DNA from: the human T2T-CHM13v2.0 reference genome, Homo sapiens
Assembly: GCF_009914755.1 (NCBI RefSeq)
Contig: NC_060927.1
Length of the DNA stretch: 64,000 nucleotides
Direction: 5' to 3' (one strand)
Shown here: piece by piece, positions 1 through 64,000 of the stretch
How the letters are laid out: each line of letters starts with the position of its first letter
How positions within the stretch are numbered: the stretch's first letter is position 1
Translations under genes and position numbers: made by a program
The notes under the pieces: model-generated
The model's input: the letters and a program-made list of their open reading frames with translations, nothing else
Told to the model about the DNA's origin: nothing
Databases searched by the model: none

Positions 1-283
1 AAAAGAGGGTTTCAAAACTGCTCTATCAAAGGAAGTTTAAACTCTGTAAGCTGAATGCAAGCATCACAAAACAGCTTCGGAGAATGAATCTGCCTAGTTT
101 TTCTGTGAAGATATTTCTTTTTCTGCCATAGACCTCAAACCGCTGTGAAAATCCACTTGGAAATCCTACGAAAAGAGTATGTCAAAACTCTTCTATCGAA
201 AGGAAGTTTCAACTCCATGAGTTAAATGCACATACCACAAATAATTTTCTGAGGATTCTTCTTTGAAGTTTTATATGAAGAAA

Positions 284-300
284 TCCCGTTTCCAAAGATG
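284..300 (-). promoter_or_regulatory. Degenerate CENP-B box, monomer M2 (recurs in each HOR)
   Basis: The - strand reads CATCTTTGGAAACGGGA against the core NTTCGNNNNANNCGGGN. The CGGG half is intact, and TTCG has become ATCT. Confidence 0.85.
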
Positions 301-454
301 GCCTCAGAAAAGTCCCAATATACCCTTGCAGATTCTACAAAAAGAGTTTTTCAAAACTGCTCTATCCAAAGAAAGGTTAAACTCTGTGAGTTGAAGGCAC
401 ACATCACAAAGTAGTTTCTGAGAATCATTCTGTCTAGTTTTTCTATGAAGATAT

Positions 455-471
455 TGCCTTTTCCACCATAG
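455..471 (+). promoter_or_regulatory. pJalpha-type (A-box) motif, monomer M3 (recurs in each HOR)
   Basis: tgccttttccaccatag closely matches the pJalpha motif TTCCTTTTYCACCRTAG as I recall it. Many copies between 3.8 and 33 kb carry ccacag instead of ccatag. Confidence 0.7.
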
Positions 472-623
472 GCCTCAAACGGCGCTAAATATCCACTTGG
501 AAATTCTACAAAAAGAGAGTTACAAAACTGCTCTATCGAAAGGAAGCTGCAACTCTGCGAGTTGAAAGCACACATCGCGAAGAAGTTGATGAGAATTCTT
601 CTGTCTAGTTTTGTATGAAGAAG

Positions 624-640
624 TCACGTCTCAAACGAAG
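624..640 (-). promoter_or_regulatory. Degenerate CENP-B box, monomer M4
   Basis: The - strand reads CTTCGTTTGAGACGTGA. TTCG and the central A are intact, and CGGG has become CGTG. Confidence 0.85.
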
Positions 641-1132
641 GCCACAAAGAGGTCCAAATATCCACTTGGAGATTCAACAAAAAGAGTTTTTCAAAACTGC
701 TCCGTCAAGATTAATATTCAACTCTGAGAGTTGAGGGCAGGTATCACAAACAAGTTTCCGACAACGCTTCTGTCTAGATTTTATGTGAAGACATTCCCTT
801 TTGTACCACAGGCCTGAAAGCACTCTAAATATAGAATTGCAAATTCCACAGAAAGAGTGCTTAAAACCGCTCTATCCAAAGAAAGGTTAAACTCTGTCCG
901 CTGAAGGCGCACATCACAAAGTAGCTTCAGAGAACAATTATGTCTAGTTTCTCTGTGAAGATATTTTCTCTTCTACATAGGCCTGAAACCGCTCTAAATA
1001 TTCACTTGGAAACTCTAGAAAAAGAATATTTCAACACTCTTCTGTCAAAAGGAAGGTTGAACTCTGAGAGTTCAATGCACACATCACAAAGAAGTTTCTG
1101 GGAATTCTTCTGTCAAGGTTTCTATGAAGAAA

Positions 1133-1149
1133 TCCCGTTTCCAATGAAG
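1133..1149 (-). promoter_or_regulatory. Degenerate CENP-B box, monomer M7
   Basis: The - strand reads CTTCATTGGAAACGGGA, one base from canonical CTTCGTTGGAAACGGGA (a CpG-to-CpA change in the essential TTCG). Confidence 0.9.
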
Positions 1150-1472
1150 GCCTCAAAAAAGTCCAAATATTTACTTGCAGATTCTACAAAAAGAGTGTTT
1201 CGTAACTGGTCTATCAAAAGAAAGGTTAAACTCAGTGAGTTGAACCCACACATCACAAAGTAGTTTCTGAGAATCATTCTGTCTAGTTTTCCTACGAAGA
1301 TATTGCCTTTTCTACCATAGGCCTCAAACGGCGCTAAATATCCACCTGGAAATTCTACACAAACTGAGTTTCAAAAGTGCTCTATTGAAAGGAAGCTTCA
1401 ACTCTGTGAGTTGAAGGTACACATCACAAAGAAGTTTCTGAGAATTCTTCTGTCTAGTTGTAAATGAAGAAA

Positions 1473-1489
1473 TCGCGTTTCACACGAAG
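1473..1489 (-). promoter_or_regulatory. Degenerate CENP-B box, monomer M9
   Basis: The - strand reads CTTCGTGTGAAACGCGA in this copy and CTTCGTGTGAAACGTGA in the others. The CGGG half is broken in both. Confidence 0.85.
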
Positions 1490-4400
1490 GCCACAAAGAG
1501 GACCAAATATCCACTTGCAGATTCTACAAAAAGAGTGTCTCAAAACGGCTCCATCAAGAGGAATGTTCAACTCTGTGCGTTGAATGCAAATATCACAAAT
1601 AAGTTTCTGACAATACTTCCGTCTAGTTTTTATGTGAAGATATTTCCTTTCCTACTGTAGGCCTCAAAACGCTCTAAAGAGACACTTGCAAATTCCACAA
1701 AAAGAGGGTGTCAAAACTGCTCTATCAAAGGAAGTTTAAACTCCGTAAGATGAATGCAAGCATCACAAAACAGCTTCGGAGAATGAATCTGCCTAGTTTT
1801 TCTGTGAAGATATTTCTTTTTCTGCCATAGACCTCAAACCGCTGTGAAAATCCACTTGGAAATCCTACAAAAAGAGTATGTCAAAACTCTTCTATCGAAA
1901 GGAAGTTTCAACTCCATGAGTTAAATGCACATACCACAAATAATTTTCTGAGGATTCTTCTTTGAAGTTTTATATGAAGAAATCCCGTTTCCAAAGATGG
2001 CCTCAGAAAAGTCCCAATATACCCTTGCAGATTCTACAAAAAGAGTTTTTCAAAACTGTTCTATCCAAAGAAAGGTTAAACTCTGTGAGTTGAAGGCACA
2101 CATCACAAAGTAGTTTCTGAGAATCATTCTGTCTAGTTTTTCTATGAAGATATTGCCTTTTCCACCATAGGCCTCAAACGGCGCTAAATATCCACTTGGA
2201 AATTCTACAAAAAGAGAGTTACAAAACTGCTCTATCGAAAGGAAGCTGCAACTCTGCGAGTTGAAAGCACACATCGCGAAGAAGTTGATGAGAATTCTTC
2301 TGTCTAGTTTTGTATGAAGAAGTCACGTCTCAAACGAAGGCCACAAAGAGGTCCAAATATCCACTTGGAGATTCAACAAAAAGAGTTTTTCAAAACTGCT
2401 CCGTCAAGAGAAATATTCAAGTCTGAGAGTTGAAGGCAGGTATCACAAAGTAGTTTCCGACAACGCTTCTGTCTAGATTTTATGTGAAGGCATTCCCTTT
2501 TGTACCACAGGCCTGAAAGCACTCTAAATATAGAATTGCAAATTCCACAGAAAGAGTGCTTAAAACCGCTCTATCCAAAGAAAGGTTAAACTCTGTCCGC
2601 TGAAGGCGCACCTCACAAAGTAGCTTCAGAGAACAATTATGTCTAGTTTCTCTGTGAAGATATTTTCTCTTCTACATAGGCCTGAAACCGCTCTAAATAT
2701 TCACTTGGAAATTCTAGAAAAAGAATATTTCAACACTCTTCTGTCAAAAGGAAGGTTGAACTCTGAGAGTTAAATGCACACATCACAAAGAAGTTTCTGG
2801 GAATTCTTCTGTCAAGGTTTCTATGAAGAAATCCCGTTTCCAATGAAGGCCTCAAAAAAGTCCAAATATTTACTTGCAGATTCTACAAGAAGAGTGTTTC
2901 GTAACTGGTCTATCAAAAGAAAGGTTAAACTCAGTGAGTTGAACCCACACATCTCAAAGTAGTTTCTGAGAATCATTCTGTCTAGTTTTCCTACGAAGAT
3001 ATTGCCTTTTCTACCATAGGCCTCAAACGGCGCTAAATATCCACCTGGAAATTCTACAAAAACTGAGTTTCAAAAGTGCTCTATTGAAAGGAAGCTTCAA
3101 CTCTGTGAGTTGAAGGTACACATCACAAAGAAGTTTCTGAGAATTCTTCTGTCTAGTTGTCAATGAAGAAATCACGTTTCACACGAGGGCCACAAAGAGG
3201 TCCAAATATCCACTTGCAGATTCTACAAAAAGAGTGTCTCAAAACGGCTCCATCAAGAGGAATGTTCAACTCTGTGCGTTGAATGCAAATATCACAAATA
3301 AGTTTCTGACAATACTTCCGTCTAGTTTTTATGTGAAGATATTTCCTTTCCTACAGTAGGCCTCAAAACGCTCTAAAGAGACACTTGCAAATTCCACAAA
3401 AAGAGGGTTTCAAAACTGCTCTATCAAAGTAAGTTTAAACTCTGTAAGCTGAATGCAAGCATCACAAAACAGCTTTGGAGAATGAATCTGCCTAGTTTTT
3501 CTGTGAAGATATTTCTTTTTCTGCCATAGACCTCAAACCGCTGTGAAAATCCACTTGGAAATCCTACAAAAAGAGTATGTCAAAACTCTTCTAGCGAAAG
3601 GAAGTTTCAACTCCATGAGTTAAATGCACATACCACAAATAATTTTCTGAGGATTCTTCTTTGAAGTTTTATATGAAGAAATCCCGTTTCCAAAGATGGC
3701 CTCAGAAAAGTCCCAATATACCCTTGCAGATTCTACAAAAAGAGTTTTTCAAAACTGCTCTATCCAAAGAAAGGTTAAACTCTGTGAGTTGAAGGCACAC
3801 ATCACAAAGTAGTTTCTGAGAATCATTCTGTCTAGTTTTTCTATGAAGATATTGCCTTTTCCACCACAGGCCTCAAACGGCGCTAAATATCCACTTGGAA
3901 ATTCTACAAAAAGAGAGTTACAAAACTGCTCTATCGAAAGGAAGCTGCAACTCTGCGAGTTGAAAGCACACATCGCGAAGAAGTTGATGAGAATTCTTCT
4001 GTCTAGTTTTGTATGAAGAAGTCACGTCTCAAACGAAGGCCACAAAGAGGTCCAAATATCCACTTGGAGATTCAACAAAAAGAGTTTTTCAAAACTGCTC
4101 CGTCAAGATTAATATTCAACTCTGAGAGTTGAGGGCAGGTATCACAAACAACTTTCCGACAACGCTTCTGTCTAGATTTTATGTGAAGACATTCCCTTTT
4201 GTACCACAGGCCTGAAAGCACTCTAAATATAGAATTGCAAATTCCACAGAAAGAGTGCTTAAAACCGCTCTATCCAAAGAAAGGTTAAACTCTGTCCGCT
4301 GAAGGCGCACATCACAAAGTAGCTTCAGAGAACAATTATGTCTAGTTTCTCTGTGAAGATATTTTCTCTTCTACATAGGCCTGAAACCGCTCTAAATATT

Positions 4401-6799
4401 CACTTGGAAACTCTAGAAAAAGAATATTTCAACACTCTTCTGTCAAAAGGAAGGTTGAACTCTGAGAGTTAAATGCACACATCACAAAGAAGTTTCTGGG
4501 AATTCTTCTGTCAAGGTTTCTATGAAGAAATCCCGTTTCCAATGAAGGCCTCAAAAAAGTCCAAATATTTACTTGCAGATTCTACAAAAAGAGTGTTTCG
4601 TAACTGGTCTATCAAAAGAAAGGTTAAACTCAGTGAGTTGAACCCACACATCACAAAGTAGTTTCTGAGAATCATTCTGTCTAGTTTTCCTACGAAGATA
4701 TTGCCTTTTCTACCATAGGCCTCAAACGGCGCTAAATATCCACCTGGAAATTCTACAAAAACTGAGTTTCAAAAGTGCTCTATTGAAAGGAAGCTTCAAC
4801 TCTGTGAGTTGAAGGTACACATCACAAAGAAGTTTCTGAGAATTCTTCTGTCTAGTTGTAAATGAAGAAATCACGTTTCACACGAAGGCCACAAAGAGGT
4901 CCAAATATCCACTTACAGATTCTACAAAAAGAGTGTCTCAAAACGGCTCCATCAAGAGGAATGTTCAACTCTGTGCGTTGAATGCAAATATAACAAATAA
5001 GTTTCTGACAATACTTCCGTCTAGTTTTTATGTGAAGATATTTCCTTTCCTACTGTAGGTCTCAAAACGCTCTAAAGAGACACTTGCAAATTCCACAAAA
5101 AGAGGGTGTCAAAACTGCTCTATCAAAGTAAGTTTAAACTCTGTAAGCTGAATGCAAGCATCACAAAACAGCTTCGGAGAATGAATCTGCCTAGTTTTTC
5201 TGTGAAGATATTTCTTTTTCTGCCATAGACCTCAAACCGCTGTGAAAATCCACTTGGAAATCCTACAAAAAGAGTATGTCAAAACACTTCTAGCGAAAGG
5301 AAGTTTCAACTCCATGGGTTAAATGCACATACCACAAATAATTTTCTGAGGATTCTTCTTTGAAGTTTTATATGAAGAAATCCCGTTTCCAAAGATGGCC
5401 TCAGAAAAGTCCCAATATACCCTTGCAGATTCTACAAAAAGAGTTTTTCAAAACTGCTCTATCCAAAGAAAGGTTAAACTCTGTGAGTTGAAGGCACACA
5501 TCACAAAGTAGTTTCTGAGAATCATTCTGTCTAGTTTTTCTATGAAGATATTGCCTTTTCCACCATAGGCCTCAAACGGCGCTAAATATCCACTTGGAAA
5601 TTCTACAAAAAGAGAGTTACAAAACTGCTCTATCGAAAGGAAGCTGCAACTCTGCGAGTTGAAAGCACACATCGCGAAGAAGTTGATGAGAATTCTTCTG
5701 TCTAGTTTTGTAGGAAGAAGTCACGTCTCAAACGAAGGCCACAAAGAGGTCCAAATATCCACTTGGAGATTCAACAAAAAGAGTTTTTCAAAACTGCTCC
5801 GTCAAGATTAATATTCAACTCTGAGTGTTGAGGGCAGGTATCACAAACAAGTTTCCGACAACGCTTCTGTCTAGATTTTATGTGAAGACATTCCCTTTTG
5901 TACCACAGGCCTGAAAGCACTCTAAATATAGAATTGCAAATTCCACAAAAAGAGTGCTTAAAACCGCTCTATCCAAAGAAAGGTTAAACTCTGTCCGCTG
6001 AAGGCGCACATCACAAAGTAGCTTCAGAGAACAATTATGTCTAGTTTCTCTGTGAAGATATTTTCTCTTCTACATAGGCCTGAAACTGCTCTAAATATTC
6101 ACTTGGAAACTCTAGAAAAAGAATATTTCAACACTCTTCTGTCAAAAGGAAGGTTGAACTCTGAGAGTTAAATGCACACATCACAAAGAAGTTTCTGGGA
6201 ATTCTTCTGTCAAGGTTTCTATGAAGAAATCCCGTTTTCAATGAAGGCCTCAAAAAAGTCCAAATATTTACTTGCAGATTCTACAAAAAGAGTGTTTCGT
6301 AACTGGTCTATCAAAAGAAAGGTTAAACTCAGTGAGTTGAACCCACACATCACAAAGTAGTTTCTGAGAATCATTCTGTCTAGTTTTCCTATGAAGATAT
6401 TGCCTTTTCTACCATAGGCCTCAAACGGCGCTAAATATCCACCTGGAAATTCTACAAAAACTGAGTTTCAAAAGTGCTCTTTTGAAAGGAAGCTTCAACT
6501 CTGTGAGTTGAAGGTACACATCACAAAGAAGTTTCTGAGAATTCTTCTGTCTAGTTGTCAATGAAGAAATCACGTTTCACACGAAGGCCACAAAGAGGTC
6601 CAAATATCCACTTGCAGATTCTACAAAAAGAGTGTCTCAAAACGGCTCCATCAAGAGGAATGTTCAACTCTGTGCGGTGAATGCAAATATCACAAATAAG
6701 TTTCTGACAATACTTCCGTCTAGTTTTTATGTGAAGATATTTCCTTTCCTACTGTAGGCCTCAAAACGCTCTAAAGAGACACTTGGAAATTCCACAAAA

Positions 6800-9700
6800 A
6801 GAGGGTTTCAAAACTGCTCTATCAAAGTAAGTTTAAACTCTGTAAGCTGAATGCAAGCATCACAAAACAGCTTCGGAGAATGAATCTGCCTAGTTTTTCT
6901 GTGAAGATATTTCTTTTTCTGCCATAGACCTCAAACCGCTGTGAAAATCCACTTGGAAATCCTACAAAAAGAGTATGTCAAAACTCTTCTAGCGAAAGGA
7001 AGTTTCAACTCCATGAGTTAAATGCACATACCACAAATAATTTTCTGAGGATTCTTCTTTGAAGTTTTATATGAAGAAATCCCGTTTCCAAAGATGGCCT
7101 CAGAAAAGTCCCAATATACCCTTGCAGATTCTACAAAAAGAGTTTTTCAAAACTGCTCTATCCAAAGAAAGGTTAAACTCTGTGAGTTGAAGGCACACAT
7201 CACAAAGTAGTTTCTGAGAATCATTCTGTCTAGTTTTTCTATGAAGATATTGCCTTTTCCACCACAGGCCTCAAACGGCGCTAAATATCCACTTGGAAAT
7301 TCTACAAAAAGAGAGTTACAAAACTGCTCTATCGAAAGGAAGCTGCAACTCTGCGAGTTGAAAGCACACATCGCGAAGAAGTTGATGAGAATTCTTCTGT
7401 CTAGTTTTGTATGAAGAAGTCACGTCTCAAACGAAGGCCACAAAGAGGTCCAAATATCCACTTGGAGATTCAACAAAAAGAGTTTTTCAAAACTGCTCCA
7501 TCAAGAGGAATATTCAACTCTGAGAGTTGAGGGCAGGTATCACAAACTAGTTTCCGACAACGCTTCTGTCTAGATTTTATGTGAAGACATTCCCTTTTGT
7601 ACCACAGGCCTGAAAGCACTCTAAATATAGAATTGCAAATTCCACAGAAAGAGTGCTTAAAACCGCTCTATCCAAAGAAAGGTTAAACTCTGTCCGCTGA
7701 AGGCGCACATCACAAAGTAGCTTCAGAGAACAATTATGTCTAGTTTCTCTGTGAAGATATTTTCTCTTCTACATAGGCCTGAAACCGCTCTAAATATTCA
7801 CTTGGAAACTCTAGAAAAAGAATATTTCAACACTCTTCTGTCAAAAGGAAGGTTGAACTCTGAGAGTTAAATGCACACATCACAAAGAAGTTTCTGGGAA
7901 TTCTTCTGTCAAGGTTTCTATGAAGAAATCCCGTTTCCAATGAAGGCCTCAAAAAAGTCCAAATATTTACTTGCAGATTCTACAAAAAGAGTGTTTCGTA
8001 ACTGGTCTATCAAAAGAAAGGTTAAACTCAGTGAGTTGAACCCACACATCACAAAGTAGTTTCTGAGAATCATTCTGTCTAGTTTTCCTACGAAGATATT
8101 GCCTTTTCTACCATAGGCCTCAAACGGCGCTAAATATCCACCTGGAAATTCTACAAAAACTGAGTTTCAAAAGTGCTCTTTTGAAAGGAAGCTTCAACTC
8201 TGTGAGTTGAAGGTACACATCACAAAGAAGTTTCTGAGAATTCTTCTGTCTAGTTGTCAATGAAGAAATCACGTTTCACACGAAGGCCACAAAGAGGTCC
8301 AAATATCCACTTGCAGATTCTACAAAAAGAGTGTCTCAAAACGGCTCCATCAAGAGGAATGTTCAACTCTGTGCGGTGAATGCAAATATCACAAATAAGT
8401 TTCTGACAATACTTCCGTCTAGTTTTTATGTGAAGATATTTCCTTTCCTACTGTAGGCCTCAAAACGCTCTAAAGAGACACTTGCAAATTCCACAAAAAG
8501 AGGGTTTCAAAACTGCTCTATCAAAGTAAGTTTAAACTCTGTAAGCTGAATGCAAGCATCACAAAACAGCTTCGGAGAATGAATCTGCCTAGTTTTTCTG
8601 TGAAGATATTTCTTTTTCTGCCATAGACCTCAAACCGCTGTGAAAATCCACTTGGAAATCCTACAAAAAGAGTATGTCAAAACTCTTCTAGCGAAAGGAA
8701 GTTTCAACTCCATGAGTTAAATGCACATACCACAAATAATTTTCTGAGGATTCTTCTTTGAAGTTTTATATGAAGAAATCCCGTTTCCAAAGATGGCCTC
8801 AGAAAAGTCCCAATATACCCTTGCAGATTCTACAAAAAGAGTTTTTCAAAACTGCTCTATCCAAAGAAAGGTTAAACTCTGTGAGTTGAAGGCACACATC
8901 ACAAAGTAGTTTCTGAGAATCATTCTGTCTAGTTTTTCTATGAAGATATTGCCTTTTCCACCACAGGCCTCAAACGGCGCTAAATATCCACTTGGAAATT
9001 CTACAAAAAGAGAGTTACAAAACTGCTCTATCGAAAGGAAGCTGCAACTCTGCGAGTTGAAAGCACACATCGCGAAGAAGTTGATGAGAATTCTTCTGTC
9101 TAGTTTTGTATGAAGAAGTCACGTCTCAAACGAAGGCCACAAAGAGGTCCAAATATCCACTTGGAGATTCAACAAAAAGAGTTTTTCAAAACTGCTCCAT
9201 CAAGAGGAATATTCAACTCTGAGAGTTGAGGGCAGGTATCACAAACTAGTTTCCGACAACGCTTCTGTCTAGATTTTATGTGAAGACATTCCCTTTTGTA
9301 CCACAGGCCTGAAAGCACTCTAAATATAGAATTGCAAATTCCACAGAAAGAGTGCTTAAAACCGCTCTATCCAAAGAAAGGTTAAACTCTGTCCGCTGAA
9401 GGCGCACATCACAAAGTAGCTTCAGAGAACAATTATGTCTAGTTTCTCTGTGAAGATATTTTCTCTTCTACATAGGCCTGAAACCGCTCTAAATATTCAC
9501 TTGGAAACTCTAGAAAAAGAATATTTCAACACTCTTCTGTCAAAAGGAAGGTTGAACTCTGAGAGTTAAATGCTCACATCACAAAGAAGTTTCTGGGAAT
9601 TCTTCTGTCAAGGTTTCTATGAAGAAATCCCGTTTCCAATGAAGGCCTCAAAAAAGTCCAAATATTTACTTGCAGATTCTACAAAAAGAGTGTTTCGTAA

Positions 9701-12700
9701 CTGGTCTATCAAAAGAAAGGTTAAACTCAGTGAGTTGAACCCACACATCACAAAGTAGTTTCTGAGAATCATTCTGTCTAGTTTTCCTACGAAGATATTG
9801 CCTTTTCTACCATAGGCCTCAAACGGCGCTAAATATCCACCTGGAAATTCTACAAAAACTGAGTTTCAAAAGTGCTCTTTTGAAAGGAAGCTTCAACTCT
9901 GTGAGTTGAAGGTACACATCACAAAGAAGTTTCTGAGAATTCTTCTGTCTAGTTGTCAATGAAGAAATCACGTTTCACACGAAGGCCACAAAGAGGTCCA
10001 AATATCCACTTGCAGATTCTACAAAAAGAGTGTCTCAAAACGGCTCCATCAAGAGGAATGTTCAACTCTGTGCGGTGAATGCAAATATCACAAATAAGTT
10101 TCTGACAATACTTCCGTCTAGTTTTTATGTGAAGATATTTCCTTTCCTACTGTAGGCCTCAAAACGCTCTAAAGAGACACTTGCAAATTCCACAAAAAGA
10201 GGGTTTCAAAACTGCTCTATCAAAGTAAGTTTAAACTCTGTAAGCTGAATGCAAGCATCACAAAACAGCTTCGGAGAATGAATCTGCCTAGTTTTTCTGT
10301 GAAGATATTTCTTTTTCTGCCATAGACCTCAAACCGCTGTGAAAATCCACTTGGAAATCCTACAAAAAGAGTATGTCAAAACTCTTCTAGCGAAAGGAAG
10401 TTTCAACTCCATGAGTTAAATGCACATACCACAAATAATTTTCTGAGGATTCTTCTTTGAAGTTTTATATGAAGAAATCCCGTTTCCAAAGATGGCCTCA
10501 GAAAAGTGCCAATATACCCTTGCAGATTCTACAAAAAGAGTTTTTCAAAACTGCTCTATCCAAAGAAAGGTTAAACTCTGTGAGTTGAAGGCACACATCA
10601 CAAAGTAGTTTCTGAGAATCATTCTGTCTAGTTTTTCTATGAAGATATTGCCTTTTCCACCACAGGCCTCAAACGGCGCTAAATATCCACTTGGAAATTC
10701 TACAAAAAGAGAGTTACAAAACTGCTCAATCGAAAGGAAGCTGCAACTCTGCGAGTTGAAAGCACACATCGCAAAGAAGTTGATGAGAATTCTTCTGTCT
10801 AGTTTTGTATGAAGAAGTCACGTCTCAAACGAAGGCCACAAAGAGGTCCAAATATCCACTTGGAGATTCAACAAAAAGAGTTTTTCAAAACTGCTCCATC
10901 AAGAGGAATATTCAACTCTGAGAGTTGAGGGCAGGTATCACAAACTAGTTTCCGACAACGCTTCTGTCTAGATTTTATGTGAAGACATTCCCTTTTGTAC
11001 CACAGGCCTGAAAGCACTCTAAATATAGAATTGCAAATTCCACAGAAAGAGTGCTTAAAACCGCTCTATCCAAAGAAAGGTTAAACTCTGTCCGCTGAAG
11101 GCGCACATCACAAAGTAGCTTCAGAGAACAATTATGTCTAGTTTCTCTGTGAAGATATTTTCTCTTCTACATAGGCCTGAAACCGCTCTAAATATTCACT
11201 TGGAAACTCTAGAAAAAGAATATTTCAACACTCTTCTGTCAAAAGGAAGGTTGAACTCTGAGAGTTAAATGCTCACATCACAAAGAAGTTTCTGGGAATT
11301 CTTCTGTCAAGGTTTCTATGAAGAAATCCCGTTTCCAATGAAGGCCTCAAAAAAGTCCAAATATTTACTTGCAGATTCTACAAAAAGAGTGTTTCGTAAC
11401 TGGTCTATCAAAAGAAAGGTTAAACTCAGTGAGTTGAACCCACACATCACAAAGTAGTTTCTGAGAATCATTCTGTCTAGTTTTCCTACGAAGATATTGC
11501 CTTTTCTACCATAGGCCTCAAACGGCGCTAAATATCCACCTGGAAATTCTACAAAAACTGAGTTTCAAAAGTGCTCTTTTGAAAGGAAGCTTCAACTCTG
11601 TGAGTTGAAGGTACACATCACAAAGAAGTTTCTGAGAATTCTTCTGTCTAGTTGTCAATGAAGAAATCACGTTTCACACGAAGGCCACAAAGAGGTCCAA
11701 ATATCCACTTGCAGATTCTACAAAAAGAGTGTCTCAAAACGGCTCCATCAAGAGGAATGTTCAACTCTGTGCGGTGAATGCAAATATCACAAATAAGTTT
11801 CTGACAATACTTCCGTCTAGTTTTTATGTGAAGATATTTCCTTTCCTACTGTAGGCCTCAAAACGCTCTAAAGAGACACTTGCAAATTCCACAAAAAGAG
11901 GGTTTCAAAACTGCTCTATCAAAGTAAGTTTAAACTCTGTAAGCTGAATGCAAGCATCACAAAACAGCTTCGGAGAATGAATCTGCCTAGTTTTTCTGTG
12001 AAGATATTTCTTTTTCTGCCATAGACCTCAAACCGCTGTGAAAATCCACTTGGAAATCCTACAAAAAGAGTATGTCAAAACTCTTCTAGCGAAAGGAAGT
12101 TTCAACTCCATGAGTTAAATGCACATACCACAAATAATTTTCTGAGGATTCTTCTTTGAAGTTTTATATGAAGAAATCCCGTTTCCAAAGATGGCCTCAG
12201 AAAAGTCCCAATATACCCTTGCAGATTCTACAAAAAGAGTTTTTCAAAACTGCTCTATCCAAAGAAAGGTTAAACTCTGTGAGTTGAAGGCACACATCAC
12301 AAAGTAGTTTCTGAGAATCATTCTGTCTAGTTTTTCTATGAAGATATTGCCTTTTCCACCACAGGCCTCAAACGGCGCTAAATATCCACTTGGAAATTCT
12401 ACAAAAAGAGAGTTACAAAACTGCTCTATCGAAAGGAAGCTGCAACTCTGCGAGTTGAAAGCACACATCGCGAAGAAGTTGATGAGAATTCTTCTGTCTA
12501 GTTTTGTATGAAGAAGTCACGTCTCAAACGAAGGCCACAAAGAGGTCCAAATATCCACTTGGAGATTCAACAAAAAGAGTTTTTCAAAACTGCTCCATCA
12601 AGAGGAATATTCAACTCTGAGAGTTGAGGGCAGGTATCACAAACTAGTTTCCGACAACGCTTCTGTCTAGATTTTATGTGAAGACATTCCCTTTTGTACC

Positions 12701-15700
12701 ACAGGCCTGAAAGCACTCTAAATATAGAATTGCAAATTCCACAGAAAGAGTGCTTAAAACCGCTCTATCCAAAGAAAGGTTAAACTCTGTCCGCTGAAGG
12801 CGCACATCACAAAGTAGCTTCAGAGAACAATTATGTCTAGTTTCTCTGTGAAGATATTTTCTCTTCTACATAGGCCTGAAACCGCTCTAAATATTCACTT
12901 GGAAACTCTAGAAAAAGAATATTTCAACACTCTTCTGTCAAAAGGAAGGTTGAACTCTGAGAGTTAAATGCTCACATCACAAAGAAGTTTCTGGGAATTC
13001 TTCTGTCAAGGTTTCTATGAAGAAATCCCGTTTCCAATGAAGGCCTCAAAAAAGTCCAAATATTTACTTGCAGATTCTACAAAAAGAGTGTTTCGTAACT
13101 GGTCTATCAAAAGAAAGGTTAAACTCAGTGAGTTGAACCCACACATCACAAAGTAGTTTCTGAGAATCATTCTGTCTAGTTTTCCTACGAAGATATTGCC
13201 TTTTCTACCATAGGCCTCAAACGGCGCTAAATATCCACCTGGAAATTCTACAAAAACTGAGTTTCAAAAGTGCTCTTTTGAAAGGAAGCTTCAACTCTGT
13301 GAGTTGAAGGTACACATCACAAAGAAGTTTCTGAGAATTCTTCTGTCTAGTTGTCAATGAAGAAATCACGTTTCACACGAAGGCCACAAAGAGGTCCAAA
13401 TATCCACTTGCAGATTCTACAAAAAGAGTGTCTCAAAACGGCTCCATCAAGAGGAATGTTCAACTCTGTGCGGTGAATGCAAATATCACAAATAAGTTTC
13501 TGACAATACTTCCGTCTAGTTTTTATGTGAAGATATTTCCTTTCCTACTGTAGGCCTCAAAACGCTCTAAAGAGACACTTGCAAATTCCACAAAAAGAGG
13601 GTTTCAAAACTGCTCTATCAAAGTAAGTTTAAACTCTGTAAGCTGAATGCAAGCATCACAAAACAGCTTCGGAGAATGAATCTGCCTAGTTTTTCTGTGA
13701 AGATATTTCTTTTTCTGCCATAGACCTCAAACCGCTGTGAAAATCCACTTGGAAATCCTACAAAAAGAGTATGTCAAAACTCTTCTAGCGAAAGGAAGTT
13801 TCAACTCCATGAGTTAAATGCACATACCACAAATAATTTTCTGAGGATTCTTCTTTGAAGTTTTATATGAAGAAATCCCGTTTCCAAAGATGGCCTCAGA
13901 AAAGTCCCAATATACCCTTGCAGATTCTACAAAAAGAGTTTTTCAAAACTGCTCTATCCAAAGAAAGGTTAAACTCTGTGAGTTGAAGGCACACATCACA
14001 AAGTAGTTTCTGAGAATCATTCTGTCTAGTTTTTCTATGAAGATATTGCCTTTTCCACCACAGGCCTCAAACGGCGCTAAATATCCACTTGGAAATTCTA
14101 CAAAAAGAGAGTTACAAAACTGCTCAATCGAAAGGAAGCTGCAACTCTGCGAGTTGAAAGCACACATCGCAAAGAAGTTGATGAGAATTCTTCTGTCTAG
14201 TTTTGTATGAAGAAGTCACGTCTCAAACGAAGGCCACAAAGAGGTCCAAATATCCACTTGGAGATTCAACAAAAAGAGTTTTTCAAAACTGCTCCATCAA
14301 GAGGAATATTCAACTCTGAGAGTTGAGGGCAGGTATCACAAACTAGTTTCCGACAACGCTTCTGTCTAGATTTTATGTGAAGACATTCCCTTTTGTACCA
14401 CAGGCCTGAAAGCACTCTAAATATAGAATTGCAAATTCCACAGAAAGAGTGCTTAAAACCGCTCTATCCAAAGAAAGGTTAAACTCTGTCCGCTGAAGGC
14501 GCACATCACAAAGTAGCTTCAGAGAACAATTATGTCTAGTTTCTCTGTGAAGATATTTTCTCTTCTACATAGGCCTGAAACCGCTCTAAATATTCACTTG
14601 GAAACTCTAGAAAAAGAATATTTCAACACTCTTCTGTCAAAAGGAAGGTTGAACTCTGAGAGTTAAATGCTCACATCACAAAGAAGTTTCTGGGAATTCT
14701 TCTGTCAAGGTTTCTATGAAGAAATCCCGTTTCCAATGAAGGCCTCAAAAAAGTCCAAATATTTACTTGCAGATTCTACAAAAAGAGTGTTTCGTAACTG
14801 GTCTATCAAAAGAAAGGTTAAACTCAGTGAGTTGAACCCACACATCACAAAGTAGTTTCTGAGAATCATTCTGTCTAGTTTTCCTACGAAGATATTGCCT
14901 TTTCTACCATAGGCCTCAAACGGCGCTAAATATCCACCTGGAAATTCTACAAAAACTGAGTTTCAAAAGTGCTCTTTTGAAAGGAAGCTTCAACTCTGTG
15001 AGTTGAAGGTACACATCACAAAGAAGTTTCTGAGAATTCTTCTGTCTAGTTGTCAATGAAGAAATCACGTTTCACACGAAGGCCACAAAGAGGTCCAAAT
15101 ATCCACTTGCAGATTCTACAAAAAGAGTGTCTCAAAACGGCTCCATCAAGAGGAATGTTCAACTCTGTGCGGTGAATGCAAATATCACAAATAAGTTTCT
15201 GACAATACTTCCGTCTAGTTTTTATGTGAAGATATTTCCTTTCCTACTGTAGGCCTCAAAACGCTCTAAAGAGACACTTGCAAATTCCACAAAAAGAGGG
15301 TTTCAAAACTGCTCTATCAAAGTAAGTTTAAACTCTGTAAGCTGAATGCAAGCATCACAAAACAGCTTCGGAGAATGAATCTGCCTAGTTTTTCTGTGAA
15401 GATATTTCTTTTTCTGCCATAGACCTCAAACCGCTGTGAAAATCCACTTGGAAATCCTACAAAAAGAGTATGTCAAAACTCTTCTAGCGAAAGGAAGTTT
15501 CAACTCCATGAGTTAAATGCACATACCACAAATAATTTTCTGAGGATTCTTCTTTGAAGTTTTATATGAAGAAATCCCGTTTCCAAAGATGGCCTCAGAA
15601 AAGTCCCAATATACCCTTGCAGATTCTACAAAAAGAGTTTTTCAAAACTGCTCTATCCAAAGAAAGGTTAAACTCTGTGAGTTGAAGGCACACATCACAA

Positions 15701-18700
15701 AGTAGTTTCTGAGAATCATTCTGTCTAGTTTTTCTATGAAGATATTGCCTTTTCCACCACAGGCCTCAAACGGCGCTAAATATCCACTTGGAAATTCTAC
15801 AAAAAGAGAGTTACAAAACTGCTCAATCGAAAGGAAGCTGCAACTCTGCGAGTTGAAAGCACACATCGCAAAGAAGTTGATGAGAATTCTTCTGTCTAGT
15901 TTTGTATGAAGAAGTCACGTCTCAAACGAAGGCCACAAAGAGGTCCAAATATCCACTTGGAGATTCAACAAAAAGAGTTTTTCAAAACTGCTCCATCAAG
16001 AGGAATATTCAACTCTGAGAGTTGAGGGCAGGTATCACAAACTAGTTTCCGACAACGCTTCTGTCTAGATTTTATGTGAAGACATTCCCTTTTGTACCAC
16101 AGGCCTGAAAGCACTCTAAATATAGAATTGCAAATTCCACAGAAAGAGTGCTTAAAACCGCTCTATCCAAAGAAAGGTTAAACTCTGTCCGCTGAAGGCG
16201 CACATCACAAAGTAGCTTCAGAGAACAATTATGTCTAGTTTCTCTGTGAAGATATTTTCTCTTCTACATAGGCCTGAAACCGCTCTAAATATTCACTTGG
16301 AAACTCTAGAAAAAGAATATTTCAACACTCTTCTGTCAAAAGGAAGGTTGAACTCTGAGAGTTAAATGCACACATCACAAAGAAGTTTCTGGGAATTCTT
16401 CTGTCAAGGTTTCTATGAAGAAATCCCGTTTCCAATGAAGGCCTCAAAAAAGTCCAAATATTTACTTGCAGATTCTACAAAAAGAGTGTTTCGTAACTGG
16501 TCTATCAAAAGAAAGGTTAAACTCAGTGAGTTGAACCCACACATCACAAAGTAGTTTCTGAGAATCATTCTGTCTAGTTTTCCTACGAAGATATTGCCTT
16601 TTCTACCATAGACCTCAAACGGCGCTAAATATCCACCTGGAAATTCTACAAAAACTGAGTTTCAAAAGTGCTCTATTGAAAGGAAGCTTCAACTCTGTGA
16701 GTTGAAGGTACACATCACAAAGAAGTTTCTGAGAATTCTTCTGTCTAGTTGTAAATGAAGAAATCACGTTTCACACGAAGGCCACAAAGAGGTCCAAATA
16801 TCCACTTACAGATTCTACAAAAAGAGTGTCTCAAAACGGCTCCATCAAGAGGAATGTTCAATTCTGTGCGTTGAATGCAAATATCACAAATAAGTTTCTG
16901 ACAATACTTCCGTCTAGTTTTTATGTGAAGATATTTCCTTTCCTACTGTAGGCCTCAAAACGCTCTAAAGAGACACTTGCAAATTCCACAAAAAGAGGGT
17001 TTCAAAACTGCTCTATCAAAGTAAGTTTAAACTCTGTAAGCTGAATGCAAGCATCACAAAACAGCTTCGGAGAATGAATCTGCCTAGTTTTTCTGTGAAG
17101 ATATTTCTTTTTCTGCCATAGACCTCAAACCGCTGTGAAAATCCACTTGGAAATCCTACAAAAAGAGTATGTCAAAACTCTTCTAGCGAAAGGAAGTTTC
17201 AACTCCATGAGTTAAATGCACATACCACAAATAATTTTCTGAGGATTCTTCTTTGAAGTTTTATATGAAGAAATCCCGTTTCCAAAGATGGCCTCAGAAA
17301 AGTCCCAATATACCCTTGCAGATTCTACAAAAAGAGTTTTTCAAAACTGCTCTATCCAAAGAAAGGTTAAACTCTGTGAGTTGAAGGCACACATCACAAA
17401 GTAGTTTCTGAGAATCATTCTGTCTAGTTTTTCTATGAAGATATTGCCTTTTCCACCATAGGCCTCAAACGGCGCTAAATATCCACTTGGAAATTCTACA
17501 AAAAGAGAGTTACAAAACTGCTCTATCGAAAGGAAGATGCAACTCTGCGAGTTGAAAGCACACATCGCGAAGAAGTTGATGAGAATTCTTCTGTCTAGTT
17601 TTGTATGAAGAAGTCACGTCTCAAACGAAGGCCACAAAGAGGTCCAAATATCCACTTGGAGATTCAACAAAAAGAGTTTTTCAAAACTGCTCCGTCAAGA
17701 TTAATATTCAACTCTGAGAGTTGAGGGCAGGTATCACAAACAAGTTTCCGACAACGCTTCTGTCTAGATTTTATGTGAAGACATTCCCTTTTGTACCACA
17801 GGCCTGAAAGCACTCTAAATATAGAATTGCAAATTCCACAGAAAGAGTGCTTAAAACCGCTCTATCCAAAGAAAGGTTAAACTCTGTCCGCTGAAGGCGC
17901 ACATCACAAAGTAGCTTCAGAGAACAATTATGTCTAGTTTCTCTGTGAAGATATTTTCTCTTCTACATAGGCCTGAAACCGCTCTAAATATTCACTTGGA
18001 AACTCTAGAAAAAGAATATTTCAACACTCTTCTGTCAAAAGGAAGGTTGAACTCTGAGAGTTAAATGCACACATCACAAAGAAGTTTCTGGGAATTCTTC
18101 TGTCAAGGTTTCTATGAAGAAATCCCGTTTCCAATGAAGGCCTCAAAAAAGTCCAAATATTTACTTGCAGATTCTACAAAAAGAGTGTTTCGTAACTGGT
18201 CTATCAAAAGAAAGGTTAAACTCAGTGAGTTGAACCCACACATCACAAAGTAGTTTCTGAGAATCATTCTGTCTAGTTTTCCTATGAAGATATTGCCTTT
18301 TCTACCATAGGCCTCAAACGGCGCTAAATATCCACCTGGAAATTCTACAAAAACTGAGTTTCAAAAGTGCTCTTTTGAAAGGAAGCTTCAACTCTGTGAG
18401 TTGAAGGTACACATCACAAAGAAGTTTCTGAGAATTCTTCTGTCTAGTTGTCAATGAAGAAATCACGTTTCACACGAAGGCCACAAAGAGGTCCAAATAT
18501 CCACTTGCAGATTCTACAAAAAGAGTGTCTCAAAACGGCTCCATCAAGAGGAATGTTCAACTCTGTGCGGTGAATGCAAATATCACAAATAAGTTTCTGA
18601 CAATACTTCCGTCTAGTTTTTATGTGAAGATATTTCCTTTCCTACTGTAGGCCTCAAAACGCTCTAAAGAGACACTTGCAAATTCCACAAAAAGAGGGTT

Positions 18701-21700
18701 TCAAAACTGCTCTATCAAAGTAAGTTTAAACTCTGTAAGCTGAATGCAAGCATCACAAAACAGCTTCGGAGAATGAATCTGCCTAGTTTTTCTGTGAAGA
18801 TATTTCTTTTTCTGCCATAGACCTCAAACCGCTGTGAAAATCCACTTGGAAATCCTACAAAAAGAGTATGTCAAAACTCTTCTAGCGAAAGGAAGTTTCA
18901 ACTCCATGAGTTAAATGCACATACCACAAATAATTTTCTGAGGATTCTTCTTTGAAGTTTTATATGAAGAAATCCCGTTTCCAAAGATGGCCTCAGAAAA
19001 GTCCCAATATACCCTTGCAGATTCTACAAAAAGAGTTTTTCAAAACTGCTCTATCCAAAGAAAGGTTAAACTCTGTGAGTTGAAGGCACACATCACAAAG
19101 TAGTTTCTGAGAATCATTCTGTCTAGTTTTTCTATGAAGATATTGCCTTTTCCACCACAGGCCTCAAACGGCGCTAAATATCCACTTGGAAATTCTACAA
19201 AAAGAGAGTTACAAAACTGCTCAATCGAAAGGAAGCTGCAACTCTGCGAGTTGAAAGCACACATCGCAAAGAAGTTGATGAGAATTCTTCTGTCTAGTTT
19301 TGTATGAAGAAGTCACGTCTCAAACGAAGGCCACAAAGAGGTCCAAATATCCACTTGGAGATTCAACAAAAAGAGTTTTTCAAAACTGCTCCATCAAGAG
19401 GAATATTCAACTCTGAGAGTTGAGGGCAGGTATCACAAACTAGTTTCCGACAACGCTTCTGTCTAGATTTTATGTGAAGACATTCCCTTTTGTACCACAG
19501 GCCTGAAAGCACTCTAAATATAGAATTGCAAATTCCACAGAAAGAGTGCTTAAAACCGCTCTATCCAAAGAAAGGTTAAACTCTGTCCGCTGAAGGCGCA
19601 CATCACAAAGTAGCTTCAGAGAACAATTATGTCTAGTTTCTCTGTGAAGATATTTTCTCTTCTACATAGGCCTGAAACCGCTCTAAATATTCACTTGGAA
19701 ACTCTAGAAAAAGAATATTTCAACACTCTTCTGTCAAAAGGAAGGTTGAACTCTGAGAGTTAAATGCTCACATCACAAAGAAGTTTCTGGGAATTCTTCT
19801 GTCAAGGTTTCTATGAAGAAATCCCGTTTCCAATGAAGGCCTCAAAAAAGTCCAAATATTTACTTGCAGATTCTACAAAAAGAGTGTTTCGTAACTGGTC
19901 TATCAAAAGAAAGGTTAAACTCAGTGAGTTGAACCCACACATCACAAAGTAGTTTCTGAGAATCATTCTGTCTAGTTTTCCTACGAAGATATTGCCTTTT
20001 CTACCATAGGCCTCAAACGGCGCTAAATATCCACCTGGAAATTCTACAAAAACTGAGTTTCAAAAGTGCTCTTTTGAAAGGAAGCTTCAACTCTGTGAGT
20101 TGAAGGTACACATCACAAAGAAGTTTCTGAGAATTCTTCTGTCTAGTTGTCAATGAAGAAATCACGTTTCACACGAAGGCCACAAAGAGGTCCAAATATC
20201 CACTTGCAGATTCTACAAAAAGAGTGTCTCAAAACGGCTCCATCAAGAGGAATGTTCAACTCTGTGCGGTGAATGCAAATATCACAAATAAGTTTCTGAC
20301 AATACTTCCGTCTAGTTTTTATGTGAAGATATTTCCTTTCCTACTGTAGGCCTCAAAACGCTCTAAAGAGACACTTGCAAATTCCACAAAAAGAGGGTTT
20401 CAAAACTGCTCTATCAAAGTAAGTTTAAACTCTGTAAGCTGAATGCAAGCATCACAAAACAGCTTCGGAGAATGAATCTGCCTAGTTTTTCTGTGAAGAT
20501 ATTTCTTTTTCTGCCATAGACCTCAAACCGCTGTGAAAATCCACTTGGAAATCCTACAAAAAGAGTATGTCAAAACTCTTCTAGCGAAAGGAAGTTTCAA
20601 CTCCATGAGTTAAATGCACATACCACAAATAATTTTCTGAGGATTCTTCTTTGAAGTTTTATATGAAGAAATCCCGTTTCCAAAGATGGCCTCAGAAAAG
20701 TCCCAATATACCCTTGCAGATTCTACAAAAAGAGTTTTTCAAAACTGCTCTATCCAAAGAAAGGTTAAACTCTGTGAGTTGAAGGCACACATCACAAAGT
20801 AGTTTCTGAGAATCATTCTGTCTAGTTTTTCTATGAAGATATTGCCTTTTCCACCACAGGCCTCAAACGGCGCTAAATATCCACTTGGAAATTCTACAAA
20901 AAGAGAGTTACAAAACTGCTCTATCGAAAGGAAGCTGCAACTCTGCGAGTTGAAAGCACACATCGCGAAGAAGTTGATGAGAATTCTTCTGTCTAGTTTT
21001 GTATGAAGAAGTCACGTCTCAAACGAAGGCCACAAAGAGGTCCAAATATCCACTTGGAGATTCAACAAAAAGAGTTTTTCAAAACTGCTCCATCAAGAGG
21101 AATATTCAACTCTGAGAGTTGAGGGCAGGTATCACAAACTAGTTTCCGACAACGCTTCTGTCTAGATTTTATGTGAAGACATTCCCTTTTGTACCACAGG
21201 CCTGAAAGCACTCTAAATATAGAATTGCAAATTCCACAGAAAGAGTGCTTAAAACCGCTCTATCCAAAGAAAGGTTAAACTCTGTCCGCTGAAGGCGCAC
21301 ATCACAAAGTAGCTTCAGAGAACAATTATGTCTAGTTTCTCTGTGAAGATATTTTCTCTTCTACATAGGCCTGAAACCGCTCTAAATATTCACTTGGAAA
21401 CTCTAGAAAAAGAATATTTCAACACTCTTCTGTCAAAAGGAAGGTTGAACTCTGAGAGTTAAATGCTCACATCACAAAGAAGTTTCTGGGAATTCTTCTG
21501 TCAAGGTTTCTATGAAGAAATCCCGTTTCCAATGAAGGCCTCAAAAAAGTCCAAATATTTACTTGCAGATTCTACAAAAAGAGTGTTTCGTAACTGGTCT
21601 ATCAAAAGAAAGGTTAAACTCAGTGAGTTGAACCCACACATCACAAAGTAGTTTCTGAGAATCATTCTGTCTAGTTTTCCTACGAAGATATTGCCTTTTC

Positions 21701-24700
21701 TACCATAGGCCTCAAACGGCGCTAAATATCCACCTGGAAATTCTACAAAAACTGAGTTTCAAAAGTGCTCTTTTGAAAGGAAGCTTCAACTCTGTGAGTT
21801 GAAGGTACACATCACAAAGAAGTTTCTGAGAATTCTTCTGTCTAGTTGTCAATGAAGAAATCACGTTTCACACGAAGGCCACAAAGAGGTCCAAATATCC
21901 ACTTGCAGATTCTACAAAAAGAGTGTCTCAAAACGGCTCCATCAAGAGGAATGTTCAACTCTGTGCGGTGAATGCAAATATCACAAATAAGTTTCTGACA
22001 ATACTTCCGTCTAGTTTTTATGTGAAGATATTTCCTTTCCTACTGTAGGCCTCAAAACGCTCTAAAGAGACACTTGCAAATTCCACAAAAAGAGGGTTTC
22101 AAAACTGCTCTATCAAAGTAAGTTTAAACTCTGTAAGCTGAATGCAAGCATCACAAAACAGCTTCGGAGAATGAATCTGCCTAGTTTTTCTGTGAAGATA
22201 TTTCTTTTTCTGCCATAGACCTCAAACCGCTGTGAAAATCCACTTGGAAATCCTACAAAAAGAGTATGTCAAAACTCTTCTAGCGAAAGGAAGTTTCAAC
22301 TCCATGAGTTAAATGCACATACCACAAATAATTTTCTGAGGATTCTTCTTTGAAGTTTTATATGAAGAAATCCCGTTTCCAAAGATGGCCTCAGAAAAGT
22401 CCCAATATACCCTTGCAGATTCTACAAAAAGAGTTTTTCAAAACTGCTCTATCCAAAGAAAGGTTAAACTCTGTGAGTTGAAGGCACACATCACAAAGTA
22501 GTTTCTGAGAATCATTCTGTCTAGTTTTTCTATGAAGATATTGCCTTTTCCACCACAGGCCTCAAACGGCGCTAAATATCCACTTGGAAATTCTACAAAA
22601 AGAGAGTTACAAAACTGCTCAATCGAAAGGAAGCTGCAACTCTGCGAGTTGAAAGCACACATCGCAAAGAAGTTGATGAGAATTCTTCTGTCTAGTTTTG
22701 TATGAAGAAGTCACGTCTCAAACGAAGGCCACAAAGAGGTCCAAATATCCACTTGGAGATTCAACAAAAAGAGTTTTTCAAAACTGCTCCATCAAGAGGA
22801 ATATTCAACTCTGAGAGTTGAGGGCAGGTATCACAAACTAGTTTCCGACAACGCTTCTGTCTAGATTTTATGTGAAGACATTCCCTTTTGTACCACAGGC
22901 CTGAAAGCACTCTAAATATAGAATTGCAAATTCCACAGAAAGAGTGCTTAAAACCGCTCTATCCAAAGAAAGGTTAAACTCTGTCCGCTGAAGGCGCACA
23001 TCACAAAGTAGCTTCAGAGAACAATTATGTCTAGTTTCTCTGTGAAGATATTTTCTCTTCTACATAGGCCTGAAACCGCTCTAAATATTCACTTGGAAAC
23101 TCTAGAAAAAGAATATTTCAACACTCTTCTGTCAAAAGGAAGGTTGAACTCTGAGAGTTAAATGCTCACATCACAAAGAAGTTTCTGGGAATTCTTCTGT
23201 CAAGGTTTCTATGAAGAAATCCCGTTTCCAATGAAGGCCTCAAAAAAGTCCAAATATTTACTTGCAGATTCTACAAAAAGAGTGTTTCGTAACTGGTCTA
23301 TCAAAAGAAAGGTTAAACTCAGTGAGTTGAACCCACACATCACAAAGTAGTTTCTGAGAATCATTCTGTCTAGTTTTCCTACGAAGATATTGCCTTTTCT
23401 ACCATAGGCCTCAAACGGCGCTAAATATCCACCTGGAAATTCTACAAAAACTGAGTTTCAAAAGTGCTCTTTTGAAAGGAAGCTTCAACTCTGTGAGTTG
23501 AAGGTACACATCACAAAGAAGTTTCTGAGAATTCTTCTGTCTAGTTGTCAATGAAGAAATCACGTTTCACACGAAGGCCACAAAGAGGTCCAAATATCCA
23601 CTTGCAGATTCTACAAAAAGAGTGTCTCAAAACGGCTCCATCAAGAGGAATGTTCAACTCTGTGCGGTGAATGCAAATATCACAAATAAGTTTCTGACAA
23701 TACTTCCGTCTAGTTTTTATGTGAAGATATTTCCTTTCCTACTGTAGGCCTCAAAACGCTCTAAAGAGACACTTGCAAATTCCACAAAAAGAGGGTTTCA
23801 AAACTGCTCTATCAAAGTAAGTTTAAACTCTGTAAGCTGAATGCAAGCATCACAAAACAGCTTCGGAGAATGAATCTGCCTAGTTTTTCTGTGAAGATAT
23901 TTCTTTTTCTGCCATAGACCTCAAACCGCTGTGAAAATCCACTTGGAAATCCTACAAAAAGAGTATGTCAAAACTCTTCTAGCGAAAGGAAGTTTCAACT
24001 CCATGAGTTAAATGCACATACCACAAATAATTTTCTGAGGATTCTTCTTTGAAGTTTTATATGAAGAAATCCCGTTTCCAAAGATGGCCTCAGAAAAGTC
24101 CCAATATACCCTTGCAGATTCTACAAAAAGAGTTTTTCAAAACTGCTCTATCCAAAGAAAGGTTAAACTCTGTGAGTTGAAGGCACACATCACAAAGTAG
24201 TTTCTGAGAATCATTCTGTCTAGTTTTTCTATGAAGATATTGCCTTTTCCACCACAGGCCTCAAACGGCGCTAAATATCCACTTGGAAATTCTACAAAAA
24301 GAGAGTTACAAAACTGCTCAATCGAAAGGAAGCTGCAACTCTGCGAGTTGAAAGCACACATCGCAAAGAAGTTGATGAGAATTCTTCTGTCTAGTTTTGT
24401 ATGAAGAAGTCACGTCTCAAACGAAGGCCACAAAGAGGTCCAAATATCCACTTGGAGATTCAACAAAAAGAGTTTTTCAAAACTGCTCCATCAAGAGGAA
24501 TATTCAACTCTGAGAGTTGAGGGCAGGTATCACAAACTAGTTTCCGACAACGCTTCTGTCTAGATTTTATGTGAAGACATTCCCTTTTGTACCACAGGCC
24601 TGAAAGCACTCTAAATATAGAATTGCAAATTCCACAGAAAGAGTGCTTAAAACCGCTCTATCCAAAGAAAGGTTAAACTCTGTCCGCTGAAGGCGCACAT

Positions 24701-27700
24701 CACAAAGTAGCTTCAGAGAACAATTATGTCTAGTTTCTCTGTGAAGATATTTTCTCTTCTACATAGGCCTGAAACCGCTCTAAATATTCACTTGGAAACT
24801 CTAGAAAAAGAATATTTCAACACTCTTCTGTCAAAAGGAAGGTTGAACTCTGAGAGTTAAATGCACACATCACAAAGAAGTTTCTGGGAATTCTTCTGTC
24901 AAGGTTTCTATGAAGAAATCCCGTTTCCAATGAAGGCCTCAAAAAAGTCCAAATATTTACTTGCAGATTCTACAAAAAGAGTGTTTCGTAACTGGTCTAT
25001 CAAAAGAAAGGTTAAACTCAGTGAGTTGAACCCACACATCACAAAGTAGTTTCTGAGAATCATTCTGTCTAGTTTTCCTACGAAGATATTGCCTTTTCTA
25101 CCATAGGCCTCAAACGGCGCTAAATATCCACCTGGAAATTCTACAAAAACTGAGTTTCAAAAGTGCTCTATTGAAAGGAAGCTTCAACTCTGTGAGTTGA
25201 AGGTACACATCACAAAGAAGTTTCTGAGAATTCTTCTGTCTAGTTGTAAATGAAGAAATCACGTTTCACACGAAGGCCACAAAGAGGTCCAAATATCCAC
25301 TTACAGATTCTACAAAAAGAGTGTCTCAAAACGGCTCCATCAAGAGGAATGTTCAATTCTGTGCGTTGAATGCAAATATCACAAATAAGTTTCTGACAAT
25401 ACTTCCGTCTAGTTTTTATGTGAAGATATTTCCTTTCCTACTGTAGGCCTCAAAACGCTCTAAAGAGACACTTGCAAATTCCACAAAAAGAGGGTTTCAA
25501 AACTGCTCTATCAAAGTAAGTTTAAACTCTGTAAGCTGAATGCAAGCATCACAAAACAGCTTCGGAGAATGAATCTGCCTAGTTTTTCTGTGAAGATATT
25601 TCTTTTTCTGCCATAGACCTCAAACCGCTGTGAAAATCCACTTGGAAATCCTACAAAAAGAGTATGTCAAAACTCTTCTAGCGAAAGGAAGTTTCAACTC
25701 CATGAGTTAAATGCACATACCACAAATAATTTTCTGAGGATTCTTCTTTGAAGTTTTATATGAAGAAATCCCGTTTCCAAAGATGGCCTCAGAAAAGTCC
25801 CAATATACCCTTGCAGATTCTACAAAAAGAGTTTTTCAAAACTGCTCTATCCAAAGAAAGGTTAAACTCTGTGAGTTGAAGGCACACATCACAAAGTAGT
25901 TTCTGAGAATCATTCTGTCTAGTTTTTCTATGAAGATATTGCCTTTTCCACCATAGGCCTCAAACGGCGCTAAATATCCACTTGGAAATTCTACAAAAAG
26001 AGAGTTACAAAACTGCTCTATCGAAAGGAAGATGCAACTCTGCGAGTTGAAAGCACACATCGCGAAGAAGTTGATGAGAATTCTTCTGTCTAGTTTTGTA
26101 TGAAGAAGTCACGTCTCAAACGAAGGCCACAAAGAGGTCCAAATATCCACTTGGAGATTCAACAAAAAGAGTTTTTCAAAACTGCTCCGTCAAGATTAAT
26201 ATTCAACTCTGAGAGTTGAGGGCAGGTATCACAAACAAGTTTCCGACAACGCTTCTGTCTAGATTTTATGTGAAGACATTCCCTTTTGTACCACAGGCCT
26301 GAAAGCACTCTAAATATAGAATTGCAAATTCCACAGAAAGAGTGCTTAAAACCGCTCTATCCAAAGAAAGGTTAAACTCTGTCCGCTGAAGGCGCACATC
26401 ACAAAGTAGCTTCAGAGAACAATTATGTCTAGTTTCTCTGTGAAGATATTTTCTCTTCTACATAGGCCTGAAACCGCTCTAAATATTCACTTGGAAACTC
26501 TAGAAAAAGAATATTTCAACACTCTTCTGTCAAAAGGAAGGTTGAACTCTGAGAGTTAAATGCACACATCACAAAGAAGTTTCTGGGAATTCTTCTGTCA
26601 AGGTTTCTATGAAGAAATCCCGTTTCCAATGAAGGCCTCAAAAAAGTCCAAATATTTACTTGCAGATTCTACAAAAAGAGTGTTTCGTAACTGGTCTATC
26701 AAAAGAAAGGTTAAACTCAGTGAGTTGAACCCACACATCACAAAGTAGTTTCTGAGAATCATTCTGTCTAGTTTTCCTATGAAGATATTGCCTTTTCTAC
26801 CATAGGCCTCAAACGGCGCTAAATATCCACCTGGAAATTCTACAAAAACTGAGTTTCAAAAGTGCTCTTTTGAAAGGAAGCTTCAACTCTGTGAGTTGAA
26901 GGTACACATCACAAAGAAGTTTCTGAGAATTCTTCTGTCTAGTTGTCAATGAAGAAATCACGTTTCACACGAAGGCCACAAAGAGGTCCAAATATCCACT
27001 TGCAGATTCTACAAAAAGAGTGTCTCAAAACGGCTCCATCAAGAGGAATGTTCAACTCTGTGCGGTGAATGCAAATATCACAAATAAGTTTCTGACAATA
27101 CTTCCGTCTAGTTTTTATGTGAAGATATTTCCTTTCCTACTGTAGGCCTCAAAACGCTCTAAAGAGACACTTGCAAATTCCACAAAAAGAGGGTTTCAAA
27201 ACTGCTCTATCAAAGTAAGTTTAAACTCTGTAAGCTGAATGCAAGCATCACAAAACAGCTTCGGAGAATGAATCTGCCTAGTTTTTCTGTGAAGATATTT
27301 CTTTTTCTGCCATAGACCTCAAACCGCTGTGAAAATCCACTTGGAAATCCTACAAAAAGAGTATGTCAAAACTCTTCTAGCGAAAGGAAGTTTCAACTCC
27401 ATGAGTTAAATGCACATACCACAAATAATTTTCTGAGGATTCTTCTTTGAAGTTTTATATGAAGAAATCCCGTTTCCAAAGATGGCCTCAGAAAAGTCCC
27501 AATATACCCTTGCAGATTCTACAAAAAGAGTTTTTCAAAACTGCTCTATCCAAAGAAAGGTTAAACTCTGTGACTTGAAGGCACACATCACAAAGTAGTT
27601 TCTGAGAATCATTCTGTCTAGTTTTTCTATGAAGATATTGCCTTTTCCACCACAGGCCTCAAACGGCGCTAAATATCCACTTGGAAATTCTACAAAAAGA

Positions 27701-30700
27701 GAGTTACAAAACTGCTCAATCGAAAGGAAGCTGCAACTCTGCGAGTTGAAAGCACACATCGCAAAGAAGTTGATGAGAATTCTTCTGTCTAGTTTTGTAT
27801 GAAGAAGTCACGTCTCAAACGAAGGCCACAAAGAGGTCCAAATATCCACTTGGAGATTCAACAAAAAGAGTTTTTCAAAACTGCTCCATCAAGAGGAATA
27901 TTCAACTCTGAGAGTTGAGGGCAGGTATCACAAACTAGTTTCCGACAACGCTTCTGTCTAGATTTTATGTGAAGACATTCCCTTTTGTACCACAGGCCTG
28001 AAAGCACTCTAAATATAGAATTGCAAATTCCACAGAAAGAGTGCTTAAAACCGCTCTATCCAAAGAAAGGTTAAACTCTGTCCGCTGAAGGCGCACATCA
28101 CAAAGTAGCTTCAGAGAACAATTATGTCTAGTTTCTCTGTGAAGATATTTTCTCTTCTACATAGGCCTGAAACCGCTCTAAATATTCACTTGGAAACTCT
28201 AGAAAAAGAATATTTCAACACTCTTCTGTCAAAAGGAAGGTTGAACTCTGAGAGTTAAATGCACACATCACAAAGAAGTTTCTGGGAATTCTTCTGTCAA
28301 GGTTTCTATGAAGAAATCCCGTTTCCAATGAAGGCCTCAAAAAAGTCCAAATATTTACTTGCAGATTCTACAAAAAGAGTGTTTCGTAACTGGTCTATCA
28401 AAAGAAAGGTTAAACTCAGTGAGTTGAACCCACACATCACAAAGTAGTTTCTGAGAATCATTCTGTCTAGTTTTCCTACGAAGATATTGCCTTTTCTACC
28501 ATAGGCCTCAAACGGCGCTAAATATCCACCTGGAAATTCTACAAAAACTGAGTTTCAAAAGTGCTCTATTGAAAGGAAGCTTCAACTCTGTGAGTTGAAG
28601 GTACACATCACAAAGAAGTTTCTGAGAATTCTTCTGTCTAGTTGTAAATGAAGAAATCACGTTTCACACGAAGGCCACAAAGAGGTCCAAATATCCACTT
28701 ACAGATTCTACAAAAAGAGTGTCTCAAAACGGCTCCATCAAGAGGAATGTTCAATTCTGTGCGTTGAATGCAAATATCACAAATAAGTTTCTGACAATAC
28801 TTCCGTCTAGTTTTTATGTGAAGATATTTCCTTTCCTACTGTAGGCCTCAAAACGCTCTAAAGAGACACTTGCAAATTCCACAAAAAGAGGGTTTCAAAA
28901 CTGCTCTATCAAAGTAAGTTTAAACTCTGTAAGCTGAATGCAAGCATCACAAAACAGCTTCGGAGAATGAATCTGCCTAGTTTTTCTGTGAAGATATTTC
29001 TTTTTCTGCCATAGACCTCAAACCGCTGTGAAAATCCACTTGGAAATCCTACAAAAAGAGTATGTCAAAACTCTTCTAGCGAAAGGAAGTTTCAACTCCA
29101 TGAGTTAAATGCACATACCACAAATAATTTTCTGAGGATTCTTCTTTGAAGTTTTATATGAAGAAATCCCGTTTCCAAAGATGGCCTCAGAAAAGTCCCA
29201 ATATACCCTTGCAGATTCTACAAAAAGAGTTTTTCAAAACTGCTCTATCCAAAGAAAGGTTAAACTCTGTGAGTTGAAGGCACACATCACAAAGTAGTTT
29301 CTGAGAATCATTCTGTCTAGTTTTTCTATGAAGATATTGCCTTTTCCACCATAGGCCTCAAACGGCGCTAAATATCCACTTGGAAATTCTACAAAAAGAG
29401 AGTTACAAAACTGCTCTATCGAAAGGAAGATGCAACTCTGCGAGTTGAAAGCACACATCGCGAAGAAGTTGATGAGAATTCTTCTGTCTAGTTTTGTATG
29501 AAGAAGTCACGTCTCAAACGAAGGCCACAAAGAGGTCCAAATATCCACTTGGAGATTCAACAAAAAGAGTTTTTCAAAACTGCTCCGTCAAGATTAATAT
29601 TCAACTCTGAGAGTTGAGGGCAGGTATCACAAACAAGTTTCCGACAACGCTTCTGTCTAGATTTTATGTGAAGACATTCCCTTTTGTACCACAGGCCTGA
29701 AAGCACTCTAAATATAGAATTGCAAATTCCACAGAAAGAGTGCTTAAAACCGCTCTATCCAAAGAAAGGTTAAACTCTGTCCGCTGAAGGCGCACATCAC
29801 AAAGTAGCTTCAGAGAACAATTATGTCTAGTTTCTCTGTGAAGATATTTTCTCTTCTACATAGGCCTGAAACCGCTCTAAATATTCACTTGGAAACTCTA
29901 GAAAAAGAATATTTCAACACTCTTCTGTCAAAAGGAAGGTTGAACTCTGAGAGTTAAATGCACACATCACAAAGAAGTTTCTGGGAATTCTTCTGTCAAG
30001 GTTTCTATGAAGAAATCCCGTTTCCAATGAAGGCCTCAAAAAAGTCCAAATATTTACTTGCAGATTCTACAAAAAGAGTGTTTCGTAACTGGTCTATCAA
30101 AAGAAAGGTTAAACTCAGTGAGTTGAACCCACACATCACAAAGTAGTTTCTGAGAATCATTCTGTCTAGTTTTCCTATGAAGATATTGCCTTTTCTACCA
30201 TAGGCCTCAAACGGCGCTAAATATCCACCTGGAAATTCTACAAAAACTGAGTTTCAAAAGTGCTCTTTTGAAAGGAAGCTTCAACTCTGTGAGTTGAAGG
30301 TACACATCACAAAGAAGTTTCTGAGAATTCTTCTGTCTAGTTGTCAATGAAGAAATCACGTTTCACACGAAGGCCACAAAGAGGTCCAAATATCCACTTG
30401 CAGATTCTACAAAAAGAGTGTCTCAAAACGGCTCCATCAAGAGGAATGTTCAACTCTGTGCGGTGAATGCAAATATCACAAATAAGTTTCTGACAATACT
30501 TCCGTCTAGTTTTTATGTGAAGATATTTCCTTTCCTACTGTAGGCCTCAAAACGCTCTAAAGAGACACTTGCAAATTCCACAAAAAGAGGGTTTCAAAAC
30601 TGCTCTATCAAAGTAAGTTTAAACTCTGTAAGCTGAATGCAAGCATCACAAAACAGCTTCGGAGAATGAATCTGCCTAGTTTTTCTGTGAAGATATTTCT

Positions 30701-33400
30701 TTTTCTGCCATAGACCTCAAACCGCTGTGAAAATCCACTTGGAAATCCTACAAAAAGAGTATGTCAAAACTCTTCTAGCGAAAGGAAGTTTCAACTCCAT
30801 GAGTTAAATGCACATACCACAAATTATTTTCTGAGGATTCTTCTTTGAAGTTTTATATGAAGAAATCCCGTTTCCAAAGATGGCCTCAGAAAAGTCCCAA
30901 TATACCCTTGCAGATTCTACAAAAAGAGTTTTTCAAAACTGCTCTATCCAAAGAAAGGTTAAACTCTGTGACTTGAAGGCACACATCACAAAGTAGTTTC
31001 TGAGAATCATTCTGTCTAGTTTTTCTATGAAGATATTGCCTTTTCCACCACAGGCCTCAAACGGCGCTAAATATCCACTTGGAAATTCTACAAAAAGAGA
31101 GTTACAAAACTGCTCTATCGAAAGGAAGCTGCAACTCTGCGAGTTGAAAGCACACATCGCGAAGAAGTTGATGAGAATTCTTCTGTCTAGTTTTGTATGA
31201 AGAAGTCACGTCTCAAACGAAGGCCACAAAGAGGTCCAAATATCCACTTGGAGATTCAACAAAAAGAGTTTTTCAAAACTGCTCCGTCAAGATTAATATT
31301 CAACTCTGAGAGTTGAGGGCAGGTATCACAAACAAGTTTCCGACAACGCTTCTGTCTAGATTTTATGTGAAGACATTCCCTTTTGTACCACAGGCCTGAA
31401 AGCACTCTAAATATAGAATTGCAAATTCCACAGAAAGAGTGCTTAAAACCGCTCTATCCAAAGAAAGGTTAAACTCTGTCCGCTGAAGGCGCACATCACA
31501 AAGTAGCTTCAGAGAACAATTATGTCTAGTTTCTCTGTGAAGATATTTTCTCTTCTACATAGGCCTGAAACCGCTCTAAATATTCACTTGGAAACTCTAG
31601 AAAAAGAATATTTCAACACTCTTCTGTCAAAAGGAAGGTTGAACTCTGAGAGTTAAATGCACACATCACAAAGAAGTTTCTGGGAATTCTTCTGTCAAGG
31701 TTTCTATGAAGAAATCCCGTTTCCAATGAAGGCCTCAAAAAAGTCCAAATATTTACTTGCAGATTCTACAAAAAGAGTGTTTCGTAACTGGTCTATCAAA
31801 AGAAAGGTTAAACTCAGTGAGTTGAACCCACACATCACAAAGTAGTTTCTGAGAATCATTCTGTCTAGTTTTCCTACGAAGATATTGCCTTTTCTACCAT
31901 AGGCCTCAAACGGCGCTAAATATCCACCTGGAAATTCTACAAAAACTGAGTTTCAAAAGTGCTCTTTTGAAAGGAAGCTTCAACTCTGTGAGTTGAAGGT
32001 ACACATCACAAAGAAGTTTCTGAGAATTCTTCTGTCTAGTTGTCAATGAAGAAATCACGTTTCACACGAAGGCCACAAAGAGGTCCAAATATCCACTTGC
32101 AGATTCTACAAAAAGAGTGTCTCAAAACGGCTCCATCAAGAGGAATGTTCAACTCTGTGCGGTGAATGCAAATATCACAAATAAGTTTCTGACAATACTT
32201 CCGCTTAGTTTTTATGTGAAGATATTTCCTTTCCTACTGTAGGCCTCAAAACGCTCTAAAGAGACACTTGCAAATTCCACAAAAAGAGGGTTTCAAAACT
32301 GCTCTATCAAAGTAAGTTTAAACTCTGTAAGCTGAATGCAAGCATCACAAAACAGCTTCGGAGAATGAATCTGCCTAGTTTTTCTGTGAAGATATTTCTT
32401 TTTCTGCCATAGACCTCAAAACGCTGTGAAAATCCACTTGGAAATCCTACAAAAAGAGTATGTCAAAACTCTTCTAGCGAAAGGAAGTTTCAACTCCATG
32501 AGTTAAATGCACATACCACAAATAATTTTCTGAGGATTCTTCTTTGAAGTTTTATATGAAGAAATCCCGTTTCCAAAGATGGCCTCAGAAAAGTCCCAAT
32601 ATACCCTTGCAGATTCTACAAAAAGAGTTTTTCAAAACTGCTCTATCCAAAGAAAGGTTAAACTCTGTGAGTTGAAGGCAAACATCACAAAGTAGTTTCT
32701 GAGAATCATTCTGTCTAGTTTTTCTATGAAGATATTGCCTTTTCCACCACAGGCCTCAAACGGCGCTAAATATCCACTTGGAAATTCTACAAAAAGAGAG
32801 TTACAAAACTGCTCTATCGAAAGGAAGCTGCAACTCTGCGAGTTGAAAGCACACATCGCAAAGAAGTTGATGAGAATTCTTCTGTCTAGTTTTGTATGAA
32901 GAAGTCACGTCTCAAACGAAGGCCACAAAGAGGTCCAAATATCCACTTGGAGATTCAACAAAAAGAGTTTTTCAAAACTGCTCCATCAAGAGGAATATTC
33001 AACTCTGAGAGTTGAGGGCAGGTATCACAAACTAGTTTCCGACAACGCTTCTGTCTAGATTTTATGTGAAGACATTCCCTTTTGTACCACAGGCCTGAAA
33101 GCACTCTAAATATAGAATTGCAAATTCCACAGAAAGAGTGCTTAAAACCGCTCTATCCAAAGAAAGGTTAAACTCTGTCCGCTGAAGGCGCACATCACAA
33201 AGTAGCTTCAGAGAACAATTATGTCTAGTTTCTCTGTGAAGATATTTTCTCTTCTACATAGGCCTGAAACCGCTCTAAATATTCACTTGGAAACTCTAGA
33301 AAAAGAATATTTCAACACTCTTCTGTCAAAAGGAAGGTTGAACTCTGAGAGTTAAATGCACACATCACAAAGAAGTTTCTGGGAATTCTTCTGTCAAGGT
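6800..33400 (-). repeat. Highly homogeneous HOR block (haplotype A)
   Basis: Units share aaagtaagttt, ttctagcgaa, cataccac, gagggcagg, gtgcttaa, gtccgctg, aaactctag and gagttaaatg, and differ at only a few recurring SNPs. Boundaries are approximate. Confidence 0.85.
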
Positions 33401-33479
33401 TTCTATGAAGAAATCCCGTTTCCAATGAAGGCCTCAAAAAAGTCCAAATATTTACTTGCAGATTCTACAAAAAGAGTGT

Positions 33480-36400
33480 TTTGTAACTGGTCTATCAAAA
33501 GAAAGGTTAAACTCAGTGAGTTGAACCCACACATCACAAAGTAGTTTCTGAGAATCATTCTGTCTAGTTTTCCTATGAAGATATTGCCTTTTCTACCATA
33601 GGCCTCAAACGGCGCTAAATATCCCCCTGGAAATTCTACAAAAACTGAGTTTCAGAAGTGCTCTACTGAAAGGAAGCTTCAACTCTGTGAGTTGAAGGTA
33701 CACATCACAAAGAAGTCTCTGAGAATTCTTCTGTCTAGTTGTAAATGAAGAAGTCACGTTTCACACGAAGGCCACAAAGAGGTCCAAATATCCACTTGCA
33801 GATTCTACAAAAAGAGTGTTTCAAAACGGCTCCATCAAGAGGAACGTTCAAATGTGTGCGTTGAATGCAAATATCACAAATAAGTTTCTGACAATACTTC
33901 CGTCTAGTTTTTATGTGAAGATATTTCCTTTCCTACTGTCGGCCTCAAAACGCTCTAAATATACACTTGCAAATTCCACAAAAAGAGGGTTTCAAAACTG
34001 CTCTATCAAAGGAAGTTTAAACTCTGTAAGCTGAATGCAAGCATCACAAAACAGCTTCGGAGAATGAATCTGCCTAGTTTTTCTGTGAAGATATTTCTTT
34101 TTCTGTCATAGACCTCAAACCGCTGTGAAAATCTACTTGGAAATTCTACAAAAAGAGTATGTCAAAACTCTTCTATCGAAAGGAAGTTTCAACTCCATGA
34201 GGTAATTGCACATATCACAAATAATTTTCTGAGGATTCTTCTTTGAAGTTTTATATGAGGAAATCCCGTTTCCAAAGAGGGCCTCAGAAAAGTCCCAATA
34301 TACCCTTGCAGATTCTACAAAAAGAGTTTTTCAAAACTGCTCTATCCAAAGAAAGGTTAAACTCTGTGAGTTGAAGGCACACATCACAAAGTAGTTTCTG
34401 AGAATCATTCTGTCTAGTTTTTGTATGAAGATATTGCCTTTTGCACCATAGGCCTCAAACGGCGCTAAATATCCACTTAGGAATTCTACAAAAAGAGAGT
34501 TACAAAACTGCTCTATCGAAAGGAAGCTGCAACTCTGCGAGTTGAAAGCACACATCGCGAAGAAGTTGATGAGAATTCTTCTGTCTAGTTTTGTAGGAAG
34601 AAGTCACGTCTCAAACGAAGGCCACAAAGATGTCCAAATATCCACTTGGAGATTCAACAAAAAGAGTTTTTCAAAACTTCTCCGTCAAGAGGAATATTCA
34701 ACTCTGAGAGTTGAAGGCAGGTATCACAAAGTAGTTTCCGACAACGCTTCTGTCTAGATTTTATGTGAAGACATTCCCATTTGTACCACAGGCCTGAAAG
34801 CACTCTAAATATAGAATTGCAAATTCCACAGAAAGAGGGTTTAAAACCGCTCTATCCAAAGAAAGGTTCAACTCTGTCAGCTGAAGGCGCACATCACAAA
34901 GTAGCTTCAGAGAACAATTATGTCTAGTTTCTCTGTGAAGATATTTTCTCTTCTACATAGGCCTGAAACCGCTCTAAATATTCACTTGGAAATTCTAGAA
35001 AAAGAATATTTCAACACTCTTCTATCAAAAGGAAGGTTGAACTCTGAGAGGTCAATGCACACATCACAAAGAAGTTTCTGGGAATTCTTCTGTCAAGGTT
35101 TATATGAAGAGATCCCGTTTCCAATGAAGGCCTCAAAAAAGTCCAAATATTTACTTGCAGATTCTACAAAAAGAGTGTTTCATAACTGGTCTATCAAAAG
35201 AAAGGTTAAACTCAGTGAGTTGAACCCACACATCACAAAGTAGTTTCTGAGAATCATTCTGTCTAGTTTTCCTACGAAGATATTGCCTTTTCTACCATAG
35301 GCCTCAAACGGCGCTAAATATCCACCTGGAAATTCTACAAAAACTGAGTTTCAAAAGTGCTCTATTGAAAGGAAGCTTCAACTCTGTGAGTTGAAGGTAC
35401 ACATCACAAAGAAGTTTCTGAGAATTCTTCTGTCTAGTTGTCAATGAACAAATCACGTTTCACACGAAGGCCACAAAGAGGTCCAAATATCCACTTGCAG
35501 ATACTACAAAAAGAGTGTTTCAAAACGGCTCCATCAAGAGGAACGTTCAACTGTGTGCGTTGAATGCAAATATCACAAATAAGTTTCTGACAATACTTCC
35601 GTCTAGTTTTTATGTGAAGATATTTCCTTTCCTACTGTAGGCCTCAAAACGCTCTAAAGAGACACTTGCAAATTCCACAAAAAGAGGGTTTCAAAACTGC
35701 TATATCAAAGGAAGTTTAAACTCTGTAAGCTGAATGCAAGCATCACAAAACAGCTTCGGAGAATGAATCTGCCTAGTTTTTCTGTGAAGATATTTCTTTT
35801 TCTGTCATAGACCTCAAACCGCTGTGAAAATCTACTTGGAAATTCTACCAAAAGAGTATGTCAAAACTCTTCTATCGAAAGGAAGTTTCAACTCCATGAG
35901 TTAAATGCACATATCACAAATAATTTTTTGAGGATTCTTCTTTGAAGTTTTATATGAAGAAATCCCGTTTCCAAAGAGGGCCTCAGAAAAGTCCCAATAT
36001 ACCCTTGCAGATTCTACAAAAAGAGTTTTTCAAAACTGCTCTATCCAAAGAAAGGTTAAACTCTGTGAGTTGAAGGCACACATCACAAAGTAGTTTCTGA
36101 GAATCATTCTGTCTAGTTTTTGTATGAAGATATTGCCTTTTGCACCATAGGCCTCAAACGGCGCTAAATATCCACTTGGGAATTCTACAAAAAGAGAGTT
36201 ACAAAACTGCTCTATCGAAAGAAAGCTGCAACTCTGCGAGTTGAAAGCACACATCGCGAAGTAGTTGATGAGAATTCTTCTGTCTAGTTTTGTAGGAAGA
36301 AGTCACGTCTCAAACGAAGGCCACAAAGAGGTCCAAATATCCACTTGGAGATTCAACAAAAACAGTTTTTCAAAACCGCTCCGTCAAGAGGAATATTCAA

Positions 36401-39400
36401 CTCAGAGAGTTGAAGGCAGGTATCACAAAGTAGTTTCCGACAACGCTTCTGTCTCGATTTTATGTGAAGACATTCCCTTTTGTACCACAGGCCTGAAAGC
36501 ACTCTAAATATAGAATTGCAAATTCCACAAAAAGAGTGTTTAAAACCGCTCTATCCAAAGAAAGGTTCAACTCTGTCAGCTGAAGGCGCACATCACAAAG
36601 TAGCTTCAGAGAACAATTATGTCTAGTTTCTCTGTGAATATATTTTCTCTTCTACATAGGCCTGAAACCGCTCTAAATATTCACTTGGAAATTCTAGAAA
36701 AAGAATATTTCAACACTCTTCTATCAAAAGGAAGGTTGAACTCTGAGAGTTCAATGCACACATCACAAAGAACTTTCTGGGAATTCTTCTGTCAAGGTTT
36801 CTATGAAGAAATCCCGTTTCCAATGAAGGCCTCAAAAAAGTCCAAATATTTACTTGCAGATTCTACAGAAAGAGTGTTTCATAACTGGTCTATCAAAAGA
36901 AAGGTTAAACTCAGTGAGTTGAACCCACACATCACAAAGTAGTTTCTGAGAATCATTGTGTCTAGTTTTCCTACGAAGATATTGCCTTTTCTACCATAGG
37001 CCTCAAACGGCGCTAAATATCCACCTGGAAATTCTACAAAAACTGAGTTTCAAAAGTGCTCTATTGAAAGGAAGCTTCAACTCTGTGAGTTGAAGGTACA
37101 CATCACAAAGAAGTTTCTGAGAATTCTTCTGTCTAGTTGTCAATGAAGAAATCACGTTTCACACGAAGGCCACAAAGAGGTCCAAATATCCACTTGCAGA
37201 TACTACAAAAAGAGTGTTTCAAAACGGCTCCATCAAGAGGAACGTTCAACTGTGTGCGTTGAATGCAAATATCACAAATAAGTTTCTGACAATACTTCCG
37301 TCTAGTTTTTATGTGAAGATATTTCCTTTCCTACTGTAGGCCTCAAAACGCTCTAAAGAGACACTTGCAAATTCCACAAAAAGAGGGTTTCAAAACTGCT
37401 ATATCAAAGGAAGTTTAAACTCTGTAAGCTGAATGCAAGCATCACAAAACAGCTTCGGAGAATGAATCTGCCTAGTTTTTCTGTGAAGATATTTCTTTTT
37501 CTGTCATAGACCTCAAACCGCTGTGAAAATCTACTTGGAAATTCTACCAAAAGAGTATGTCAAAACTCTTCTATCGAAAGGAAGTTTCAACTCCATGAGT
37601 TAAATGCACATATCACAAATAATTTTTTGAGGATTCTTCTTTGAAGTTTTATATGAAGAAATCCCGTTTCCAAAGAGGGCCTCAGAAAAGTCCCAATATA
37701 CCCTTGCAGATTCTACAAAAAGAGTTTTTCAAAACTGCTCTATCCAAAGAAAGGTTAAACTCTGTGAGTTGAAGGCACACATCACAAAGTAGTTTCTGAG
37801 AATCATTCTGTCTAGTTTTTGTATGAAGATATTGCCTTTTGCACCATAGGCCTCAAACGGCGCTAAATATCCACTTGGGAATTCTACAAAAAGAGAGTTA
37901 CAAAACTGCTCTATCGAAAGAAAGCTGCAACTCTGCGAGTTGAAAGCACACATCGCGAAGTAGTTGATGAGAATTCTTCTGTCTAGTTTTGTAGGAAGAA
38001 GTCACGTCTCAAACGAAGGCCACAAAGAGGTCCAAATATCCACTTGGAGATTCAACAAAAACAGTTTTTCAAAACCGCTCCGTCAAGAGGAATATTCAAC
38101 TCAGAGAGTTGAAGGCAGGTATCACAAAGTAGTTTCCGACAACGCTTCTGTCTCGATTTTATGTGAAGACATTCCCTTTTGTACCACAGGCCTGAAAGCA
38201 CTCTAAATATAGAATTGCAAATTCCACAAAAAGAGTGTTTAAAACCGCTCTATCCAAAGAAAGGTTCAACTCTGTCAGCTGAAGGCGCACATCACAAAGT
38301 AGCTTCAGAGAACAATTATGTCTAGTTTCTCTGTGAATATATTTTCTCTTCTACATAGGCCTGAAACCGCTCTAAATATTCACTTGGAAATTCTAGAAAA
38401 AGAATATTTCAACACTCTTCTATCAAAAGGAAGGTTGAACTCTGAGAGTTCAATGCACACATCACAAAGAACTTTCTGGGAATTCTTCTGTCAAGGTTTC
38501 TATGAAGAAATCCCGTTTCCAATGAAGGCCTCAAAAAAGTCCAAATATTTACTTGCAGATTCTACAGAAAGAGTGTTTCATAACTGGTCTATCAAAAGAA
38601 AGGTTAAACTCAGTGAGTTGAACCCACACATCACAAAGTAGTTTCTGAGAATCATTGTGTCTAGTTTTCCTACGAAGATATTGCCTTTTCTACCATAGGC
38701 CTCAAACGGCGCTAAATATCCACCTGGAAATTCTACAAAAACTGAGTTTCAAAAGTGCTCTATTGAAAGGAAGCTTCAACTCTGTGAGTTGAAGGTACAC
38801 ATCACAAAGAAGTTTCTGAGAATTCTTCTGTCTAGTTGTCAATGAAGAAATCACGTTTCACACGAAGGCCACAAAGAGGTCCAAATATCCACTTGCAGAT
38901 ACTACAAAAAGAGTGTTTCAAAACGGCTCCATCAAGAGGAACGTTCAACTGTGTGCGTTGAATGCAAATATCACAAATAAGTTTCTGACAATACTTCCGT
39001 CTAGTTTTTATGTGAAGATATTTCCTTTCCTACTGTAGGCCTCAAAACGCTCTAAATATACACTTGCAAATTCCACCAAAAGGGGGTTTCAAAACTGCTC
39101 TATCAAAGGAAGTTTAAACTCTGTAAGCTGAATGCAAGCATCACAAAACAGCTTCGGAGAATGAATCTGCCTAGTTTTTCTGTGAAGATATTTATTTTTC
39201 AGCCATAGACCTCAAACCGCTGTGAAAATCCACTTGGAAATCCTACAAAAAGAGTATGTCAAAACTCTTCTATCGAAAGGAAGTTTCAACTCCATGAGTT
39301 AAATGCACATATCACAAATAATTTTCTGAGGATTCTTCTTTGAAGTTTTATATGAAGAAATCCCGTTTCCAAAGATGGCCTCAGATAAGTCCCAATATAC

Positions 39401-40340
39401 ACTTGCAGATTCTACAAAAAGAGTCTTTCAAAACTGCTCTATCCAAAGAAAGGTTAAACTCTGTGAGTTGAAGGCACACATCACAAAGTAGTTTCTGAGA
39501 ATCATTCTGTCTAGTTTTTCTATGAAGATATTGCCTTTTCCACCATAGGCCTCAAACGGCGCTAAATATCCACTTGGGAATTCTACAAAAAGAGAGTTAC
39601 AAAACTGCTCTATCGAAAGGAAGCTGCAACTCTGCGAGTTGAAAGCACATATCGCGAAGAAGGTGATGAGAATTCTTCTGTCTACATTTGTAGGAATAAG
39701 TCACGTCTCAAACGAAGGCCACAAAGAGGTCCAAATATCCACTTGGAGATTCCACAAAAAGCGTTTTTCAAAACTGCTCCGTCAAGAGGAATATTCAACT
39801 CTGAGAGTTGAAGGCAGGTATCACAAAGTAGTTTCCGACAACGCTTCTGACTAGATTTTATGTGAAGACATTCCCTTTTGTACCACAGGCCTGAAAGCAC
39901 TCTAAATATAGAATTGCAAATTCCACAAAAAGAGTGTTTAAAACCGCTCTATCCAAAGAAAGGTTCAACTCTGTCAGCTGAAGGCGCACATCACAAAGTA
40001 GCTTCAGAGAACAATTATGTCTAGTTTCTCTGTGAAGATATTTTCTCTTCTACATAGGCCTGAAACCGCTCTAAATATTCACTTGGAAATTCTAGAAAAA
40101 GAATATTTCAACACTCTTCTATCAAAAGGAAGGTTGAACTCTGAGAGTTCAATGCACACATCACAAAGAAGTTTCTGGGAATTCTTCTGTCAAGGTTTCT
40201 ATGGAGAAATCCCGTTTCCAATGAAGGCCTCAAAAAAGTCCAAATATTTACTTGCAGATTCTACAAAAAGAGTGTTTCATAACTGGTCTATCAAAAGAAA
40301 GGTTAAACTCAGTGAGGTGAACCCACACATCACAAAGTAG
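33480..40340 (-). repeat. More divergent HOR block (haplotype B), first copy
   Basis: Switch to aaaggaagttt, ttctatcgaa, catatcac, gaaggcagg, gtttaaaacc, ggttcaac, gtcagctg, aaattctag, ttcataac and ggaacgttc. Confidence 0.85.
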
Positions 40341-40366
40341 TTTCTGAGAATCATTCTGTCTAGTTT
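40324..40366. other. Junction of a 5-mer (half-HOR) structural variant: an M8/M3 hybrid with 850 bp skipped
   Basis: M7-type ctcagtgaggtgaacccac runs through the shared block cacacatcacaaagtagtttctgagaatcattctgtctagtttt into M3-type tctatgaag...ttccaccacagg. Equivalent ORFs at 40017 and 40866 are 849 bp apart instead of 1699. Confidence 0.93.
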
Positions 40367-43300
40367 TTCTATGAAGATATTGCCTTTTCCACCACAGGCC
40401 TCAAACGGCGCTAAATATCCACTTGGAAATTCTACAAAAAGAGAGTTACAAAACTGCTCTATCGAAAGGAAGCTGCAACTCTGCGAGTTGAAAGCACACA
40501 TCGCGAAGAAGTTGATGAGAATTCTTCTGTCTAGTTTTGTATGAAGAAGTCACGTCTCAAACGAAGGCCACAAAGAGGTCCAAATATCCACTTGGAGATT
40601 CAACAAAAAGAGTTTTTCAAAACTGCTCCGTCAAGATTAATATTCAACTCTGAGAGTTGAGGGCAGGTATCACAAACAAGTTTCCGACAACGCTTCTGTC
40701 TAGATTTTATGTGAAGACATTCCCTTTTGTACCACAGGCCTGAAAGCACTCTAAATATAGAATTGCAAATTCCACAGAAAGAGTGCTTAAAACCGCTCTA
40801 TCCAAAGAAAGGTTAAACTCTGTCCGCTGAAGGCGCACATCACAAAGTAGCTTCAGAGAACAATTATGTCTAGTTTCTCTGTGAAGATATTTTCTCTTCT
40901 ACATAGGCCTGAAACCGCTCTAAATATTCACTTGGAAACTCTAGAAAAAGAATATTTCAACACTCTTCTGTCAAAAGGAAGGTTGAACTCTGAGAGTTCA
41001 ATGCACACATCACAAAGAAGTTTCTGGGAATTCTTCTGTCAAGGTTTCTATGAAGAAATCCCGTTTCCAATGAAGGCCTCAAAAAAGTCCAAATATTTAC
41101 TTGCAGATTCTACAAAAAGAGTGTTTCGTAACTGGTCTATCAAAAGAAAGGTTAAACTCAGTGAGTTGAACCCACACATCACAAAGTAGTTTCTGAGAAT
41201 CATTCTGTCTAGTTTTCCTACGAAGATATTGCCTTTTCTACCATAGGCCTCAAACGGCGCTAAATATCCACCTGGAAATTCTACAAAAACTGAGTTTCAA
41301 AAGTGCTCTTTTGAAAGGAAGCTTCAACTCTGTGAGTTGAAGGTACACATCACAAAGAAGTTTCTGAGAATTCTTCTGTCTAGTTGTCAATGAAGAAATC
41401 ACGTTTCACACGAAGGCCACAAAGAGGTCCAAATATCCACTTGCAGATTCTACAAAAAGAGTGTCTCAAAACGGCTCCATCAAGAGGAATGTTCAACTCT
41501 GTGCGGTGAATGCAAATATCACAAATAAGTTTCTGACAATACTTCCGCTTAGTTTTTATGTGAAGATATTTCCTTTCCTACTGTAGGCCTCAAAACGCTC
41601 TAAAGAGACACTTGCAAATTCCACAAAAAGAGGGTTTCAAAACTGCTCTATCAAAGTAAGTTTAAACTCTGTAAGCTGAATGCAAGCATCACAAAACAGC
41701 TTCGGAGAATGAATCTGCCTAGTTTTTCTGTGAAGATATTTCTTTTTCTGCCATAGACCTCAAACCGCTGTGAAAATCCACTTGGAAATCCTACAAAAAG
41801 AGTATGTCAAAACTCTTCTAGCGAAAGGAAGTTTCAACTCCATGAGTTAAATGCACATACCACAAATAATTTTCTGAGGATTCTTCTTTGAAGTTTTATA
41901 TGAAGAAATCCCGTTTCCAAAGATGGCCTCAGAAAAGTCCCAATATACCCTTGCAGATTCTACAAAAAGAGTTTTTCAAAACTGCTCTATCCAAAGAAAG
42001 GTTAAACTCTGTGAGTTGAAGGCAAACATCACAAAGTAGTTTCTGAGAATCATTCTGTCTAGTTTTTCTATGAAGATATTGCCTTTTCCACCACAGGCCT
42101 CAAACGGCGCTAAATATCCACTTGGAAATTCTACAAAAAGAGAGTTACAAAACTGCTCTATCGAAAGGAAGCTGCAACTCTGCGAGTTGAAAGCACACAT
42201 CGCAAAGAAGTTGATGAGAATTCTTCTGTCTAGTTTTGTATGAAGAAGTCACGTCTCAAACGAAGGCCACAAAGAGGTCCAAATATCCACTTGGAGATTC
42301 AACAAAAAGAGTTTTTCAAAACTGCTCCATCAAGAGGAATATTCAACTCTGAGAGTTGAGGGCAGGTATCACAAACTAGTTTCCGACAACGCTTCTGTCT
42401 AGATTTTATGTGAAGACATTCCCTTTTGTACCACAGGCCTGAAAGCACTCTAAATATAGAATTGCAAATTCCACAGAAAGAGGGTTTAAAACCGCTCTAT
42501 CCAAAGAAAGGTTCAACTCTGTCAGCTGAAGGCGCACATCACAAAGTAGCTTCAGAGAACAATTATGTCTAGTTTCTCTGTGAAGATATTTTCTCTTCTA
42601 CATAGGCCTGAAACCGCTCTAAATATTCACTTGGAAATTCTAGAAAAAGAATATTTCAACACTCTTCTATCAAAAGGAAGGTTGAACTCTGAGAGGTCAA
42701 TGCACACATCACAAAGAAGTTTCTGGGAATTCTTCTGTCAAGGTTTATATGAAGAGATCCCGTTTCCAATGAAGGCCTCAAAAAAGTCCAAATATTTACT
42801 TGCAGATTCTACAAAAAGAGTGTTTCATAACTGGTCTATCAAAAGAAAGGTTAAACTCAGTGAGTTGAACCCACACATCACAAAGTAGTTTCTGAGAATC
42901 ATTCTGTCTAGTTTTCCTACGAAGATATTGCCTTTTCTACCATAGGCCTCAAACGGCGCTAAATATCCACCTGGAAATTCTACAAAAACTGAGTTTCAAA
43001 AGTGCTCTATTGAAAGGAAGCTTCAACTCTGTGAGTTGAAGGTACACATCACAAAGAAGTTTCTGAGAATTCTTCTGTCTAGTTGTCAATGAACAAATCA
43101 CGTTTCACACGAAGGCCACAAAGAGGTCCAAATATCCACTTGCAGATACTACAAAAAGAGTGTTTCAAAACGGCTCCATCAAGAGGAACGTTCAACTGTG
43201 TGCGTTGAATGCAAATATCACAAATAAGTTTCTGACAATACTTCCGTCTAGTTTTTATGTGAAGATATTTCCTTTCCTACTGTAGGCCTCAAAACGCTCT

Positions 43301-46300
43301 AAAGAGACACTTGCAAATTCCACAAAAAGAGGGTTTCAAAACTGCTATATCAAAGGAAGTTTAAACTCTGTAAGCTGAATGCAAGCATCACAAAACAGCT
43401 TCGGAGAATGAATCTGCCTAGTTTTTCTGTGAAGATATTTCTTTTTCTGTCATAGACCTCAAACCGCTGTGAAAATCTACTTGGAAATTCTACCAAAAGA
43501 GTATGTCAAAACTCTTCTATCGAAAGGAAGTTTCAACTCCATGAGTTAAATGCACATATCACAAATAGTTTTTTGAGGATTCTTCTTTGAAGTTTTATAT
43601 GAAGAAATCCCGTTTCCAAAGAGGGCCTCAGAAAAGTCCCAATATACCCTTGCAGATTCTACAAAAAGAGTTTTTCAAAACTGCTCTATCCAAAGAAAGG
43701 TTAAACTCTGTGAGTTGAAGGCACACATCACAAAGTAGTTTCTGAGAATCATTCTGTCTAGTTTTTGTATGAAGATATTGCCTTTTGCACCATAGGCCTC
43801 AAACGGCGCTAAATATCCACTTGGGAATTCTACAAAAAGAGAGTTACAAAACTGCTCTATCGAAAGAAAGCTGCAACTCTGCGAGTTGAAAGCACACATC
43901 GCGAAGTAGTTGATGAGAATTCTTCTGTCCAGTTTTGTAGGAAGAAGTCACGTCTCAAACGAAGGCCACAAAGAGGTCCAAATATCCACTTGGAGATTCA
44001 ACAAAAACAGTTTTTCAAAACCGCTCCGTCAAGAGGAATATTCAACTCAGAGAGTTGAAGGCAGGTATCACAAAGTAGTTTCCGACAACGCTTCTGTCTC
44101 GATTTTATGTGAAGACATTCCCTTTTGTACCACAGGCCTGAAAGCACTCTAAATATAGAATTGCAAATTCCACAAAAAGAGTGTTTAAAACCGCTCTATC
44201 CAAAGAAAGGTTTAACTCTGTCAGCTGAAGGCGCACATCACAAAGTAGCTTCAGAGAACAATTATGTCTAGTTTCTCTGTGAATATATTTTCTCTTCTAC
44301 ATAGGCCTGAAACCGCTCTAAATATTCACTTGGAAATTCTAGAAAAAGAATATTTCAACACTCTTCTATCAAAAGGAAGGTTGAACTCTGAGAGTTCAAT
44401 GCACACATCACAAAGAACTTTCTGGGAATTCTTCTGTCAAGGTTTCTATGAAGAAATCCCGTTTCCAATGAAGGCCTCAAAAAAGTCCAAATATTTACTT
44501 GCAGATTCTACAGAAAGAGTGTTTCATAACTGGTCTATCAAAAGAAAGGTTAAACTCAGTGAGTTGAACCCACACATCACAAAGTAGTTTCTGAGAATCA
44601 TTGTGTCTAGTTTTCCTACGAAGATATTGCCTTTTCTACCATAGGCCTCAAACGGCGCTAAATATCCACCTGGAAATTCTACAAAAACTGAGTTTCAAAA
44701 GTGCTCTATTGAAAGGAAGCTTCAACTCTGTGAGTTGAAGGTACACATCACAAAGAAGTTTCTGAGAATTCTTCTGTCTAGTTGTCAATGAAGAAATCAC
44801 GTTTCACACGAAGGCCACAAAGAGGTCCAAATATCCACTTGCAGATACTACAAAAAGAGTGTTTCAAAACGGCTCCATCAAGAGGAACGTTCAACTGTGT
44901 GCGTTGAATGCAAATATCACAAATAAGTTTCTGACAATACTTCCGTCTAGTTTTTATGTGAAGATATTTCCTTTCCTACTGTAGGCCTCAAAACGCTCTA
45001 AAGAGACACTTGCAAATTCCACAAAAAGAGGGTTTCAAAACTGCTATATCAAAGGAAGTTTAAACTCTGTAAGCTGAATGCAAGCATCACAAAACAGCTT
45101 CGGAGAATGAATCTGCCTAGTTTTTCTGTGAAGATATTTCTTTTTCTGTCATAGACCTCAAACCGCTGTGAAAATCTACTTGGAAATTCTACCAAAAGAG
45201 TATGTCAAAACTCTTCTATCGAAAGGAAGTTTCAACTCCATGAGTTAAATGCACATATCACAAATAATTTTTTGAGGATTCTTCTTTGAAGTTTTATATG
45301 AAGAAATCCCGTTTCCAAAGAGGGCCTCAGAAAAGTCCCAATATACCCTTGCAGATTCTACAAAAAGAGTTTTTCAAAACTGCTCTATCCAAAGAAAGGT
45401 TAAACTCTGTGAGTTGAAGGCACACATCACAAAGTAGTTTCTGAGAATCATTCTGTCTAGTTTTTGTATGAAGATATTGCCTTTTGCACCATAGGCCTCA
45501 AACGGCGCTAAATATCCACTTGGGAATTCTACAAAAAGAGAGTTACAAAACTGCTCTATCGAAAGAAAGCTGCAACTCTGCGAGTTGAAAGCACACATCG
45601 CGAAGTAGTTGATGAGAATTCTTCTGTCTAGTTTTGTAGGAAGAAGTCACGTCTCAAACGAAGGCCACAAAGAGGTCCAAATATCCACTTGGAGATTCAA
45701 CAAAAACAGTTTTTCAAAACCGCTCCGTCAAGAGGAATATTCAACTCAGAGAGTTGAAGGCAGGTATCACAAAGTAGTTTCCGACAACGCTTCTGTCTCG
45801 ATTTTATGTGAAGACATTCCCTTTTGTACCACAGGCCTGAAAGCACTCTAAATATAGAATTGCAAATTCCACAAAAAGAGTGTTTAAAACCGCTCTATCC
45901 AAAGAAAGGTTCAACTCTGTCAGCTGAAGGCGCACATCACAAAGTAGCTTCAGAGAACAATTATGTCTAGTTTCTCTGTGAATATATTTTCTCTTCTACA
46001 TAGGCCTGAAACTGCTCTAAATATTCACTTGGAAATTCTAGAAAAAGAATATTTCAACACTCTTCTATCAAAAGGAAGGTTGAACTCTGAGAGTTCAATG
46101 CACACATCACAAAGAACTTTCTGGGAATTCTTCTGTCAAGGTTTCTATGAAGAAATCCCGTTTCCAATGAAGGCCTCAAAAAAGTCCAAATATTTACTTG
46201 CAGATTCTACAGAAAGAGTGTTTCATAACTGGTCTATCAAAAGAAAGGTTAAACTCAGTGAGTTGAACCCACACATCACAAAGTAGTTTCTGAGAATCAT

Positions 46301-48000
46301 TCTGTCTAGTTTTCCTACGAAGATATTGCCTTTTCTACCATAGGCCTCAAACGGCGCTAAATATCCACCTGGAAATTCTACAAAAACTGAGTTTCAAAAG
46401 TGCTCTATTGAAAGGAAGCTTCAACTCTGTGAGTTGAAGGTACACATCACAAAGAAGTTTCTGAGAATTCTTCTGTCTAGTTGTCAATGAAGAAATCACG
46501 TTTCACACGAAGGCCACAAAGAGGTCCAAATATCCACTTGCAGATTCTACAAAAAGAGTGTTTCAAAACGGCTCCATCAAGAGGAACGTTCAACTCTGTG
46601 CGTTGAATGCAAATATCACAAATAAGTTTCTGACAATACTTCCGTCTAGTTTTTATGTGAAGATATTTCCTTTCCTACTGTAGGCCTCAAAACGCTCTAA
46701 ATATACACTTGCAAATTCCACCAAAAGGGGGTTTCAAAACTGCTCTATCAAAGGAAGTTTAAACTCTGTAAGCTGAATGCAAGCATCACAAAACAGCTTC
46801 GGAGAATGAATCTGCCTAGTTTTTCTGTGAAGATATTTATTTTTCAGCCATAGACCTCAAACCGCTGTGAAAATCCACTTGGAAATCCTACAAAAAGAGT
46901 ATGTCAAAACTCTTCTATCGAAAGGAAGTTTCAACTCCATGAGTTAAATGCACATATCACAAATAATTTTCTGAGGATTCTTCTTTGAAGTTTTATATGA
47001 AGAAATCCCGTTTCCAAAGATGGCCTCAGATAAGTCCCAATATACACTTGCAGATTCTACAAAAAGAGTCTTTCAAAACTGCTCTATCCAAAGAAAGGTT
47101 AAACTCTGTGAGTTGAAGGCACACATCACAAAGTAGTTTCTGAGAATCATTCTGTCTAGTTTTTCTATGAAGATATTGCCTTTTCCACCATAGGCCTCAA
47201 ACGGCGCTAAATATCCACTTGGGAATTCTACAAAAAGAGAGTTACAAAACTGCTCTATCGAAAGGAAGCTGCAACTCTGCGAGTTGAAAGCACATATCGC
47301 GAAGAAGGTGATGAGAATTCTTCTGTCTACATTTGTAGGAATAAGTCACGTCTCAAACGAAGGCCACAAAGAGGTCCAAATATCCACTTGGAGATTCCAC
47401 AAAAAGCGTTTTTCAAAACTGCTCCGTCAAGAGGAATATTCAACTCTGAGAGTTGAAGGCAGGTATCACAAAGTAGTTTCCGACAACGCTTCTGACTAGA
47501 TTTTATGTGAAGACATTCCCTTTTGTACCACAGGCCTGAAAGCACTCTAAATATAGAATTGCAAATTCCACAAAAAGAGTGTTTAAAACCGCTCTATCCA
47601 AAGAAAGGTTCAACTCTGTCAGCTGAAGGCGCACATCACAAAGTAGCTTCAGAGAACAATTATGTCTAGTTTCTCTGTGAAGATATTTTCTCTTCTACAT
47701 AGGCCTGAAACCGCTCTAAATATTCACTTGGAAATTCTAGAAAAAGAATATTTCAACACTCTTCTATCAAAAGGAAGGTTGAACTCTGAGAGTTCAATGC
47801 ACACATCACAAAGAAGTTTCTGGGAATTCTTCTGTCAAGGTTTCTATGGAGAAATCCCGTTTCCAATGAAGGCCTCAAAAAAGTCCAAATATTTACTTGC
47901 AGATTCTACAAAAAGAGTGTTTCATAACTGGTCTATCAAAAGAAAGGTTAAACTCAGTGAGGTGAACCCACACATCACAAAGTAGTTTCTGAGAATCATT
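40367..48000 (-). repeat. Duplicated copy of ~31.0-40.35 kb lacking one HOR
   Basis: Rare SNPs recur at offset 9344 (ccgcttagt 32201/41545; ggcaaacatc 32677/42021) and then at offset 7645 (ORF variants 34920/42565, 36619/44264, 38318/45963, 39639/47284, 40017/47662). Confidence 0.88.
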
Positions 48001-51000
48001 CTGTCTAGTTTTCCTACGAAGATATTGCCTTTTCTACCATAGGCCTCAAACGGCGCTAAATATCCACCTGGAAATTCTACAAAAACTGAGTTTCAAAAGT
48101 GCTCTATTGAAAGGAAGCTTCAACTCTGTGAGTTAAAGGTACACATCACAAAGAAGTTTCTGAGAATTCTTCTGTCTAGTTGTCAATGAAGAAATCACGT
48201 TTCACACGAAGGCCACAAAGAGGTCCAAATATCCACTTGCAGATTCTACAAAAAGAGTGTTTCAAAACGGCTCCATCAAGAGGAACGTTCAACTCTGTGC
48301 GTTGAATGCAAATATCACAAATAAGTTTCTGACAATACTTCCGTCTAGTTTTTATGTGAAGATATTTCCTTTCCTACTGTAGGCCTCAAAACACTCTAAA
48401 TAGACACTTGCAAATTCCACAAAAAGAGGGTTTCAAAACTGCTCTATCAAAGGAAGTTTAAACTCTGTAAGCTGAATGCAAGCATCACAAAACAGCTTCG
48501 GAGAATGAATCTGCCTAGTTTTTCTGTGAACATATTTCTTTTTCTGCCATAGACCTCAAACCGCTGTGAAAATCCACTTGGAAATCCTACAAAAAGAGTA
48601 TGTCAAAACTCTTCTATCGAAAGGAAGTTTCAACTCCATGAGTTAAATGCACATATCACAAATAATTTTCTGAGGATTCTTCTTTGAAGTTTTATATGAA
48701 GAAATCCCGTTTCCAAAGATGGCCTCAGATAAGTCCCAATATACACTTGCAGATTCTACAAAAAGAGTCTTTCAAAACTGCTCTATCCAAAGAAAGGTTA
48801 AACACTGTGAGTTGAAGGCACACATCACAAAATTAGTTTCTGAGAATCATTCTGTCTAGTTTTTCTATGAAGATATTGCCTTTTCCACCATAGGCCTCAA
48901 ACGGCGCTAAATATCCACTTGGGAATTCTACAAAAAGAGAGTTACAAAACTGCTCTATCGAAAGGAAGCTGCAACTCTGCGAGTTGAAAGCACACATCGC
49001 GAAGAAGTTGATGAGAATTCTTCTGTCTAGTTTTGTAGGAAGAAGTCACGTCTCAAACGAAGGCCACAAAGAGGTCCAAATATCCACTTGGAGATTCCAC
49101 AAAAAGGGTTTTTCAAAACTGCTCCGTCAAGAGGAATATTCAACTCTGAGAGTTGAAGGCAGGTATCACAAAGTAGTTTCCGACAACGCTTCTGTCTAGA
49201 TTTTATGTGAAGACATTCCCTTTTGTACCACAGGCCTGAAAGCACTCTAAATATAGAATTGCAAATTCCACAAAAAGAGTGTTTAAAACCGCTCTATCCA
49301 AAGAAAGGTTCAACTCTGTCAGCTGAAGGCGCACATCACAAAGTAGCTTCAGAGAACAATTATGTCTAGTTTCTCTGTGAAGATATTTTCTCTTCTACAT
49401 AGGCCTGAAACCGCTCTAAATATTCACTTGGAAATTCTACAAAAAGAATGTTTCAACACTCTTCTATCAAAAGGAAGGTTGAACTCTGAGAGTTCAATGC
49501 ACACATCACAAAGAAGTTTCTGGGAATTCTTCTGTCAAGGTTTCTTTGGAGAAATCCCGTTTCCAATGAAGGCCTCAAAAAAGTCCAAATATTTACTTGC
49601 AGATTCTACAAAAAGAGTGTTTCATAACTGGTCTATCAAAAGAAAGGTTAAACTCAGTGAGTTGAACCCACACATCACAAAGTAGTTTCTGAGAATCATT
49701 CTGTCTAGTTTTCCTACGAAGATATTGCCTTTTCTACCATAGGCCTCAAACGGCGCTAAATATCCACCTGGAAATTCTACAAAAACTGAGTTTCAAAAGT
49801 GCTCTATTGAAAGGAAGCTTCAACTCTGTGAGTTGAAGGTACACATCACAAAGAAGTTTCTGAGAATTCTTCTGTCTAGTTGTCAATGAAGAAATCACGT
49901 TTCACACGAAGGCCACAAAGAGGTCCAAATATCCACTTGCAGATTCTACAAAAAGAGTGTTTCAAAACGGCTCCATCAAGAGGAACGTTCAACTCTGTGC
50001 GTTGAATGCAAATATCACAAATAAGTTTCTGACAATTCTTCCGTCTAGTTTTTATGTGAAGATATTTCCTTTCCTACTGTAGGCCTCAAAACGCTCTAAA
50101 TAGACACTTGCAAATTCCACAAAAAGAGGGTTTCAAAACTGCTCTATCAAAGGAAGTTTAAACTCTGTAAGCTGAATGCAAGCATCACAAAACAGCTTCG
50201 GAGAATGAATCTGCCTAATTTTTCTGTGAAGATATTTCTTTTTCTGCCATAGACCTCAAACCGCTGTGAAAATCCACTTGGAAATTCTACAAAAAGAGTA
50301 TGTCAAAACTCTTCTATCGAAAGGAAGTTTCAACTCCATGAGTTAAATGCACATATCACAAATAATTTTCTGAGGATTCTTCTTTGAAGTTTTATATGAA
50401 GAAATCCCGTTTCCAAAGAGGGCCTCAGAAAAGTCCCAATATACCCTTGCAGATTCTACAAAAAGAGTTTTTCAAAACTGCTCTATCCAAAGAAAGGTTA
50501 AACTCTGTGAGTTGAAGGCACACATCACAAAGTAGTTTCTGAGAATCATTCTGTCTAGTTTTTCTATGAAGATATTGCCTTTTCCACCATAGGCCTCAAA
50601 CGGCGCTAAATATCCACTTGGGAATTCTACAAAAAGAGAGTTACAAAACTGCTCTATCGAAAGGAAGCTGCAACTCTGCGAGTTGAAAGCACACATCGCG
50701 AAGAAGTTGATGAGAATTCTTCTGTCTAGTTTTGTAGGAAGAAGTCACGTCTCAAACGAAGGCCACAAAGAGGTCCAAATATCCACTTGGAGATTCCACA
50801 AAAAGGGTTTTTCAAAACTGCTCCGTCAAGAGGAATATTCAACTCTGAGAGTTGAAGGCAGGTATCACAAAGTAGTTTCCGACAACGCTTCTGTCTAGAT
50901 TTTATGTGAAGACATTCCCTTTTGTACCACAGGCCTGAAAGCACTCTAAATATAGAATTGCAAATTCCACAAAAAGAGTGTTTAAAACCGCTCTATCCAA

Positions 51001-54000
51001 AGAAAGGTTCAACTCTGTCAGCTGAAGGCGCACATCACAAAGTAGCTTCAGAGAACAATTATGTCTAGTTTCTCTGTGAAGATATTTTCTCTTCTACATA
51101 GGCCTGAAACCGCTCTAAATATTCACTTGGAAATTCTACAAAAAGAATGTTTCAACACTCTTCTATCAAAAGGAAGGTTGAACTCTGAGAGTTCAATGCA
51201 CACATCACAAAGAAGTTTCTGGGAATTCTTCTGTCAAGGTTTCTTTGGAGAAATCCCGTTTCCAATGAAGGCCTCAAAAAAGTCCAAATATTTACTTGCA
51301 GATTCTACAAAAAGAGTGTTTCATAACTGGTCTATCAAAAGAAAGGTTAAACTCAGTGAGTTGAACCCACACATCACAAAGTAGTTTCTGAGAATCATTC
51401 TGTCTAGTTTTCCTACGAAGATATTGCCTTTTCTACCATAGGCCTCAAACGGCGCTAAATATCCACCTGGAAATTCTACAAAAACTGAGTTTCAAAAGTG
51501 CTCTATTGAAAGGAAGCTTCAACTCTGTGAGTTGAAGGTACACATCACAAAGAAGTTTCTGAGAATTCTTCTGTCTAGTTGTCAATGAAGAAATCACGTT
51601 TCACACGAAGGCCACAAAGAGGTCCAAATATCCACTTGCAGATTCTACAAAAAGAGTGTTTCAAAACGGCTCCATCAAGAGGAACGTTCAACTCTGTGCG
51701 TTGAATGCAAATATCACAAATAAGTTTCTGACAATTCTTCCGTCTAGTTTTTATGTGAAGATATTTCCTTTCCTACTGTAGGCCTCAAAACGCTCTAAAT
51801 AGACACTTGCAAATTCCACAAAAAGAGGGTTTCAAAACTGCTCTATCAAAGGAAGTTTAAACTCTGTAAGCTGAATGCAAGCATCACAAAACAGCTTCGG
51901 AGAATGAATCTGCCTAATTTTTCTGTGAAGATATTTCTTTTTCTGCCATAGACCTCAAACCGCTGTGAAAATCCACTTGGAAATTCTACAAAAAGAGTAT
52001 GTCAAAACTCTTCTATCGAAAGGAAGTTTCAACTCCATGAGTTAAATGCACATATCACAAATAATTTTCTGAGGATTCTTCTTTGAAGTTTTATATGAAG
52101 AAATCCCGTTTCCAAAGAGGGCCTCAGAAAAGTCCCAATATACCCTTGCAGATTCTACAAAAAGAGTTTTTCAAAACTGCTCTATCCAAAGAAAGGTTAA
52201 ACTCTGTGAGTTGAAGGCACACATCACAAAGTAGTTTCTGAGAATCATTCTGTCTAGTTTTTCTATGAAGATATTGCCTTTTCCACCATAGGCCTCAAAC
52301 GGTGCTAAATATCCACTTGGGAATTCTACAAAAAGAGAGTTACAAAACTGCTCTATCGAAAGGAAGCTGCAACTCTGCGAGTTGAAAGCACACATCGCGA
52401 AGAAGTTGATGAGAATTCTTCTGTCTAGTTTTGTATGAAGAAGTCACGTCTCAAACGAAGGCCACAAAGAGGTCCAAATATCCACTTGGAGATTCAACAA
52501 AAAGCGTTTTTCAAAACTGCTCCGTCAAGAGGAATATTCAACTCTGAGAGTTGAAGGCAGGTATCACAAAGTAGTTTCCGACAACGCTTCTGTCTAGATT
52601 TTATGTGAAGACATTCCCTTTTGTACCACAGGCCTGAAAGCACTCTAAATATAGAATTGCAAATTCCACAAAAAGAGTGTTTAAAACCGCTCTATCCAAA
52701 GAAAGGTTCAACTCTGTCAGCTGAAGGCGCACATCACAAAGTAGCTTCAGAGAACAATTATGTCTAGTTTCTCTGTGAAGATATTTTCTCTTCTACATAG
52801 GCCTGAAACCGCTCTAAATATTCACTTGGAAATTCTAGAAAAAGAATATTTCAACACTCTTCTATCAAAAGGAAGGTTGAACTCTGAGAGTTCAATGCAC
52901 ACATCACAAAGTAGTGTCTGGGAATTCTTCTGTCAAGGTTTATAAGAAGAAATCCAGTTTCCAATGAAGGCCTCAAAAAAGTCCAAATATTTACTTGCAG
53001 ATTCTACAAAAAGAGTGTTTCATAACTGGTCTATCAAAAGAAAGGTTAAACTCAGTGAGGTGAACCCACACGTCACAAAGTAGTTTCTGATAATCATTCT
53101 GTCTAGTTTTCCTACGAAGATATTGCCTTTTCTACCATAGGCCTCAAACGGCGCTAAATATCCACCTGGAAATTCTACAAAAACTGAGTTTCAAAAGTGC
53201 TCTATTGAAAGGAAGCTTCAACTCTGTGAGTTGAAGGTACACATCACAAAGAAGTTTCTGTGAATTCTTCTGTCTAGTTGTCAATGAAGAAATCACGTTT
53301 CACACGAAGGCCACAAAGAGGTCCAAATATCCACTTGCAGATTCTACAAAAAGAGTGTTTCAAAACGGCTCCATCAAGAGGAACGTTCAACTCTGTGCGT
53401 TGAATGCAAATATCACAAATAAGTTTCTGACAATACTTCCGTCTAGTTTTATGTGAAGATATTTCCTTTCCTATTGTAGGCCTCAAAACGCTCTAAAGAG
53501 ACACTTGCAAATTCCACAAAAAGAGGGTTTCAAAACTGCTCTATCAAAGGAAGTTTAAACTCTGTCAGCTGAATGCAAGCATCACAAAACAGCTTCGGAG
53601 AATGAATCTGCCTAGTTTTTCTGTGAAGATATTTCTTTTTCTGCCATAGACCTCAAACCGCTGTGAAAATGCACTTGGAAATTCTAGAAAAAGAGTATGT
53701 CAAAACTCTTCTATCGAAAGGAAGTTTCAACTCCATGAGTTAAATGCACATATCACAAATAATTTTCTGAGGATTCTTTTTTGAAGTTTTATATGAAGAA
53801 ATCCCGTTTCCAAAGATGGCCTCAGATAAGTCCCAATGTACACTTGCAGATTCTACAAAAAGAGTTGTTCAAAACTGCTCTATCCAAAGAAAGGTTAAAC
53901 TCTGTGAGTTGAAGGCACACATCACAAAGTAGTTTCTGAGAATCATTCTGTCTAGTTTTTCTATGAAGATATTGCCTTTTCCACCATAGGCCTCAAACGG

Positions 54001-54613
54001 CGCTAAATATCCACTTGGGAATTCTACAAAAAGAGAGTTACAAAACTGCTCTATCGAAAGGAAGCTGCAACTCTGCGAGTTGAAAGCACACATCGCGAAG
54101 AAGTTGATGAGAATTCTTCTGTCTAGTTTTGTATGAAGCAGTCACGTCTCAAACGAAGGCCACAAAGAGGTCCAAATATCCACTTGGAGATTCAACAAAA
54201 AGGGTTTTTCAAAACTGCTCCGTCAAGAGGAATATTCAACTCTGAGAGTTGAAGGCAGGTATCACAAAGTAGTTTCCGACAACGCTTCTGTCTAGATTTT
54301 ATGTGAAGACATTCCCTTTTGTACCACAGGCCTGAAAGCACTCTAAATATAGAATTGCAAATTCCACAAAAAGAGTGTTTAAAACCGCTCTATCCAAAGA
54401 AAGGTTCAACTCTGTCAGCTGAAGGCGCACATCACAAAGTAGCTTCAGAGAACAATTATGTCTAGTTTCTCTGTGAAGAAATTTTCTCTTCTACATAGGC
54501 CTGAAACCGCTCTAAATATTCACTTGGAAATTCTAGAAAAATAATATTTCAACACTCTTCTATCAAAAGGAAGGTTGAACTCTGAGAGGTCAATGCACAC
54601 ATCACAAAGTAGT

Positions 54614-54619
54614 GTCTGA
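54614..54619. other. Junction of a 9-mer structural variant (169-bp deletion of monomer M7)
   Basis: gtcaatgcacacatcacaaagtagtgtctg joins directly to agaatcattctgtctagttttcctacg. Equivalent ORFs at 53869 and 55398 are 1529 bp apart (1699 - 169 - 1). Confidence 0.92.
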
Positions 54620-57600
54620 GAATCATTCTGTCTAGTTTTCCTACGAAGATATTGCCTTTTCTACCATAGGCCTCAAACGGCGCTAAATATCCACCTGGAA
54701 ATTCTACAAAAACTGAGTTTCAAAAGTGCTCTATTGAAAGGAAGCTTCAACTCTGTGAGTTGAAGGTACACATCACAAAGAAGTTTCTGAGAATTCTTCT
54801 GTCTAGTTGTCAATGAAGAAATCACGTTTCACACGAAGGCCACAAAGAGGTCCAAATATCCTCTTGCAGATTCTACAAAAAGAGTGTTTCAAAACGGCTC
54901 CATCAAGAGGAACGTTCAACTCTGTGCATTGAATGCAAATATCACAAATAAGTTTCTGACAATACTTCCGTCTAGTTTTATGTGAAGATATTTCCTTTCC
55001 TAATGTAGGCCTCAAAACGCTCTAAAGAGACACTTGCAAATTCCACAAAAAGAGGGTTTCAAAACCGCTCTATCAAAGGAAGTTTAAACTCTGTCAGCTG
55101 AATGCAAGCATCACAAAACAGCTTCGGAGAATGAATCTGCCTAGTTTTTCTGTGAAGATATTTCTTTTTCTGCCATAGACCTCAAACCGCTGTGAAAATG
55201 CACTTGGAAATTCTAGAAAAAGAGTATGTCAAAACTCTTCTATCGAAAGGAAGTTTCAACTCCATGAGTTAAATGCACATATCACAAATAATTTTCTGAG
55301 GATTCTTCTTTGAAGTTTTATATGAAGAAATCCCGTTTCCAAAGATGGCCTCAGATAAGTTCCAATGTACACTTGCAGATTCTACAAAAAGAATTTTTCA
55401 AAACTGCTCTATCCAAAGAAAGTTTAAACTCTGTGAGTTGAAGGCACACATCACAAAGTAGTTTCTGAGAATCATTCTGTCTGGTTTTTCTATGAAGATA
55501 TTGCCTTTTCCACCATAGGCCTCAAACGGCGCTAAATATCCACTTGGGAATTCTACAAAAAGAGAGTTACAAAACTGCTCTATCGAAAGGAAGATGCAAC
55601 TCTGCGAGTTGAAAGCACACATCGCGAAGAAGTTGATGAGAATTCTTCTGTCTAGTTTTGTAGGAAGAAGTCACGTCTCAAACGAAGGCCACAAAGAGGT
55701 CCAAATCTCCACTTGGAGATTCAACAAAAAGAGTTTTTCAAAACTGCTCCGTCAAGAGGAATATTCAACTCTGAGAGTTGAAGGCAGGTATCACAAAGTA
55801 GTTTCCGACAACGCTTCTGTCTAGATTTTATGTGAAGACATTCCCTTTTGTACCACAGGCCTGAAAGCACTCTAAGTATAGAATTGCAAATTCCACAAAA
55901 AGAGTGTTTAAAACCGCTCTATCCAAAGAAAGGTTCAACTCTGTCAGCTGAAGGCGGACATCACAAAATAACTTCAGAGAACAATTATGTCAATTTTCTC
56001 TGTGAAGATATTTTCTCTTCTACATAGGCCTGAAACCGCTCTAAATATTCACTTGGAAATTCTAGAAAAAGAATATTTCAACACTCTTCTATCAAAAGGA
56101 AGGTTGAACTCTGAGAGTTCAATGCACACATCACAAAGAAGTCTCTGGGAATTCTTCTGTCAAGGTTTCTATGAAGAAATCCCGTTTCCAATGAAGGCCT
56201 CAAAAAAGTCCAAATATTTACTTGCAGATTCTACAAAAAGAGTGTTTCGTAACTGGTCTATCAAAAGAAAGGTTAAACTCAGTGAGGTGAACCAACACGT
56301 CACAAAGTAGTTTCTGAGAATCGTTCTGTCTAGTTTTCCTACGAAGATATTGCCTTTTCTACCATAGGCCTCAAACGGCGCTAAATATCCACCTGGAAAT
56401 TCTACAAAAACTGAGTTTCTAAAGTGCTCTATTGAAAGGAACCTTCAACTCTGTGAGTTGAAGGTACACATCACAAAGAAGTTTCTGAGAATTCTTCTGT
56501 CTAGTTGTCAATGAAGAAATCACGTTTCACACGAAGGCCACAAAGAGGTCCAAATATCCACTTGCAGATTCTACAAAAAGAGTGTTTCAAAACGGCTCCA
56601 TCAAGAGGAACGTTCAACTCTGTGCGTTGAATGCAAATATCACAAATAAGTTTCTGACAATACTTCCGTCTAGTTTTTATGTGAAGATATTTCCTTTCCT
56701 AATGTAGGCCTCAAAACGCTCTAAAGAGACACTTGCAAATTCCACAAAAAGAGGTTTTCAAAACTGCTCTATCAAAGGAAGTTTAAACTCTGTAAGCTGA
56801 ATGCAAGCATCACAAAACAGCTTCGGAGAATGAATCTGCCTAGTTTCTCTGTGAAGATATTTCTTTTTCTGCCATAGACCTCAAACCGCTGTGAAAATCC
56901 ACTTGGAAATTCTAGAAAAAGAGTATGTCAAAACTCTTCTATCGAAAGGAAGTTTCAACTCCATGAGTTAAATGCACATATCACAAATAATTTTCTGAGG
57001 ATTCTTCTTTGAAGTTTTATATGAAGAAATCCCGTTTCCAAAGATGGCCTCAGATAAGCCCCAATGTACACTTGCAGATTCTACAAAAAGAGTTTTTCAA
57101 AACTGCTCTATCCAAAGAAAGGTTAAACTCTGTGAGTTGAAGGCACACATCACAAAGTAGTTTCTGAGAATCATTCTGTCTAGTTTTTCTATGAAGATAT
57201 TGCCTTTTCCACCATAGGCCTCAAACGGCGCTAAATAACCACTTGGGAATTCTACAAAAAGAGAGTTACAAAACTGCTCTATCGAAAGGAAGCTGCAACT
57301 CTGCGAGTTGAAAGCACACATCGCGAAGAAGTTGATGAGAATTCTTCTGTCTAGTTTTGTAGGAAGAAGTCACGTCTCAAACGAAGGCCACAAAGAGGTC
57401 CAAATATCCACTTGGAGATTCAACAAAAAGCGTTTTTCAAAACTGCTCCGTCAAGAGGAATATTCAACTCTGAGAGTTGAAGGCAGGTGTCACAAAGTAG
57501 TTTCCGACAACGCTTCTGTCTAGATTTTATGTGAAGACATTCCCTTTTGTACCACAGGCCTGAAAGCACTCTAAATATAGAATTGCAAATTCCACATAAA

Positions 57601-58064
57601 GAGTGTTTAAAACCGCTCTATCCAAAGAAAGGTTCAACTCTGTCAGCTGAAGGCGCACATCACAAAGTAGCTTCAGAGAACACTTATGTCAAGTTTCTCT
57701 GTGAAGATATTTTCTCTTCTACATAGGCCTGAAACCGCTCTAAATATTCACTTGGAAATTCTAGAAAAAGAATATTTCAACACTCTTCTATCAAAAGGAA
57801 GGTTGAACTCTGAGAGTTCAATGCACACATCACAAAGAAGTCTCTGGGAATTCTTCTGTCAAGGTTTCTATGAAGAAATCCCGTTTCCAATGAAGGCCTC
57901 AAAAAAGTCCAAATATTTACTTGCAGATTCTACAAAAAGAGTGTTTCATAACTGGTCTATCAAAAGAAAGGTTAAACTCTGTGAGTTGAAGGCACACATC
58001 ACAAAGCAGTTTCTGAGAATCATTCTGTCCAGTTTTCCTACGAAGATATTGCCTTTTCTACCAC

Positions 58065-58100
58065 AGGCCTCAAGTGGATATTTAGCGCCGTTTGAGGCCT
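58065..58100. other. Inversion breakpoint and centre of the inverted repeat (18-nt spacer, 58074-58091)
   Basis: aggcctcaa (58065-58073) + gtggatatttagcgccgt + ttgaggcct (58092-58100). Complementarity continues outward on both sides. Confidence 0.95.
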
Positions 58101-61100
58101 ATCGTAGAAAAGGCAATATCTTCGTAGGAAAACTAGACAGAATGATTCTCAGAAACTACTTTGTGATGTGTGGGTTCACCTCACTGAGTTTAACCTTTCT
58201 TTTGATAGACCAGTTATGAAACACTCTTTTTGTAGAATCTGCAAGTAAATATTTGGACTTTTTTGAGGCCTTCATTGGAAACGGGATTTCTTCATAGAAA
58301 CCTTGACAGAAGAATTCCCAGAAACTTCTTTGTGATGTGTGCATTGAACTCTCAGAGTTCAACCTTCCTTTTGATAGAAGAGTGTTGAAATATTCTTTTT
58401 GTAGAATTTCCAAGTGAATATTAAGATCGGTTTCAGGCCTATGTAGAAGAGAAAATATCTTCACAGAGAAACTAGACATAATTGTTCTCTGAAGCTACTT
58501 TGTGATGTGCGCCTTCAGCTGACAGAGTTTAACCTTTCTTTGGATAGAGCGGTTTCAAACACTCTTTCTGTGGAATTTGCAATTCTATATTTAGAGTGCT
58601 TTCAGGCCTGTGGTACAAAAGGGAATGTCTTCACATAAAATCTAGACAGAAGCGTTGTCGGAAACTACTTTGTGATACCTGCCTTCAATTCTCAGAGTTG
58701 AATATTCCTCTTGATGGAGCAGTTTTGAAAAACGCTTTTTGTGGAATCGCCAAGTGGATATTTGGACCTCTTTGTGGCCTTCGTTTGAGACGTGACTACT
58801 TCATACAAAACTAGACAGAAGAATTCTCATCACCTTCTTCGCGATGTGTGCTTTCAACTCGCAGAGTTGCAGCTTCCTTTCGATAGAGCAGTTTTGTAAC
58901 TCTCTTTTTGTAGAATTTCCAAGTGGATATTTAGCGCCCTTTGAGGCCTATGGTGGAAAAGGCAATATCTTCATAGAAAAACTAGACAGAATGATTCTCA
59001 GAAACTACTTTGTGATGTGTGCCTTCAACTCACAGAGTTGAACCTTTCTTTTGATAGAGCAGTTTTGAAAAACTCTTTCTGTAGAATGTGCAAGTGTATA
59101 TTGGGACTTATCTGAGGCCATCTTTGGAAACGGGATTTCTTCATATAAAACTTCAAAGAAGAATCCTCAGAAAATTATTTGTGATATGTGCATTTAACTC
59201 GTGGAGTTGAAACTTCCTTTCGATAGAAGAGTTTTGAAATACTCTTTTTGTAGAATTTCCAAGTGGATTTTCACAGCGGTTTGAGGTCTATGGCAGAAAA
59301 AGAAATATCTTCACAGAAAAACTAGGCAGATTCATTCTCCGAAGCTGTTTTGTGATGCTTGCATTCAGCTGACAGAGTTTAAACTTCCTTTGATAGAGCA
59401 GTTTTGAAACCCTCTTTTTGTGGAATTTGCAAGTGTCTCTTTAGAGCGTTTTGAGGCCTACAGTAGGAAAGGAAATATCCTCACATAAAAACTAGACAGA
59501 AGTATTGTCTGAAACTTATTTGTGATATTTGCATTCAACGCACAGAGTTGAACATTCCTCTTGATGGAGCCGTTTTGAAACACTCTTTTTGTAGAATCTG
59601 CAAGTGGATATTTGGACCTCTTTTTGGCCTTCGTGTGAAACGTGATTTCTTCATTGACAACTAGACAGAAGAATTCTCAGAAACTTCTTTGTGATGTGTA
59701 CCTTCAACTCACAGAGTTGAAGCTTCCTTTCAATAGAGCACTTTTGAAACTCAGTTTTTGTAGAATTTCCAGGTGGATATTTAGCGCCGTTTGAGGCCTA
59801 TGGTAGAAAAGGCAATATCTTCGTAGGAAAACTAGACAGAATGATTCTCAGAAACTACTTTGTGATGTGTGGGTTCAACTCACTGAGTTTAACCTTTCTT
59901 TTGATAGACCAGTTATGAAACACTCTTTTTGTAGAATCTGCAAGTAAATATTTGGACTTTTTTGAGGCCTTCATTGGAAACGGGATTTCTTCATATAAAC
60001 CTTGACAGAAGAATTCCCAGAAACTTCTTTGTGATGTGTGCATTGAACTCTCAGAGTTCAACCTTCCTTTTGATAGAAGAGTGTTGAAATATTCTTTTTG
60101 TAGAATTTCCAAGTGAATATTTACAGCGGTTTCAGGCCTATGTAGAAGAGAAAATATCTTCACAGAGAAACTAGACATAATTGTTCTCTGAAGCTACTTT
60201 GTGATGTGCGCCTTTAGCTGACAGAGTTGAACCTTTCTTTGGATAGAGCGGTTTCAAACACTCTTTCTGTGGAATTTGCAATTCTATATTTAGAGTGCTT
60301 TCAGGCCTGTGGTACAAAAGGGAATGTCTTCACATAAAATCTAGACAGAAGCGTTGTCGGAAACTACTTTGTGATACCTGCCTTCAACTCTCAGAGTTGA
60401 GTAATCCTCTTGACGGAGCAGTTTTGAGAAACGCTTTTTGTGGAATCTCCAAGTGGATATTTGGACCTCTTTGTGGCCTTCGTTTGAGACGTGACTTCTT
60501 CATACAAAACTAGACAGAAGAATTCTCATCAACTTCTTTGCGATGTGTGCTTTCAACTCGCAGAGTTGCAGCTTCCTTTCGATAGAGCAGTTTTGTAACT
60601 CTCTTTTTGTAGAATTTCCAAGTGGATATTTAGCGCCGTTTGAGGCCTATGGTGGAAAAGGCAATATCTTCATAGAAAAACTAGACAGAATGATTCTCAG
60701 AAACTACTTTGTGATGTGTGCCTTCAACTCACAGAATTTAAACTTTCTTTTGATAGAGCAGTTTTGAAAAACTCTTTTTGTAGAATCTGCAAGTGTATAT
60801 TGGGACTTATCTGAGGCCATCTTTGGAAACGGGATTTCTTCATATAAAACTTCAAAGAAGAATCCTCAGAAAATTATTTGTGATATGTGCATTTAACTCG
60901 TGGAGTTGAAACTTCCTTTCGATAGAAGAGTTTTGAAATACTCTTTTTGTAGAATTTCCAAGTGGATTTTCACAGCGGTTTGAGGTCTATGGCAGAAAAA
61001 GAAATATCTTCACAGAAAAACTAGACAGATTCATTCTCCGAAGCTGTTTTGTGATGCTTGCATTCAGCTGACAGAGTTTAAACTTCCTTTGATAGAGCAG

Positions 61101-64000
61101 TTTTGAAACCCTCTTTTTGTGGAATTTGCAAGTGTCTCTTTAGAGCGTTTTGAGGCCTACAGTAGGAAAGCAAATATCTCCACATAAAAACTAGACAGAA
61201 GTATTGTCAGAAAGTTATTTGTGATATTTGCATTCAACGCACAGAGTTGAACATTCCTCTTGATGGAGCCGTTTTGAAACACTCTTTTTGTAGAATCTGC
61301 AAGTGGATATTTGGACCTCTTTGTGGCCTTCGTGTGAAACGTGATTTCTTCATTTACAACTAGACAGAACAATTCTCAGAAACTTCTTTGTGATGTGTAC
61401 CTTCAACTCACAGAGTTGAAGCTTCCTTTCAATAGAGCACTTTTGAAACTCAGTTTTTGTAGAATTTCCAGGTGGATATTTAGCGCCGTTTGAGGCCTAT
61501 GGTAGAAAAGGCAATATCTTCGTAGGAAAACTAGACAGAATGATTCTCAGAAACTACTTTGAGATGTGTGGGTTCAACTCACTGAGTTTAACCTTTCTTT
61601 TGATAGACCAGTTATGAGACACTCTTTTTGTAGAATCTGCAAGTAAATATTTGGACTTTTTTGAGGCCTTCATTGGAAACGGGATTTCTTCATAGAAACC
61701 TTGACAGAAGAATTCCCAGAAACTTCTTTGTGATGTGTGCATTGAACTCTCAGAGTTCAACCTTCCTTTTGATAGAAGAGTGTTGAAATATTCTTTTTGT
61801 AGAATTTCCAAGTGAATATTTAGAGCGGTTTCAGGCCTATGTAGAAGAGAAAATATCTTCACAGAGAAACTAGACATAATTGTTCTCTGAAGCTACTTTG
61901 TGATGTGCGCCTTCAGCTGACAGAGTTGAACCTTTCTTTGGATAGAGCGGTTTTAAACACTCTTTCTGTGGAATTTGCAATTCTATATTTAGAGTGCTTT
62001 CAGGCCTGTGGTACAAAAGGGAATGTCTTCACATAAAATCTAGACAGAAGCGTTGTCGGAAACTACTTTGTGATACCTGCCTTCAACTCTCAGAGTTGAA
62101 TATTCCTCTTGACGGAGCAGTTTTGAAAAACGCTTTTTGTGGAATCTCCAAGTGGATATTTGGACCTCTTTGTGGCCTTCGTTTGAGACGTGACTTCTTC
62201 ATACAAAACTAGACAGAAGTATTCTCATCACCTTCTTCGCGATGTGTGCTTTCAACTCGCAGAGTTGCAGCTTCCTTTCGATAGAGCAGTTTTGTAACTC
62301 TCTTTTTGTAGAATTTCCAAGTGGATATTTAGCGCCGTTTGAGGCCTATGGTGGAAAAGGCAATATCTTCATAGAAAAACTAGACAGAATGATTCTCAGA
62401 AACTACTTTGTGATGTGTGCCTTCAACTCACAGAGTTTAACCTTTCTTTTGATTGAGCAGTTTTGAAAAACTCTTTCTGTAGAATCTGCAAGTGTATATT
62501 GGGACTTATCTGAGGCCATCTTTGGAAACGGGATTTCTTCATATAAAACTTCAAAGAAGAATCCTCAGTAAATTATTTGTGATATGTGCATTTAACTCGT
62601 GGAGTTGAAACTTCCTTTCGATAGAAGAGTTTTGAAATACTCTTTTTGTAGAATTTCCAAGTGGATTTTCAGAGCGGTTTGAGGTCTATGGCAGAAAAAG
62701 AAATATCTTCACAGAAAAACTGGGCAGATTCATTCTCTGAAGCTGTTTTGTGATGCTTGCATTCAGCTTACAGAGTTTAAACTTCCTTTGATAGAGCAGT
62801 TTTGAAACCCTCTTTTTGTGGAATTCGCAAGTGTCTCTTTAGAGCGTTTTGGGGCCTACAGTAGGAAAGGAAATATCCTCACATAAAAACTAGACAGAAG
62901 TATTGTCAGAAACTCATTTGTGATATTTGCATTCAACGCACAGAGTTGAACATTCCTCTTGATGGAGCCGTTTTGAAACACTCTTTTTGTAGAATCTGCA
63001 AGTGGATATTTGGACCTCTTTGTGGCCTTCGTGTGAAACGTGATTTCTTCATTGACAACTAGAGAGAAGAATTCTCAGAAACTTCTTTGTGATGTGTACC
63101 TTCAACTCACAGAGTTGAAGCTTCCTTTCAATAGAGCACTTTTGAAACTCAGTTTTTGTAGAATTTCCAGGTGGATATTTAGCGCCGTTTGAGGCCTATG
63201 GTAGAAAAGGCAATATCTTCGTAGGAAAACTAGACAGAATGATTCTCAGAAACTACTTTGTGATGTGTGGGTTCAACTCACTGAGTTTAACCTTTCTTTT
63301 GATAGACCAGTTATGAAACACTCTTTTTGTAGAATCTGCAAGTAAATATTTGGACTTTTTTGAGGCCTTCATTGGAAACGGGATTTCTTCATAGAAACCT
63401 TGACAGAAGAATTCCCAGAAACTTCTTTGTGATGTGTGCATTTAACTCTCAGAGTTCAACCTTCCTTTTGATAGAAGAGTGTTGAAATATTCTTTTTGTA
63501 GAATTTCCAAGTGAATATTTAGAGCGGTTTCAGGCCTATGTAGAAGAGAAAATATCTTCACAGAGAAACTAGACATAATTGTTCTCTGAAGCTACTTTGT
63601 GATGTGCGCCTTCAGCTGACAGAGTTTAACCTTTCTTTGGATAGAGCGGTTTCAAACACTCTTTCTGTGGAATTTGCAATTCTATATTTAGAGTGCTTTC
63701 AGGCCTGTGGTACAAAAGGGAATGTCTTCACATAAAATCTAGACAGAAGCGTTGTCGGAAACTACTTTGTGATACCTGCCTTCAACTCTCAGAGTTGAAC
63801 ATTCCTCTTGACGGAGCAGTTTTGAAAAACGCTTTTTGTGGAATCTCCAAGTGGATATTTGGACCTCTTTGTGGCCTTCGTTTGAGCCGTGACTTCTTCA
63901 TACAAAACTAGACAGAAGAGTTCTCATCACCTTCTTCGCGATGTGTGCTTTCAACTCGCAGAGTTGCAGCTTCCTTTCGATAGAGCAGTTTTGTAACTCT
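58074..64000 (+). repeat. Same 10-mer alpha-satellite HOR in inverted orientation (about 3.5 units, open at the window end)
   Basis: The sequence is the reverse complement of the left array (cttcattggaaacggga, ctttgtgatgtgtg). The repeat-derived ORFs swap strand, and the 1699-bp period is kept (58479, 60178, 61877; 58596, 60295, 61994, 63693). Confidence 0.97.

What the first reader, a model, noticed from the sequence alone, without database searches (positions are those of the whole stretch)
54980..61185. In-register fold-back inversion: a multi-kilobase quasi-palindrome with an 18-nt spacer
Seen: the array changes strand at ~58073, and both sides of the junction lie in the same monomer (M8) only 18 nt apart. 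Homologous positions sum to 116165 (57686+58479, 57321+58844, 55987+60178, 55622+60543), so the arms are colinear for ~3.1 kb each. They continue to the window end with a 170-bp shift caused by left-arm deletions (54093+62242 = 116335). Established: inversions occur in alpha-satellite arrays but are uncommon, and long inverted repeats with short spacers can form hairpins or cruciforms and are fragile. Inference: two random breakpoints in a 1699-bp unit would rarely fall within ~20 bp of the same phase, so a fold-back mechanism (template switch or hairpin-capped break) is more likely than a simple two-break inversion. The arms carry many differences, so the event is old and probably not an assembly or read fold-back artefact.
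Basis: partly seen in the sequence, partly recalled or inferred. Interest (0 to 1): 0.8.

Follow-up and report, generated by a model that had tools for sequence, protein, structure and literature searches.

The report
Inverted alpha-satellite block with fold-back junction
The strand switch is real and marks one end of a roughly 255-kb upside-down block of the same centromeric repeat, apparently copied in by a replication slip rather than cut and flipped; the inversion was already annotated, but its base-level anatomy points to how it arose.

Summary
**Observation: confirmed.**
- Both arms start at the same HOR position, separated by 18 nt that belong to the right arm.

**The feature is much larger than the finding.**
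- The inverted orientation runs about 254.7 kb, to a second junction, J2, at chr3:91,142,737.
- J2 is not the reciprocal product of a two-break inversion. The inverted block ends at HOR phase 700.
- The downstream array resumes exactly where the left arm stopped, with a 2-6 nt overlap.
- So the block is an inverted insertion into a phase-continuous array.

**Relations between the arms.**
- The arms are about 97.2% identical in every register, with no mirror-diagonal signal.
- The left arm and the first 31 kb of the inverted block form one HOR subtype clade: 100/100 support and 7 derived fixed sites.

**Best reading (about 0.6).** A replicative template switch jumped to the opposite strand 18 nt ahead, later returned to the departure site, and the inverted copy then expanded in place.

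**Prior knowledge.** Altemose et al. already list an inversion in an inactive chr3 HOR. I found no description of the junction anatomy in the papers I searched.

**Rating.** Moderate interest; a new member of a known kind.

The parts
1..58073 (-). Left arm A: 1699-bp 10-mer alpha-satellite HOR array in the background orientation. It reaches left of the window to at least chr3:90,806,001. It ends at HOR phase 1 (...GGCCTCAA).
   Evidence: 35 reference-HOR matches, the first at the junction starting at reference position 1. Units at 90,806,001-90,816,000 are 97.5-98.2% identical to the reference unit.
58074..58091 (+). The 18-nt spacer of junction J1. It is HOR phases 1682-1699 in the inverted orientation, contiguous with the right arm.
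   Evidence: The same 18-mer precedes TTGAGGCC in the in-phase units of both arms. Its reverse complement is what the downstream array C starts with at J2.
58092..64000 (+). Right arm R: the same HOR inverted.

**Extent.** It continues beyond the window to window-equivalent 312737 (chr3:91,142,737), about 254,664 bp in all.

**Junction J2.** It ends at J2, which lies OUTSIDE the window at chr3:91,142,737-91,142,741. R stops at HOR phase 700 (...GTTTGAAAC), followed by CT. Array C then resumes at phase 2 (AA+ACGGCG...), or at phase 6 reading CCT-AA with a 1-nt deletion.
   Evidence: - Searches cover contiguous sequence to 264000.
- add a sample at 91,100,001 and 17 samples every 2.5 kb, all in R orientation.
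- Searches cover contiguous 91,134,001-91,151,300 with J2.
- In one search the 91-nt J2 query gave one full-length hit among 40 scored of 1174 candidates.
53148..54676 (-). Left-arm HOR unit lacking one monomer (1529 bp).
   Evidence: (anchor spacing 680 instead of 850), and (diagonal 116335).
40405..41253 (-). Half unit (849 bp, 5 monomers) in the left arm.
   Evidence: Y 16821-17669, flanked by full units.
33608..35307 (-). Boundary inside the left arm. To the left lies a very homogeneous subtype (mean 10.9 differences per unit). Towards the junction lies a more heterogeneous subtype (mean 35.5).
   Evidence: (15-mer sharing drops at bin 34001).

Best explanation
Window 58073/58074 is junction J1 of an inverted duplication-insertion inside the inactive 10-mer alpha-satellite HOR array on the p side of the chr3 centromere.

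**Proposed steps (inferred).**
1. A nascent strand copying the array left its template at HOR phase 1.
2. It re-primed on the opposite strand 18 nt ahead, at phase 1682, and copied the array backwards for at least one unit, ending at phase 700.
3. It then returned to its original template 1-5 nt behind the point of departure.
4. This left an inverted copy between two flanks that remain continuous in HOR phase.
5. The inverted copy later expanded by ordinary tandem-array turnover to about 254.7 kb. Both arms were remodelled independently, which erased any unit-by-unit mirror likeness.

**Shown:** both junctions, their phases, the phase continuity of the flanks, and the subtype clade that straddles J1.

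**Inferred:** the template-switch mechanism, that both junctions arose in a single event, and the later expansion.
For: **J1 is in HOR register.** It has an 18-nt spacer contiguous with the inverted arm; chance about 2.2%.

**Flank continuity at J2.**
- Array C starts with AA plus the exact reverse complement of the J1 spacer. That is the phase where A stopped, with a 2-6 nt overlap.
- For unrelated breakpoints, an offset within 6 nt either way has p of about 13/1699 = 0.8%.

**A two-break inversion predicts otherwise.** It would need R to end at phase 1699 and C to start at 1681. The observed values are 700 and 2.

**A and the first 18 R units (31 kb) are closest relatives despite opposite orientation.**
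- 9 fixed sites separate A+Rp (Rp = those first 18 R units) from the rest, and 7 of them are derived by outgroup.
- 0 fixed sites support the orientation partition (A and C against all of R).
- IQ-TREE on 46 of 169 sequences gives A+Rp 100/100.
- The R units next to J1 (X1, X3) are sister to A at 93/85.
- Some alleles are shared only between A-proximal units and X1-X3.

**Uniqueness.** The J1 and J2 junction sequences each gave a single full-length hit among the scored candidates.
Against: - **No perfect microhomology at J1.** The expected base before GTGGAT is G (CCAG) and the observed base is A (TCAA).
- **J2 is untidy.** It has a 2-nt filler or a 1-nt deletion.
- **No mirror-diagonal identity excess**. 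Every one of the 15 left-arm and 22 right-arm units listed has its four nearest relatives in its own arm. Direct copying of one arm from the other is therefore seen only at clade level.
- **Distant parts of R.** The distal 223 kb of R and the R end at J2 are not in the A+Rp clade. This needs either a long initial copy spanning several subtypes since lost from A, or a separate history.
- **No mirrored layering.** The leftmost A units sampled are A-type only.
- **Direction of copying.** A is monophyletic and nested within Rp, which would equally fit A being the copy.
- **Assembly correctness** could not be checked with reads.
Confidence: 0.6

Rival explanations
1. Capture of a linear fragment of the same array, from a sister chromatid or homologue, in inverted orientation at a staggered double-strand break by end joining. 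The near-register at J1 would be chance.
For: - The flanks are phase-continuous with a 2-6 nt overlap that could be a filled-in stagger.
- Both junctions lack clear microhomology, and J2 has 2 nt of filler, as end joining gives.
- A local source would also explain the related subtypes.
Against: - Either fragment end landing within 18 nt of the break phase has a chance of only about 4%.
- It does not predict that the R units nearest J1 are the closest relatives of A.
Confidence: 0.17
2. Two separate events. An older rearrangement placed the inverted block next to C, making J2. Later a fold-back (snap-back of a broken or stalled 3' end) copied the left end of the inverted block to create arm A, making J1. 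The A/C phase continuity would be coincidence.
For: - The spacer is contiguous with R, as expected if R is the original and A the copy.
- A is monophyletic (99/96) and nested inside Rp, sister to X1+X3.
- Rp has no private fixed sites and A has 4.
- The distal R subtypes lie outside the A+Rp clade.
Against: - A ending at phase 1 while C starts at phase 2-6 would be a coincidence of about 0.8%.
- There is no inverted microhomology for snap-back priming.
- The diverged alpha satellite left of A is in the same orientation as A and C, which fits A being part of the original array.
Confidence: 0.13
3. Inter-arm gene conversion. J1 and J2 date from one old event, and the likeness of A and the first 31 kb of R arose later by conversion between the inverted arms near the palindrome centre.
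For: - The A+Rp clade straddles J1.
- The Rp/Rd boundary (Rd = the distal part of R) is an in-register hybrid unit with a mosaic transition, as a conversion or recombination tract end would look.
Against: - No cross-arm nearest neighbours today.
- No mirror signal.
- The arms still differ by about 2.8%, so any exchange stopped long ago.
- This rival changes only the reading of the clade, not the origin of the junctions.
Confidence: 0.05
4. A simple two-break inversion with coincidental phase, or an assembly or read fold-back artefact.
For: Only that a strand switch exists. No reads could be inspected here.
Against: - J2 is not the reciprocal junction.
- The arms differ at about 48 of 1699 positions and carry private variants, unlike a chimeric-read palindrome.
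- An inversion in an inactive chr3 HOR is reported independently in passages of bioRxiv 10.1101/2021.07.12.452052.
Confidence: 0.04

Closest known systems
Inversions annotated in inactive alpha-satellite HOR arrays of T2T-CHM13 (Altemose et al., bioRxiv 10.1101/2021.07.12.452052; passages read)
   Same: [quoted passage not shown] 2B shows chr3). The strand switch here lies in an HOR array beside the chr3 centromere, so it is very probably the same feature.
   Different: The passages I read give no junction sequences, HOR phases, flank continuity or mechanism. The figure and Tables S6-S7 were not visible to me, so I could not confirm identical coordinates.
Fold-back inverted duplications of human chromosomes (Hermetz et al. 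2014, PMC3907307; passages read)
   Same: A non-inverted and an inverted copy face each other across a single-copy spacer.
   Different: - Their spacers are 766-70,466 bp with 2-8 bp of inverted microhomology, and the product passes through a dicentric with a terminal deletion.
- Here the spacer is 18 nt and perfect microhomology is 0 nt.
- Here the original orientation resumes in phase after the inverted block.
Four-point template-switch model of replication (Loytynoja and Goldman 2017, PMC5453318; search listing only) and FoSTeS/MMBIR (recalled)
   Same: A nascent strand leaves its template, copies the opposite strand nearby, and returns close to the departure point, inserting an inverted copy.
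   Different: Those events are described at tens of bases, or between unique sequences at kilobase to megabase scale. Here the copy lies in a tandem array and has since grown to about 255 kb, and microhomology at the switch points is not evident.
ODIRA inverted triplication (Brewer et al. 2024, PMC10766186; abstract read)
   Same: Forward, inverted and forward arrangement, with a palindromic short-spacer junction formed at a replication fork.
   Different: ODIRA predicts that both junctions are local fold-backs. J2 joins HOR phase 700 to phase 2-6, so it is not in register at HOR level. ODIRA also does not predict phase continuity of the flanks.
chr3 10-mer HOR array 'hor2' (Croat Med J 2024, PMC11157248; passages read)
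   Same: A regular 10-mer HOR array on T2T-CHM13 chr3 of roughly 3,900 monomers, matching the array analysed here.
   Different: That paper's text has no occurrence of 'invers', so the strand switch is not discussed there.

Membership tests
Simple balanced two-break inversion | The distal junction is the reciprocal product. The inverted block should end at phase 1699 and the downstream array should start at phase 1681. | tested here: not met
   the block ends at phase 700 and the downstream array starts at phase 2 (or 6).
Inverted insertion or duplication into a continuous array | The flanking arrays share one orientation and are continuous in repeat phase across the insert. | tested here: met
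   A ends at phase 1 and C begins at phase 2-6, with the reverse complement of the J1 spacer. Both are in the background orientation.
Fold-back inverted duplication (DSB/hairpin type, Hermetz 2014) | [quoted passage not shown] | tested here: met
   the spacer is 18 nt, far below their range of 766 bp to 70 kb.
Fold-back inverted duplication (DSB/hairpin type, Hermetz 2014) | Inverted microhomology of at least 2 bp at the spacer boundary. | tested here: not met
   in-phase units read CCAG before GTGGAT, while the junction reads TCAA. That gives 0 nt of perfect microhomology in either direction of copying.
Fold-back inverted duplication (DSB/hairpin type, Hermetz 2014) | [quoted passage not shown] | tested here: not met
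   the background array resumes in phase after the block, so the event is interstitial.
Replicative template switch (four-point model, FoSTeS/MMBIR) | The return point lies close to the departure point on the original template. | tested here: met
   a 2-6 nt overlap between the end of A and the start of C.
Replicative template switch (four-point model, FoSTeS/MMBIR) | The inserted segment is an inverted copy of the sequence adjacent to the switch. | tested here: inconclusive
   For: the A+Rp clade at 100/100, 7 derived fixed sites, and X1+X3 sister to A. Against: no mirror-pair excess, and the distal part of R lies outside the clade.
Replicative template switch (four-point model, FoSTeS/MMBIR) | Microhomology at the switch points. 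| tested here: inconclusive
   J1 has 0 nt perfect microhomology (CAA against CAG is imperfect). J2 has either 1 nt (C) with a 1-nt deletion or a 2-nt filler. About 2.8% later divergence could have altered the junction bases.
ODIRA inverted triplication | Both junctions are local palindromic fold-backs. | tested here: not met
   J1 qualifies. J2 joins phase 700 to phase 2-6.
Re-insertion of an excised HOR circle | The insert has an integral number of units, so its end phase equals its start phase minus 1. | tested here: not met
   The insert starts at phase 1682 and ends at phase 700.
Altemose et al. inversion in an inactive chr3 HOR | Same coordinates and same array as in their Fig. 2B and Tables S6-S7. 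| not testable with these tools
   Figures are not held and the bioRxiv supplements are closed. Only the text statement was seen.

The most novel reading that the evidence does not exclude
Strand switches inside human HOR arrays are in general not inversions. They would be inverted duplications seeded by a local replication-fork template switch that returns to its departure site and then grows by array turnover.

It would follow that a long palindrome with an 18-nt spacer and about 97% identical arms can persist in the germline for millions of years when embedded in centromeric heterochromatin. The junction would also act as a barrier that splits array homogenisation into independent domains.
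Probability: 0.25. Interest if true: 0.65.

Novelty: new member of a known kind. Interest (0 to 1): 0.45.

Why it matters
- **Mechanism.** Satellite-array 'inversions' are catalogued in complete genomes, but their mechanism is largely unaddressed. In-register J1, an out-of-register J2 and phase-continuous flanks discriminate between cut-and-flip, fragment capture and replicative template switching. The same phase test can be applied to every HOR strand switch in human and ape T2T assemblies.
- **Homogenisation.** It also gives a dated natural experiment on how an orientation boundary partitions homogenisation.
  - The junction-adjacent units are the most diverged of their arms, with 14 and 19 private changes in Y1 and Y2 against 4 in Y4.
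  - One HOR subtype nevertheless straddles the boundary.
- **Limits.** It has no gene content or known functional role. The array is inactive according to the literature.

Tried and rejected
The result is flat at about 97.2% with no excess on the mirror diagonal. The arms are not unit-for-unit copies today.
2. **3-nt CAA microhomology at J1.** I first suspected this from the alpha consensus and rejected it. In-phase units of both arms read CCAG before the spacer. The CCAA variant belongs to the paralogous half-unit 849 nt away.
3. **Simple inversion, circle re-insertion and ODIRA.** Each fails a phase prediction (see the membership test).
4. **Mirrored subtype layering at the left edge of A.** The units at 90,806,001-90,816,000 are all A-type, so there is no support for it and no refutation either.
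5. **Clustered private mutations next to J1** as a mark of error-prone synthesis. Y1 has 4 of 14 private changes in its first 100 columns. Y2 and Y3 show changes in the same columns one and two units away. The pattern is therefore phase-specific rather than junction-specific.
6. **Rooting of the unit tree** with diverged flanking alpha satellite. Only weak support resulted: C sister to A+Rp at 85/66, and 4 against 2 against 1 polarised sites. The order of the deep splits is left open.
7. **Generality test on the chr1 active-array inversion.** Strand switches were bracketed only to 250-kb intervals.
9. **Monomer-level near-register of J2** (about 14-20 nt) was considered as evidence and dropped. 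The chance is about 24% on a 170-nt monomer.


Full report
**What is in the window**

The whole 64-kb window is one alpha-satellite array.
- The higher-order repeat (HOR) is 1699 bp, or 10 monomers.
- Its two 5-monomer halves are 85% identical. Other monomer shifts give 73-81%.
- The array was described on T2T-CHM13 chr3 as a regular 10-mer HOR, 'hor2' (PMC11157248, passages).

**Junction J1**

- At 58073/58074 the + strand reads ...GGCCTCAA | GTGGATATTTAGCGCCGT | TTGAGGCC....
- Tandem Repeats Finder ends one array at 58073 and starts the other at 58071.
- I counted 15-mers of a left-arm unit in 2-kb bins. They are forward-only in the 29 bins before 58001 and mixed in bin 58001. They are reverse-only in all 102 bins from 60001 to 264000, covering the window plus 200 kb fetched downstream.
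- Read away from the junction, both arms align to a reference unit from its position 1. The register claim and the sum 116165 are therefore correct.
- The 18-nt 'spacer' is the ordinary HOR sequence that precedes TTGAGGCC in the right-arm orientation. The right arm simply extends 18 nt further than the left.
- A uniform null gives 37/1699 = 2.2% for an offset of 18 nt or less.
- As single-stranded DNA, the central 219 nt fold into a hairpin of -95.9 kcal/mol. Shuffles give -20.7 +/- 3.4, z = -22. Any such palindrome would do this.

**The feature is far larger than reported**

- The same HOR at 95-98% identity was found in the background (left-arm) orientation at 90,820,001.
- It was found in the inverted orientation at 91,100,001.
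- It was again in the background orientation at 91,150,001, 91,200,001, 91,300,001 and 91,400,001.
- The 11 samples from 90,560,001 to 90,800,001 are only 75-86% like it, though in the background orientation. The samples at 91.5-91.7 Mb gave no alpha-satellite match.
- Nineteen 300-bp samples narrowed the second switch, and one of them contains it.
- Contiguous sequence from 91,134,001 to 91,151,300 was then read.
- The left arm reaches at least 90,806,001 at 97.5-98.2% identity.
- The layout is therefore:
  - array A: at least 82 kb, background orientation;
  - block R: 90,888,074-91,142,737, 254,664 bp, inverted;
  - array C: at least 220 kb, background orientation (copies to 91,365,264; sample at 91,400,001).
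- Caveat: between 91,094,001 and 91,134,000 only samples were seen, one of 1.8 kb and then 300 bp every 2.5 kb.

**Junction J2 decides between the models**

- R ends ...GTTTGAAAC at HOR phase 700.
- CT follows, and then C begins AA+ACGGCGCTAAATATCCAC... That is phases 2, 1, 1699, 1698 and so on.
- This is the exact reverse complement of the J1 spacer, and it is the sequence that should have followed the last base of A.
- Read with a 1-nt deletion (CCT-AA for CCTCAA), the overlap between the end of A and the start of C is 5-6 nt. Read strictly, it is 2 nt.
- A two-break inversion that gives J1 as observed requires R to end at phase 1699 and C to start at 1681.
- Removing R would rejoin A and C almost seamlessly. 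For unrelated breakpoints an offset within 6 nt either way has p of about 0.8%.
- R is therefore an inverted insertion into a continuous array.
- A re-inserted HOR circle would need an end phase of 1681, so it is excluded.
- An ODIRA triplication would need J2 in register, so it is excluded at the HOR level.
- Both junction sequences gave one full-length match each among the candidates scored: 40 of 1447 and 40 of 1174.

**Relations between repeat units**

*No mirror signal.*
- I cut 33 left-arm and 116 right-arm full units and aligned them. I later added 4 units at the R end, 5 at the start of C and 6 rotated samples, 164 in all.
- Mirror pairs are not special. Over 17 pairs the mean is 48.2 differing columns, against 47.9 for non-mirror pairs. 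8648 of 10000 permutations were at least as low.
- For all 15 left-arm and 22 right-arm units listed, the four nearest relatives lie in the same arm.
- The arms are about 97.2% identical in any register.

*A subtype clade straddles J1.*
- At subtype level there is a clear pattern. Mean differences are shown below.

| Comparison | Mean differing columns |
|---|---|
| A vs first 18 R units (Rp, 31 kb) | 47-48 |
| Rp vs distal R (Rd) | 69 |
| A vs Rd | 74-76 |
| A vs C | 89-99 |

- Fixed-site partitions: A+Rp against the rest has 9 sites. Rd+Re (Re = the R end at J2) against the rest has 6, Re+C has 3, and Rd+C has 2. The orientation partition (A and C against all of R) has 0.
- Five diverged flanking samples served as outgroup. 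Of the 9 A+Rp sites, 7 are derived, 1 is ancestral and 1 is unclear.
- IQ-TREE was run on 46 of the 169 sequences. I took every second or sixth A unit, every second Rp unit, every twelfth Rd unit, all Re and C units, and 3 outgroups. The results:
  - A+Rp 100/100;
  - A monophyletic 99/96 and nested in Rp;
  - A sister to X1+X3, two of the R units nearest J1 (first and third), at 93/85;
  - Rd+Re 89/72;
  - C sister to A+Rp at only 85/66.
- Two alleles are shared by nearly all A-proximal units and, among the R units listed, only by X1 or by X2+X3.
- The Rp/Rd boundary is an in-register hybrid unit with a mosaic transition. It lies at chr3:90,918,667-90,920,365, outside the window.

**Mechanism**

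*Best reading.*
- The combination is an in-register short-spacer junction, a return to the departure site, and closest kinship of the sequences on either side of J1.
- It fits a replicative template switch described by four points:
  1. departure at phase 1;
  2. re-priming on the opposite strand 18 nt ahead;
  3. the end of inverted copying at phase 700, at least one unit back;
  4. a return 1-5 nt behind the departure point.
- R then expanded and both arms turned over independently.
- This is the logic of the four-point model (PMC5453318, search listing only) and of FoSTeS/MMBIR (recalled).

*Weak points.*
- J1 has no perfect microhomology: CCAG is expected and TCAA is observed.
- J2 has filler or a small deletion.
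- The distal three quarters of R lie outside the A+Rp clade.
- A is nested in Rp, which would equally suit A being the copy.

*Rivals.*
- Fragment capture at a staggered break, with chance register of about 4%.
- Two separate events, leaving the A/C continuity as a coincidence of about 0.8%.
- Later inter-arm conversion to explain the clade.

*Comparison with the DSB/hairpin fold-back of Hermetz et al.* (PMC3907307, passages). It shares the spacer logic. It differs in spacer size (766 bp-70 kb), in microhomology (2-8 bp) and in its terminal-deletion outcome.

**Age (inference)**

- A and Rp differ by about 2.8%.
- With recalled rates of 0.5-2 x 10^-9 per site per year this means several million to tens of millions of years. 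It is an upper bound, because diversity may predate the event.
- The structure is therefore probably fixed in humans. This was not tested.

**Prior knowledge**

- Altemose et al. [quoted passage not shown] The existence of the strand switch is therefore not new.
- Their figures and supplements were not visible to me.
- Full-text searches turned up no base-level description of HOR-array inversion junctions.
- Nor did passages of two pangenome centromere preprints: 10.64898/2026.07.22.740206 and PMC13684623.
- Subscription journals and supplements are outside these searches.

**Verdict**

- A simple inversion and an artefact are unlikely.
- A template-switch inverted duplication is the best-supported origin (about 0.6).
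- It is a new member of a known kind, of moderate interest.

Noticed in passing
window 1-33600 versus 33600-58073: The left arm holds two layers. A very homogeneous distal subtype has a mean of 10.9 differences per 1.7-kb unit. A heterogeneous junction-proximal layer has a mean of 35.5, with near-identical unit groups repeated (for example Y7, Y12, Y13 and Y8 within 1-6 differences). This looks like a recent multi-unit duplication of about 8.5 kb.
   Followed up: partly
chr3:90,918,667-90,920,365 (window-equivalent 88,667-90,365, outside the window): An in-register hybrid HOR unit marks the switch from the A-like subtype to the distal subtype inside the inverted block. It shows a mosaic of diagnostic sites over about 150 columns.
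   Followed up: partly
window 40405-41253, and right arm at about chr3:90,973,024-90,973,872: Each arm contains one 849-bp half unit (5 monomers), at non-mirrored distances from J1: about 16.8 kb on the left and about 84.9 kb on the right.
   Followed up: no
J2, L065 positions about 215-237 (chr3:91,142,715-91,142,737): The inverted block ends inside CCTTCGTTTGAAAC. This lies at the monomer position where CENP-B-box-like motifs sit (motif recalled, not tested). At monomer level, all three break positions fall within about 40 nt of the same monomer region (phases -18, +1/+2 and +20). The chance of that is roughly 15%, so it is not evidence.
   Followed up: partly
G000:C1 (chr1) 124,050,301-124,300,000 and 125,800,301-126,050,000: The alpha-satellite orientation flips within these two intervals of the chr1 array. 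This is consistent with the published 1.7-Mb inversion.
   Followed up: partly
chr3:90,560,001-90,801,800 (samples L030-L040): Alpha satellite to the left of the array is only 75-86% like the 10-mer HOR but has the same orientation as arm A. Identities of about 84-86% equal the likeness between the two halves of the 10-mer, so these may be related 5-mer-based repeats.
   Followed up: no
chr3:91,500,001-91,701,800 (samples L046-L048): No alpha-satellite match, with G+C of 0.31-0.36. A different, AT-rich satellite follows the 10-mer array on the centromere side.
   Followed up: no
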